DNA of 44,223 nucleotides, from assembly GCA_965603705.1 (NCBI GenBank), contig CBFDDY010000002.1, positions 1 through 44,223 on the forward strand. The letters run 5' to 3'. Origin of the DNA: an uncultured bacterium (GTDB lineage: Bacteria; Acidobacteriota; Aminicenantia; Aminicenantales; Aminicenantaceae). The first letter of the stretch is position 1, and every line of letters starts with the position of its first letter. Of this stretch, positions 1-44,223 are shown piece after piece. Under the pieces are notes generated by a model. That model worked only from the letters and a program-made list of their open reading frames with translations, was not told the origin of the DNA and did no database searches. The position numbers and the translations under genes are program-made.

Positions 1-20
1 ACTCCTGTGGGTATACTGCG

Positions 21-49
21 TTGACTTAAAAAGAGTTAGTAGATATGAT
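21..49 (+). promoter_or_regulatory. Sigma70-like promoter TTGACT-N17-TATGAT
   Basis: TTGACT lies at 21-26, followed by a 17-nt spacer and TATGAT at 44-49. The -10 abuts the ATG at 50 and sits 9 nt before the ATG at 59, which implies a near-leaderless transcript starting at about 56-59. Confidence 0.4.
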
Positions 50-1282
50 ATGTGGCTAATGAAAAAAATTAGACTTCATACAAAAATTTTTCTGGGATTG
101 GTATTAGGAATAATTGCCGGATTGATCTTTGGAGAAAAAGTCCTTCTTATTGAGCCCATCGGTACTGTTTTCCTGCGCATGATCACAATGATAGTAGTGC
201 CTTTAGTATTTGTCTCTCTAATGCTGGGAACCGCAAGCCTGGGCGATGTGCGAAAATTAGGGCGTATCGGCGCAAAAACAGCAGTTTACTTCGTAGTAAC
301 GACCATCATTGCCATAGTCATAGGACTGGTCTTAGCTAATGTTGTTCGGCCCGGAGATGGCCTGAATGAAAACATTAAAACAGAGCTGTATAAAAACTAT
401 GAAGCCAAGGCCCAGGACGGCATAAAATATATGGAAGAAAAACCATCAATCATAGAGATACTGATAAATATAGTTCCCACTAACCCGGTAGCGGCCTTTA
501 TTGAAGGCAATATGCTACAGATTATCTTCATGGCACTTCTATTTGGAGTAGTTCTGACTCTGATCAAAGAGGAAAAATCCAAACTGATAATCAATTTCCT
601 GGACGGGCTGAATGATATGCTTATCCAGGTCGTGCATATTGTCATGAAACTTGCCCCTTATGGAGTTTTGGCTCTCAGCGCAGCTGTTATCGGCCAATAC
701 GGAATTGATATCCTTATAACTCTATTAAAATACTCCCTGGTTGTTAGCTTTGGGCTTGTTTTTTATGGCCTCAGTATAAACAGTCTTTCAGTCAGCTTTC
801 TCGGAGATACTAGCCCGCTACAATTCTTCAGAGCCGCAAAAGAAGCAATAATCATCGCTTTCAGCACTTCCAGTTCAATGGCAACCTTGCCGGTTGCTAT
901 GGATGGAGTAGAACACCTCGGGGTAAAACGGGAATACTCAAGCTTTGTGATTCCTCTGGGAGCTACTGTAAACATGGACGGAACTGCCCTGTATCAGGGA
1001 GTCTCCGCAATTTTTATCGCCCAGATCTATGGAATCCATCTTGGCATCACTGGCCAAGTCACAATAGTTCTTATGGCGGTACTTTCTTCAATCGGGGCTG
1101 CAGGTGTGCCGATGGCAGGGATAATCGCCCTTGCCCTGGTATTAAAACAACTGGGCATTCCCCTGGAAGGCATTGCCCTGATCCTGGGAGTGGAGAGACT
1201 GTTAGATATGATGCGCACAAGTGTTAATGTCATCGGGAATATGGCTTGTGCCGTAGTAATTCAAAATATGGAGGAAAAATAG
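50..1282 (+). CDS. Dicarboxylate/amino acid:cation symporter (DAACS/SLC1 family, GltP/GltT/SstT-like)
   Basis: 410-aa polytopic ORF with two family signatures: AFSTSSSMATLP (HP1 SSS motif) and NMDGTALYQ (NMDG motif). It also has a Gly/Ala-rich HP2-like segment, IGAAGVPMAGI. The real start may be the ATG at 59 (MKKIRL), given the promoter position. Confidence 0.9.
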   Translation: MWLMKKIRLHTKIFLGLVLGIIAGLIFGEKVLLIEPIGTVFLRMITMIVVPLVFVSLMLGTASLGDVRKLGRIGAKTAVYFVVTTIIAIVIGLVLANVVRPGDGLNENIKTELYKNYEAKAQDGIKYMEEKPSIIEILINIVPTNPVAAFIEGNMLQIIFMALLFGVVLTLIKEEKSKLIINFLDGLNDMLIQVVHIVMKLAPYGVLALSAAVIGQYGIDILITLLKYSLVVSFGLVFYGLSINSLSVSFLGDTSPLQFFRAAKEAIIIAFSTSSSMATLPVAMDGVEHLGVKREYSSFVIPLGATVNMDGTALYQGVSAIFIAQIYGIHLGITGQVTIVLMAVLSSIGAAGVPMAGIIALALVLKQLGIPLEGIALILGVERLLDMMRTSVNVIGNMACAVVIQNMEEK

Positions 1283-1286
1283 AAAA

Positions 1287-2267
1287 ATGGCTTCTCTCTC
1301 CTATTGGGCCCGGCTTCTAAAGCTATTCTATCACTACCAGAAAAAATCCTCTACACTGCCTTACATGCCGATCCGCCTCTGGGTGGAATTGACAAGTTTC
1401 TGCAACTTTAGATGTGTCATGTGTCCGAACAAAGACCTTGAAAAAAAGGATAAAGGTTATATGGACATGGACCTGTACCGAAAGATCGTAGATGAGGCTA
1501 AGGAATTTATATTTGATATAAATCTTAACCACCGGGGAGAATCACTTCTCCATCCCGAGATCGTTGAGGCAATAAAATACGCCAAGCAAAATAAAATGTT
1601 TGCCCGCTTGCACACCAATGCTTCTCTCTTATCAGAAGACCTGGCAAAAAATATCATAACGGCCGGGCTTGACAGGATCTCCTTTTCCTTTGACGGGTAT
1701 ACAAAGGAAACTTACGAAAAAATCCGCCGGGGAGGGGATTTTGATAAAACAATTAAAAATATATTACGCTTTTTAGAAATAAAAAAATCCGCCGGGGCTA
1801 AAACTCCTCAGACAGCTATTGAAGCAATAGACTTTGAAAAAACAGCCGGAGAAGAACTCGAACAAGCTAAGCGAGAATTCAGAAGCCGCTTCCGGGACCT
1901 GCCTCCAGACAGTTTTGTTATAAAAGAATTTCATAACTGGGCCGGAGAAATAAAAAAGAAGAAACATAATCCTGATAACTACTCGGTCTGCCCCTTTCCC
2001 TGGAATGCACTAATAATCCTATGGGACGGTTCGGTCCTCCCATGCACCCAGGATTTTTTTAACCAGCATAGCATCGGGAATGTTAAAGACAATTCCATCA
2101 GGGAGATCTGGAACGGTGATAAGATAATCCATCTGAGAAAAAAATTAACAGAACAGGACCTGGATGAATTCAAGACATGTTCCAATTGTGACCGGATATG
2201 GCGAAAAGGCTTTTTCGGAGTTCCCAAAAAATATATCTGGAAATTTATCTCAAAAAGGATGCCCTGA
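1287..2267 (+). CDS. Radical SAM enzyme with C-terminal SPASM/twitch-like Cys-rich domain
   Basis: CNFRCVMC provides the CX3CX2C radical SAM cluster motif near the N-terminus. The C-terminal cysteines (CPFPW...LPCTQDF...CSNCD) are typical of an auxiliary Fe-S domain. The gene starts 4 nt after the transporter stop. Confidence 0.85.
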   Translation: MASLSYWARLLKLFYHYQKKSSTLPYMPIRLWVELTSFCNFRCVMCPNKDLEKKDKGYMDMDLYRKIVDEAKEFIFDINLNHRGESLLHPEIVEAIKYAKQNKMFARLHTNASLLSEDLAKNIITAGLDRISFSFDGYTKETYEKIRRGGDFDKTIKNILRFLEIKKSAGAKTPQTAIEAIDFEKTAGEELEQAKREFRSRFRDLPPDSFVIKEFHNWAGEIKKKKHNPDNYSVCPFPWNALIILWDGSVLPCTQDFFNQHSIGNVKDNSIREIWNGDKIIHLRKKLTEQDLDEFKTCSNCDRIWRKGFFGVPKKYIWKFISKRMP

Positions 2268-2268
2268 A

Positions 2269-3156
2269 TTAATCCTGAACTGTTTTTTTTTGTTTACTTC
2301 TGTCTTTTATCTTCCAGGCTGGGTAACCGAGGATAACCGAGTACTCTTTGAAAGATTTAGTTACAACCGATGCCGCTCCCACAATGCATCCTTTTTTTAG
2401 GGAAACCCCATCCAGGACGATAGTCCCTGCCCCCAACCAGACATCATCTTCTATCTGTATTCCGCCTTTGGAAACCGAAGGCTGGAACATGATGGGAATA
2501 GAAATATCATCAAAGGTGTGATTTCCGCCAGCAACAAGATAGCACTGTCCTGCTACAAAACAATATTTTCCTATCCTTATCTTTGTTTCTGAAAGCAGTG
2601 TGCAGTTAGATGAAATATTACAGTAATCACCCAGATAAATAGAGCCACCCTTGCAGCTAATGATAGTGTTTCTACCCACATAAACATTTTCTCCGAGATG
2701 AACGCCTTCGTTTTTCTCTCCCTTCGCATCCAGCACTACATTATCATCAATAACTGTATGATCCCCTATGCTGATCTTATGGGGTTGACGCAGGGTAAGA
2801 TTACGCCCAAATACAACTCCTCTCCCTACTTTCCGAAAAAGAAAAGGATAAAATATCTTCCTTACAAATAGCCCCAGCGCACCTGGAATCCAGGAAAAGA
2901 AAAATGTTATGAACTCGTACTTGAGCAAAGTGAAAAAACCTTTTTCCCCGATAACAATAGATGAATATTTATGGAGGGATGATTTCTTCTCATCAATTAT
3001 TTTTTTCTGCATACTGTGTTTAAACTCTTCATTCATTTTGTATATCATAAAAAAAAATACAATAAAAATCCAGAAAGCAATTAAACCTGGACTATTCACC
3101 CTGGCATGGAAACAGGTAAGTCCATGCCCGCTTCCCATTTGCAGGTACAAAGCCAC
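2269..3156 (-). CDS. Hexapeptide-repeat (left-handed beta-helix) O-acyltransferase with N-terminal membrane segment, WcaF-like
   Basis: The C-terminal half carries repeated [LIV]-G-x4 hexapeptide turns (ISIGDHTVIDDNVVLD, VHLGENVYVGRNTII, IYLGDYCNISSNCTLL, IRIGKYCFVAGQCYLV, IEDDVWLGAGTIVLDG). A hydrophobic N-terminal segment is also present. The true start is probably the internal ATG at 3048 or 3036 (MIYKMNEEF...). Confidence 0.75.
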   Translation of the reverse strand: MALYLQMGSGHGLTCFHARVNSPGLIAFWIFIVFFFMIYKMNEEFKHSMQKKIIDEKKSSLHKYSSIVIGEKGFFTLLKYEFITFFFSWIPGALGLFVRKIFYPFLFRKVGRGVVFGRNLTLRQPHKISIGDHTVIDDNVVLDAKGEKNEGVHLGENVYVGRNTIISCKGGSIYLGDYCNISSNCTLLSETKIRIGKYCFVAGQCYLVAGGNHTFDDISIPIMFQPSVSKGGIQIEDDVWLGAGTIVLDGVSLKKGCIVGAASVVTKSFKEYSVILGYPAWKIKDRSKQKKTVQD

Positions 3157-3159
3157 ACC

Positions 3160-3204
3160 TGAATTTCATCCATATGTTGCCTTGACACTGAATTTCATCC
3201 ATAT
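3160..3204 (+). promoter_or_regulatory. Two copies of a 16-nt direct repeat TGAATTTCATCCATAT (candidate transcription-factor site)
   Basis: Exact 16-mers lie at 3160-3175 and 3189-3204, with starts 29 nt apart. Both are preceded by CAC. The second copy abuts the -35 of the promoter at 3204. Confidence 0.45.
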
Positions 3205-3232
3205 TGACATATTTCCGGATTTAGTTTATATA
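3204..3232 (+). promoter_or_regulatory. Sigma70-like promoter TTGACA-N17-TATATA
   Basis: TTGACA lies at 3204-3209, followed by a 17-nt spacer and TATATA at 3227-3232. This is 33 nt upstream of the ATG at 3265. Confidence 0.5.
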
Positions 3233-3264
3233 TTAGTCAGTTACAGTCTAGCAAATCCAAAAAA

Positions 3265-4599
3265 ATGAGACTTGCTTTTATAACAATAATCAAAGTTTTC
3301 ATATTCTTTTATATAACCAATGCAGGAATAATATTTTCTCAACCTGGAGAAGAGGAACAGCAGGTAAATATTTTTACAGAAGGGAATCAGTCAAATCTTA
3401 CGCTTGATGCTGATGATACAGGTGATTTTATCATCGCCTGGGAGAGTGATAGACAGGACAACGGCCTGCCGGGAATCTATGCCCGCAGATATTATAAAAC
3501 AGGATTTCCAAAAGAAGAGAAATTTAAGGTCAACACTTCCTGGGCCCCCCATAACCGGCCAGCAATTGCAGTAGGAAGCCAGGGTAACTTTGTTATCTCG
3601 TGGGAAAATTACTGGATTGAAAATTCAAGCAGTGGAATTGCTGCCCGGATTTTTGATAACAATGGGAGTGCCCTGGGGCAGGAATTCCAAGTAAATGATT
3701 ATATTTCAGATTTCCAGGGCGAGCCGGATATAGCTATAAACAGCACAGGTGAGATTGTCATCACCTGGCAAAGTTGGGGACAAGATGGAGACAGACTTGG
3801 TATCTTCGCCCGAATATTCGACCAAAACGGGATCCCGTTAGGCACAGAATTTCAGGTTAACAGTTATATCTCGAACAACCAGCAACATCCGGCGATAATC
3901 ATGGATAAATACGGATATTTTGTTATTACCTGGTCAAGTTTTGGACAAGATGGAGATAAAACCGCCATCATGGCAAAGAAGTTCGACCAAGATGGAGAAG
4001 CTGCCGGCCCGGAATTTAGAGTCAACTTCTCTTCAGAAGGCTGGCAGGAATGGCCAGCCCTCGCCACAGACAAATGGGGCAATATTATCATCTCCTGGCA
4101 CAGTTACCGGGAAAACGGCCTATCATATGATATTTTCGCCCGGACATTTGATGAAACCCTCACCTTACAAGGGCCGGAATTTCAGGTAAACAGTTACTCA
4201 GATAACTGGCAAGTCTTTCCAGCAGTAGATACAGACTCGGAAGGAAATTTTATAATCACTTGGCAAAGCCTGGGGCAAGACGGCGATTCCTTCGGCATAT
4301 ACGCTCGGCTTTTTGATAAAAACGGACAATCCCTGGGACAAGAATTCCTGATCAACTCAACAACCACAGGGAGCCAGGAGTTAGCGGATATCTATATGAT
4401 CTCACCTGAGATCTTTGGTATTGCCTGGCAAAGTCAACAAAATGAAGAAGCAGGATGGGACCTGTTTAGTAAAGTATATGACCTTCAGTCAACGAATTTA
4501 GAGAATAATTCCGAGAGATATATACAAAAACATGATTCTAAAAAAAATATTTATTTTTCTCACTTTAATATCTATCGCGACAACGCTCCCGGCAGATGA
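3265..4599 (+). CDS. Secreted seven-repeat (55-aa unit) beta-propeller-like protein, function unknown
   Basis: The N-terminus (MRLAFITIIKVFIFFYITNAGIIFSQ) looks like a signal peptide. Seven tandem units follow, with consensus FQVN-Y---Q--P-[IV]-----G-F[IV]I[TS]W-S-GQDGD--GI[FY]AR-FD-NG--LG-E. Confidence 0.8.
   Translation: MRLAFITIIKVFIFFYITNAGIIFSQPGEEEQQVNIFTEGNQSNLTLDADDTGDFIIAWESDRQDNGLPGIYARRYYKTGFPKEEKFKVNTSWAPHNRPAIAVGSQGNFVISWENYWIENSSSGIAARIFDNNGSALGQEFQVNDYISDFQGEPDIAINSTGEIVITWQSWGQDGDRLGIFARIFDQNGIPLGTEFQVNSYISNNQQHPAIIMDKYGYFVITWSSFGQDGDKTAIMAKKFDQDGEAAGPEFRVNFSSEGWQEWPALATDKWGNIIISWHSYRENGLSYDIFARTFDETLTLQGPEFQVNSYSDNWQVFPAVDTDSEGNFIITWQSLGQDGDSFGIYARLFDKNGQSLGQEFLINSTTTGSQELADIYMISPEIFGIAWQSQQNEEAGWDLFSKVYDLQSTNLENNSERYIQKHDSKKNIYFSHFNIYRDNAPGR
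3358..4495 (+). repeat. Intragenic tandem repeat, 7 x ~165 nt (55 codons)
   Basis: Unit starts (the F/Q-QVN codons) fall at 3358, 3523, 3685, 3850, 4015, 4180 and 4345. Spacing is 165 nt, with one 162-nt interval. The units are diverged at DNA level, so the repeat is ancient rather than a recent expansion. Confidence 0.85.
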
Positions 4600-6862
4600 A
4601 TATTGTTTGACCAAAAGAGGAAAAGCAGGCTATCCGTATTTCAACAAAAACGGAAATTTAAATTTTGTCATCTGTGACGATACAGGAAAAGCATACTTAA
4701 TTAGCGCAGCAACGTATATTCCTGATAATATTCCTCCAACAAATATCCAATTTCTTTATACGCTTAGGGAGCCACAAATAAAAAAAGACAGAAATAACCA
4801 GGCCTGGATAATCTGGGAACACGGAAAAGATCAAGAAAAACATGTCTTTTTGGGTAGACTTCAAAAAGATAAAATCTCCGGGGAAAAAAATCTTTCCGCA
4901 GAAATCCGCGGAAGTAACTATTCTCCAAGCCTAATATTTTCTCCTCATAACCAAGCATGGGCAGCCTGGATAAACGTCTGGCAGGGGCAATATCAACTCA
5001 TAGTTAACAATCTGACACTCTCACTTCGATGGAATATCTCGACTGGCAGCTCCTCCATGTATTCCCCCCTGATCATTGTCGACGAGCGCGGAAGGCCATG
5101 GCTCTTCTGGGCAGCCGCAGAGGAGGGACCGGATAAAATATATTATTCTTTTTTTAACGGCGAGATGTGGGCGCCACCGTCAATACTTACTCCCAATCTC
5201 GAGGTGCCGCATTTTCATCCTGCCGTAACTTTACACGAAAATGGATTTCCCTGGGTAACTTGGTGCAGTTATGACGGCCAGGATTATGAGATCTATACAA
5301 CATCATGGAACGGGGAGGAATGGCTTGAGATCGAAAAGATCACAAATAACTCTACTTATTCTGATGTGGAGCCTTCTATCTCACTTTACCTTGATTCCAT
5401 TCCCATGATTTCCTGGACCCGGGCCGGAAACGGAGAAAGAGATATCTTCATCTCCTTTAAGACTGAAGACAATTGGTATCCTGCCATAAATATTTCCCAT
5501 GACTCCACAAGAAGCGGCTCTCCGGTCCTAATCACTGATGGAGACAAAATCGCTGTTTCCTGGAAAGATGAAGAGTACATCTATGCCAAGCATCTTTCCT
5601 TTTTCGAGCTTAAAGCTAATAGACATCCGGAAATGATAAAAGAAGTCAGCATCAGGTCATCGCACCTTGCCCGGAACAGATTTATCGGCTTCGGCGACAG
5701 TATTACTTTCGGCTCCATGAACGGTCCATATATGGGAAAAGGGTATATTCCCCGCTTACAGGAACTTTTAAAAAACATCTATGCTGACCCTTTAGTCTCC
5801 AATAGAGGAGTACCGGGGGAGCCCACCTGGGCAGCTCTGAGCCGGATAGAGAGTGTAATTTCAGCAGACCTTGCTCTTTATCTACTGCTTATGGAAGGAA
5901 CAAATGATGTTACTAAAACTGAATATTCAATAAATACTACGGCCTTCAATCTAAAACAAATCGTCCAAAAAAGTCTTGACTATGGAGTTTTCCCTCTAAT
6001 ATCAACAATTATCCCCCGCGCCAGAAATCGCTGGACAGCAACCGCCCAACAAAGAACATTCGACCTGAACAGCCAAATCGAAACCCTCGCTCAGGATCTT
6101 CATATCCTGTTAGTAGAAAATTTCACGTCATTTTATAATTATCCGGAAGAACAGGGAGGATACGCATCCTTGATCTCAACTGATAACCTTCACCCTAACA
6201 ATACAGGTTACCAGGTAATGGCTGAAACTTGGTATGAAAAAATCAGTTCCGCTCCCTTCCCCCCGGTTAATATTCAGGCATTAATTAAACAGCATGATAA
6301 AGTTATAATCCTTGAGTGGGAGAAAAATGCTAAAGTTATTGCAGCAGCAAAACTTACAAATTACCGTATATATAGGAAAAAATCAGGTGACCCCGGTTTT
6401 ACTGCAGTAGGAATTGTGGACTCGGAACAATTCAGCTATCACGATGAGAATATCGATCCGGAGCAGGAATACATATACGCTTTGAGCTCTATCAATGAAG
6501 ACAATATCGAAGGCCCAATGTCTGAATTCGTTCAACCAATCATAGGAGACCCTTACCCTCCAGTCAATATCTCCACATATACAGTCATTAACAAGGCTTT
6601 TCTCTACCAGGAATACATAAACCGTATAACCTGGGAAAGCAATCCGCAGAATCAGGGCCAGTTCACAATAACAAAATATCGAATATACCGAAAGTCAAGA
6701 GGAGAGGAAGACACTATGTTCGTACAGATCAGTGAGGTCGATGCTTCCCAGACCGAGTTTTTGGACAGGAACCTATCCAGCCAGGAGGAAGCAAACATGT
6801 ACATCTATGGAATCACATCTATAGATGATGATGATAATGAGAGCATAATCAATAAAGGATAA
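4532..6862 (+). CDS. Secreted multidomain protein: six-blade W-rich propeller-like region, SGNH/GDSL hydrolase, two Fn3-like modules
   Basis: Signal peptide MILKKIFIFLTLISIATTLPA. Six repeats of the type G-PW--W...IYY. SGNH blocks are FIGFGDSITFGS (block I), LLLMEGTNDV (block III) and DNLHPNNTGYQ (block V, DxxH). Two C-terminal modules each start P[FY]PPVNI and contain YRIYRK. The gene overlaps the upstream ORF by 68 nt. Confidence 0.85.
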   Translation: MILKKIFIFLTLISIATTLPADEYCLTKRGKAGYPYFNKNGNLNFVICDDTGKAYLISAATYIPDNIPPTNIQFLYTLREPQIKKDRNNQAWIIWEHGKDQEKHVFLGRLQKDKISGEKNLSAEIRGSNYSPSLIFSPHNQAWAAWINVWQGQYQLIVNNLTLSLRWNISTGSSSMYSPLIIVDERGRPWLFWAAAEEGPDKIYYSFFNGEMWAPPSILTPNLEVPHFHPAVTLHENGFPWVTWCSYDGQDYEIYTTSWNGEEWLEIEKITNNSTYSDVEPSISLYLDSIPMISWTRAGNGERDIFISFKTEDNWYPAINISHDSTRSGSPVLITDGDKIAVSWKDEEYIYAKHLSFFELKANRHPEMIKEVSIRSSHLARNRFIGFGDSITFGSMNGPYMGKGYIPRLQELLKNIYADPLVSNRGVPGEPTWAALSRIESVISADLALYLLLMEGTNDVTKTEYSINTTAFNLKQIVQKSLDYGVFPLISTIIPRARNRWTATAQQRTFDLNSQIETLAQDLHILLVENFTSFYNYPEEQGGYASLISTDNLHPNNTGYQVMAETWYEKISSAPFPPVNIQALIKQHDKVIILEWEKNAKVIAAAKLTNYRIYRKKSGDPGFTAVGIVDSEQFSYHDENIDPEQEYIYALSSINEDNIEGPMSEFVQPIIGDPYPPVNISTYTVINKAFLYQEYINRITWESNPQNQGQFTITKYRIYRKSRGEEDTMFVQISEVDASQTEFLDRNLSSQEEANMYIYGITSIDDDDNESIINKG

Positions 6863-6865
6863 AAA

Positions 6866-7546
6866 ATGAACACATTTTCAGATTTCTGTGTTATTATCCC
6901 GACAATCAATGAAGCTTATACTATTGGTGAGATTCTCGATGAAGTAAAACAATATACAGATAATATCCTGGTTGTGGACGGCCATTCAAATGACGATACA
7001 ATTAAAGTAGTCAATCAGAAAGGCATAAAGCACGTCCTGGACAATAAGAAAGGTAAGGGGGATGCACTTAAGGTTGGCGTAAGCCATACAGATAGAGACA
7101 TCATTGTTTTCCTGGATGCTGACGGTTCGCATGAAGTCTCTGATATCCCCAAACTGTTAGAGCCTATAAGAGAAGGGAAGGCTGATCTTGTGGTCGGCTC
7201 CCGCATTCTGGGCGGCAGCGACGAACTGCACGGCACTTTTAATAAATTTATACGCAATACCGGCACTAATTTTCTGGCGGTTCTTGTCAATAAAAAATGG
7301 AAAACAGAATTGTCCGATATTGAAAACGGCTTCAGGGCAATACGACGAGAAGTCTTTACCCATATCCAGTTATCAGCTCAGGGATTCACAGTAGAACAGG
7401 AAATGGTGCTGCGTTGTTTAAAAAATAAATTTTCCGTTATGGAAATCGCCAGCCATGAGTACGCCAGGAAATCAGGTTATTCAAAACTCAAGACTATACA
7501 AGGATTTAAATTTCTGCTCCATTTCTTCAAGGAATTCTTTTTATGA
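6866..7546 (+). CDS. Family 2 glycosyltransferase, soluble Dpm1/ArnC-like (polyprenyl-phosphate sugar synthase type)
   Basis: GT-A signatures VIIPTINE, VVDGHSNDDT and FLDADGSH (DxD). The protein is 226 aa with no TM segment and starts 3 nt after the upstream stop. Confidence 0.85.
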   Translation: MNTFSDFCVIIPTINEAYTIGEILDEVKQYTDNILVVDGHSNDDTIKVVNQKGIKHVLDNKKGKGDALKVGVSHTDRDIIVFLDADGSHEVSDIPKLLEPIREGKADLVVGSRILGGSDELHGTFNKFIRNTGTNFLAVLVNKKWKTELSDIENGFRAIRREVFTHIQLSAQGFTVEQEMVLRCLKNKFSVMEIASHEYARKSGYSKLKTIQGFKFLLHFFKEFFL

Positions 7547-7576
7547 TTTCTAAACCTATAGGGTATGACTTTTTTT

Positions 7577-9889
7577 TTACTTTATATACCCCAATGCCCT
7601 TAGAGCCTCCCGGGTTTTGGGGCTGATTTTATTATAATCGACCAATCTTCCCTTTGAGAAAGCAGTTTTTTGCATATTTACTAAAAGATAGTCTGTTTTA
7701 AATTTAATTGAGTTTATTTGATAAGCTCCTTTACTTAAATATTCATTATGAAGTTCATGAAAATCATTAATACTATCAAAAATTTCATAGCTAACAATGT
7801 CAGAGTAGGATTTATCATTATAATGAACTATATGTTTAGTCTGCCCTACAGTATCAATAAAACCAACAAAATTGAACCATTCAATTTTCTCTTTGATGAA
7901 AATGGTTCTTTCAATATCACTCTTGTTAATCTGGCTGAGGAGACTTATGCCGTCTATTCTACCCTGGTTTTCCAAAGCCAGATAATCCAATATTGTAGGA
8001 ACAATATCGACTTGAGTCACTATTGCATTTGATTCTATCCCAGAAAATTTACTATGGGGGAATTTAATCAATAAAGGAACATGAATTTCTTCATTATAAA
8101 TAGTTGATCCATGAAAAAGAAAACCATGTTCATCAAATTGTTCCCCATGATCCGCCACTAATATTATCATCGAATTCTCATATAGGCCCTTATCCCTTAA
8201 AAACCGAATAAACTCTCCAAAATAATGATCATTTTGCAGAATCTCACAATCGTAAAGAGATTTAATAAAATTTATATCTTCTTTATTCAGCCCTTCGTGT
8301 TCTTTTTTAAATAAAATAGATTTTTTAAAGGCCATTTTTGCCCTGCTTTTATCCTCCCAAGTAAATTCAGCAAATTGTTCTTGGACAAGATAGGGAGCAT
8401 GTGGGTCTAGAGTATGCAAATAGGCAAAAATAGGTTTATTAACGATTTCAGGATATTCATTGATAATCCTGAAAAACTCAGCATTTATTACTTTAGAAGA
8501 ATTTTTATTGTCCTTGCGGAATTTATAAGCATCAATTCCCTGAATAAAATTAAAATCATCAGTAACATTACCATTCGTTGTAAGATAAATAGTATAGTAT
8601 TTGTTCCTTTTTAAAATTTCTGCAATAGTATCTACCTCACTTGACAAGCTATCCTCTCTTTCCTCTGCTCCATGTATATTTGGGTAAAGCCCAGTGAGGA
8701 CTGAGGCAACAGCCGGTTTTGTCCAGGAGGCAGTTGCAAAACATTTTTTGAAGATAATACTGTCTTTGGCAAATTCATCAATAAATGGGGTTGTCTTCCG
8801 CTTATAACCATAACAGCTTAAATGATCTGCCCTTAAAGTATCAATCAAATAAATAAAAACATGTGGTATTGCGGATTTTTCTTTTATGGGTTCTTGGATT
8901 ACAATTTTAGGTTTATTGATATTCCAGGCCTTTGGCCCACTTACTTTCGAAGATGAGCGAATGACTGGATCTACCCAGTAAACAGTGAAATTATTCCTAT
9001 TGGCGATTGGATTTGATAATACAATCTTAACAGTCTCTTCTCCAAATTTCCTTAGCTTAATTTCTTTCTTACTTTGAAGATACAATTGCCTGCCTTTAAA
9101 ATGACGAACTATCTCTTCTCCTTTTTCATTGTAAAAGGAAAGATGAATTACTGATTCATCTGCAATCTTATTATCAGTAAATAATTTAAATTGAAATAAA
9201 GAATTTTTTGGGAGATCCATATAATATTCCACAATTCTCCCAGGAGGGATAACAAACATACGGCTGTCGTTGTAATCCGTTAATATTACATTGTGATTCT
9301 TCTCATCATTTTTTCCCGATTTACTCATGCTTAATATTTGCAATTTATCAAATCGAACAGCAAGTTCCTCGTAATCCTTATTGACTTTTTTCTTATTAGG
9401 AGTTCGGGCTAATTTCCATCTAAACATAATATAATTAGAACCATACTTTAAATATTTTTCTGGGATCAAAAAAGAATAATTTCCTTGTTTTGGAAATTCA
9501 AGAGATGTAAGGTATTTATCATTAATAAAAATCTTGCTCGCCTGAATTTCCTTGCCAGAGGTATTAATCGGCCTGCACTCTATATTTATAGTCTTATCTT
9601 TACGTTCTGTTAAATAAATAACTAACTCAGAATAGTTTCCAATACCCCAGCGATATGTCTCTTTCTTCTTTTTATTCACTCTGGATGAACTCCACCCTGA
9701 AACTAAACATTTTTCATCACTATTGTCTTTGGAACCAAAGTCAATTTCTGTAGTTTCAATTTCAATCTTCATATATTGAAACATGTCTGCAAAATTCAAA
9801 AAGATTGATTTTTCTTTGAAACAGGAAAAGTTAAAAAGAGCCAAGAAGATTAAAAAGAATATTTCTGTTTTAACTTTTCGAATGACCAT
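7577..9889 (-). CDS. Sulfatase-fold (alkaline phosphatase superfamily) hydrolase/transferase with Thr in the nucleophile position; ~330-aa N-terminal domain of unknown function
   Basis: Metal and active-site blocks IYLIDTLRADHLSCYGY, ASWTKPAVASVLTGLYP (T-K-P-A-V where sulfatases have C/S-x-P-x-R) and VADHGEQFDEHG. The N-terminal hydrophobic leader ends in Cys (LALFNFSC). The C-terminus is ALRALGYIK. Confidence 0.8.
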   Translation of the reverse strand: MVIRKVKTEIFFLIFLALFNFSCFKEKSIFLNFADMFQYMKIEIETTEIDFGSKDNSDEKCLVSGWSSSRVNKKKKETYRWGIGNYSELVIYLTERKDKTINIECRPINTSGKEIQASKIFINDKYLTSLEFPKQGNYSFLIPEKYLKYGSNYIMFRWKLARTPNKKKVNKDYEELAVRFDKLQILSMSKSGKNDEKNHNVILTDYNDSRMFVIPPGRIVEYYMDLPKNSLFQFKLFTDNKIADESVIHLSFYNEKGEEIVRHFKGRQLYLQSKKEIKLRKFGEETVKIVLSNPIANRNNFTVYWVDPVIRSSSKVSGPKAWNINKPKIVIQEPIKEKSAIPHVFIYLIDTLRADHLSCYGYKRKTTPFIDEFAKDSIIFKKCFATASWTKPAVASVLTGLYPNIHGAEEREDSLSSEVDTIAEILKRNKYYTIYLTTNGNVTDDFNFIQGIDAYKFRKDNKNSSKVINAEFFRIINEYPEIVNKPIFAYLHTLDPHAPYLVQEQFAEFTWEDKSRAKMAFKKSILFKKEHEGLNKEDINFIKSLYDCEILQNDHYFGEFIRFLRDKGLYENSMIILVADHGEQFDEHGFLFHGSTIYNEEIHVPLLIKFPHSKFSGIESNAIVTQVDIVPTILDYLALENQGRIDGISLLSQINKSDIERTIFIKEKIEWFNFVGFIDTVGQTKHIVHYNDKSYSDIVSYEIFDSINDFHELHNEYLSKGAYQINSIKFKTDYLLVNMQKTAFSKGRLVDYNKISPKTREALRALGYIK

Positions 9890-9891
9890 TT

Positions 9892-11292
9892 CTACCCTGC
9901 CCTCCCGTCAGAGACTTTTTTTTTAACAATTTTCCATATCCATTTTATGGAATAAAAAATAGCGGCATAAAATACAAGTAGGATCAAAGGTTCGACCGGA
10001 GCACGATAACGTAAATTATTGATTCCCGCAATAGTAGTAAGAGTGGAGACAAAACAGTTGTAATGGATCACTGCCAATATTATAAACCATCCATGGAATG
10101 CCAACCTATTTTCATGCACAAGAAAAAATAAAATAAGCGGGGCAGCTATCATTAGTACCGCTAAAAAGTACAGGTTTGTAAATAATTGCTTATAAAACAG
10201 AAAAAAACTTCTAAACAGCCAAGGGATAATAGCTCTGTTATGGAGAAATTTCTGCGCATTTCCCCCGGTCCAGTAAGGGGAATACTGGCGGTAATAGCTT
10301 AATACCGAAGCCGGCACTTTTTTTAAATAATCTCCCGGGTAATCTCTAATAAGTTTCAAGTTGACTTTTCCAAATAAGCTGGCAATCTCAGCATCTGTAA
10401 GGCCCAGTTCTTTTTTAAGGCGCAAACTAAAATTATAGACGGCTGCCGAAGAATATTTCCTTTTTTCAAATTCTTCTGCGTATATTTCAGCAACTCTATC
10501 CACTTTTTCGTTGCCTGAAGGTTTGTATTTATTAAAAAGGGGATTCGTATAATATCTTAATTGATAGGGCATTAAGCTTGAAATCCCAAAATAATCAAAT
10601 TTTATTTTGTTTCTAAGCGCCCAGCCTCCGGCTCCAATAATATTTACAGCTATAAATAATATCCATAAAGGCACAAGTTTCTTTAAAAAACTCCCTTTTT
10701 TTTCTTTTGGATAAAAGCCAAAAAATGTCAGAATAGGGAAAAAAATACCTAGCAGCAGGTATGTCGGCCTGGTATATATGAGCAAAACCATTAAAACACC
10801 GGCAAATAAAGCTAAAGATTTTTTCCCTTTGAAAAACTGAAGGTATAAAACAATAACTGTAAAAAGCAAAGTAATAGATAAAGTCTCTGTTAGTAATTGA
10901 AATTCAAAACCAATAATAAAATAATTAAAATTGTAAAAAATCCCCATAAGTAATGAAAATATTCTCTTGCGAGTCAATAAATATGCTATCCTGTACAGAA
11001 GCAGAGAATTCAACACTCCTAGGAAAAAAAGCTGTCCAAAGCAGATCAGTTTAATATAATCAGTAGTAATAGGTATCAGGTCATTAGGGCAGAGAAGAAA
11101 TTCAATAAAAATAGGATAACCGGGAGTCCTTACCATGTCCAGCTCATTAAGGAAAAAAAATGTAACGGAATCAGTATGAATGCCGGGGTGCATGACCAAA
11201 AAAATAAACACTCTAATAGCCACGGCAATCAAGATCAGGAAAAATACAGGCCCTGTTTTTTTTATAAATAATCTCCACTTGTTCATAATCAT
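9892..11292 (-). CDS. Polytopic membrane protein, candidate GT-C fold glycosyltransferase (ArnT/PMT-like)
   Basis: 466 aa with more than 10 hydrophobic helices. There is an acidic first loop (HTDSVTFFFLNELDMVRTPGYP) and a large central soluble loop. A 2-nt gap separates it from the downstream sulfatase-like gene. The family assignment comes from topology and loop character only. Confidence 0.5.
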   Translation of the reverse strand: MIMNKWRLFIKKTGPVFFLILIAVAIRVFIFLVMHPGIHTDSVTFFFLNELDMVRTPGYPIFIEFLLCPNDLIPITTDYIKLICFGQLFFLGVLNSLLLYRIAYLLTRKRIFSLLMGIFYNFNYFIIGFEFQLLTETLSITLLFTVIVLYLQFFKGKKSLALFAGVLMVLLIYTRPTYLLLGIFFPILTFFGFYPKEKKGSFLKKLVPLWILFIAVNIIGAGGWALRNKIKFDYFGISSLMPYQLRYYTNPLFNKYKPSGNEKVDRVAEIYAEEFEKRKYSSAAVYNFSLRLKKELGLTDAEIASLFGKVNLKLIRDYPGDYLKKVPASVLSYYRQYSPYWTGGNAQKFLHNRAIIPWLFRSFFLFYKQLFTNLYFLAVLMIAAPLILFFLVHENRLAFHGWFIILAVIHYNCFVSTLTTIAGINNLRYRAPVEPLILLVFYAAIFYSIKWIWKIVKKKVSDGRAG

Positions 11293-11295
11293 TCT

Positions 11296-11766
11296 TTATC
11301 CCAGTACTTTCCAATCACCTTTCTTGTAGAAAATAAGAGATTTTTTCTTTGAGGAGCTAGGTAAATAAAATTCAACTAACACATATCTAGGAAGCTTCCG
11401 CCCTTTATCTCTGCCCCGGTATTCCCTGAGAGAACCCCGGGAAAAAATGAATTCAAATTTAGATTGCCGGTTTAGAACTCTTCCCCGGTAGCTAGATTTT
11501 AAGTAAGGCAGCCATTCTTTTTTGTCAAGGTCAAAAACCTGGATATAATAATGATCACGTTCAAAAACAACTTTATAGTCAACAGCTCTCGTCCGGGAAA
11601 CAACCTCAAGCTGAACCATCCTTAACGCTACCTCACGAACAGTTTTATTTAAAGGATACTCTTTACGGAGGATCAAAAAAACCAATACAGCAGCAAGAAT
11701 CAATATGATTATTCCCAGAGAGCTAACTCTTAAGAATTTCTTGTCCATAGTAAATGATACTATCAT
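11296..11766 (-). CDS. Small membrane-anchored protein, function unknown (first gene of a three-gene operon)
   Basis: 156 aa with a single N-terminal TM (LGIIILILAAVLVFLIL) and a basic C-terminal domain. A strong SD (GGAGGAGG) lies 3-6 nt upstream of the ATG. A 3-nt gap separates it from the next gene. Confidence 0.6.
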   Translation of the reverse strand: MIVSFTMDKKFLRVSSLGIIILILAAVLVFLILRKEYPLNKTVREVALRMVQLEVVSRTRAVDYKVVFERDHYYIQVFDLDKKEWLPYLKSSYRGRVLNRQSKFEFIFSRGSLREYRGRDKGRKLPRYVLVEFYLPSSSKKKSLIFYKKGDWKVLG

Positions 11767-11861
11767 TTACCTCCTCCCCGTGCAACTCAGAACCCACAGC
11801 AATAAATTCACTTCCGTATATCATCCGTGCAAAAATTGACTGGCCAGAATAAAAAGGAAAC

Positions 11862-11890
11862 TTGAATTCTAAACAAAGAACAGGTAAGAT
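11862..11890 (+). promoter_or_regulatory. Possible promoter TTGAAT-N17-TAAGAT
   Basis: TTGAAT lies at 11862-11867 and TAAGAT at 11885-11890, about 55 nt upstream of the ATG at 11946. The match is weaker than for the other promoters in this window. Confidence 0.3.
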
Positions 11891-11945
11891 TACTTTTCAT
11901 TTTTCAACAATCATAAAAATAATGCTCTGAAATAAAACATTACCA

Positions 11946-13376
11946 ATGAGAATACTGCTTATTGAACCTCCATTTGCCCGATTCATGGGTTTTTACCGTT
12001 TCTTTTTTCCCTTTAGCCTGGCTTCTTTAGCAGCTTATCTAAAAAAAGAAGGGCACCAGATACTTATCTATGATGCAGACCACGCCGGAAAACCCATTAA
12101 TATGACCTCCACTAAACTTTTAGATGTCTTCCATCAATACCTCGATGGCATAAAAAACCTGCATCACCCCATCTGGCAAGAAGTTGAAACTATCATCAAA
12201 GATTTTAATCCCGACCTGATCGGCATCACTTATCTTTCAACAAAAACAGGCTCTGTTAAAAATATTATTAATATATCTAAAAAGCTTTATCCGCAAGTTC
12301 CAATAGTTCTGGGTGGGGCTCATGCTTCCGTCCTCTTTAAGTCTTCTCTGGAGCAAAGCCAGGCCGATTTTGTTGTTCTGGGTGAAGGTGAAAAAACCTT
12401 CTCAGAACTTATCAAAAAAATCCAGTCAGGAAACACAGATTTTGAAAACATCCAGGGCCTTGCTTTCAGATCCGCACAAGGGAAAATTGTAACCACTCCT
12501 CACCGGGAACTGCTCAAGGACCTGGATTCGCTGCCTTTTCCAGATAGAGATTCTTTATATAGATTAGATACCTACAGGCCGGATGATCTGAGTATGATAA
12601 TGACCAGCCGGGGATGCCCCTATAATTGCGCATTCTGTTCCAGCATCTGGGAAAGACGTGCCCGCGACCGTTCGATTTCTAATATAGTAGCAGAGATCGA
12701 GTATCTTATCGAACGCTTTAAGACAAAAAACATATATTTTAAGGACGATACCTTTACTCTTAGCCGCAAAAGGATCTTTGAATTCTGTAACACCCTGAAG
12801 CAAAAAAATATTCAGGTGGCCTGGGAATGTTTAACCAGAATAGAGCTTATAGACGAAGAACTTATCATGCGTATGCGCCAGGCCGGCATGGTATACCTGA
12901 AGATCGGCATTGAGAGCGGAAGTCAGCGGCTGCTTGATACGGCCAATAAAAAGGTCACCATATCTGAAATAAAAAAAGGGGCTGCCATTTTAAATAAACT
13001 CGGGCAAAAGTGGTCGGCTTTCTTTATGATCGGTTATCCGGACGAGACTGAGACAGAAATCCATATGAGCCACAAACTTATCGAGGAGATAAGGCCCACT
13101 TATGTTTCCATGAGCACTCTTGTTCCATATCCTGGCTGCCAATATTACCATGAGTTAAAAGACCTGGGAGTATTAAACAAGGACACAAACTGGAACCTGT
13201 ATGATCCCTTCAGCATTTATGCCAATGTCAATCAGGTTATAGATAAAAAACGTTTTCAGACTCTGGTGTATGAGACCATGAAATTCATTGATGACTACAA
13301 TTTGCATTCAGGGGAAAAATCCCCTAAAATTACTACGGGTAAGGAGATAACGAATCATTATGAACACAAAGAATAA
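11946..13376 (+). CDS. Class B (B12-binding domain) radical SAM enzyme
   Basis: N-terminal Rossmann-like B12-binding domain (MRILLIEPP..., DLIGITYLS, IVLGGAHAS). SRGCPYNCAFCSS supplies the CX3CX2C motif. Confidence 0.85.
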   Translation: MRILLIEPPFARFMGFYRFFFPFSLASLAAYLKKEGHQILIYDADHAGKPINMTSTKLLDVFHQYLDGIKNLHHPIWQEVETIIKDFNPDLIGITYLSTKTGSVKNIINISKKLYPQVPIVLGGAHASVLFKSSLEQSQADFVVLGEGEKTFSELIKKIQSGNTDFENIQGLAFRSAQGKIVTTPHRELLKDLDSLPFPDRDSLYRLDTYRPDDLSMIMTSRGCPYNCAFCSSIWERRARDRSISNIVAEIEYLIERFKTKNIYFKDDTFTLSRKRIFEFCNTLKQKNIQVAWECLTRIELIDEELIMRMRQAGMVYLKIGIESGSQRLLDTANKKVTISEIKKGAAILNKLGQKWSAFFMIGYPDETETEIHMSHKLIEEIRPTYVSMSTLVPYPGCQYYHELKDLGVLNKDTNWNLYDPFSIYANVNQVIDKKRFQTLVYETMKFIDDYNLHSGEKSPKITTGKEITNHYEHKE

Positions 13377-14352
13377 AGAAAAACGAATCCTTGTCACCGG
13401 AGGGGCAGGGTACATCGGCAGTATCCTCGTCCAGTTCCTACTCCAAGCCGGCTATAAGGTTGTAATCCTCGACAAATTAATGCACGGAGTAGATCCATTA
13501 ATAAATTTTCTTAAAAACCCCCCCCCAAACCTCTCTATTATCATAGGCGATATTCAGAATAAAGACGACGTCCAACGTTCTCTGGAAAATATTCATGCTG
13601 TCATTCATTTGGCAGCTATAGTCGGGGACCCAGCCTGTGCTGCGGATTCTGAATTAGCAGTTAATGTTAATTTTAATGCTACTGTCCGACTGGCTGACAT
13701 GTGTAAAAAAAGAAAGATCAAACGGTTTATTTTTGCTTCCACATGTAGTGTTTACGGCTCCGGAAGACAAAACATCCTGACCGAAGACTCCGAAGTCAAT
13801 CCCATCTCTTTGTATGCCGAAACCAGATTGTATGGAGAAAGAGGCATCCTTTCTCTAGCTGATAATAATTTTGCCCCGGCACTTCTCCGTCTGGGCACCT
13901 TATTCGGGCTGTCACCTCGTATGCGCTTTGATATTATTGTCAATTATCTTACTCAGAAAGCCATAAGAAAAGAAAAGATCTCCATCTTCGGAGGAGAGCA
14001 GTGGCGCCCCCTCCTACATGTCTCAGATGCAGCCCGTGCCTTCCAAATCGCGATGGAAAGCCCCCTGGAAAAGGTCAATAAACAGATCTTCAATACAGGC
14101 CTGATCAACCTCCAAGTCAAAGATATTGCTACTATACTCAAAAAAAACATCCCCGCTGCAAAAATCCAGATTTTAAATAAATTTGAGGACCAAAGAAGCT
14201 ATAATGTCTCATTTGAAAAAATCCAAAAAACATTAAACTTTAAAGCTAAGAAAACTATTGATATCGGTATCAAAGAGATTGTTAAGGCTCTTCAAAAAGG
14301 GATCATTAAAGATCCCACTGATAAAATATATTACAACAATTATTCCAGATAA
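13360..14352 (+). CDS. Extended-SDR NAD-dependent sugar epimerase/dehydratase family protein
   Basis: ILVTGGAGYIGS (GxxGxxG), ASTCSVYG, and YAETR in the position of the catalytic YxxxK. It overlaps the upstream rSAM gene by 17 nt. Confidence 0.85.
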   Translation: MNTKNKEKRILVTGGAGYIGSILVQFLLQAGYKVVILDKLMHGVDPLINFLKNPPPNLSIIIGDIQNKDDVQRSLENIHAVIHLAAIVGDPACAADSELAVNVNFNATVRLADMCKKRKIKRFIFASTCSVYGSGRQNILTEDSEVNPISLYAETRLYGERGILSLADNNFAPALLRLGTLFGLSPRMRFDIIVNYLTQKAIRKEKISIFGGEQWRPLLHVSDAARAFQIAMESPLEKVNKQIFNTGLINLQVKDIATILKKNIPAAKIQILNKFEDQRSYNVSFEKIQKTLNFKAKKTIDIGIKEIVKALQKGIIKDPTDKIYYNNYSR

Positions 14353-14367
14353 AATGGAAAAAATTGC

Positions 14368-15516
14368 ATGAGAAAATCCTATTTAAATTTTTCCATCCCG
14401 GACATCACCCAAAGAGAAATCGATGCAGTTGTCACTACTTTAAAAAGCGGCTGGCTTACCTCGGGAAAAAAAACGTTGCTATTTGAAGAAAATTTTGCCG
14501 ATTATACCGGAGCAAAGTATGCCATCGCCCTGTCTTCCTGCACAGCCGCTCTTTTCCTTTCTCTTATAGTCGAAGGCATCCAGGCTGGTGATGAAGTAAT
14601 AACTACTCCCTTTACATTCATATCAACCGCAAATGTCGTTCATCACCTAGGAGCTAAACCAGTTTTTGTCGATATTGAAACAGATACATACAATATCGAC
14701 CCAGAAAAAATCATCCTGGCAATAACCTCAAAGACTAAAGCCATTATTCCTGTGCATTATTCCGGGCAACCCTGTAATATGAAGCGGATCATGAAAATCG
14801 CAGCAGACCATAATCTCCGCGTGATCGAAGATGCTGCTCATGCTATCGGAGCGGAATATAAAGGGAAAAAAGTGGGGGGGCAGGGAAACCTAACCTGTTT
14901 CAGCCTGTTCCCAACCAAAAACATCACTACCGGAGAAGGCGGCGTTATTACTCTCAATGATAAAGAAAAGGCCATTCGATTGAAAAAACTACGACTGCAT
15001 GGGATGAGCAAAGACGGGTGGAAAAGATACGACCAGGCAGAATCCTGGTATTATGAAATCCATGAGGCCGGTTATAAATTCAATCTTTCCGATATCAACG
15101 CTGCCCTTGGAGTCATCCAGCTCGAACGAATAAAGGAGCTCAACCAAAAAAGAAAAGACCTCGCCGACTATTATATTCAACAACTCTCACATATACCCGG
15201 CATCCAGACATTAAACATCCCGTCTAATGTTAAAAGTTCCTGGCATATTTTCCCCATCTGGATCAATAGTAAAGAATTGGGCCTTACTCGCAGCCAGCTT
15301 ATCAAAGCACTCTGGAAAAGAAAGATCGGAACCAGCGTACATTTTATTCCCCTCCATCTGCAGCCCTTTTATCAAAAAAAATATCATTATAAAAAGGGAG
15401 ATTTTCCGGTTGCAGAAAAAATCTTTGCCGGCATTGTCTCTTTACCCCTATTCCCAAAAATGACTAACAACGACATCAATGATGTTATAAATGCTATCCA
15501 GGATGCGGCTAAATAA
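14368..15516 (+). CDS. DegT/DnrJ/EryC1/StrS-family PLP-dependent sugar aminotransferase
   Basis: Family-typical N-terminus (IPDITQREIDAVVTTLKSGWLTSG). The PLP-lysine block is FSLFPTKNITTGEGG. Also present is VIEDAAHAIGAEYKGKKVG. Confidence 0.9.
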   Translation: MRKSYLNFSIPDITQREIDAVVTTLKSGWLTSGKKTLLFEENFADYTGAKYAIALSSCTAALFLSLIVEGIQAGDEVITTPFTFISTANVVHHLGAKPVFVDIETDTYNIDPEKIILAITSKTKAIIPVHYSGQPCNMKRIMKIAADHNLRVIEDAAHAIGAEYKGKKVGGQGNLTCFSLFPTKNITTGEGGVITLNDKEKAIRLKKLRLHGMSKDGWKRYDQAESWYYEIHEAGYKFNLSDINAALGVIQLERIKELNQKRKDLADYYIQQLSHIPGIQTLNIPSNVKSSWHIFPIWINSKELGLTRSQLIKALWKRKIGTSVHFIPLHLQPFYQKKYHYKKGDFPVAEKIFAGIVSLPLFPKMTNNDINDVINAIQDAAK

Positions 15517-15546
15517 ATTCACCCCCTATTTCACCCTTGAAGATGA

Positions 15547-15575
15547 TTGACTTATTGCAGGCAACTTTCTACTAT
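15547..15575 (+). promoter_or_regulatory. Sigma70-like promoter TTGACT-N17-TACTAT
   Basis: TTGACT lies at 15547-15552, followed by a 17-nt spacer and TACTAT at 15570-15575. This is 20 nt upstream of the ATG at 15596. Confidence 0.5.
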
Positions 15576-15595
15576 ATATATATGATATAAACGGT

Positions 15596-18133
15596 ATGAA
15601 TAAATCAATGAAAAACAAAAAAATATTCTTTTTTACAAATTTCATTTTATACTTTCTTTTCTCCTCCCTTCTATTTGGGCAAGGATATGTAAATATCTCA
15701 CAGACGAATGAATTCTCAGAATTACCCTTTGTTTTAGCACTCCCCAACGGGGAAGTGATGGTAGCCTGGGAAGAAGGCGTTAATAGTTTTAACAGCTCTG
15801 GAGTGATCTGGTACAAAATTTACAACAAAAATACAGGGTGGTCAACAGCAAAAATTGCAGCTAAAAAGAAATATTGCGCGGCTTTTCCCCAGCTTGCAGT
15901 TGACAATAACGGTACTGTGCATATGGCCTATATGGATGGAGCTGGTTCTGGTAACCGGGAGATCTATTATAAAAAATATGTCAATAACAACTGGTCTGCC
16001 AGCGAAATGGTTTATTATAGCCCCGTACTTAATTCATCCTGGCCCAGGATTCAAGTAGAAGGAAACAAGATCTATGTCTTATGGTGTCATAATTATTCTC
16101 CCCCGGGTGCACCCGAAGATAAATTAGACGTTGTCTTAATAGAAAAAACAAATGGAGGATCCTGGCCTTCAACATACCAAAATATTTCAAAGCACAGCAA
16201 TTCTGTTTCTGTGCATCCTTTTTTTCAAGTAAAAAACGGTAATGTTTACGCTGTCTGGATGGATGATAACCATCTGCATGCCAACTGGAATATTTACTAT
16301 AATGAAAGAATAAACGGCTACTGTGGAAATCCCGTCCGCCTAAATCCTGGGCCAAATCAATATACTCCAGCTTTAGCTGTAGATAACAATGAAAGCGTTC
16401 ATGTTATCTATACTAACAAAGTAAATCCTATCTGGTACCAGAAAAAAAGCGAAAGCGGCTGGTCCTCTCCTAAACAAATATCAACTCAAAGAACTTCGCA
16501 ACAGTCCATGCTCTTTATGAAATACAGCATGGGACTGCTACATGGAGTCTGGAGACAGCGGGAAGGTGATGGTAACTATATGTATTACGGTCGGGGGACC
16601 ACCAGTGGAAACTGGGACACTCCCATTAAAGTCTCTCATGGAGGCCACTCCGAATACCCGGGCCTGGATGTGGACAGTCAAGGAAAAGTTCATATTGTCT
16701 ACAGTGATATAGGAATGGGAGGTGACCGAGATGTATTTTATGTTCAACTCGACCAACTCACTACTTACCCGGTGGCCTCTTTCACAGCCATGCCAACTAA
16801 GGGTGATCCACCTCTTTATGTAAATTTTGATGCCTCGGAATCTTATGATCCGGATGGAAATATTGTTTCTTATGAATGGGACTTTGGAGACGGAAACCAA
16901 GACACCGGCATAAGCACCAGTCACACATACACCAATAGAGGTGTCCTCACTGCCACTCTGACTGTAACGGATAATGATGAAAACTCCTCCTCAAGCTCCC
17001 AGGAAATAATTATAGGAACACCACCTGTAGCAGATTTTTCCGCTTCTCCCACGGCTGGGGCTTCTCCCTTGACAGTTAATTTTGATGCTTCAGAATCCTA
17101 TGATCCAGATGGAAATATTGTTTCTTTTCACTGGGATTTTGGAGACAGCACCTCAGGTTCCGGCAAAGCTACCACTCATACATACACCAGTTTAGCTACC
17201 AGAACAGCAACCCTGACAGTCACTGATGATGAGGGCTTGACAGACCAGGCTTCAATAGAGATTGAGATCTCCTCTAACCCAGTAGCTATAATTAAATACT
17301 CCCCTAAAACAGGAGAACCTCCTTTAAAAGTAGATTTTGATGCTTCAAACTCAAAACCAGGGAACAAAAAGGAGGGCTCAGTAGAAAAATACGAATGGGA
17401 CTTCGGGGATGGGAAAAGCGGTTTCGGGAAAAAAATCTCACACACTTTTACAAGATCAAAAACCTTTACAGTCACATTAGAGATCACGGATGACCAGGGC
17501 ATAAATAATTCAACAACAGTTGACGTTGAAGTTTACTCCAAACCTGTTGCCAGTTTTTCCTGTTCAACTTTGGAAGGCATTGCTCCAATTAAAATCTCAT
17601 TTAATGCTTCCGAATCTTCTGATGAAGACGGAAATATCAGTATTTATAAATGGCTGTTCGGAGACGGGACAATAGGATATGGGAAAACCGCAGCACATAC
17701 ATATACTACAGGTGGTTCCTTTAAGATCACTCTTACTGTTATCGATAATGACGGTTGGACTGGAACAGCAACCCAAATCATAACAATAATAGAAAAACCA
17801 TACCCGCCTTTAAATCTGACATTGAAACATATAGTTAACAACGGCCTTTTCTTTACAGATTATATCAATCTGCTGGAATGGCAAAATAACAACATAAATA
17901 CAGGGAAGATAAGACCTGCAAAATACCTGATCTACTGCAAAAAAGAAAACTCAAACCAGGGCTTTATCTATATCGGTAAAGTCGACAACAATATTTTTAA
18001 ATTTGAAATATTAAATCTTTCTTCTGAAGAAGACATGAAAAGTTATATATATGGAATCCGAACACTTGACTGGCAGGGCCGCGAAAGTGAGATGAGAATA
18101 GTTAAATCCAGCTCCTCATCTACCCTAAATTAG
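15596..18133 (+). CDS. Secreted protein: sialidase/BNR-like propeller region, four PKD domains, C-terminal Fn3-like module
   Basis: Signal peptide (IFFFTNFILYFLFSSLLFGQ). Blade-like repeats end in VHMAYMDG, IYVLWCHNY, VYAVWMDDNH, VHVIYTNK, LHGVWRQ and VHIVYSD. There are four PKD signatures (WDFGDG / WLFGDG ... HTYT). The terminal module starts PYPPLNL. Confidence 0.85.
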   Translation: MNKSMKNKKIFFFTNFILYFLFSSLLFGQGYVNISQTNEFSELPFVLALPNGEVMVAWEEGVNSFNSSGVIWYKIYNKNTGWSTAKIAAKKKYCAAFPQLAVDNNGTVHMAYMDGAGSGNREIYYKKYVNNNWSASEMVYYSPVLNSSWPRIQVEGNKIYVLWCHNYSPPGAPEDKLDVVLIEKTNGGSWPSTYQNISKHSNSVSVHPFFQVKNGNVYAVWMDDNHLHANWNIYYNERINGYCGNPVRLNPGPNQYTPALAVDNNESVHVIYTNKVNPIWYQKKSESGWSSPKQISTQRTSQQSMLFMKYSMGLLHGVWRQREGDGNYMYYGRGTTSGNWDTPIKVSHGGHSEYPGLDVDSQGKVHIVYSDIGMGGDRDVFYVQLDQLTTYPVASFTAMPTKGDPPLYVNFDASESYDPDGNIVSYEWDFGDGNQDTGISTSHTYTNRGVLTATLTVTDNDENSSSSSQEIIIGTPPVADFSASPTAGASPLTVNFDASESYDPDGNIVSFHWDFGDSTSGSGKATTHTYTSLATRTATLTVTDDEGLTDQASIEIEISSNPVAIIKYSPKTGEPPLKVDFDASNSKPGNKKEGSVEKYEWDFGDGKSGFGKKISHTFTRSKTFTVTLEITDDQGINNSTTVDVEVYSKPVASFSCSTLEGIAPIKISFNASESSDEDGNISIYKWLFGDGTIGYGKTAAHTYTTGGSFKITLTVIDNDGWTGTATQIITIIEKPYPPLNLTLKHIVNNGLFFTDYINLLEWQNNNINTGKIRPAKYLIYCKKENSNQGFIYIGKVDNNIFKFEILNLSSEEDMKSYIYGIRTLDWQGRESEMRIVKSSSSSTLN
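16766..17793 (+). repeat. Intragenic array of four PKD-domain coding units (~255 nt each)
   Basis: Units 1 and 2 share about 87% identity over the ~70 nt compared by eye (16823-16892 versus 17078-17147), with a 255-nt offset. Units 3 and 4 are much more diverged. Confidence 0.8.
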
Positions 18134-18291
18134 TCACAAGTCGAGGTTGCCGCAGATATGAAAAATCAGAAAGAACAGGAAAAACAGAAACTTCAGAAAA
18201 AACAGAAAATGGTAAAAGATTTGTATCTTATGAAATTCTGATGTGGCTGAAGCGACATTGAAGATTTAGCCTTCTGATCTGAAATATGATC

Positions 18292-18324
18292 CTGGATTAT
18301 TCATGTGTTGTATGAATAATCCAG
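18292..18324. promoter_or_regulatory. Perfect 13-bp inverted repeat with 7-nt spacer (operator or hairpin)
   Basis: CTGGATTATTCAT-gtgttgt-ATGAATAATCCAG. No T-tract follows. It ends 5 nt before a TTGACA at 18330-18335 (candidate -10 TAATAA at 18354-18359, N18) upstream of the ATG at 18370. Confidence 0.45.
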
Positions 18325-18369
18325 ATACATTGACAGCATACTTCCAAATATAGTAATAAAGAAGAAACA

Positions 18370-20499
18370 ATGCCTCCTAAAAAACTATCTGTCATATTTC
18401 TAGTGCTTGTCTTCACCGGAATCTTCTCGCTAAGACTGATTCATCTAGGAGCTGACCCCCCCCACAACCTCAGCAACAGTATGGGATATATGTCAGACCC
18501 GGGAGGATACGTTCATAATGCCCGGAATAAAACCGTCTTTGACAAGTGGGAAATGGACCTATGGAACCCGATGTATATAAGCCCTCTGCCCCATTATATC
18601 ACCTATATTATTTTTTATGTACTAGGGCCTGGAATCGCTCAAATGAATATAGTCCCTGCCCTTTTCAGCTGCCTTATTCTGATATTTTCATTCTTATTAT
18701 TTAAAAGAAATAATAATACTATATTTGCATTCATCGGGATTATTCTACTTGGAGTCAATTATCAGTTTACAATGTTCAGCAGGATTGCAGTAAGAGTGAT
18801 GCCAATGCTGCTTTTCGTTGTATTAGTATTATTTTTCCTTGATACAAAACAAAAAAAAAATCGGATGATATTTCTGGCCGGATCAATAGCATTTATTTCT
18901 TTCACTGTAAAGGGAACTTTTCTTCAAATTTTGCCATCTATTATAATCGGTCTGGCTTTATATATCTTTTTCCAAAAACAAAAAAAAATAATTAAAGTAA
19001 TCCAACCTTTAGCTGTCTTTCTTCTTGGGCTAACTCTCCTATTTTCGCTCTGGATCTTAAGTCTCTATCTTCCTAATAAGGAAATGGTAGCTGCTTACGG
19101 GGGAGAGAATATCAAGTGGCTAACACCAAGGGGATTATCAGATGTTCTTGTTAACTTTTGGAAAAGGCCTCTTTTCTTCTTTAATGAAATGCCGGTTATT
19201 TCTCTATTATCCACTTTATATCTCCTAATAGTTTTTTATAGGATAAGTTCTTCACCCAGGAAGGTACCTCTTTTAGACTGGATTTTTAGCCTGTGGATAA
19301 TCACAAATACATTGTACTATTCTATAATTTTTTACCATCCAGCCAGACATTTTGTTCCGTTAGTTATCCCTCTAATATTTTTAGCCACAGGCTTTCTAAA
19401 ACAGCTCGGCAATTTAAAAGCTATAAAAAAACCTAAAAAAATCCCTTTGCTTTTTTATCCATTCATTTTTTTCTGGTTAATTTTCCCTTTGAGCTGTATT
19501 CAAATTATTAACTCAAGACCTTTAACAATTTCTGAAATGAAGACAAAATTAATCATTGTCTTTATCATATCTTTTATACTGACTGCAGTAACTTTTTTGC
19601 TTATCCGCTTATGGCCCAGCAACTTGAGAATCTCTCTCTCCAAATCAATCCGTATCAGTATGATCACAACTCTGGTTGCGGCATCTATTTTTGTAAACAT
19701 GAAACCTTTTTTACACTGGGCTCTTAATCCCAGTTTCCATATCAGGAATATTTCCCGGGATTTCGGCAAAGCCTATGACAATATGGTTATTGCCGGGCTT
19801 CTTTCCCCGATCATATCATTAGAAAACGGTTATGAAGCTCATCCCTATCGCACAAACTATATTAATCCATATCCTGATTTCCTGCAAAAATTCAATATAA
19901 GCCACATCTTCCTCACAATCCATGCCGGCGGGATTGAGAAGAAGCAATATCAGAGTGAGTTTCCTATGAGCATGCAAAAAGCTAAGCTTGTAGCCAGATA
20001 CCAACTCTGGAAAACCTATGCTGAACTTTATGATATCCAGCCGAAACTGCCAAAACAGAGCAGCCCTGATACGTATGAAGGAGAAATATTTTTCGGAAAA
20101 GGCGGCATTCCCCGTTTCGATATTAATGCGGCAGGAAAATTCGCCTTTCTGTTTGAAAAAAACCGAGAAGAGGGCCTTGCCCAATTAACCGGGAAAGAAT
20201 ATGCCCGAGGTAAGTATCAAGCGGTTTTCCGCTTAAAGGCAACCAAAACCTCAGGAGTGAAGGAAGATCGGTTGGCCAGGATATATATTCTTTCTAAAAA
20301 AAAAGAAAAGCTGATCGCATATAAAGACTTGTATTTGAGAGATATTTCCCCAGCTGGAAAGTATTGTGATATTAAACTCCCCTTTAAATTGAATAAAAAA
20401 AGAGAAATCACATTAAAAATTTATTCGCCGGGAAAAGTCAATCTATGGGTGGATAAGGTTAATATTCAGACCCTAAGCCTAATCCTGAATAGCCGATAA
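18370..20499 (+). CDS. GT-C fold membrane glycosyltransferase family protein (ArnT/PMT, GT39/GT83-like) with C-terminal soluble domain
   Basis: 709 aa with about 12 or more TM helices. The N-terminal block RLIHLGADPPHNLSNSMGYMSDPGGYVHNARNKTVFDKW is typical of this family's first periplasmic loop. A ~230-aa non-hydrophobic C-terminal domain follows. Confidence 0.65.
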   Translation: MPPKKLSVIFLVLVFTGIFSLRLIHLGADPPHNLSNSMGYMSDPGGYVHNARNKTVFDKWEMDLWNPMYISPLPHYITYIIFYVLGPGIAQMNIVPALFSCLILIFSFLLFKRNNNTIFAFIGIILLGVNYQFTMFSRIAVRVMPMLLFVVLVLFFLDTKQKKNRMIFLAGSIAFISFTVKGTFLQILPSIIIGLALYIFFQKQKKIIKVIQPLAVFLLGLTLLFSLWILSLYLPNKEMVAAYGGENIKWLTPRGLSDVLVNFWKRPLFFFNEMPVISLLSTLYLLIVFYRISSSPRKVPLLDWIFSLWIITNTLYYSIIFYHPARHFVPLVIPLIFLATGFLKQLGNLKAIKKPKKIPLLFYPFIFFWLIFPLSCIQIINSRPLTISEMKTKLIIVFIISFILTAVTFLLIRLWPSNLRISLSKSIRISMITTLVAASIFVNMKPFLHWALNPSFHIRNISRDFGKAYDNMVIAGLLSPIISLENGYEAHPYRTNYINPYPDFLQKFNISHIFLTIHAGGIEKKQYQSEFPMSMQKAKLVARYQLWKTYAELYDIQPKLPKQSSPDTYEGEIFFGKGGIPRFDINAAGKFAFLFEKNREEGLAQLTGKEYARGKYQAVFRLKATKTSGVKEDRLARIYILSKKKEKLIAYKDLYLRDISPAGKYCDIKLPFKLNKKREITLKIYSPGKVNLWVDKVNIQTLSLILNSR

Positions 20500-20565
20500 T
20501 CTTTTCTTTATTTGTGAATTCTTTTCTGCAATGAATTTTCCGGGGGCAGATATAAACTTGTGGCT

Positions 20566-22821
20566 TCAGTTAATATAATCGCTTTCATTTCCCTGGTCAT
20601 CAACAGCAGTTACAGCATAAACATACCCGGCAGCTTCTTGAGCATTATTAAATTTCCGGTCCTCATATAAAAATTCTTCTGCGGAAACTTCGCCTACAAA
20701 AACAAATTGGCTGTCATTCTGTGCTTTGCGATAGATCCTGTATTGGGATAGAGTAAATAATCCGGAATTTCCAGGATTTTCGTCCCAGGATATCTTATTA
20801 ATATAATCTACAAACAGGAATGTTTTGTTCACAAGTCTTTCCACAGTAACATTTTGCGGCGCTAGAGGTTTATCCAAAACACGGATCTCGGTTGTGGTAG
20901 TATCAGTAACACCATCATCATCCATGGCCGTCAGTACTACCAAGAAAGTTCCTGCAGTTGAATAAGTGTGAACGGTTTCCTCTGAATCACCGGTCATCCC
21001 ATCTCCGAAATCCCAATGATAAGATTCTACCTGGCCATCGACATCGGCAGAAGCACTGGCATCAAAACTAACCTCAAGAGGAGCAATCCCAATTTCGGGA
21101 GAAGCAGTAAAAGATGCTTCCGGTTTCTGGTAAACAATAATCATCTGGGAGGCAGTTCCGGATTTTCCATCATTATCGGTTACTTTAAGGGTAGCCGTAA
21201 AATCTCCCCCAGTCTCATAAGTATGATTTGCTGTTATGCCGGTACCCGAAGTGCCATCGCCAAAATCCCATTTATACCAAACGATCTCTCCATCAAAATC
21301 AGAAGAGCTCGAACCATCAAATAAAACTGTTAGCGGTATCATTCCCATAGTAGCGGAAACACTTATAGTCGCTATCGGTTTTCCAGTCGAAACTACAATA
21401 TCAACCTGGTCAGTTCCTACCCGCAGATCATCGTCAATAACACTCAATTTAACCAGAAAGGTTCCTTCTTCTGTAAATGTATGCGTGACATTTTTACCCA
21501 TTGCACTTGTGCCATCGCCAAAATTCCACCTGTACTCCTCGATTTTTCCATCCGCATCTGAAGATTGAGCAGCGTTAAAATTAACTGTTAAAGGAACAAG
21601 CCCTTCATAAACCGAAGCACTAATAACCGCAGAAGGCGGCTCTCCGGGAAGCTCGACTTTCGTGTAATATATATGCCGGGGGCGGTCTTCATACCCATCA
21701 CTCCAAACAACATGAACATCTCCATTAGCATCCACATCAAGGACAGGATAGCCGGGAAAAATCTGTCCATCGGCAATCATTACCGGCTCTGCCCAAGTAC
21801 CATCCGGCAGAGCTCTGCCGTAAAAGAGTCCTTCTCCATTGGAAGCCGTTTGCCTCCAGACAGTATGCAGGAGGCCATGCGAATATTTCATGAATAAGAT
21901 CATAAAAAATGAGGCGCCTCCAGTGCTAATTGATTTCTTACTTGACCAGTTGCTTCCAGTTTTTTGGGCATACCAAACAGGACCATTCTTATTCGAATAT
22001 ATAAGATGGACATCCCCCATATCATCAAGATCCAAGGCCGGGCCATATTGATTTACTCCTGGAAAAAGTTGGGTGGCTTTTTTCCAGTTCCAATCATCCT
22101 TGCCTTCATCATACATTCCTTCTGTATAATATATATTCCAATTTCCGTGTTTATGATCATCATCTACCCAGGCACAATAAATATTTTTATCTCTGACTTG
22201 AAAAAAGTTATGCACAGAAGCGGATGGAGCCGTATTTGAAACCGTCTTTCTCTGAGCCTTAGGAACAGGCCAGTCCCCTCCTACTTCATTCGTAACCATG
22301 ACCACATCCGTAAAGCCTATACTAGGATTATAATTATGGGTCCAGACTATATACATTATATCATCTTCTATTCTAAGCCGAGGCCAACTAGAATTTACGC
22401 CAGCACTGTCATATACTAGGGTTTTATTACTCCAGTTATCCTTGTCCACATCATAATTGGCATAATAAATATCCCGGTGGGGAGATGAATTGCCATCCAT
22501 GCAGACCATATGGACTTTTCCAGTGCTATCCAGAGCCAGCTGGGCGAAGGAAGAGGAACTTGTCTTTTTTACCGCTTTCTCAGCGGTTGACCAGTTGCCT
22601 GTGCTCTGAGAATATCTTTTATATAAAAGTTCAGCATCCGCATTGAAATGATGCCCTTCATTAAAGACAACTAAAAAATCCCCATTTTCCAGGACTAAAA
22701 TAAAAGGCATTTCAGCCTGTCCCTGACTTTTATGAAGCCTTACTACATCGGCTTCTAAAGACAGATAAGTCAGGCATGAAAACAACAATAAAAGCGATAG
22801 AGATTTAACAGTTTTTTTCAT
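20566..22821 (-). CDS. Secreted protein paralogous to 15596-18133: propeller region, three PKD domains, C-terminal Fn3-like module
   Basis: By eye the propeller region is roughly 45% identical to 15596-18133 (for example NSSWPR, NWNIYY, LFMKYS-GLLH-VWRQ). There are three W-FGDG PKD signatures. The start is set at the ATG at 22821 (MKKTVKSLSLLLLFSC) because GGAGG lies 8 nt upstream. The ORF track extends to 22860. Confidence 0.85.
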   Translation of the reverse strand: MKKTVKSLSLLLLFSCLTYLSLEADVVRLHKSQGQAEMPFILVLENGDFLVVFNEGHHFNADAELLYKRYSQSTGNWSTAEKAVKKTSSSSFAQLALDSTGKVHMVCMDGNSSPHRDIYYANYDVDKDNWSNKTLVYDSAGVNSSWPRLRIEDDIMYIVWTHNYNPSIGFTDVVMVTNEVGGDWPVPKAQRKTVSNTAPSASVHNFFQVRDKNIYCAWVDDDHKHGNWNIYYTEGMYDEGKDDWNWKKATQLFPGVNQYGPALDLDDMGDVHLIYSNKNGPVWYAQKTGSNWSSKKSISTGGASFFMILFMKYSHGLLHTVWRQTASNGEGLFYGRALPDGTWAEPVMIADGQIFPGYPVLDVDANGDVHVVWSDGYEDRPRHIYYTKVELPGEPPSAVISASVYEGLVPLTVNFNAAQSSDADGKIEEYRWNFGDGTSAMGKNVTHTFTEEGTFLVKLSVIDDDLRVGTDQVDIVVSTGKPIATISVSATMGMIPLTVLFDGSSSSDFDGEIVWYKWDFGDGTSGTGITANHTYETGGDFTATLKVTDNDGKSGTASQMIIVYQKPEASFTASPEIGIAPLEVSFDASASADVDGQVESYHWDFGDGMTGDSEETVHTYSTAGTFLVVLTAMDDDGVTDTTTTEIRVLDKPLAPQNVTVERLVNKTFLFVDYINKISWDENPGNSGLFTLSQYRIYRKAQNDSQFVFVGEVSAEEFLYEDRKFNNAQEAAGYVYAVTAVDDQGNESDYIN

Positions 22822-22850
22822 GTAGGATTCCTCCATTTCTAAAGTTGGTA

Positions 22851-22879
22851 ACATTAGCATTAAAACTTTTTTTTGTCAA
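22851..22879 (-). promoter_or_regulatory. Sigma70-like promoter TTGACA-N17-TAATGT
   Basis: On the minus strand, TTGACA is the complement of 22874-22879. A 17-nt spacer follows, then TAATGT (complement of 22851-22856). This lies about 30 nt upstream of the ATG at 22821. Confidence 0.5.
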
Positions 22880-23062
22880 CTTAAGGGCTCTTCTTTGTCA
22901 ATGCCATATAGAAATGCCCGATTGTGTCATTGACTCGGGGTGTCTGTTATATCTAGTATTGTTTATAAAGCAGTTCATGGAGTGAAAGTTTGATGAAACT
23001 GAGAGCCAATCGACATCAGCAAATCGCTGGATGATTGGATATATAAATAAACTGGCTAGATC

Positions 23063-24502
23063 CTAATATTTTTTCCCTTTCTTTGATTTCGCACTATCTT
23101 TTTTCTTTGCATCATCGATATAACCCAGGCTGCGAAGCTGCTCCAAGCGCTCCTTTTCACCAGGAGGAGACAAGGCCTTCTCAAAGCGGCTGGCCAAATA
23201 TTCGGCCGTATCATGAGTGGCAATAGCAGCCGGTTGGGACTCGATAAAAAAATCGTCACCAAACATATTCCTCATCGCAGTACCATCCATATCTTTCCCA
23301 ATAGGGATATGCATCATAGTAAGTATTGTCGGAGTAATATCAAGCACACTCCCAGCTCTTTCAAGATCTTCCCTGTTCAAGCTTTGGATAGGTTGATTTT
23401 TATGCGATTTTAGGATATGAGGGCCGGCAGCTATTAAGATTCCAGGAGGAGCATCACTGTGACTCCCTGAGCTGAACTTGGAGGGGTTGTCAGGATCAAA
23501 GCGTCCGTTTAGATTAAATGGATAAAATCCATGATCAGAAATGATAATGATCGTCACATCTGAGTCATAATGCTTAACTAATTGACCCAATGTCATGTCT
23601 ATATAGGCATAATAATCTTCAATCACTGTGCCCAAGTTAGCGATTTGCTCCTGGGTAGGTTTATGGCGGTAGATGTCGGGCTGCATATAGCGCCAAAATC
23701 GGTGACTCACCACGTCTGTGCCTCCAAAGTAGATCATCATCAAATCTGGTGGGGGGCCTTCCTGGGCTAGTCTGAGCGAGATTCGGTGATAGATTGTGTC
23801 GGCGCGAAAGGACCACAGGCAATTGTTCCACAGACGTCTATCGAGCAGGGAGAGGGGGTACTCGAATTCACCAAAAATCTGATTCGTAAGATTAGGCAAT
23901 TCGCTTTCGACCTCTTTTGCAATAGTGAGCACTTCCTTCTGACGACCAGGAGGATACACTTGGCCTTTAACACCATTAAGCAGCGTGCCTTTCCAGACGT
24001 GCTTTCCAGTTCGTGTATTCAGTTGTTCTGTTGTGTTTGTTTGGGCGACCATGATCCCGTTGATCTCTTCAGCAGGATAAGTCATCCACCAGCCGATCGT
24101 GTAGACCTTCTTGCCATAGTCGGATAGAATGTTCCAAATCGCTTTAACTTTGCGGTTGGAATTGTTGAACAGAGTGATCTTTCCACCTGGCAAACGGCGA
24201 GAAAAACCCCGAATACCATGCTTTTTTTGAACCTTGCCTGTAGCTACACTGGTCCAAATGACTGGGGACAGAGTAGGGTGAAGCGTATCAAGCTCACCAT
24301 AATATCCTCTTTCCATGAGTCTGGTTATATTAGGCAATCGCCCCCTCTTGATCATTGGAAGGAGCAGATCCCATTCTAAGCCATCCACTCCCAACAAGAT
24401 GATAGGAGGCTCGGGAGAGCGCATGATCACATATAATCCTCCTATCACAATCACCGTGAATAATAACAGCAATACAGGGATAGTTAACTTCTTCTTGGTC
24501 AT
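23063..24502 (-). CDS. Membrane-anchored alkaline phosphatase superfamily enzyme, nucleotide pyrophosphatase/phosphodiesterase (NPP)-like
   Basis: N-terminal TM (IPVLLLLFTVIVIGGLYVI). ILLGVDGLEWDLL is the metal Asp block. HPTLSPVIWTSVATG is the NPP-type Thr nucleophile block. IIIISDHGF is also present. The C-terminus carries LRSLGYID followed by a Lys-rich tail. Confidence 0.8.
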   Translation of the reverse strand: MTKKKLTIPVLLLLFTVIVIGGLYVIMRSPEPPIILLGVDGLEWDLLLPMIKRGRLPNITRLMERGYYGELDTLHPTLSPVIWTSVATGKVQKKHGIRGFSRRLPGGKITLFNNSNRKVKAIWNILSDYGKKVYTIGWWMTYPAEEINGIMVAQTNTTEQLNTRTGKHVWKGTLLNGVKGQVYPPGRQKEVLTIAKEVESELPNLTNQIFGEFEYPLSLLDRRLWNNCLWSFRADTIYHRISLRLAQEGPPPDLMMIYFGGTDVVSHRFWRYMQPDIYRHKPTQEQIANLGTVIEDYYAYIDMTLGQLVKHYDSDVTIIIISDHGFYPFNLNGRFDPDNPSKFSSGSHSDAPPGILIAAGPHILKSHKNQPIQSLNREDLERAGSVLDITPTILTMMHIPIGKDMDGTAMRNMFGDDFFIESQPAAIATHDTAEYLASRFEKALSPPGEKERLEQLRSLGYIDDAKKKDSAKSKKGKKY

Positions 24503-24574
24503 TATTGAAATCTGTTGAATTGGGATTCTCTTATTATGCTAATATTAATACCCCCTGTTTAGACTTTCAACTTA

Positions 24575-24603
24575 TATATATATAAAAGCCAGCATAATGT
24601 CAA
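24575..24603 (-). promoter_or_regulatory. Sigma70-like promoter TTGACA-N17-TATATA
   Basis: On the minus strand, TTGACA is the complement of 24598-24603. A 17-nt spacer follows, then TATATA (complement of 24575-24580). This lies about 70 nt upstream of the ATG at 24502. Confidence 0.5.
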
Positions 24604-24672
24604 TCCATCCTCTCTCACGTTATCATGTGACTGGGACAGCAAAGGGCCCTTCGCATCTGAATGCCATTCAAT

Positions 24673-26142
24673 TCAATCGCATTTTTTTCGTTTTAAAGAA
24701 AAAAACACAGGAAATAGTTTCATACTAACCTTGAATCGATGACGGACTTCATAAACCGTTTTTACCAGCGGGAAAAATAAGTCATAAACGGATTTTCCTT
24801 TTGATACTTTAAGGCGGCATAACAATTTAATAATAAACACAAAGCGTGGATAGAGAATAGACCAGGGAAAAATCTTGTGATAATAGGCTACATCTTCTTT
24901 GGATATGGAAGGCTGGTCAAGCACGGTTACATCGCTGAAAAAAGCAGTCACCTTCCGCTCGCTGATCCATCCTTGCTCTTCGCACAATTCACCCAGCTTT
25001 GTCCCAGGAAAGGGATAAAAAGTGCTGACATAAACAACATCTGGCTCTAGTGTCCGGTTCAGCTTGATGTTCTTCTTAATAGTCTCGGTAGTTTCATAGG
25101 GGACGCCTACCATATTGAAAGTCCATAATTTTATTCCAGCCGATTTAATTATATGGGCAGCCTCAATAATTTGTTCATCAGAAAGTCCTTTATCCAAAAC
25201 ATTGTTCCTTATATCTTCATCCCCACTTTCTACCCCCATCATCACCATATTGCACCCTGCATCCTTAATAGCCAGCATAAAGTCTTTATCTACTAGATCT
25301 GCCCGAACCGTAATATTAAAGGGAAAACTGAATCGCGACCGATATTTCTCAAAAAAATCCAAAGTCCACTTTTTATTCACACAAATCAACTCATCATCAA
25401 AGACAAGAGACGTGATGTTATTGTACTTTTTAACAAGGGAGGCTATCTCATCCAGGATGCTCTCATGGCTCCTTACTCGGTAATAACGCCCTTTGTGCCG
25501 GTAAATGTCCTGATAAGACGCATTGACACAAAAAGCACACCGAAAAGGGCATCCCCGGCTGCTCCTAACTTCTAAGTACCCATGATAATTCAATAATTTT
25601 TGAAAATCTACAATCTCTCGATCACAAAAGGGCAGAGAATCCAAATCTTCAATCAGCGGCCGTATGGGGTTTTTAATAACCTTCCCCCCGGATTTAAACC
25701 AGAAGTTATCGATTTTCAGGTTATCCGGATGGAAGCGACCTTTATCTTTCATGGCTTCGATTAATTCTAATAAAGCATATTCTCCTTCCCCAAGACAGAT
25801 GCCGAATACACCTCTGATCTTAATACATTCTTCCGGCCTAACCGTAGGATGTACTCCGCCCAGAATAACCGGGAGGCCAAACTCATCATAGATAAAATCC
25901 GCAATTTCCTCGCTGAGATCAACCTGTTGAGAAGTCACAGATATCCCTACTATATCCGGCTGGAAATCCATGATCTTTTTTCTGATTTTCTGGCGCTCTA
26001 AACGATAGGGCGTTAACAAATCCGTGGCATGACCATGTTGTTTCAGTACAGCAGAGATAATTCCAATACCATAATGATAGGTAAACTTCTGCAGGATCAG
26101 AAGCGATGGATGAGGCACAAGATGAAAAAAAAGAACTCTCAT
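24673..26142 (-). CDS. Class B (B12-binding domain) radical SAM enzyme
   Basis: DIVGISVTS and VILGGVHPT mark the B12-binding-type Rossmann domain. SSRGCPFRCAFCVN supplies CX3CX2C. It overlaps the upstream gene by 4 nt. Confidence 0.85.
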   Translation of the reverse strand: MRVLFFHLVPHPSLLILQKFTYHYGIGIISAVLKQHGHATDLLTPYRLERQKIRKKIMDFQPDIVGISVTSQQVDLSEEIADFIYDEFGLPVILGGVHPTVRPEECIKIRGVFGICLGEGEYALLELIEAMKDKGRFHPDNLKIDNFWFKSGGKVIKNPIRPLIEDLDSLPFCDREIVDFQKLLNYHGYLEVRSSRGCPFRCAFCVNASYQDIYRHKGRYYRVRSHESILDEIASLVKKYNNITSLVFDDELICVNKKWTLDFFEKYRSRFSFPFNITVRADLVDKDFMLAIKDAGCNMVMMGVESGDEDIRNNVLDKGLSDEQIIEAAHIIKSAGIKLWTFNMVGVPYETTETIKKNIKLNRTLEPDVVYVSTFYPFPGTKLGELCEEQGWISERKVTAFFSDVTVLDQPSISKEDVAYYHKIFPWSILYPRFVFIIKLLCRLKVSKGKSVYDLFFPLVKTVYEVRHRFKVSMKLFPVFFSLKRKKCD

Positions 26143-27548
26143 CTAGATTTCCCTCTTTTTATACTGCTTTTTAAAACCGCCCAGCCGTTTAAAATCAGGA
26201 CTTTCCACTGATAAAAAGATTTGGAAGATACCGCTATCTTAAATAGATAAGAAGGCCGGAAATAGAATTCTCTGACAGCCCGGTTTCTCCATTCCCAAGC
26301 CTGCTGACGGGAAAATTCAGGAGTTTCCAGCGTCGGGTAGGTCTCAGAGGCATCAAATTCCATGACTTCTTCCTTGAGCCAGCCATGTTTTAAAGCGGCT
26401 TCTCTCAATGATGTTCCCAGGGCTGGCACAGCTATATTAAAAGAGGCAATATCACAATCAATCTCTTTGGCAAACTCTATGGACTTTCGGACCGTCTCCT
26501 CCGTTTCTCCGGGGAGTCCAATGATAAAATGGCCCAGAGTCCTAATTTTAAACTTCCGGCAGAGAGCAAAACCCCTCCTTATCTGGTTCTTATTCACCCC
26601 TTTGGAATACCTCTTCAACAGCTCGTCATCACCGCTTTCCACCCCAAGCAACATAGTATGACATCCTGCCCTCTTCATCCATCCCAGCAGCTCCTCGTCC
26701 AGGGAATTGGCCCGGGAGGAACACGCCCAACTGATATCAAGATTTTCCTTGACTATTTGCCGGCAGAGCTTCAACGTATTCTGACGTTTGGCTTCAAAAG
26801 TAAAATCCGTAAAAAAGACCTCCTTTATACCTAACGAAGCAACATACCGGAGTTCCTCCATTACGTTTTCCACCGCCCGATATTTAAAGTTAAGAACCGA
26901 AGCAGGACAAAAGCTACAGGTGAAGGGGCAACCAAAATTAGTCATAACTGTGGTAAAGGGAAATCGTCTGCCATGCGCCAGCAGATACTTTTTTAAGGGA
27001 AACTTCTCATGCTGGGGCACCGGGAAAGAAAATTCTCCAGGCTTTATCTCTCTTTTCCGGAATTCGATTCCCCCGCCATTCCGAAAAGCCATGGAGCTGA
27101 TACCCTCAAATTCTCCCCGAAGATACGAAAGAATATCTTCGCTGGTATAATCAAACAAAACAGCGTCAAGGCAAGCATACTCATTTAAAAATTTCTTGGC
27201 ATCATAAAGAAGAACATCTCCATTACCTATAATCAAGGGAAGGCGCTTATGCTTGTTGAGCCTGGCAATAAAGGCAAAGTCCTGCTTCCAAGAAGCAATC
27301 CCTGTCAGAAAAATAACCGCTTTATAATCACATTGCTGGATTTTTTCCCAACTTTCTTCAGGCGTCAATCTATCTGCGATGGCATCCAGAATATCCAGAA
27401 CATATTCCTGACCTAATATTCCACTGAGCACCAGCATATCAATGGAAGGCCAATAATAATGGGCTTTGGAAACTCCACTGCAATACATATCCCGCTGGAA
27501 AAGTTTATCACCGGGAGGATTGAGAAGCAGTATCTTATCCATTGCCAT
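26139..27548 (-). CDS. Radical SAM enzyme with divergent N-terminal B12-binding-like domain
   Basis: TNFGCPFTCSFCPAS supplies CX3CX2C. The N-terminal Rossmann-like domain has IIGNGDVLL where the three paralogs have GG-H. It overlaps the upstream GT2 gene by 14 nt. Confidence 0.8.
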   Translation of the reverse strand: MAMDKILLLNPPGDKLFQRDMYCSGVSKAHYYWPSIDMLVLSGILGQEYVLDILDAIADRLTPEESWEKIQQCDYKAVIFLTGIASWKQDFAFIARLNKHKRLPLIIGNGDVLLYDAKKFLNEYACLDAVLFDYTSEDILSYLRGEFEGISSMAFRNGGGIEFRKREIKPGEFSFPVPQHEKFPLKKYLLAHGRRFPFTTVMTNFGCPFTCSFCPASVLNFKYRAVENVMEELRYVASLGIKEVFFTDFTFEAKRQNTLKLCRQIVKENLDISWACSSRANSLDEELLGWMKRAGCHTMLLGVESGDDELLKRYSKGVNKNQIRRGFALCRKFKIRTLGHFIIGLPGETEETVRKSIEFAKEIDCDIASFNIAVPALGTSLREAALKHGWLKEEVMEFDASETYPTLETPEFSRQQAWEWRNRAVREFYFRPSYLFKIAVSSKSFYQWKVLILNGWAVLKSSIKRGKSR

Positions 27549-28248
27549 TATCCTTCATTTTGTAAAAAAATCTATATCTGATCAAGGCTTTAACGCAAAA
27601 ATAAAAATCACTCCAGCGTACTTTTTTGCCGGTGTCTTTCCTTCTGGGAATATATTCAACCGGCATTTCTAAGATCTTATACCCCTTTTTTAGGAGCTTG
27701 GCTGTGATCTCAACAGTTGAGCCCCATCTATCGCTTTGGATGTCAAGGTCGCGTAGTATTTTTGTTTTTGTCACTTGAAACATAGTTAAAACATCTGTCA
27801 GGTTAGTTTTGAAAAGCCGATCGGTCAGCTCGATCAGGATCACATTGGCAAGATAGGCCCCGATCCCCATACCCTGGATAAAACCTTTTCCCAAAAAGCG
27901 TGAACCAAATACGACCTCTGTTTCCTCATCTATCAAGGGTTCCAACAGCTTGGAGTAGTTGCTGGGATCAAGCTCTAAGTCAGCATCCTGAAATATAGTA
28001 ATAACTCCCTGAGCATGGTTTAAAGCGGTTTTGATTCCTGCACCCCTACCGAGATTAGAATCATGAGTTATTATTCTAATGTCAGGATCATTCTCTAACG
28101 TCTTTAAGAGTTTGGGGGTATCATCATCAGACCCATCATCCACAATAAGGATCTCCTTATCAATATCAACGGCTCTGACCTTTTTTACGACCTTCAAGAT
28201 CGTGTCTTGTTCATTAAAAACTGGGATGATAACCGTAAGTTCTTTCAT
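27535..28248 (-). CDS. Family 2 glycosyltransferase, Dpm1/ArnC/GtrB-like
   Basis: VIIPVFNE, LIVDDGSDDDT and FQDADLE (DxD). The start is set at the ATG at 28248 (MKELTVIIP), 1 nt after the upstream stop. The ORF track extends to 28335, inside the upstream gene. Confidence 0.85.
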   Translation of the reverse strand: MKELTVIIPVFNEQDTILKVVKKVRAVDIDKEILIVDDGSDDDTPKLLKTLENDPDIRIITHDSNLGRGAGIKTALNHAQGVITIFQDADLELDPSNYSKLLEPLIDEETEVVFGSRFLGKGFIQGMGIGAYLANVILIELTDRLFKTNLTDVLTMFQVTKTKILRDLDIQSDRWGSTVEITAKLLKKGYKILEMPVEYIPRRKDTGKKVRWSDFYFCVKALIRYRFFYKMKDNGNG

Positions 28249-28249
28249 T

Positions 28250-29668
28250 TTATGTAAAAAATAATCGTACAGCTGTTTTGGCTTTCCGGGCAAACTCAAT
28301 AAACGATTTAACCTGTCGTAATTGACTCCAGACATATTTGGGGCGGTAATAATAACTTAAATGCGCCTTCCGCTGCCACTTTTCCAATTCGCGCGGAGAA
28401 AAATTCTCGGTCCACCATTGGGGAGAAAAATCTCCATGCGGATAAGCAGAGAATTCTCTCCAAAAATCCCCCTTTAAAATGCCTTTTTCCCGGCCGCTCT
28501 CATAGAGTTCGGTGGCTGGGAAAGGGGTTGTGATCAAGAACTGGGGAAAATCCGGGTTAAGTTCCTTTGCCAAGGCTATGCTGGATTTAATCTCCTTTTC
28601 TGTTTCTCCTGGGGAACCCAGCATAAAATAGGCAAATGTGACTATTCCAGCTTTTTTCGCCATCTTAAAGGCGTTCCTAATCTGCTCGAGAGTAATGTCT
28701 TTTTTTAGGTTTTTTAGCACTCCGGCATCTCCGCTCTCAACTCCGAACCGAATCCGGTTACATCCGGCTTGAGCAACTCTATCCAGAAGCTCTTGATCGA
28801 CCGTATCCACACGCGATCTTAGATCCATTGTGATTTTTAGCTTTTTATCTATAATCAAATCCGCAATCGCTAACACTCTTTTTCTGTTGAGGGTGAAGGT
28901 ATCGTCAATAATGTCAAAATCTGTAATGCCTTTGCTAATACATTCTTCAATCTCTCTGACAACATTTTCCGGCGACCGCATCCGGCAGATTTGACCATCT
29001 TTCTTGGTGCAAAATGTACAATTGAAAGGGCACCCTCTGGATGTTAACAGACTGGTCATAAATTCTTTTCCCTTGCCCAAAAGATTATAGTACTTCCTTC
29101 CCGGCACAAGATCTCTATCAGGAAAAGGAAGGTTATCGAGATCCCGGATGAATTCTCTCCTTGAATTAATAACAACAGTTCCGTTTTGTTTAAAACCAAC
29201 ACCTTTAATCCCCGAGAGTCCTCTGCCATTCGCAATCGCATCTAGTAATTCGCTGAAGGCATATTCGCCTTCGCCAACAACAATTGAATCGACCTCCGGC
29301 TGGCTGACCATCTCTTTAGGATAAATAGTAGGGTGCGTCCCCCCGAATACTACATGGCTTTGCGGATTTACCTTTTTGACAATACGTGCTACTTTTAAGG
29401 CATCGAGCAAGAGAAAAGTCATACAGGAGATACCCACGATATCAGGGCGTTTCTTTGCTATTGTCTTTTCGATCTGGGAATAACCCATCCTCTCTACTTG
29501 AGTATCGATCACTTCTATATGAAACCGATCTCCGTGTATCTTTTTGGCAGAAGCGGCAATGTATAGCAATCCCATGGGGGGATAAAATCCCATCTCTTCC
29601 GTTAAAGAATCAGGGGCAAAGGTTCTAACAAGATTTTCAGTAGGAGGATTAATCAAGAGAATGTTCAT
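28250..29668 (-). CDS. Class B (B12-binding domain) radical SAM enzyme
   Basis: MNILLINPP, DIVGISCMT and VVFGGTHPT mark the B12-binding domain. TSRGCPFNCTFCTKK supplies CX3CX2C. Confidence 0.85.
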   Translation of the reverse strand: MNILLINPPTENLVRTFAPDSLTEEMGFYPPMGLLYIAASAKKIHGDRFHIEVIDTQVERMGYSQIEKTIAKKRPDIVGISCMTFLLLDALKVARIVKKVNPQSHVVFGGTHPTIYPKEMVSQPEVDSIVVGEGEYAFSELLDAIANGRGLSGIKGVGFKQNGTVVINSRREFIRDLDNLPFPDRDLVPGRKYYNLLGKGKEFMTSLLTSRGCPFNCTFCTKKDGQICRMRSPENVVREIEECISKGITDFDIIDDTFTLNRKRVLAIADLIIDKKLKITMDLRSRVDTVDQELLDRVAQAGCNRIRFGVESGDAGVLKNLKKDITLEQIRNAFKMAKKAGIVTFAYFMLGSPGETEKEIKSSIALAKELNPDFPQFLITTPFPATELYESGREKGILKGDFWREFSAYPHGDFSPQWWTENFSPRELEKWQRKAHLSYYYRPKYVWSQLRQVKSFIEFARKAKTAVRLFFT

Positions 29669-29731
29669 AGTTTCCTTGGTTCAGTAAAAAAACCTAATAT
29701 TTATTTTTTGTTTCTTTTTTTCTCAGGGGAC

Positions 29732-29760
29732 ATAGTAAGAAATAGCCTTATTTTTGTCAA
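29732..29760 (-). promoter_or_regulatory. Sigma70-like promoter TTGACA-N17-TACTAT
   Basis: On the minus strand, TTGACA is the complement of 29755-29760. A 17-nt spacer follows, then TACTAT (complement of 29732-29737). This lies about 60 nt upstream of the ATG at 29668. Confidence 0.5.
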
Positions 29761-29803
29761 GGTGAAGAATCAAAAATGAGAATTGTCCTAATAAATATCT
29801 TCA

Positions 29804-30871
29804 TTAAACAGAGTCATGATTAAACCAAGAAAGATGCCAATCTGTTAACTGGGTAGGGGAAAGATCTTTCTTAGAAGAATGCACAATAAGGGTAAATTTT
29901 TCCGGCGTTTTGATGTAGAAAAATTTTTTCAAAACAGGCAATAGAGGATCATGGGGATTAAGCAGACAGGCACTTATTTCCACTCTTTCCTTAACCGCCT
30001 CCTGATGAACCGCCCGCAAAAGCGCCTTTCCTATATCTTTGCGCTCTGGAGGAAATAAAATATCCACAATGGCCAAGACCTTAAATCCTTTCATAGGCAT
30101 ACAACGCATCACTACATAGCCACACACCAAAGATCCTTCAGATGCAGCCAGGATAGTATATTCTCGCCCTGGCACACGTTTAAAACGCCAATTCATGATA
30201 TCAGGAGTGCGAAGAGTTGAGATAGGAAAATAGACTTGGGCCTTATTCAGGAGAGAGACAAAGCTATGATCAAACCGACTGTACTCTCGCATCTTTACAT
30301 CATGTTTTAAAGCACGCCAAGAAAAACTCAAAAACCATCTCGCAAGAGATAAAAACGGCCGGCATAGACTAAAAAGGAACCTGCCTTTAAGAAAGCGGCG
30401 GGAAAAGACGGCTAAATCATATGGCCGGGCATAAACAGGAAAATTGCCCACTTGCTTAAACCCGAAGGCAAGATGAGCCCTCAATACCTGGGGAATATTG
30501 ATCAAAGCGTACACAAAATCAATATTAGATTCCTTGTACTTACTAAGCAGAGCTATCTCCAGTTTCGGGAATAACATCTCTTTGCGAAAATCCTCATCTA
30601 CCATGAGGTCGCAAATAAATCCCCCCCTATAAATCTTCCCATGGATTAAGAATTTTAGGGGAGCAAGGGCACCATGGCCTACAATTTCCCCACAGGAATC
30701 AGCCCCAACCATGACCATTCCCTCGGAGGCAGGATACTCCCGAAACAGCCACTTCCAGAACAAAGTATATGCTTTAGTATCCCCAAATTCACCCGGCCAG
30801 ATCTGAGCATGGAGCCTTGCTATGCCATCTACATCTTCATCATGGCCTCTATGGATGCTGAATTCAGGCAT
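29804..30871 (-). CDS. Two-lobed GNAT-family acyltransferase
   Basis: 355 aa. The N-lobe (GEIVGHGALAPL...GGFICDLMVDEDFR) and C-lobe (GYVVMRC...LAIVDILFPPERKDIGKALLRAVHQEA) both fit the GNAT beta-alpha pattern. It overlaps the upstream deacetylase gene by 8 nt. Confidence 0.65.
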   Translation of the reverse strand: MPEFSIHRGHDEDVDGIARLHAQIWPGEFGDTKAYTLFWKWLFREYPASEGMVMVGADSCGEIVGHGALAPLKFLIHGKIYRGGFICDLMVDEDFRKEMLFPKLEIALLSKYKESNIDFVYALINIPQVLRAHLAFGFKQVGNFPVYARPYDLAVFSRRFLKGRFLFSLCRPFLSLARWFLSFSWRALKHDVKMREYSRFDHSFVSLLNKAQVYFPISTLRTPDIMNWRFKRVPGREYTILAASEGSLVCGYVVMRCMPMKGFKVLAIVDILFPPERKDIGKALLRAVHQEAVKERVEISACLLNPHDPLLPVLKKFFYIKTPEKFTLIVHSSKKDLSPTQLTDWHLSWFNHDSV

Positions 30872-31790
30872 TGCAGTTACTCTTTTCTATATTTTTTTCA
30901 AGAATCTGGACATAATCCAAGAATCTCATAGGGACATATCTTTTCAGAAGGAACTCAAGCTTGGGAAAAGTAGACTTTCTGTTATAATAAACCAACTTGT
31001 TTAATAAAGGGTTTTTCTCTACCTTGAATTTCTTTTCCCTTGTATCGATGTCATATGGATGGATATAGCCAACTAGAGGGCTCCCTCTTTTAAGATGCTT
31101 CCGGCAGAATTGGTGGAGCGCAATTTTTGGGAAAAACCTCATGTATATCCCACCGGCAAAAGGTATTTTGAAACCAATGATCGATGTGATGGAAATTGGC
31201 AATTCCCACAGTCCGTTATCCATTCTCAAAGGGTATGCAGGGAAACCATTCCATCCATATAAAGGATTTCTTGCCGGCAAAACCGAGCTGGAATATCTAA
31301 ACCCAAGCTCACTCAAGACTTCCCAGGCCCATTGAGTAGATTCAATTAAAGAAAAATCCGGAGCTCGAAAGCCGTAAACAGAGTCAACCCCGAGCCTGTC
31401 TAAAGCGTCCATATTCCTTAAAAGATTTTCCCTAAATGTCTCTGGAGTCATTCTGTCCAATTGCAAGTGGTCATATGTATGACATCCCAGCTCATGCCCC
31501 GCCTTATGGACCTGTTTGATCAAACTTCCTATTTCCCTTGCTGTATCCCCTACTGCAAAAAAGGTTCCTTTAATACAATTGTCATCGAAAAACCGGAGGA
31601 TATGCTCAATCATTTCAGGAACCCGAAAGGGAAAATTCAGGCCGGATTTAGCCTGGTAGCGGATGTCCTCAAGATCAACACTAAGAAGATATTTGGGGCG
31701 GATATCTCCCTCCTTGAAATTATAACGACCAGCAAAGGCAATAGTTTTAGTCATTGCAACTAAGGCTTCGGACTTTTTTAAATCTATCAC
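30864..31790 (-). CDS. Polysaccharide deacetylase (NodB homology domain), resembles the PEP-CTERM/EPS-locus subfamily
   Basis: LLSVDLEDIRY and TFFAVGDTAREIGSLIKQVHKAGHELGCHTYDH (Asp plus His-His metal motifs). The C-terminal extension is like that of the EPS-locus subfamily. An alternative start at ATG 31754 (MTKTIAF) would give an 8-nt overlap with the ligase stop. Confidence 0.8.
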   Translation of the reverse strand: MIDLKKSEALVAMTKTIAFAGRYNFKEGDIRPKYLLSVDLEDIRYQAKSGLNFPFRVPEMIEHILRFFDDNCIKGTFFAVGDTAREIGSLIKQVHKAGHELGCHTYDHLQLDRMTPETFRENLLRNMDALDRLGVDSVYGFRAPDFSLIESTQWAWEVLSELGFRYSSSVLPARNPLYGWNGFPAYPLRMDNGLWELPISITSIIGFKIPFAGGIYMRFFPKIALHQFCRKHLKRGSPLVGYIHPYDIDTREKKFKVEKNPLLNKLVYYNRKSTFPKLEFLLKRYVPMRFLDYVQILEKNIEKSNCNA

Positions 31791-33102
31791 TATGGAGTTT
31801 TTCAGCGATTATCGAGATTTTTCTGGGAATTTTATAATTTTCCAGTATCTGGCTGCAATTTTGTTGTAGACGCAAAAAAAATTTTTTTTGGTCTTCACAT
31901 TCAAATAACCTTACTTTGGCGCAGACGATATTACCAGTAATAAAATTTTTCTCTCCATAGACCGTTACTTCGGCCACATTCTCCATTTCTAGGATCACAC
32001 TTTCTACTTCAGAAGGATACACTTTTTCTCCCCCCACATTGATAATTTCTGACTGTCTGCCTAGAATTTTGATAAAGTCTCCGTCTGTCAATACATAATC
32101 TCCTGTATTAAACCAGCCATCTTCGGTGAAAGGGCTCTCGGCATTGAGATAACCGAGCATAGCAGATTTGGCTTTAATCTGAAGGATTCCCTTAACAATC
32201 CGTGTTTGGAAGCCCTCACCCCCCACTTTTACCCAAAGCGAATCCGAACTTTTTGATTTCGAGCGGAGAATGCCAAGCTCGGAAAGCCCATAGGTCTGCA
32301 ATAATCGGATTTTTGGGAAGAGCTTATGAAACTTTTTTAAAGTACTTTCAGCCATCGGTTCTGTGCCATAGGTCACTGTTTTAAGTGAATCTAGCGTGTA
32401 TCTTGTATAGGCCTCACTTAAAAGGATCAGGTTAATGAAAGTGGGTGAAGTCGGGAGTAGTTCTACCCGGTATTTTTCTACAGCACTAAGGACTCTATCT
32501 GGATTGCGGTCCTGGACCGTGACGATACATCCGGTATTGGACAGAGTGTAGAGCATGGTATTTACCCCGCCGATATGGTCGTATAGCAGGAAAGTGATGG
32601 TCCTTAAAGAACTTCTCGGCACTTTGAATTTTTCTAATAAATTTTTCATATCATGTACGGCAGCTTTACTCTTTCCTGTCGATCCGGAAGAAAAAAGCAC
32701 AAGCCCGGGATGATTCAATTGTCTGAGTTTTCTAAAAAACTTATGATCAGCTTTACGGGAAAGCGACATTATCTCAACCTTATCACTATCACCTAAAAAA
32801 AAAGCGACTTCTCCCTGGGCAATTTCCATAAATGTATGCTTTTTGGCAGCAACAGTACTCGTAAGCGGGACTAAGATACAGCTATGCTCAAGTAAACATA
32901 AAAAAAGAGCAACAGCATTTGGAGAAAAATCCCCCTCCAGAATCACAACTGTGCCCTTAGGGATACTCCGTTTTTTGAGCTTTTCTTTCCAGTTTTGTAT
33001 CCGCTCCAAAAGCCAGCCATAGCTATATGCCTTATCGTTCCAGATAATGGCGTCTTTGCTTTTATTGTGTTCAAACTTTTGCAGCATAAAATCTATGAAC
33101 AC
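31747..33102 (-). CDS. ANL-superfamily adenylate-forming enzyme (acyl-CoA/acyl-ACP ligase)
   Basis: LFSSGSTGKSKAAV (P-loop/A3 motif), YGLSE, NTGDY and GRQSEIINVGGEKVYPSEVE (A8). The GTG start overlaps the TAG stop of the SDR gene by 1 nt. An alternative ATG lies at 33085. Confidence 0.85.
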   Translation of the reverse strand: MFIDFMLQKFEHNKSKDAIIWNDKAYSYGWLLERIQNWKEKLKKRSIPKGTVVILEGDFSPNAVALFLCLLEHSCILVPLTSTVAAKKHTFMEIAQGEVAFFLGDSDKVEIMSLSRKADHKFFRKLRQLNHPGLVLFSSGSTGKSKAAVHDMKNLLEKFKVPRSSLRTITFLLYDHIGGVNTMLYTLSNTGCIVTVQDRNPDRVLSAVEKYRVELLPTSPTFINLILLSEAYTRYTLDSLKTVTYGTEPMAESTLKKFHKLFPKIRLLQTYGLSELGILRSKSKSSDSLWVKVGGEGFQTRIVKGILQIKAKSAMLGYLNAESPFTEDGWFNTGDYVLTDGDFIKILGRQSEIINVGGEKVYPSEVESVILEMENVAEVTVYGEKNFITGNIVCAKVRLFECEDQKKFFLRLQQNCSQILENYKIPRKISIIAEKLHSDRFKKVRSLSCND

Positions 33103-33803
33103 TAAATTCCCCCAAGATAAATAACCTGCCCTGTCACAAAATCACTTTCGGGGCGGAGGAAAAAATCAGTTACATTGGAGATGTCTCTCAGCTCACCATA
33201 ACGATTGATGGCTTGGCGCTGAATCAATGCCGCTAGTTTTTTCTCAGACAGTGACTTAATCAAATCCGTCTTTATAGGAGTCGGGCCAATAGCATTAACC
33301 GTAATGTTATCAGCACCCAATTCTCTAGCCAATACACGGGTTAAAGTCTCAATCGCAGACTTGGAAGAAGCATACACTGCCTCTCCTGCCAACGATAAAG
33401 GAACCGCCACCGTCGTGAAGTTGACGATCCGCCCAAACTTGTTTTTTCTCATCAGCTTTGCAGCTTCTCTGCAGAATAAAAAAGTTCCGAAATAATTTGT
33501 TTCAAAAATCTTCCTTACGGTTGCAAGAGGAGTAAGTAGGGCATGGTTCATTGAGGCAATACCGGCATTATTGATTAAAACATCTAAATGATGATAGGTT
33601 TTATAGAGTTCTGCAAACAGCTCTTTAACGCATTTTTCATCAGATACATCCAGACAGAAATGATGGTAGTTGGGAAACTGGGACTTCACCGGCCTCCGGC
33701 TGCAACCAATGACCTGATCTCCTTTTTCCGTATAGTATTTAGATAGATAATTTCCGATTCCCTTTCTCGTTCCTGTAATCAGGATCACTCGGTTTTTATC
33801 CAT
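33102..33803 (-). CDS. Classical short-chain dehydrogenase/reductase, 3-oxoacyl-ACP reductase (FabG)-like
   Basis: ILITGTRKGIGN (TGxxxGIG), NNAG and YASSKSAIE (YxxxK). It overlaps the ACP gene by 8 nt. Confidence 0.85.
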   Translation of the reverse strand: MDKNRVILITGTRKGIGNYLSKYYTEKGDQVIGCSRRPVKSQFPNYHHFCLDVSDEKCVKELFAELYKTYHHLDVLINNAGIASMNHALLTPLATVRKIFETNYFGTFLFCREAAKLMRKNKFGRIVNFTTVAVPLSLAGEAVYASSKSAIETLTRVLARELGADNITVNAIGPTPIKTDLIKSLSEKKLAALIQRQAINRYGELRDISNVTDFFLRPESDFVTGQVIYLGGI

Positions 33804-34104
33804 CTTTTTTCTCTTCCAGAAGCTGACGTATGTATTCTGCTAAAAAACCAACTGTCCGAAAAGGACTCTTCTTTTGCGACATTGCCTTTTCATCGGCCAG
33901 AGTCACGACCTTGTCCAACTTCTCCATTATTTTTTGTTCAACAGCCAAGATCAAGTCAACAAGCCCCAGAGAATCCAGCTGCCCGGAATAGCCGAACAAA
34001 ACCGTATCCTCCGATTTCTTCAGCTGAACTTCTTGGGAGCGTTGAAGATTTAAATCCTCAATGGCTTCGAAGATTATTTGCTCTATTCTATTTCCGTCAT
34101 CCAT
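33796..34104 (-). CDS. Acyl carrier protein
   Basis: 102 aa and acidic. QLDSLGLVDLILAVE contains the DSL phosphopantetheine-attachment serine motif. Confidence 0.8.
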   Translation of the reverse strand: MDDGNRIEQIIFEAIEDLNLQRSQEVQLKKSEDTVLFGYSGQLDSLGLVDLILAVEQKIMEKLDKVVTLADEKAMSQKKSPFRTVGFLAEYIRQLLEEKKDG

Positions 34105-34145
34105 TCGATTATCTCTTTATATACTCCTGCTAACGTTAATAAATC

Positions 34146-34174
34146 ATGCTAAACAAAATCAGCTATAGTGTCAA
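34146..34174 (-). promoter_or_regulatory. Sigma70-like promoter TTGACA-N17-TAGCAT
   Basis: On the minus strand, TTGACA is the complement of 34169-34174. A 17-nt spacer follows, then TAGCAT (complement of 34146-34151). A second TTGACA lies 11 nt further upstream. The promoter is about 40 nt upstream of the ACP ATG. Confidence 0.45.
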
Positions 34175-34266
34175 GGCATTGTCAAGCTGGATTCCCTCAA
34201 ATATTTTCTCGCTTTAAAAACTCTTAACGCTCTGGTAAAATATATATTTTGAGCTAATAACAATCC

Positions 34267-36930
34267 ATGCAAAAAATCATTAAAGCATTTTGCAAGTCAT
34301 CCTTCCTAATTATTTTCTTAGTGATTCTCTTAATGGCTATATCCTGTAAAAAAGACCGTATGCCTTTTCGTTTTATTGACAACCTAAGCCGAAATAATGT
34401 TATTCACTCCCCTTTAATCAATCTTATTGAACAATTAAAACAGGTTGAACAGAAACTCAAAATAGAAGAATTTTTCTTATTAGAGCTTAATCAGGAAAAA
34501 AATACATATTGGGCAATCCCTGCCTCGTTTCCTCTCTTGGGAGAGGATGAGTCAAAACCACCTGAGGGAATGAAAGTCATAAACAACAATCAAGAACTTA
34601 AATTTATTGGAAGCACTCAAAAAGCACCAACAGGGTGGAGCTGGACTAGAATGAAGCAGGTTATTCAACCAGAGATCTATTCAGATTATAAAGAATTTGC
34701 TTACAAGGATTGGATAATTCTTCCTAAGGATAAATATTTCAAGAGTCATGACCTCTATTTACCTCAAGGGGAAGTAAATTTTAAAATTTTTGCAGGAAGC
34801 GGGAAAGGAACTCTCTATTCTCCGGAAGTAAAAATCTTCCTAGATAATAATCTCTTAAAAAGCTTCATCATCAATCCAAGGAAAATCTATGATTTTAGTC
34901 ATAATGTTAAATCTGGGAAACATCAAATAAAAATCGGGTTTCAAACAACAAAATCATTGGTTTCTCATAATGAAAAAGAAAACCTAATTCTGGAAAAGAT
35001 CCAGATCAGCAGTGCTGACGATTTGATATTAATTAAACGTCCCCCCGGAAATAATAAGAAAAAACCTTCCGGAAATTATCAGGCTATATACTCCATCCTC
35101 AAAGAAAATCAAAAATTCCACCGTCTATACCAAATACAAAACGGATTTCACTTATTAGATTTAGGGTCAGGGGAAAATCCATATTTTATCAAGAAAAAAG
35201 TAAGAGTCGGTAATCAGACGCTAAATACAATTTTTGCTCCACCTGACAGCTGTTTTCAATTTAAACTAAGAATTCCAGAGTCTGCAACCCTGGATTTTAA
35301 ATACGGTTTATTAAAAGAGGCCTGGACCAAAAAAGGGGACGGAGTAAAATTTGAAATCATTCTTCATGAAAATGGTCAGCAAACTTTGCTATTTTCAAAA
35401 AACCTGAATCCTTTCGGAAGATCAGAAGAGCGAAAAATTTTTACAGAAAAGATTGATTTATCAGCCTACAAAAATAAAAAAGTAAAAATCAGTTTTATAA
35501 CCAATAAAAACAAAACCATAGTCAATGATTTGTCCTGCTGGTTCAATCCTGTGATTTTCCAAAACACATTGACAGACACATCGAATGATAAATTAAATAG
35601 AAAAAACAACATTATTATGATTTCTCTAGATACTCTAAGAGCAGATCATTTAGGGTGTTATGGTTATCATAGGAACACTAGCCCAAATATAGATGAATTA
35701 GCTGCTGACAGCGTTTTATTTGAACGTTGTTATAGCCATTCACCTCTGACATTGCCTTCGCACATGTCTATGTTGACCTCGCTATATCCTATTTCTCATA
35801 AGCTCTATGATAATTCTTCAGAAGCTGGTTTGGAACTTGATCCAAACATAAATACACTGGCCGATTATGTCAGAGAAAAAAACTATCTAACAGGTGCAAT
35901 TACCGGTGGAGGCTGGATAAGTGCTAAATTTGGATTTCCCAAGGGATTTGATTCTTACCTGGAAAACACAAGAAAAGTGAATGACTATCCAGAAAATCTC
36001 TTCAAACAAGCAAAAAATTGGATCAATACCTATAAAAATCAAAACTTCTTTCTATTTTTACATACCTATGAAATCCATGGCCCCTATTCCCCTCCTTCAC
36101 CTTATAATAAAATGTTTACACCAGAAGATGCTAAATGGGAATCAGTCGATCCCTATGAAATATTGCAGGAAAAGGAAGGCCAAATTCCCGTTCTAACGAA
36201 CAAGGAAAGAGATAACCTTATTTCTCTTTATGATGGTGAAATCCGGTACACAGATGAATGTTTAATAAAGCCTCTCATAAAAATGCTAAAAGAAACAAAC
36301 ATCTACAATAGAACTATGATAATTTTAACATCTGATCATGGAGAGGAGTTTTATGAACACCAAGGATGGCTTCATTTTGATACACTTTATGAGGAGGTTC
36401 TGCATATTCCTCTCATTATCAAACTCCCTAAATCACAAAACAGAAAAAAAAGAATCAGGAATGTCACCAGAGAAATCGACATTGGCCCCACTATCCTGGA
36501 TATCCTAAACATCAATTTTTCCGGCAGCCATTTTGACGGGAACAGCTTAGCAAAGATGATAGGAAATAAAGAAAAGGAATCCAGACTGTCGATCGGATAC
36601 AAATTTATTCCTCGATACAATAACCAGCACAATTATGTTTTTCTCCTCCAAAGAATATCCGCCCATACTGAAGGCTATAAACTCATCTTGAATGAGAAAG
36701 AATCAAGACAAGAAAGCCCTCCTTTTGATATTGAATTATATGACCTTGAGAATGACCCCAAAGAACAAAATAATTTGGCTGCAAAAGAAACAAAGCTAAA
36801 GCAAAGATTAGTAGAAATAATTAGGCCCTATTATTTAGAAGCTAAGAAGACCAAAAACGAGCTCTATCAAAAAGGAAAGCTCCATAAAGAACTGGAAGAA
36901 AGACTAAAAGCATTGGGCTATATCAAATAA
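34267..36930 (+). CDS. Sulfatase-fold hydrolase/transferase with Thr in the nucleophile position; ~440-aa N-terminal domain of unknown function; probable lipoprotein (paralog of 7577-9889)
   Basis: IIMISLDTLRADHLGCYGY, SHSPLTLPSHMSMLTSLYP (T-L-P-S-H where sulfatases have C-x-P-x-R) and LTSDHGEEFYEHQG. The leader ends LLMAISC. The C-terminus is RLKALGYIK. Confidence 0.8.
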   Translation: MQKIIKAFCKSSFLIIFLVILLMAISCKKDRMPFRFIDNLSRNNVIHSPLINLIEQLKQVEQKLKIEEFFLLELNQEKNTYWAIPASFPLLGEDESKPPEGMKVINNNQELKFIGSTQKAPTGWSWTRMKQVIQPEIYSDYKEFAYKDWIILPKDKYFKSHDLYLPQGEVNFKIFAGSGKGTLYSPEVKIFLDNNLLKSFIINPRKIYDFSHNVKSGKHQIKIGFQTTKSLVSHNEKENLILEKIQISSADDLILIKRPPGNNKKKPSGNYQAIYSILKENQKFHRLYQIQNGFHLLDLGSGENPYFIKKKVRVGNQTLNTIFAPPDSCFQFKLRIPESATLDFKYGLLKEAWTKKGDGVKFEIILHENGQQTLLFSKNLNPFGRSEERKIFTEKIDLSAYKNKKVKISFITNKNKTIVNDLSCWFNPVIFQNTLTDTSNDKLNRKNNIIMISLDTLRADHLGCYGYHRNTSPNIDELAADSVLFERCYSHSPLTLPSHMSMLTSLYPISHKLYDNSSEAGLELDPNINTLADYVREKNYLTGAITGGGWISAKFGFPKGFDSYLENTRKVNDYPENLFKQAKNWINTYKNQNFFLFLHTYEIHGPYSPPSPYNKMFTPEDAKWESVDPYEILQEKEGQIPVLTNKERDNLISLYDGEIRYTDECLIKPLIKMLKETNIYNRTMIILTSDHGEEFYEHQGWLHFDTLYEEVLHIPLIIKLPKSQNRKKRIRNVTREIDIGPTILDILNINFSGSHFDGNSLAKMIGNKEKESRLSIGYKFIPRYNNQHNYVFLLQRISAHTEGYKLILNEKESRQESPPFDIELYDLENDPKEQNNLAAKETKLKQRLVEIIRPYYLEAKKTKNELYQKGKLHKELEERLKALGYIK

Positions 36931-36961
36931 GATTCCCTTAAGATTCCTAGCAAAGCCCAAG

Positions 36962-36990
36962 TTGACAAAATCCTGAATTTCGATTATAAA
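36962..36990 (+). promoter_or_regulatory. Sigma70-like promoter TTGACA-N17-TATAAA
   Basis: TTGACA lies at 36962-36967, followed by a 17-nt spacer and TATAAA at 36985-36990. This is about 60 nt upstream of the TTG start at 37053. Confidence 0.5.
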
Positions 36991-37052
36991 AAGACTTCAT
37001 TTCTGTTAAACGTACAAACAGAAACTAGCATGGCCCTTCTGAGGAGGACAAA

Positions 37053-38123
37053 TTGAACAAGAAAAATATTTGTATGTACCTAATAATTGCTTTTATGACT
37101 TTACCTGCCATAATCTCAGCTCAATCCCCAACTGATTCTGAACTCTCTGAGATTATCATAAATAAAACAGAAAACCAGTTAGAAGTAAAATTAGTGATCA
37201 ACCCCATCTCAAACTATGAAAGCTTCACTCTTTTCAATCCCAACCGTTTAGTTATCGATTTATTGCAGGTTAATAGTTATTCCTGTGAGCCTGAAATCGA
37301 AATCAATGATTCCGGTGTTCAACGGATTAGAACTGCAAAAAACCAACCTGATGTAACCAGAGTTGTTTTTGACCTGGAAGAAAATATTCCTTCCTATTCT
37401 ATAGAAGAAAAAGAGGACGGGATCTTTATTTATTTCAAAATTGAACCGTTCATAGAAAAAAAGGAAGAAAAACCTGAGCCCGTGGTAGACAAAAAAGAGA
37501 AAAAGGAAAAACAAGAAGCTGAAAAACCTGCTGGCAAAGTTGAAGAAACTCCTATCCGGCCCGAAATTAAAAAAGTCATGGAAAGGGAACGGTTAGCCAG
37601 CAATAAAAAGCTCGGAATTTCTATCAACAGCGGCCTCTACTTCCCTCACGATGCAGACTTTCAGGATCTATATGGGTCAAATATGTTCTCCCCGGGAGGA
37701 GGATTAAGCCTCCTCTTCCCATTAAGCCCCAAAGAAGATCTAGGAATAGCTTTGGATTTTAATTATGTGGCCGCTAAAGGCAGCACTTCCTATACCGATG
37801 AAGAAATCAAGTTTTCAATGATGCCACTCTCATTAACTCTATTTTACTCGCCCCATTTCGGGAAATTCTCTCCTTTCGCAGGAATCGGAGGGGATTATTA
37901 TAGCTATAAAGAAGAATACCCGGAGACCTTTGCAATCACAGAAACAACCAGCTCATTACTCGGCTATAACCTTCTTTTGGGAACACATTTGCAAATAATC
38001 AAATCCATCGCTGTAAAAATCTATTTTAAGCTCCATATGGCTAAGAAAACAGAAAACGAAATCAAAACAAATCTAAGCGGTAACGAATACGGAATCAGTT
38101 TGATCTATTTTTTCAGTTTCTAA
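37053..38123 (+). CDS. Outer-membrane protein: N-terminal AMIN domain, Lys/Glu-rich linker, C-terminal 8-strand beta-barrel
   Basis: The TTG start lies 5 nt after GAGGAGG. Signal peptide ICMYLIIAFMTLPAIISAQ. AMIN-like block LEVKLVINP...LFNPNRLVIDLLQV...VQRIRTAKNQPDVTRVVFDLEE. Linker EKKEEKPEPVVDKKEKKEKQEAEKP. Eight amphipathic strands end in the OMP-type terminus ISLIYFFSF. Confidence 0.75.
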   Translation: MNKKNICMYLIIAFMTLPAIISAQSPTDSELSEIIINKTENQLEVKLVINPISNYESFTLFNPNRLVIDLLQVNSYSCEPEIEINDSGVQRIRTAKNQPDVTRVVFDLEENIPSYSIEEKEDGIFIYFKIEPFIEKKEEKPEPVVDKKEKKEKQEAEKPAGKVEETPIRPEIKKVMERERLASNKKLGISINSGLYFPHDADFQDLYGSNMFSPGGGLSLLFPLSPKEDLGIALDFNYVAAKGSTSYTDEEIKFSMMPLSLTLFYSPHFGKFSPFAGIGGDYYSYKEEYPETFAITETTSSLLGYNLLLGTHLQIIKSIAVKIYFKLHMAKKTENEIKTNLSGNEYGISLIYFFSF

Positions 38124-38147
38124 CCTCCTCCACCACAAGACTGTGAT

Positions 38148-38930
38148 ATGAGGAAGAGCCGCAAACACGCTCTAGGACAGCATTTTTTACACAATCAGCG
38201 CGTAATAGAAAAGATAGGACGCGGCATCAATCCCGGAAAAGATGACTTTATCATAGAGATCGGCGCGGGACGAGGCGCTCTGACTTCCCTTTTAGTAAAA
38301 AACGCAGGCAAAGTAATAGCCATCGAGAAAGACGAATCCTTAATCGTTTCTCTGCAGAAACTAAAATCCCCAAATTTGACCATCCTAAATGAGGATTTCC
38401 TTTACAGCGACCTAAGCCGGTTTGTTAAAGGCCAAAAATTCAAGCTGGTAGGGAATCTGCCTTATTCCCTTTCTTCCAGGATTCTATTCAAAGCACTTGC
38501 TGAAAAAAACAACCTGTCGGAATGCCACTTTCTCCTGCAAAAAGAAGTAGCTGAACGAGTATGTGCTCCTCCCGGTTCAAAAAAATATGCTCCAATTTCT
38601 ATTCTTTTTTATAACTTTTTTCTTAATACAATAAATTTCACAATCGCTCCCGGCTCTTTTCAACCCCCTCCAAAGGTATATTCCTCTTTTATTTCTCTAA
38701 TTAAAAGAGAAAGTCCTATTTTCATCCTTAAAGACGAAAGCCATTTCAAGTCTTTCTTAACAACTGCCTTCGGGCAAAGGCGAAAAAAGCTTTCAAATAA
38801 CCTGAAAGCTTTGAATTTTCCCCAGATCCAAATCGAACAGGCATTAAACATTACTGAGATAAACGGCAACCTCAGGCCGGAACAGGTCACACTGGAACAA
38901 TTCGTCAATCTTTTCAACCAACTTCAATAA
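38148..38930 (+). CDS. rsmA: 16S rRNA (adenine1518/1519-N6)-dimethyltransferase
   Basis: HALGQHFLHN, EIGAGRGALT (SAM motif I) and LVGNLPYSLSS (NLPY motif). Confidence 0.9.
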   Translation: MRKSRKHALGQHFLHNQRVIEKIGRGINPGKDDFIIEIGAGRGALTSLLVKNAGKVIAIEKDESLIVSLQKLKSPNLTILNEDFLYSDLSRFVKGQKFKLVGNLPYSLSSRILFKALAEKNNLSECHFLLQKEVAERVCAPPGSKKYAPISILFYNFFLNTINFTIAPGSFQPPPKVYSSFISLIKRESPIFILKDESHFKSFLTTAFGQRRKKLSNNLKALNFPQIQIEQALNITEINGNLRPEQVTLEQFVNLFNQLQ

Positions 38931-38986
38931 CTGGATTTCCTCTCCAATTTATTACTAACCTGAACTATCAGCTAAGGGCTAAAATA

Positions 38987-38995
38987 TGTTATAAT
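38987..38995 (+). promoter_or_regulatory. Extended -10 element TGtTATAAT
   Basis: TG lies at 38987-38988 and TATAAT at 38990-38995, only 8 nt before the ftsK ATG at 39004. The transcript would be leaderless or nearly so. Confidence 0.4.
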
Positions 38996-39003
38996 TTTTT
39001 TTA

Positions 39004-41244
39004 ATGGAAAAAAGAAAACCCAAGCAAACAAAAAATCGCGCCTGGTCATCAGAAATCAAAGGTGTAATCTATATTCTGATCGCCATACTTCTCTTATTAA
39101 GCTTAATTAGCTATAGCTCCACAGATCCATCATGGGCTTCGGTATCCACTTCCAAAAATAAGGTCCATAATTATTTAGGAAAAGCGGGCGCCTCATTATC
39201 AGAAGCACTTCTTCAGCTTTTTGGCTTTGCATCATTTATTCTGCCCCTAGCATTTCTCTACTTCGGAATTAGAGCCTTCTTACCGGATAAGGAAAGATCC
39301 ACCTTTAAACAGCTTGCCGGGACAGCCCTTCTTCTTATTATTCTGAGCTCGCTTTTCTGCATATTTTTTCCTGAAGCACCCAGGGCAGATATACAAGCCG
39401 GAGGATTAACAGGAAGCCTTACAGCCTCCTTTCTATTACCCTACTTTAATCACACCGGGAGCTTGCTTGTCCTTTTTAGTGCTCTCATCCTCTTCATAAT
39501 CTTTTCAACTCATCTTTCTATTCGCAGTGTGTTTTATTTTATTATTAGGCTTTTTAATTTCCTTTTTAAAGAGGTAAGAATCCGGATCACCCACTACCGC
39601 ATTAAAAAGCACAAGGAGAAGATGAGAAAAAAAGTAACCGAAAAATACTCAGATACAAAACAAAAAGCTGACAAGCCTATCTCCCGAAGAAATATTAAAA
39701 TAGGAAAAAAATCCGTTCAAGCTAAAATTTCTCATTCCATCTCTGGAGAAAACGTTCTGTTCCCAGAAATGGAACAAGGTGGTTACAGGTTCCCACCCTT
39801 ATCTTTATTAGACCCGGGCAAAGAAACAGAAAAAATCGATAAAAACGAACTGTATGAAAAAAAACAAATAATAGAAGACAAATTTCTTCAATTTCAGGTC
39901 AAAGGAGAAGTCAAAGAATACCATCCCGGCCCAATCGTAACCACATATGAATATTACCCCCATCCACATATAAAGGTCAGCCAGGTAGTCAACCTTTCCG
40001 AAGACCTGTCTCTTGCCTTAGGAGCACAAGCCGTCAGGATCCAAAGAATCCCGGGAAAGTCATCACTAGGAATCGAAATTCCCAATAACAAAAGAGAGAT
40101 CATCAAGATCAGAGACATAATCCAGACTGATAAATTTTTAAAATCTCCTTCCAAACTGACCATAGCTCTCGGAAAATCCATCCATGGAGAGCCATATATT
40201 ACAGACCTTTCCATCATGCCTCACCTCCTGATCGCAGGAGCTACAGGTACTGGAAAAAGCGTTGCTCTTAATACAATTATCGCCAGCATCCTCTACAAGG
40301 CAACCCCTGATGAGGTGAAAATAATCCTAATTGACCCGAAAAGAATAGAATTTTCCTTATACGAAGGAATGCCTCATCTTTTATGTCCGGTTGTAAAGAA
40401 TCCAAAAAAGGCTGAAGGTATCCTGCTTGATGCTATAAATAAAATGGAAGAACGATATCAAACATTGGGTTATTTAAAAGTCAGGAATATCGATCAATAT
40501 AACCAGAAAGTAAATAAAATATTAAATAATAACAGCAAATCTCTTTCTGAAGAAGAAAAAGAAAAGCTCAAGCCTCTTCCCTACATAGTTATCATAATTG
40601 ATGAGCTTTCGGAACTGATGATGGCAGCAGCAAAGGAGGTTGAATACTGCATAGCCCGGCTGGCTCAGTTAGCGCGTGCCGTCGGTATCCATCTTGTCAT
40701 GGCTACCCAGCGTCCTTCTGCTGATGTTATTACCGGTTATATCAAAAATAATTTTTCCAGCAGAATTGCTTTGCGGGTGCCATCAAAAACCGACTCGCGC
40801 GTAATTATTGATGCAAACGGAGCTGATAAATTACTGGGAAATGGCGATATGCTTTTTATGCCTCCTAACTTCCCCAGGATTATCCGGCTGCATAGTTCTT
40901 TCATCTCACTCTCTGAAGTTACCCGGTTAGTTAAATTCGTAAAAGAGCAGGGCAAACCAACTTATGATAAAAACATAATCAAAGTCCTTAAAAGCCCTCC
41001 AGGCAAATCAAAAGATGAGAGCAGCGAAAAAGACGCTCTTTTCGAAAAAGCGGCAGAGCTGATCCTCCTAACCGGACAGGCCTCAGCCTCATATTTACAA
41101 AGGAAGCTTAAATTAGGATATGCTAGAGCCGCCCGTATTATTGACCAGATGGAAGCTGAAGGCATTGTAGGCCCCTCAAAAGGAAGCAAAGCGCGCGAAA
41201 TACTGGTCGACCCTGACACTTACAAAAATAACTTAATGACCTGA
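39004..41244 (+). CDS. ftsK: DNA translocase FtsK/SpoIIIE
   Basis: Four to five N-terminal TM helices, then a basic linker. Walker A is IAGATGTGKSV and Walker B is IIIDELSEL. The C-terminal gamma winged-helix is SASYLQRKLKLGYARAARIIDQMEAEGIVGP. Confidence 0.95.
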   Translation: MEKRKPKQTKNRAWSSEIKGVIYILIAILLLLSLISYSSTDPSWASVSTSKNKVHNYLGKAGASLSEALLQLFGFASFILPLAFLYFGIRAFLPDKERSTFKQLAGTALLLIILSSLFCIFFPEAPRADIQAGGLTGSLTASFLLPYFNHTGSLLVLFSALILFIIFSTHLSIRSVFYFIIRLFNFLFKEVRIRITHYRIKKHKEKMRKKVTEKYSDTKQKADKPISRRNIKIGKKSVQAKISHSISGENVLFPEMEQGGYRFPPLSLLDPGKETEKIDKNELYEKKQIIEDKFLQFQVKGEVKEYHPGPIVTTYEYYPHPHIKVSQVVNLSEDLSLALGAQAVRIQRIPGKSSLGIEIPNNKREIIKIRDIIQTDKFLKSPSKLTIALGKSIHGEPYITDLSIMPHLLIAGATGTGKSVALNTIIASILYKATPDEVKIILIDPKRIEFSLYEGMPHLLCPVVKNPKKAEGILLDAINKMEERYQTLGYLKVRNIDQYNQKVNKILNNNSKSLSEEEKEKLKPLPYIVIIIDELSELMMAAAKEVEYCIARLAQLARAVGIHLVMATQRPSADVITGYIKNNFSSRIALRVPSKTDSRVIIDANGADKLLGNGDMLFMPPNFPRIIRLHSSFISLSEVTRLVKFVKEQGKPTYDKNIIKVLKSPPGKSKDESSEKDALFEKAAELILLTGQASASYLQRKLKLGYARAARIIDQMEAEGIVGPSKGSKAREILVDPDTYKNNLMT

Positions 41245-41283
41245 ATTAATTGTAAATTAAAACCAGAAAACAGCAAAAAATGA

Positions 41284-41790
41284 ATGCTAGTTAAAAATAA
41301 ATTTTCGCAATCCGAGTTAAAGGAAATAGTCAAAAAGTATCGTCCTATAGTGAGCTTTCGAGTCAAAAAATCACTAGGAACACACTATCCTGATTGGGAA
41401 GATGTAGTCAATGAAATAATGGTCAATACCCTTGAAAAAATAAAAGCCGGTAAATTCAGAGGGGATTCAAGTATCGGCACATTTATCTACACAATTACCA
41501 GCCGAAGAATAGTTGATTTTATTAGAGGAAAAAATAAATCCTTGCAATACGCCCCGGAACCGTCTTCCTTCCCTACTCCTGATAAAAACATAGAAAGCAA
41601 GGAAAGGCGTAAGTTTGTCACAAAACATCTGGAAAATCTTAAACCTAAATATAGAGAAATTATTTATCTTTACTATTATAAGGAACTTACGCGGCAAGAA
41701 ATAGCGGAAAAACTCGGCATTGCTCCCTGCAGAGTAAGTGAACGTGCCAACTATGCCAGAAAACTTCTAAAAAAAATGATAAAAAAATGA
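41284..41790 (+). CDS. ECF-type RNA polymerase sigma-70 family factor
   Basis: 168 aa. The region 2 pattern is DWEDVVNEIMVNTLEKI...FIYTITSRRIVDFIR. The region 4 helix-turn-helix is LTRQEIAEKLGIAPCRVSERANYARKLL. Confidence 0.8.
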   Translation: MLVKNKFSQSELKEIVKKYRPIVSFRVKKSLGTHYPDWEDVVNEIMVNTLEKIKAGKFRGDSSIGTFIYTITSRRIVDFIRGKNKSLQYAPEPSSFPTPDKNIESKERRKFVTKHLENLKPKYREIIYLYYYKELTRQEIAEKLGIAPCRVSERANYARKLLKKMIKK

Positions 41791-41854
41791 TTTTTCCCAA
41801 ACTTTTACTGCTATTACGACTAAAGTAATGAACTTTAAATATGAGGCAAAGGTG

Positions 41855-42487
41855 ATGAGAAAACATAAGCACGAAAAATTGATCGATGATTACTTATTAA
41901 ACAATCTCAACAAAGAAAAAAAAGAAGAGTTCGAGCAGCATTATTTTAACTGCCCCTCTTGCTTTAAAAAATTACAAGCCAGAGAAGAGTTTATTTCAAT
42001 CATAAAAAATTCACCTGATCTCTTCTTTCAGGATATGGATTTAAAGAATAGATCAAAAAAAGAGCTTTTTTTTAAACGAATCGCTATTTTCCTTACTCCC
42101 AGACAGTGGGCGGCAACCACTCTTTTCACAGCTTTGCTTCTCATAGTTATTTTTAATATTTTGCCAAATATAAAGACACCTTCTTCTCAATTTTCTCTTG
42201 ACAGCAATGCAGTAAGAGGAAGATCTATTACCATTATTTCAGATACTGCCCCCAATCACTTAAAATGGAAAAACATAGGCGAAAATATGGAATATAATAT
42301 ATCAATTCATAACAACCAGCTTATCTGGGAAGAGACTACATCTGAAAATTCTATTTTCCTTCCTGATGAGGTATATGCTCAAATGACACCCGGAGTCAAA
42401 TATTTTTGGCAGGTTAAAGCATATTCTCAGGAAGGAACCCTAATAGCTAAATCCAGCAAGATTCAACTGACGCTGATCAATAAATAA
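41855..42487 (+). CDS. Membrane-spanning anti-sigma factor (zf-HC2-like)
   Basis: It lies immediately downstream of the ECF sigma gene. HYFNCPSC provides the H-x3-C-x2-C motif. There is a single TM (WAATTLFTALLLIVIFNIL) and a periplasmic C-domain. The start is set at the ATG at 41855 (MRKHKH), preceded by AAGGTG. The ORF track begins at 41828. Confidence 0.65.
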   Translation: MRKHKHEKLIDDYLLNNLNKEKKEEFEQHYFNCPSCFKKLQAREEFISIIKNSPDLFFQDMDLKNRSKKELFFKRIAIFLTPRQWAATTLFTALLLIVIFNILPNIKTPSSQFSLDSNAVRGRSITIISDTAPNHLKWKNIGENMEYNISIHNNQLIWEETTSENSIFLPDEVYAQMTPGVKYFWQVKAYSQEGTLIAKSSKIQLTLINK

Positions 42488-42493
42488 GCCAGG

Positions 42494-43171
42494 TTAATCA
42501 TCTATTTTTTCTTCTTCCGTATACATACGACCTTTACTTTCATCCTCAAAAGCGAGGCAGCACATTAACCTGCCACAAACACCTGATATTTTTGTAGGAT
42601 TAATGGCGATCTTTTGTTTTTTGGCTTTCTGAATGGTTACCGGCTTAAAATTTTTAATAAAACTAAAACAACAAAGTTCCCGGCCGCAGACTCCTAATCC
42701 CCCGATCATCTTTGCTTCATCACGAACACCGACTTGCCTCATTTCTATGCGCATTTTTAATTCTTTTGCTAAATCTTTGACCAATTGCCTGAAGTCGATA
42801 CGTCCGTTTGCGGTATAATAAAATATTCCTTTCTGCTCATTAAAAAAGTACCGGACTTTAACCAGCTTCATGGGCAGTTTTCGGGACTCTATCTTCTTTA
42901 TACAGAGATTAAAAGCCTCCTCTTCTTTCCTGTCAAGGCGACTGATCTTTTTTTCATCATCAGAGTCGGCCATACGTATGATCTTTACAGTATCCTTAGC
43001 CGCCTTAGGAAAATCACAAATCTGGCTGGAAACATCAATGACTTCCGCCAGGTCACCACCAAGGTCTGATTCAACAATACAACGGTCCCCGCTTTTTAAC
43101 TCAAAATCCCCTTTTTTTACTCTAAAAACTTTTTTAAGCCTCTCTGAATAAACACATATTATCTTAGACAT
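42494..43171 (-). CDS. ricT: PSP1 domain protein (RicT/YaaT-like)
   Basis: Cys-rich C-terminal PSP1 signature GLGVCGRELCCFSF...SGVCGRLMCCLAFE. It lies directly downstream of holB, as in many bacteria. Confidence 0.8.
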   Translation of the reverse strand: MSKIICVYSERLKKVFRVKKGDFELKSGDRCIVESDLGGDLAEVIDVSSQICDFPKAAKDTVKIIRMADSDDEKKISRLDRKEEEAFNLCIKKIESRKLPMKLVKVRYFFNEQKGIFYYTANGRIDFRQLVKDLAKELKMRIEMRQVGVRDEAKMIGGLGVCGRELCCFSFIKNFKPVTIQKAKKQKIAINPTKISGVCGRLMCCLAFEDESKGRMYTEEEKIDD

Positions 43172-43193
43172 AATTCTTCCCTACCTGAACTAT

Positions 43194-44171
43194 TCATAAA
43201 AAATTTACTATCAGAGAACTGATAATAAGCCTTACATTTATATTATACTCAAAACCTTTAAAAGAGTCGTCTATAAAATTTAAATAAGATAACAATTGTT
43301 CTAATCCGGTCCGCTCTGCTATCTCTATCATTTTTGTTTTATAGTCTTGATTAATAAGATAGCACAAATCCCCGCCTTCCTTGATGATAATTAAATCCCG
43401 ACAAAAAGAAGAAATTATCTCTAAAAAAGGGCCCAGCTCCTCTTCCACTCCCTTTCTTGGCAGGTTCGAATACTTTTTTAAGAATCCCGCCATGTTTTTT
43501 TTGTCAAGAAATGATATAAATAAAAGCCATGCCTTTTTTCTTTGTGCTTGAATTTCTTCCTCATCCAAGCTTAATGCTTTATTTAGGTTTCCTCGAGCCA
43601 GAAGTGATAATATTTTTGCTTTATCTCTTTCCATACCCTTTTCAATAAGAAATTTTTTTATATCTTCTCCGGAAATAGCGGAAAAACTGATATTTTGACA
43701 GCGGGATTTTATGGTAGGCAGGATATCATGCGGATTATCGGTAAGCAGAATAATATGAGCATAAAGAGGAGGCTCTTCCAGCACTTTGAGTAATGAGTTT
43801 CCAGCCTCATGGTTCATTTTATCCGCCTCGGTTATAATAAAAACTCTCTTCTTTCCTACCATGGGACGCAGGTATGCTGCTTCTTTTAAAAGCCTCATCT
43901 GATCGATTCTTAAAATATCTTTTGGTGGAGAAATAATCATCACATCAGGAAAATTCTCTTTGTTTATGCCCTTACAATTAGGGCAAATTTCACAAGCGTC
44001 ATCGGACTTTTCTAAACAATTTAGAGCTTTTGCTATAACAAATGCAGTTTCTTTTTTTCCCACCCCGTCAGGTCCGGAGAAAAGCAATGAATTGGGGAGC
44101 CTGTCCCTTGCCAGGCTTGTTCTCAGAATATTTTTCACCCGCGTATTTCCCGGAATATCTATTAATGCCAC
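43194..44171 (-). CDS. holB: DNA polymerase III subunit delta prime
   Basis: LLFSGPDGVGKKETA (degenerate P-loop), the zinc-module cysteines CLEKSDDACEICPNCKG, AGNSLLKVLEEPP and TIKSRCQ (SRC motif). The GTG start is preceded by AGGGGAG. Confidence 0.9.
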   Translation of the reverse strand: MALIDIPGNTRVKNILRTSLARDRLPNSLLFSGPDGVGKKETAFVIAKALNCLEKSDDACEICPNCKGINKENFPDVMIISPPKDILRIDQMRLLKEAAYLRPMVGKKRVFIITEADKMNHEAGNSLLKVLEEPPLYAHIILLTDNPHDILPTIKSRCQNISFSAISGEDIKKFLIEKGMERDKAKILSLLARGNLNKALSLDEEEIQAQRKKAWLLFISFLDKKNMAGFLKKYSNLPRKGVEEELGPFLEIISSFCRDLIIIKEGGDLCYLINQDYKTKMIEIAERTGLEQLLSYLNFIDDSFKGFEYNINVRLIISSLIVNFL

Positions 44172-44223
44172 AAATCTGCTCCCCTAAAAATTATACCCGA
44201 ATCCCCCCTATTTAAAAAGGGAA

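What the first reader, a model, noticed from the sequence alone, without database searches (positions are those of the whole stretch)
24673..34104. Nine-gene block: an ACP-dependent acylation operon followed by a class-B-rSAM / GT2 / rSAM / rSAM operon, a candidate undescribed glycolipid or glycan tailoring system
Seen in the sequence:
- Nine co-directional minus-strand genes form two units, each preceded by a TTGACA-N17 promoter (34146-34174 and 29732-29760).
- Within each unit the genes overlap by 1-14 nt or sit 1 nt apart, which suggests translational coupling.
- Unit 1 contains an ACP (DSL serine), an SDR (YxxxK), an ANL adenylating enzyme (SGSTGKSK), a NodB deacetylase (VDLED, HxxxH) and a two-lobed GNAT.
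- Unit 2 contains three mutually divergent radical SAM proteins, each with an N-terminal B12-binding-type domain and CX3CX2C, interleaved with a Dpm1/ArnC-like GT2.
- The middle rSAM (26139-27548) has GNGD where the other three class B proteins in the window have GG-H, so its cofactor use may differ.

Established knowledge:
- ACP + adenylating enzyme + reductase + acyltransferase sets in O-antigen loci build unusual N-acyl groups on amino sugars. An example is the rfbKLMNO tetronate module of Vibrio cholerae O1.
- Exosortase/PEP-CTERM EPS loci pair a NodB-subfamily deacetylase with an acyl-CoA ligase.
- In hopanoid side-chain tailoring, a GT2 (HpnI), a deacetylase (HpnK) and a class B rSAM (HpnJ) act in sequence on a lipid-bound GlcNAc.
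- Class B rSAMs methylate or rearrange unactivated carbons.

Inference: a polyprenyl- or lipid-linked amino sugar is deacetylated, re-acylated with an ACP-borne (hydroxy)acyl group, and then radical-tailored up to three times. I know of no characterised pathway with this gene combination. That statement is from memory, not a search.
Basis: partly seen in the sequence, partly recalled or inferred. Interest (0 to 1): 0.8.

Follow-up and report, generated by a model that had tools for sequence, protein, structure and literature searches.

The report
Amino-sugar tailoring gene block, Aminicenantes
Nine neighbouring genes of an uncultured Aminicenantes bacterium look like an uncharacterised pathway that deacetylates a lipid-carried amino sugar, re-acylates it from a dedicated carrier protein and remodels it with radical SAM enzymes before display on the cell surface; its modules recur, separately and together, in several phyla.

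Summary
Nine co-directional minus-strand genes (24673-34104) encode a carrier protein, SDR, adenylating enzyme, NodB/CE4 deacetylase, tandem GNAT, class B rSAM, GT2, a B12-domain-less rSAM and a second class B rSAM. Both promoter-like sites are conserved in orthologous loci.

No protein reaches the curated cut-off of any named family (HpnJ, BchE, AprD4, XrtA deacetylase or ligase, ArnC, PpgS).

Comparative genomics changes the picture. The block is not one fixed system but at least two modules.
- Module A is ACP + loader + a 355-aa tandem GNAT, usually next to NodB. It occurs in Aminicenantes, Nitrospirota and Planctomycetota. Its loader is interchangeable: ANL+SDR here, and FkbH (a glyceryl-ACP loader) plus a MaoC/SDR fusion or a VOC protein elsewhere.
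- Module B is a polyprenyl-phosphate-type GT2 + rSAM2 + class B rSAM(s). It is far more widespread, reaching Nealsonbacteria, and sits near a GT-C transferase and often a DegT aminotransferase. It often lacks module A.

The nine-gene order is kept in three Aminicenantes-like lineages.

Best reading: cytoplasmic tailoring of a polyprenyl-phosphate-linked amino sugar, handed to a GT-C for surface display. The chemistry is inferred, not shown. I found no characterised precedent. I rate it a new variant of known kinds, with moderate-to-high interest.

The parts
34146..34174 (-). Promoter-like site upstream of the carrier-protein gene (TTGACA-N17-TAGCAT)
   Evidence: 10 of 12 matches. CTTGACAC and TTTGTTTA(A/G)C are conserved in L001, L030 and L009.
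33796..34104 (-). Small carrier protein (102 aa). Probable divergent ACP, with Ser45 in an invariant D-S-L.
   Evidence: weak matches to ACP and DltC only; the orthologues overlap FkbH genes; no Pfam hit for the window protein itself.
33102..33803 (-). FabG-like short-chain dehydrogenase/reductase (233 aa; TGxxxGIG, YASSK)
   Evidence: PF13561, 1.2e-45; best match is 3-oxoacyl-ACP reductase, 158 bits, below the cut-off of 298.
31747..33102 (-). ANL adenylating enzyme (451 aa; SGSTGKSK), the presumed carrier-protein loader
   Evidence: nearest solved structures are 4-chlorobenzoate, MenE and malonyl-CoA ligases. No curated family cut-off is reached.
30864..31790 (-). NodB/CE4 deacetylase with a DUF3473 C-terminal domain. 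The true start is probably the ATG at 31754. VDLED, HTYDH and RAP motifs are present.
   Evidence: TIGR03006 scores 175 bits against a cut-off of 276; no TM segment.
29804..30871 (-). Tandem-GNAT acyltransferase (355 aa), a member of an unnamed family
   Evidence: AF2 mean pLDDT 89.6; the fold resembles N-myristoyltransferase and Eis; 446 representative clusters at E<=1e-30; no NCBIfam hit.
29732..29760 (-). Internal promoter-like site upstream of rSAM1 (TTGACA-N17-TACTAT)
   Evidence: the -35 and -10 regions are conserved in L001, L008 and L030.
28250..29668 (-). rSAM1, a class B (B12-binding domain + radical SAM) enzyme of 472 aa
   Evidence: PDB matches are AprD4, QCMT, TokK, CysS and OxsB. 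HpnJ and BchE score about 201 bits, below their cut-offs.
27535..28335 (-). GT2 glycosyltransferase of the polyprenyl-phosphate type. The probable start is at 28248, giving 237 aa.
   Evidence: nearest solved structures are ArnC, DPMS and GtrB. AglJ 85 bits and PpgS 64 bits, both below cut-off.
26139..27548 (-). rSAM2 (469 aa): a radical SAM core with a degenerate N-terminal Rossmann domain (GNGD). No B12-binding Pfam match.
   Evidence: AprD4 (6fd2), 115 bits; the motif is family-wide; at least 1438 homologues at E<=1e-20.
24673..26142 (-). rSAM3, a second class B radical SAM enzyme (489 aa). Optional in related loci.
   Evidence: absent in L009 and L040; L043 has only a 33%-identical class B rSAM at the far edge of the locus.
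18370..20499 (+). GT-C (PMT_2/ArnT-like) membrane glycosyltransferase with at least 10 TM segments. Presumed final transferase. Outside the finding's coordinates.
   Evidence: PF13231.. A GT-C is linked to the rSAM/GT2 unit in L001, L009, L030, L040, L041, L043 and L044.
11946..15516 (+). rSAM0 (a fourth class B rSAM) - NAD epimerase/dehydratase - PseC/ArnB-like aminotransferase operon. Presumed supply of the amino sugar. Outside the finding's coordinates.
   Evidence: PseC 398 bits against a cut-off of 423. Conserved next to the rSAM/GT2 unit in L009, L040 and L043.

Best explanation
The nine genes are the cytoplasmic tailoring part of a larger cell-envelope glycoconjugate island (about 35 kb) in an Aminicenantes bacterium.

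Proposed pathway (all steps inferred):
1. The ArnC/DPMS/GtrB-like GT2 puts an N-acetylated amino sugar on a polyprenyl phosphate.
2. The cytoplasmic NodB/CE4 enzyme removes the N-acetyl group, as ArnD does in the Arn pathway and as deacetylases do in the related lipid A aminosugar pathways.
3. The tandem GNAT re-acylates the free amine with a short (C3-C4) hydroxyacyl group carried on the dedicated 102-aa carrier protein. The ANL enzyme loads that group and the FabG-like SDR reduces it; for example, an oxo-acyl group becomes a hydroxyacyl group.
4. The cobalamin-type rSAM1 and rSAM3 C-methylate, or otherwise modify, unactivated carbons of the sugar or its acyl group.
5. rSAM2 lacks a recognisable cobalamin domain and is closest to AprD4 and HpnJ. 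It is proposed to do non-methylating radical chemistry on the sugar: dehydration or deoxygenation, epimerisation, or ring rearrangement.
6. The finished lipid-linked sugar is flipped and transferred by the neighbouring GT-C (18370-20499) to a periplasmic or surface acceptor, either LPS or the adjacent PKD-domain surface proteins.

What is shown: the domain identities, the conserved gene linkage, the modularity and the interchangeable loaders.

What is inferred: every chemical step, the identity of the sugar and of the acyl group, the order of steps and the acceptor.
For: Domain calls and motifs.

GT2: its nearest solved relatives are all polyprenyl-phosphate glycosyltransferases (ArnC, DPMS, GtrB).

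Localisation: none of the nine proteins has a TM segment, while the neighbouring PMT_2 protein has at least 10.

The GT2 + rSAM2 pair (+ class B rSAM) recurs near a GT-C or large multi-TM protein, often with DegT:
- L040
- L041, Nealsonbacteria, where GT2 and rSAM2 overlap by 4 nt
- L042, which has no GT-C in the 14.5-kb locus
- L043
- L044

GNAT355 is preceded by carrier protein + loader genes in about 22 of 24 non-redundant loci that have enough upstream sequence. NodB is adjacent in most.

The loader is interchangeable:
- ANL+SDR: window, L009, L020, L030, L033.
- FkbH, above its curated cut-off (290-304 bits against 147), plus a MaoC/SDR fusion or a VOC protein.
- FkbH is known only as a glyceryl-ACP loader (established knowledge). 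No ketosynthase is present in any locus, so the acyl group should stay short.

In L040 a SAM methyltransferase follows NodB where the window has the ACP cassette. This fits alternative capping of the same freed amine.

The GNAT is a confident tandem-GNAT model resembling N-myristoyltransferase, an amine N-acyltransferase.

rSAM2's nearest solved structure is the cobalamin-independent sugar diol-dehydratase AprD4 (review PMC12931638).

Sugar supply: a PseC/ArnB-like aminotransferase operon lies in the same island.
Against: - No biochemical data exist for any member.
- No protein reaches any curated family threshold, so every substrate assignment is by analogy.
- The GT2 has no predicted TM helix, whereas ArnC and GtrB are membrane-anchored. 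It could therefore be an ordinary soluble glycan GT.
- No flippase was recognised in the window.
- The carrier-protein call is weak at sequence level, and the single-sequence AF2 model was poor (pLDDT 57).
- Modules A and B each occur without the other, so they may act on different substrates that only share an island.
- In the FkbH loci the neighbours look like soluble UDP-sugar enzymes of the Polysacc_synt_2/epimerase type. This would allow tailoring at the nucleotide-sugar level instead.
Confidence: 0.5

Rival explanations
1. Tailoring happens at the nucleotide-sugar level. NodB, the GNAT and the rSAMs act on soluble UDP-(amino)sugars. The GT2 is an ordinary glycan-chain glycosyltransferase of an O-antigen, capsule or S-layer glycan pathway. 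The N-acylated, radical-modified sugar is incorporated during repeat-unit assembly rather than through a polyprenyl-phosphate monosaccharide and a GT-C.
For: - The GT2 has no TM helix.
- The FkbH-type loci carry pairs of Polysacc_synt_2/epimerase-type UDP-sugar enzymes directly upstream of the carrier protein.
- L042 has GT4s and a Bac_transf priming transferase nearby.
- All nine proteins are soluble.
Against: - The nearest solved relatives of the GT2 are all polyprenyl-phosphate GTs.
- A GT-C (PMT_2 or a large multi-TM protein) is linked to the GT2/rSAM2 unit in five of the six lineages examined.
- The window has no Wzx, Wzy, Wzz or ABC exporter.
Confidence: 0.22
2. The two units are functionally independent operons that merely share an envelope-glycan island. 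The ACP/SDR/ANL/NodB/GNAT unit decorates one glycan. The rSAM/GT2 unit makes a different product.
For: - Each unit has its own conserved promoter-like site.
- Relatives at 60-65% rSAM2 identity keep NodB-rSAM1-GT2-rSAM2 without the ACP cassette.
- The ACP cassette occurs without GT2/rSAM2 in L033, L020 and L034.
- The family sizes differ greatly: 51 clusters against more than 1400.
Against: - The same nine-gene order is kept in three lineages whose GNATs are only 53-85% identical.
- NodB is the shared neighbour of both modules.
- In Nitrospirota-type loci a class B rSAM sits between the GNAT and NodB (L016, L035, L036).
- L040 has a methyltransferase where the window has the cassette, which suggests alternative processing of one intermediate.
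Confidence: 0.15
3. Lipid head-group tailoring in the manner of hopanoid HpnI/HpnK/HpnJ or archaeal calditol synthesis. The GT2 glycosylates a membrane lipid, NodB deacetylates it, and an HpnJ-like rSAM contracts the hexosamine ring to a cyclitol, giving a novel glycolipid.
For: - HpnJ is the best or joint-best NCBIfam match of all three rSAMs: 201.5 (level with BchE, 201.7), 197 and 150 bits.
Against: - All scores are far below the HpnJ cut-off of 577.6, and BchE scores equally for rSAM1.
- The window has no squalene-hopene cyclase or other hpn genes, and none are listed in the gene tables of the related loci.
- Linkage to GT-C, DegT and PKD surface proteins points to glycan transfer rather than a free lipid.
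Confidence: 0.07
4. A secondary-metabolite cluster (aminoglycoside-like, or another small glycoside) rather than an envelope component.
For: - AprD4 (apramycin pathway) is the nearest solved relative of rSAM2 and rSAM1.
- ANL + carrier protein + SDR, FkbH and class B rSAMs are all typical of natural-product clusters.
Against: - No scaffold genes are present: no 2-deoxy-scyllo-inosose synthase, PKS, NRPS or precursor peptide. No resistance or export genes were recognised.
- The genes are consistently embedded among envelope genes: GT-C, PKD surface proteins, secreted sulfatase-family proteins and an AMIN/OMP protein.
- The AprD4 model scores 130 bits against a cut-off of 500.
Confidence: 0.05

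Closest known systems
Lipid A and cell-wall aminosugar modification pathways that use a polyprenyl-phosphate carrier: ArnB/C/D/T (L-Ara4N), Francisella FlmF2/NaxD/FlmK (GalN), Bordetella LgmABC (GlcN), mycobacterial PpgS/Rv3779 (GalN)
   Same: - A DPM1/ArnC-type GT2.
- A cytoplasmic deacylase acting after lipid loading.
- A GT-C as final transferase.
- A DegT aminotransferase supplying the amino sugar.
- ArnC, DPMS and GtrB are the nearest solved relatives of the GT2.
- The DegT protein scores 387 bits on the ArnB model and 398 on PseC.
   Different: - No protein reaches the curated cut-offs: ArnC 52 against 529, ArnD 22 against 382, PpgS 64 against 370, ArnB 387 against 631.
- The known pathways leave the amine free. 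Here a carrier-protein-dependent GNAT is placed to re-acylate it.
- None of the known pathways contains radical SAM enzymes.
Deacetylate-then-N-acylate logic of Nod factor synthesis (NodC GT2, NodB deacetylase, NodA acyltransferase, NodF special ACP) and of lipid A synthesis (LpxC/LpxD)
   Same: - A GT2, a NodB-family deacetylase and a dedicated ACP feeding an N-acyltransferase that re-acylates the freed sugar amine.
- PF01522 is met and the NodB metal and catalytic motifs are present.
   Different: - The acyltransferase is a tandem GNAT, neither NodA nor LpxD.
- The loader is an ANL enzyme or FkbH, with no ketosynthase, so the acyl group is probably C3-C4 rather than a fatty acid.
- The GT2 is a 237-aa DPM1-like enzyme, not a processive chitin-oligomer synthase.
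- The NodB model TIGR04243 scores 38 bits against a cut-off of 240.
FkbH glyceryl-ACP pathway of polyketide biosynthesis (methoxymalonyl-ACP, tetronates, the bryostatin D-lactate starter)
   Same: - In Nitrospirota- and Planctomycetota-type relatives the carrier-protein gene overlaps an FkbH gene that passes the curated cut-off.
- The FkbH gene is followed by a MaoC dehydratase/SDR fusion or a VOC protein.
- FkbH + dehydratase + ketoreductase is the domain set that yields lactyl-ACP in bryostatin (from memory).
   Different: - The window itself has ANL+SDR instead of FkbH.
- No locus has PKS modules. The acyl group would go to a sugar amine through a GNAT, a use of FkbH for which I found no report.
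Hopanoid side-chain tailoring HpnI (GT2) / HpnK (deacetylase) / HpnJ (class B rSAM)
   Same: - The triad of GT2, deacetylase and class B rSAM.
- HpnJ is the best or joint-best NCBIfam model for rSAM1-3.
   Different: - Scores are 150-201 bits against a cut-off of 577.6.
- The deacetylase here is CE4/NodB.
- No hopanoid genes are present.
- There are three to four rSAM paralogues plus an ACP cassette, and the block is linked to a GT-C.
AprD4/AprD3 (apramycin C3'-deoxygenation): a cobalamin-independent class-B-like rSAM diol dehydratase plus a reductase
   Same: - rSAM2's nearest solved structure is AprD4 (6fd2; E 3e-32, core residues 175-398).
- Both lack a recognisable cobalamin-binding domain yet keep an N-terminal Rossmann-like domain.
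- Both act, or are presumed to act, on amino sugars.
   Different: - The AprD4 family model scores 130 bits against a cut-off of 500.
- The similarity is limited to the radical SAM core.
- The context is an envelope island, not an aminoglycoside cluster.
Vibrio cholerae O1 rfbKLMNO (ACP, ligase, dehydrogenase, acyltransferase for the N-tetronyl group of perosamine) and exosortase-associated deacetylase/ligase sets
   Same: Both use a dedicated ACP, an adenylating enzyme, a redox enzyme and an acyltransferase to make an unusual N-acyl group on an amino sugar. For the exosortase sets, the TIGR03006 and TIGR03098 models give partial matches.
   Different: - TIGR03006 scores 175 against 276 and TIGR03098 scores 78 against 592, so neither membership is met.
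- The window has no exosortase or PEP-CTERM genes.
- No model or sequence of the V. cholerae set was available for a test.

Membership tests
Class B (cobalamin-dependent) radical SAM enzymes | N-terminal B12-binding domain (PF02310) plus a radical SAM core with CX3CX2C (PF04055) | tested here: met
   rSAM1: PF02310 6.2e-24 and PF04055 4.5e-29. rSAM3: 3e-17 and 2.5e-21. The cysteine motif is present in both. This applies to rSAM1 and rSAM3 only.
Class B (cobalamin-dependent) radical SAM enzymes | The same features, tested for rSAM2 (26139-27548) | tested here: not met
   PF04055 only; no PF02310 match. G(N/S)G(D/G) replaces GGxH across 118 homologues. The nearest solved structure is AprD4, which does not bind cobalamin. 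Actual cobalamin binding cannot be tested with these tools.
HpnJ (hopanoid cyclitol ether rSAM, TIGR03471) | Score at or above the curated cut-off of 577.6 bits, and a hopanoid (shc/hpn) gene context | tested here: not met
   201.5, 197.3 and 149.5 bits. No shc or hpn genes in the window.
AprD4 family diol dehydratase (NF033070) | Score at or above the cut-off of 500 bits | tested here: not met
   rSAM2 129.9, rSAM1 112.1 and rSAM3 83.7 bits. The match covers only the core.
BchE anaerobic cyclase (TIGR02026) | Score at or above the cut-off of 481 bits | tested here: not met
   rSAM1 201.7, rSAM3 128.2 and rSAM2 85.5 bits.
XrtA/PEP-CTERM polysaccharide deacetylase (TIGR03006) and exosortase-associated ligase (TIGR03098) | Scores at or above 276.2 and 592.35 bits respectively, with an exosortase nearby | tested here: not met
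   175.2 and 78.4 bits. No exosortase among the window ORFs.
CE4 / NodB-homology deacetylases (PF01522) | Pfam gathering score met, an Asp-containing motif 1, and an H-x-x-x-H metal motif | tested here: met
   65.6 bits against a cut-off of 23.1. VDLED at residue 38 and HTYDH at residue 104. PDB matches are all CE4 deacetylases.
Acyl carrier proteins (PF00550) | Pfam match, and a conserved Ser in D-S-L at the start of helix 2 | tested here: inconclusive
   The window protein has no Pfam hit. 5 of 10 orthologues hit PF00550 weakly, best E 0.0096. A profile of the orthologues hits mainly ACPs in the PDB at E 0.025-0.3. D44-S45-L46 is invariant. The gene overlaps FkbH genes elsewhere. Phosphopantetheinylation cannot be tested with these tools.
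Polyprenyl-phosphate glycosyltransferases of GT2 (ArnC NF007986, PpgS NF058614, AglJ TIGR04182) | Score at or above the curated cut-offs (529, 370 and 325 bits) | tested here: not met
   52.4, 64.3 and 84.7 bits. However, the nearest solved structures are ArnC, DPMS and GtrB. This is resemblance, not membership.
FkbH glyceryl-ACP loading system (TIGR01686) | An FkbH-domain protein adjacent to the carrier protein | tested here: not met
   The window has none; it has ANL+SDR instead. The feature is met in related loci L034 and L035: 290 and 304 bits against a cut-off of 146.65.
Arn pathway (ArnB aminotransferase NF008658, ArnD NF011923) | Scores at or above 631 and 382 bits | tested here: not met
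   DegT (14368-15516) scores 387.5 bits. NodB scores 21.7 bits.
Vibrio cholerae O1 rfbKLMNO tetronate module | Orthology to RfbK-O | not tested
No model or reference sequence was available in the tools.

The most novel reading that the evidence does not exclude
The GT2 + rSAM2 + class B rSAM + GT-C association marks a widespread pathway, from Aminicenantes to CPR Nealsonbacteria, that nobody has characterised. In this reading, radical SAM enzymes remodel a polyprenyl-phosphate-linked amino sugar (C-methylation, deoxygenation or ring rearrangement) before it is transferred to the cell surface. A plug-in cassette of carrier protein, loader (ANL/SDR or FkbH) and tandem GNAT installs short hydroxyacyl amides on it. 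This would be a new class of bacterial surface sugars. It would also be the first use of FkbH and of class B rSAM chemistry on lipid-linked glycan precursors.
Probability: 0.3. Interest if true: 0.8.

Novelty: new variant of a known kind. Interest (0 to 1): 0.6.

Why it matters
Most of the more than 220,000 B12-type radical SAM enzymes have no known function (review PMC12931638). Very few are known to act on sugars. A conserved genomic link between such enzymes, a polyprenyl-phosphate-type GT2 and a GT-C transferase gives a concrete, testable substrate hypothesis for a large orphan family: at least 1438 rSAM2 homologues.

The second module has interchangeable ANL/SDR and FkbH loaders feeding one family of tandem GNATs. 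It would explain how bacteria make unusual short N-acyl groups on surface amino sugars. It would also extend FkbH chemistry beyond polyketides.

The organisms involved (Aminicenantes, Nitrospirota, Planctomycetota, CPR) are mostly uncultured. Their envelope chemistry is essentially unknown, so the genes would have to be studied heterologously.

Tried and rejected
- Looking up the window's own contig by exact protein found nothing on record.
- The hopanoid, exosortase, BchE, AprD4, ArnC and PpgS memberships were all tested and not met.
- AF2 on the carrier protein alone gave an unusable model (pLDDT 57).
- I first read the two 770- and 887-aa sulfatase-family proteins as EptA-like lipid A phosphoethanolamine transferases and rejected that. 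They have a single N-terminal hydrophobic segment, and their best models are arylsulfatases.
- Rfam and tRNA scans of the window found nothing, so there is no cobalamin or SAM riboswitch.
- Nine literature searches found no description of this gene combination. Terms covered Aminicenantes + radical SAM, DUF3473, FkbH + LPS/O-antigen/capsule, B12 radical SAM + polyprenyl, 3-hydroxybutanoyl + ACP, and radical SAM + undecaprenyl phosphate + GT-C. The library covers only open-access papers and bioRxiv, so this absence is weak evidence.
- A PDB sequence search with the GT-C protein gave no hit.

Full report
**1. Observation**

Pfam assigns the following:
- a FabG-like SDR;
- an ANL adenylating enzyme;
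- a NodB/CE4 deacetylase with a DUF3473 tail;
- a GNAT with matches in both halves;
- a B12-binding + radical SAM protein (rSAM1);
- a GT2;
- a radical SAM protein with no B12-binding match (rSAM2);
- a second B12-binding + radical SAM protein (rSAM3).

The four class B-like proteins of the window are 26-34% identical to each other. The GNGD peculiarity is a family trait, G(N/S)G(D/G), across 118 rSAM2 homologues.

With longest-ORF starts, two junctions look like long overlaps (-86 and -44 nt). Internal ATGs give a 1-nt gap and an 8-nt overlap. For GT2, the orthologue gene call in L030 supports this with the same 1-nt gap.

The two promoter-like sites (34174-34146 and 29760-29732) are the best minus-strand matches and lie in the only two real gaps. 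Their -35 and -10 regions are conserved in loci whose proteins are only 53-79% identical. That is better evidence than the consensus match itself. The region as a whole is not clearly enriched for such matches (35 against 25 +/- 5 in shuffles).

The soft spot is the 'ACP'. The window protein has no Pfam hit even at E<5, and its only PDB sequence match is DltC at E 0.38. The indirect evidence for a carrier protein is as follows:
- Ten orthologues share an invariant D-S-L.
- Five of them hit PF00550 weakly, and it is the only family hit by more than one member.
- Their profile hits mainly ACPs in the PDB, at E 0.025-0.3.
- In other phyla the gene overlaps an FkbH gene.

I accept it as a divergent carrier protein, with that caveat.

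**2. Family membership**

None of the nine proteins reaches the curated cut-off of any NCBIfam model:

| Model | Score (bits) | Cut-off (bits) |
|---|---|---|
| HpnJ | 201 / 197 / 150 | 578 |
| BchE | 202 | 481 |
| AprD4 | 130 | 500 |
| XrtA deacetylase (TIGR03006) | 175 | 276 |
| Exosortase-associated ligase (TIGR03098) | 78 | 592 |
| AglJ | 85 | 325 |
| PpgS | 64 | 370 |
| ArnC | 52 | 529 |
| ArnD | 22 | 382 |

The GNAT has no NCBIfam hit at all. The block therefore cannot be filed under the hopanoid, exosortase or Arn systems.

**3. Surroundings and origin**

An Aminicenantes MAG contig (L001, JAUWNW010000011) is collinear with the window at 85-96% protein identity. A metagenome contig (L008) is 97-99% identical. 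The window is therefore from an Aminicenantes bacterium.

The nine genes sit in a cell-envelope island of about 35 kb:
- a SPASM rSAM, a hexapeptide acetyltransferase and a GDSL protein;
- a second DPM1/AglJ-like GT2 (6866-7546);
- two secreted sulfatase-family proteins;
- an 8-TM protein;
- an operon of a fourth class B rSAM, an NAD epimerase/dehydratase and a PseC/ArnB-like aminotransferase (11946-15516; PseC 398 bits against a cut-off of 423);
- two paralogous PKD-domain surface proteins flanking a GT-C (PMT_2) with at least 10 TM segments (18370-20499);
- a membrane-anchored phosphodiesterase-family protein.

All nine proteins of the finding lack TM segments, so they work in the cytoplasm or at its membrane face. 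There are no shc/hpn genes, no exosortase and no Wzx/Wzy genes. The window contains no riboswitch or tRNA.

**4. Comparative genomics: module A**

I anchored on the GNAT because its flanks cover both units. Its family is small in the word-indexed search (51 clusters, all from metagenomes or MAGs). An exhaustive profile search finds 446 representative clusters at E<=1e-30, nearly all about 355-370 aa.

Across 47 fetched loci (tables) three things stand out.

First, the full nine-gene order is kept in three lineages: L001/L008; L009, with GNAT 54% identical; and L030-32, with GNAT 53% identical. L009 lacks rSAM3.

Second, in more distant loci (Nitrospirota, Planctomycetota and unassigned; GNAT about 40% identical) the conserved set is carrier protein, loader, GNAT, usually with NodB adjacent. 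A class B rSAM follows the GNAT in L003 and lies between the GNAT and NodB in L014 (rSAM0-like), L016, L035 and L036.

Third, the loader is interchangeable. It is SDR+ANL in the window, L009, L020/21, L030-33 and, in part, L023/24. Elsewhere it is an FkbH-domain protein (290-304 bits against a cut-off of 147) followed by either a MaoC-dehydratase/SDR fusion or a Glyoxalase_4/VOC protein.

About 22 of 24 non-redundant loci with enough upstream sequence have such a loader gene directly upstream of the GNAT. The exceptions are the most distant relatives (at most 30% identity; L005/6 and L027).

FkbH is known only as the enzyme that loads a glyceryl unit onto a discrete ACP (established knowledge). 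No locus has a ketosynthase. This supports the carrier-protein call, and it implies a short acyl group. The specific roles are inference:
- FkbH + dehydratase + ketoreductase is the domain set that yields lactyl-ACP in the bryostatin loading module (from memory).
- A VOC protein could epimerise the 2-position, as methylmalonyl-CoA epimerase does.
- By parsimony, the ANL+SDR version would load a small oxo-acid and reduce it on the carrier.

**5. Comparative genomics: module B**

rSAM2 has a much larger family: 1438 hits at E<=1e-20 among the 8000 candidates scored, many of them 42-76% identical. Its contexts show an independent and older association.

| Locus | rSAM2 identity | Gene order or content |
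|---|---|---|
| L040 | 65% | NodB-methyltransferase-rSAM1-GT2-rSAM2, with the same PKD/GT-C/DegT/Epim/rSAM0/GDSL neighbours. No ACP, SDR, ANL, GNAT355 or rSAM3. |
| L043 | 60% | GDSL-rSAM0-Epim-DegT-(a 285-aa GNAT)-NodB-rSAM1-GT2-rSAM2-GT-C-PKD-PKD |
| L041 (complete Nealsonbacteria genome) | 45% | GT2 and rSAM2 overlap by 4 nt. A PMT_2 GT-C and several small rSAMs lie nearby. |
| L042 | 44% | GT2-amine oxidase-class B rSAM-rSAM2 |
| L044 | 44% | PMT_2-582 aa-DegT-class B rSAM-GT2-(transposase)-rSAM2-class B rSAM-GT2-rSAM |

The conserved core is therefore a DPM1-type GT2 with rSAM2 and at least one class B rSAM. A GT-C is nearby in four of these five lineages, and DegT in three.

The ACP/SDR/ANL/GNAT cassette is an optional insertion upstream of NodB in one Aminicenantes subclade. 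rSAM3 is also optional. In L040 a SAM-dependent methyltransferase follows NodB where the window has the cassette, which suggests alternative capping of the same freed amine.

**6. Individual proteins**

- GNAT. The alignment-based AF2 model is confident (pLDDT 89.6, pTM 0.88). It is a tandem GNAT whose best PDB fold matches are N-myristoyltransferases (E about 1e-16, TM 0.6-0.66) and an Eis-like protein. These are amine N-acyltransferases built from two GNAT lobes.
- GNAT donor site. The R-x-x-G-x-A motif expected for pantetheine-phosphate binding is visible only in the C lobe (RKDIGKAL; G281 nearly invariant and L284 invariant). The C lobe is therefore probably the donor site (inference).
- GT2. 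Its nearest solved structures are ArnC, DPMS and GtrB, all polyprenyl-phosphate glycosyltransferases.
- rSAM2. Its nearest solved structure is AprD4 (115 bits; the next best is 48 bits). According to a 2026 review, AprD4 does not bind cobalamin despite a Rossmann-like N-domain (PMC12931638).
- rSAM1. It also matches the cobalamin enzymes QCMT, TokK, CysS and OxsB over its N-domain.
- NodB. All its PDB matches are CE4 deacetylases.

**7. Mechanism proposed**

The proposal is inferred from sections 3-6.
1. The GT2 loads an N-acetylated amino sugar on a polyprenyl phosphate.
2. NodB deacetylates it at the cytoplasmic face.
3. The tandem GNAT re-acylates the amine with a short hydroxyacyl group from the carrier protein. 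The ANL enzyme loads the group and the SDR reduces it.
4. rSAM1 and rSAM3 C-methylate the sugar or its acyl group.
5. rSAM2 performs a cobalamin-independent radical rearrangement, dehydration or epimerisation.
6. The product is flipped and transferred by the GT-C to LPS or to the neighbouring PKD-domain proteins.

What is shown is the domain content, the conserved linkage and the modularity. The substrates, the order of steps and the acceptor are not shown.

The main rival is the same chemistry on soluble UDP-sugars with an ordinary GT2 (probability about 0.22). A further possibility is that the two units act on different products (about 0.15). The hopanoid-like glycolipid and secondary-metabolite readings are unlikely (about 0.07 and 0.05).

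**8. Comparison with known systems, and novelty**

The logic combines three known kinds:
- Arn/Lgm/Flm/PpgS-type aminosugar modification on a polyprenyl-phosphate carrier with a GT-C;
- NodB/NodA/NodF-type or LpxC/LpxD-type deacetylation followed by ACP-dependent N-acylation;
- sugar-modifying class B or AprD4-like rSAMs known from antibiotic and hopanoid pathways.

Four things appear undescribed:
- the conserved coupling of rSAM2 and class B rSAMs to a DPM1-type GT2 and a GT-C;
- the tandem-GNAT family itself;
- its interchangeable ANL/SDR and FkbH loaders;
- the use of FkbH outside polyketide-type pathways.

Nine literature searches found no description. The searchable library is limited to open-access papers and bioRxiv. 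I therefore rate this a new variant of known kinds, not categorically new, with interest 0.6.

- No characterised cluster with this order was found.
- The two operons do co-occur outside this genome, but not obligately.
- The rSAMs do not fall into any functionally defined family.

Noticed in passing
window 15596-22860; also L001, L009, L040, L043: Two paralogous PKD-domain proteins (845 and 764 aa, 41% identical) flank the GT-C (PMT_2) gene. This PKD / GT-C / PKD neighbourhood is kept in all four Aminicenantes-like relatives examined. The PKD proteins may be the glycosylation targets, which would make this protein glycosylation rather than LPS modification.
   Followed up: partly
window 11946-15516: A fourth class B rSAM overlaps an NAD epimerase/dehydratase gene by 17 nt, and a PseC/ArnB-like aminotransferase follows (398 bits against a PseC cut-off of 423). 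The trio is conserved in L009, L040 and L043. A class B rSAM coupled to nucleotide-sugar 4-amination is itself uncharacterised.
   Followed up: partly
L034:6804-9915, L035:7716-9844, L036, L038, L039, L002, L003: In Nitrospirota- and Planctomycetota-type loci the carrier protein is followed by an FkbH protein of about 565 aa, with an unassigned N-terminal domain of about 200 aa. Next comes either a MaoC-dehydratase/SDR fusion or a Glyoxalase_4 (VOC) protein, then the tandem GNAT. I found no report of FkbH in a glycan context.
   Followed up: partly
L040:5951-7497: A relative with 65% rSAM2 identity has NodB followed by a class I SAM methyltransferase, where the window has the ACP/SDR/ANL/GNAT cassette. 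This suggests N-methylation as an alternative to N-acylation of the freed amine.
   Followed up: no
window 23063-24502: A membrane-anchored Phosphodiest-family (nucleotide pyrophosphatase/phosphodiesterase) gene lies between rSAM3 and the PKD gene. It is absent at that position in the close relative L001, where rSAM3 is followed directly by the PKD gene. Distant homologues occur in L011/L034.
   Followed up: partly
window 7000-11500 and 34000-37000: Two stretches have markedly lower G+C (0.32-0.35 against about 0.42 elsewhere). They hold the two sulfatase-family genes (770 and 887 aa, 29% identical, each with one N-terminal hydrophobic segment), an 8-TM protein and a 156-aa protein, neither of which has a family match. 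This may indicate horizontal acquisition. The 887-aa gene is nevertheless conserved in L001.
   Followed up: no
window 1287-2267; L030, L033, L034, L036: A SPASM-domain radical SAM gene recurs in these glycan islands. In the window and L030 it sits next to a sodium:dicarboxylate symporter and a hexapeptide acetyltransferase. In L033, L034 and L036 it sits next to a GFO_IDH_MocA oxidoreductase. No peptide substrate is evident, so it may act on a sugar.
   Followed up: no
L042:6729-8147, L044:1-397, L036:1-1213, L005/L006: An FAD amine-oxidase / UDP-galactopyranose-mutase-like (Amino_oxidase, NAD_binding_8, GLF) gene recurs near the GT2/rSAM or GNAT/NodB genes in several distant loci. It is absent from the window.
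   Followed up: no
L044:7369-7890: A DDE_3 transposase fragment sits between GT2 and rSAM2 in one lineage. It was seen on several independent contigs, so the operon is interrupted there.
   Followed up: no
window 34146-34185 (minus strand): Two tandem TTGACA hexamers lie 11 nt apart upstream of the carrier-protein gene. Only the downstream one, with the following TTTGTTTA(A/G)C, is conserved in L030 and L009. The intergenic region is shared with the divergently transcribed sulfatase-family gene at 34267.
   Followed up: partly
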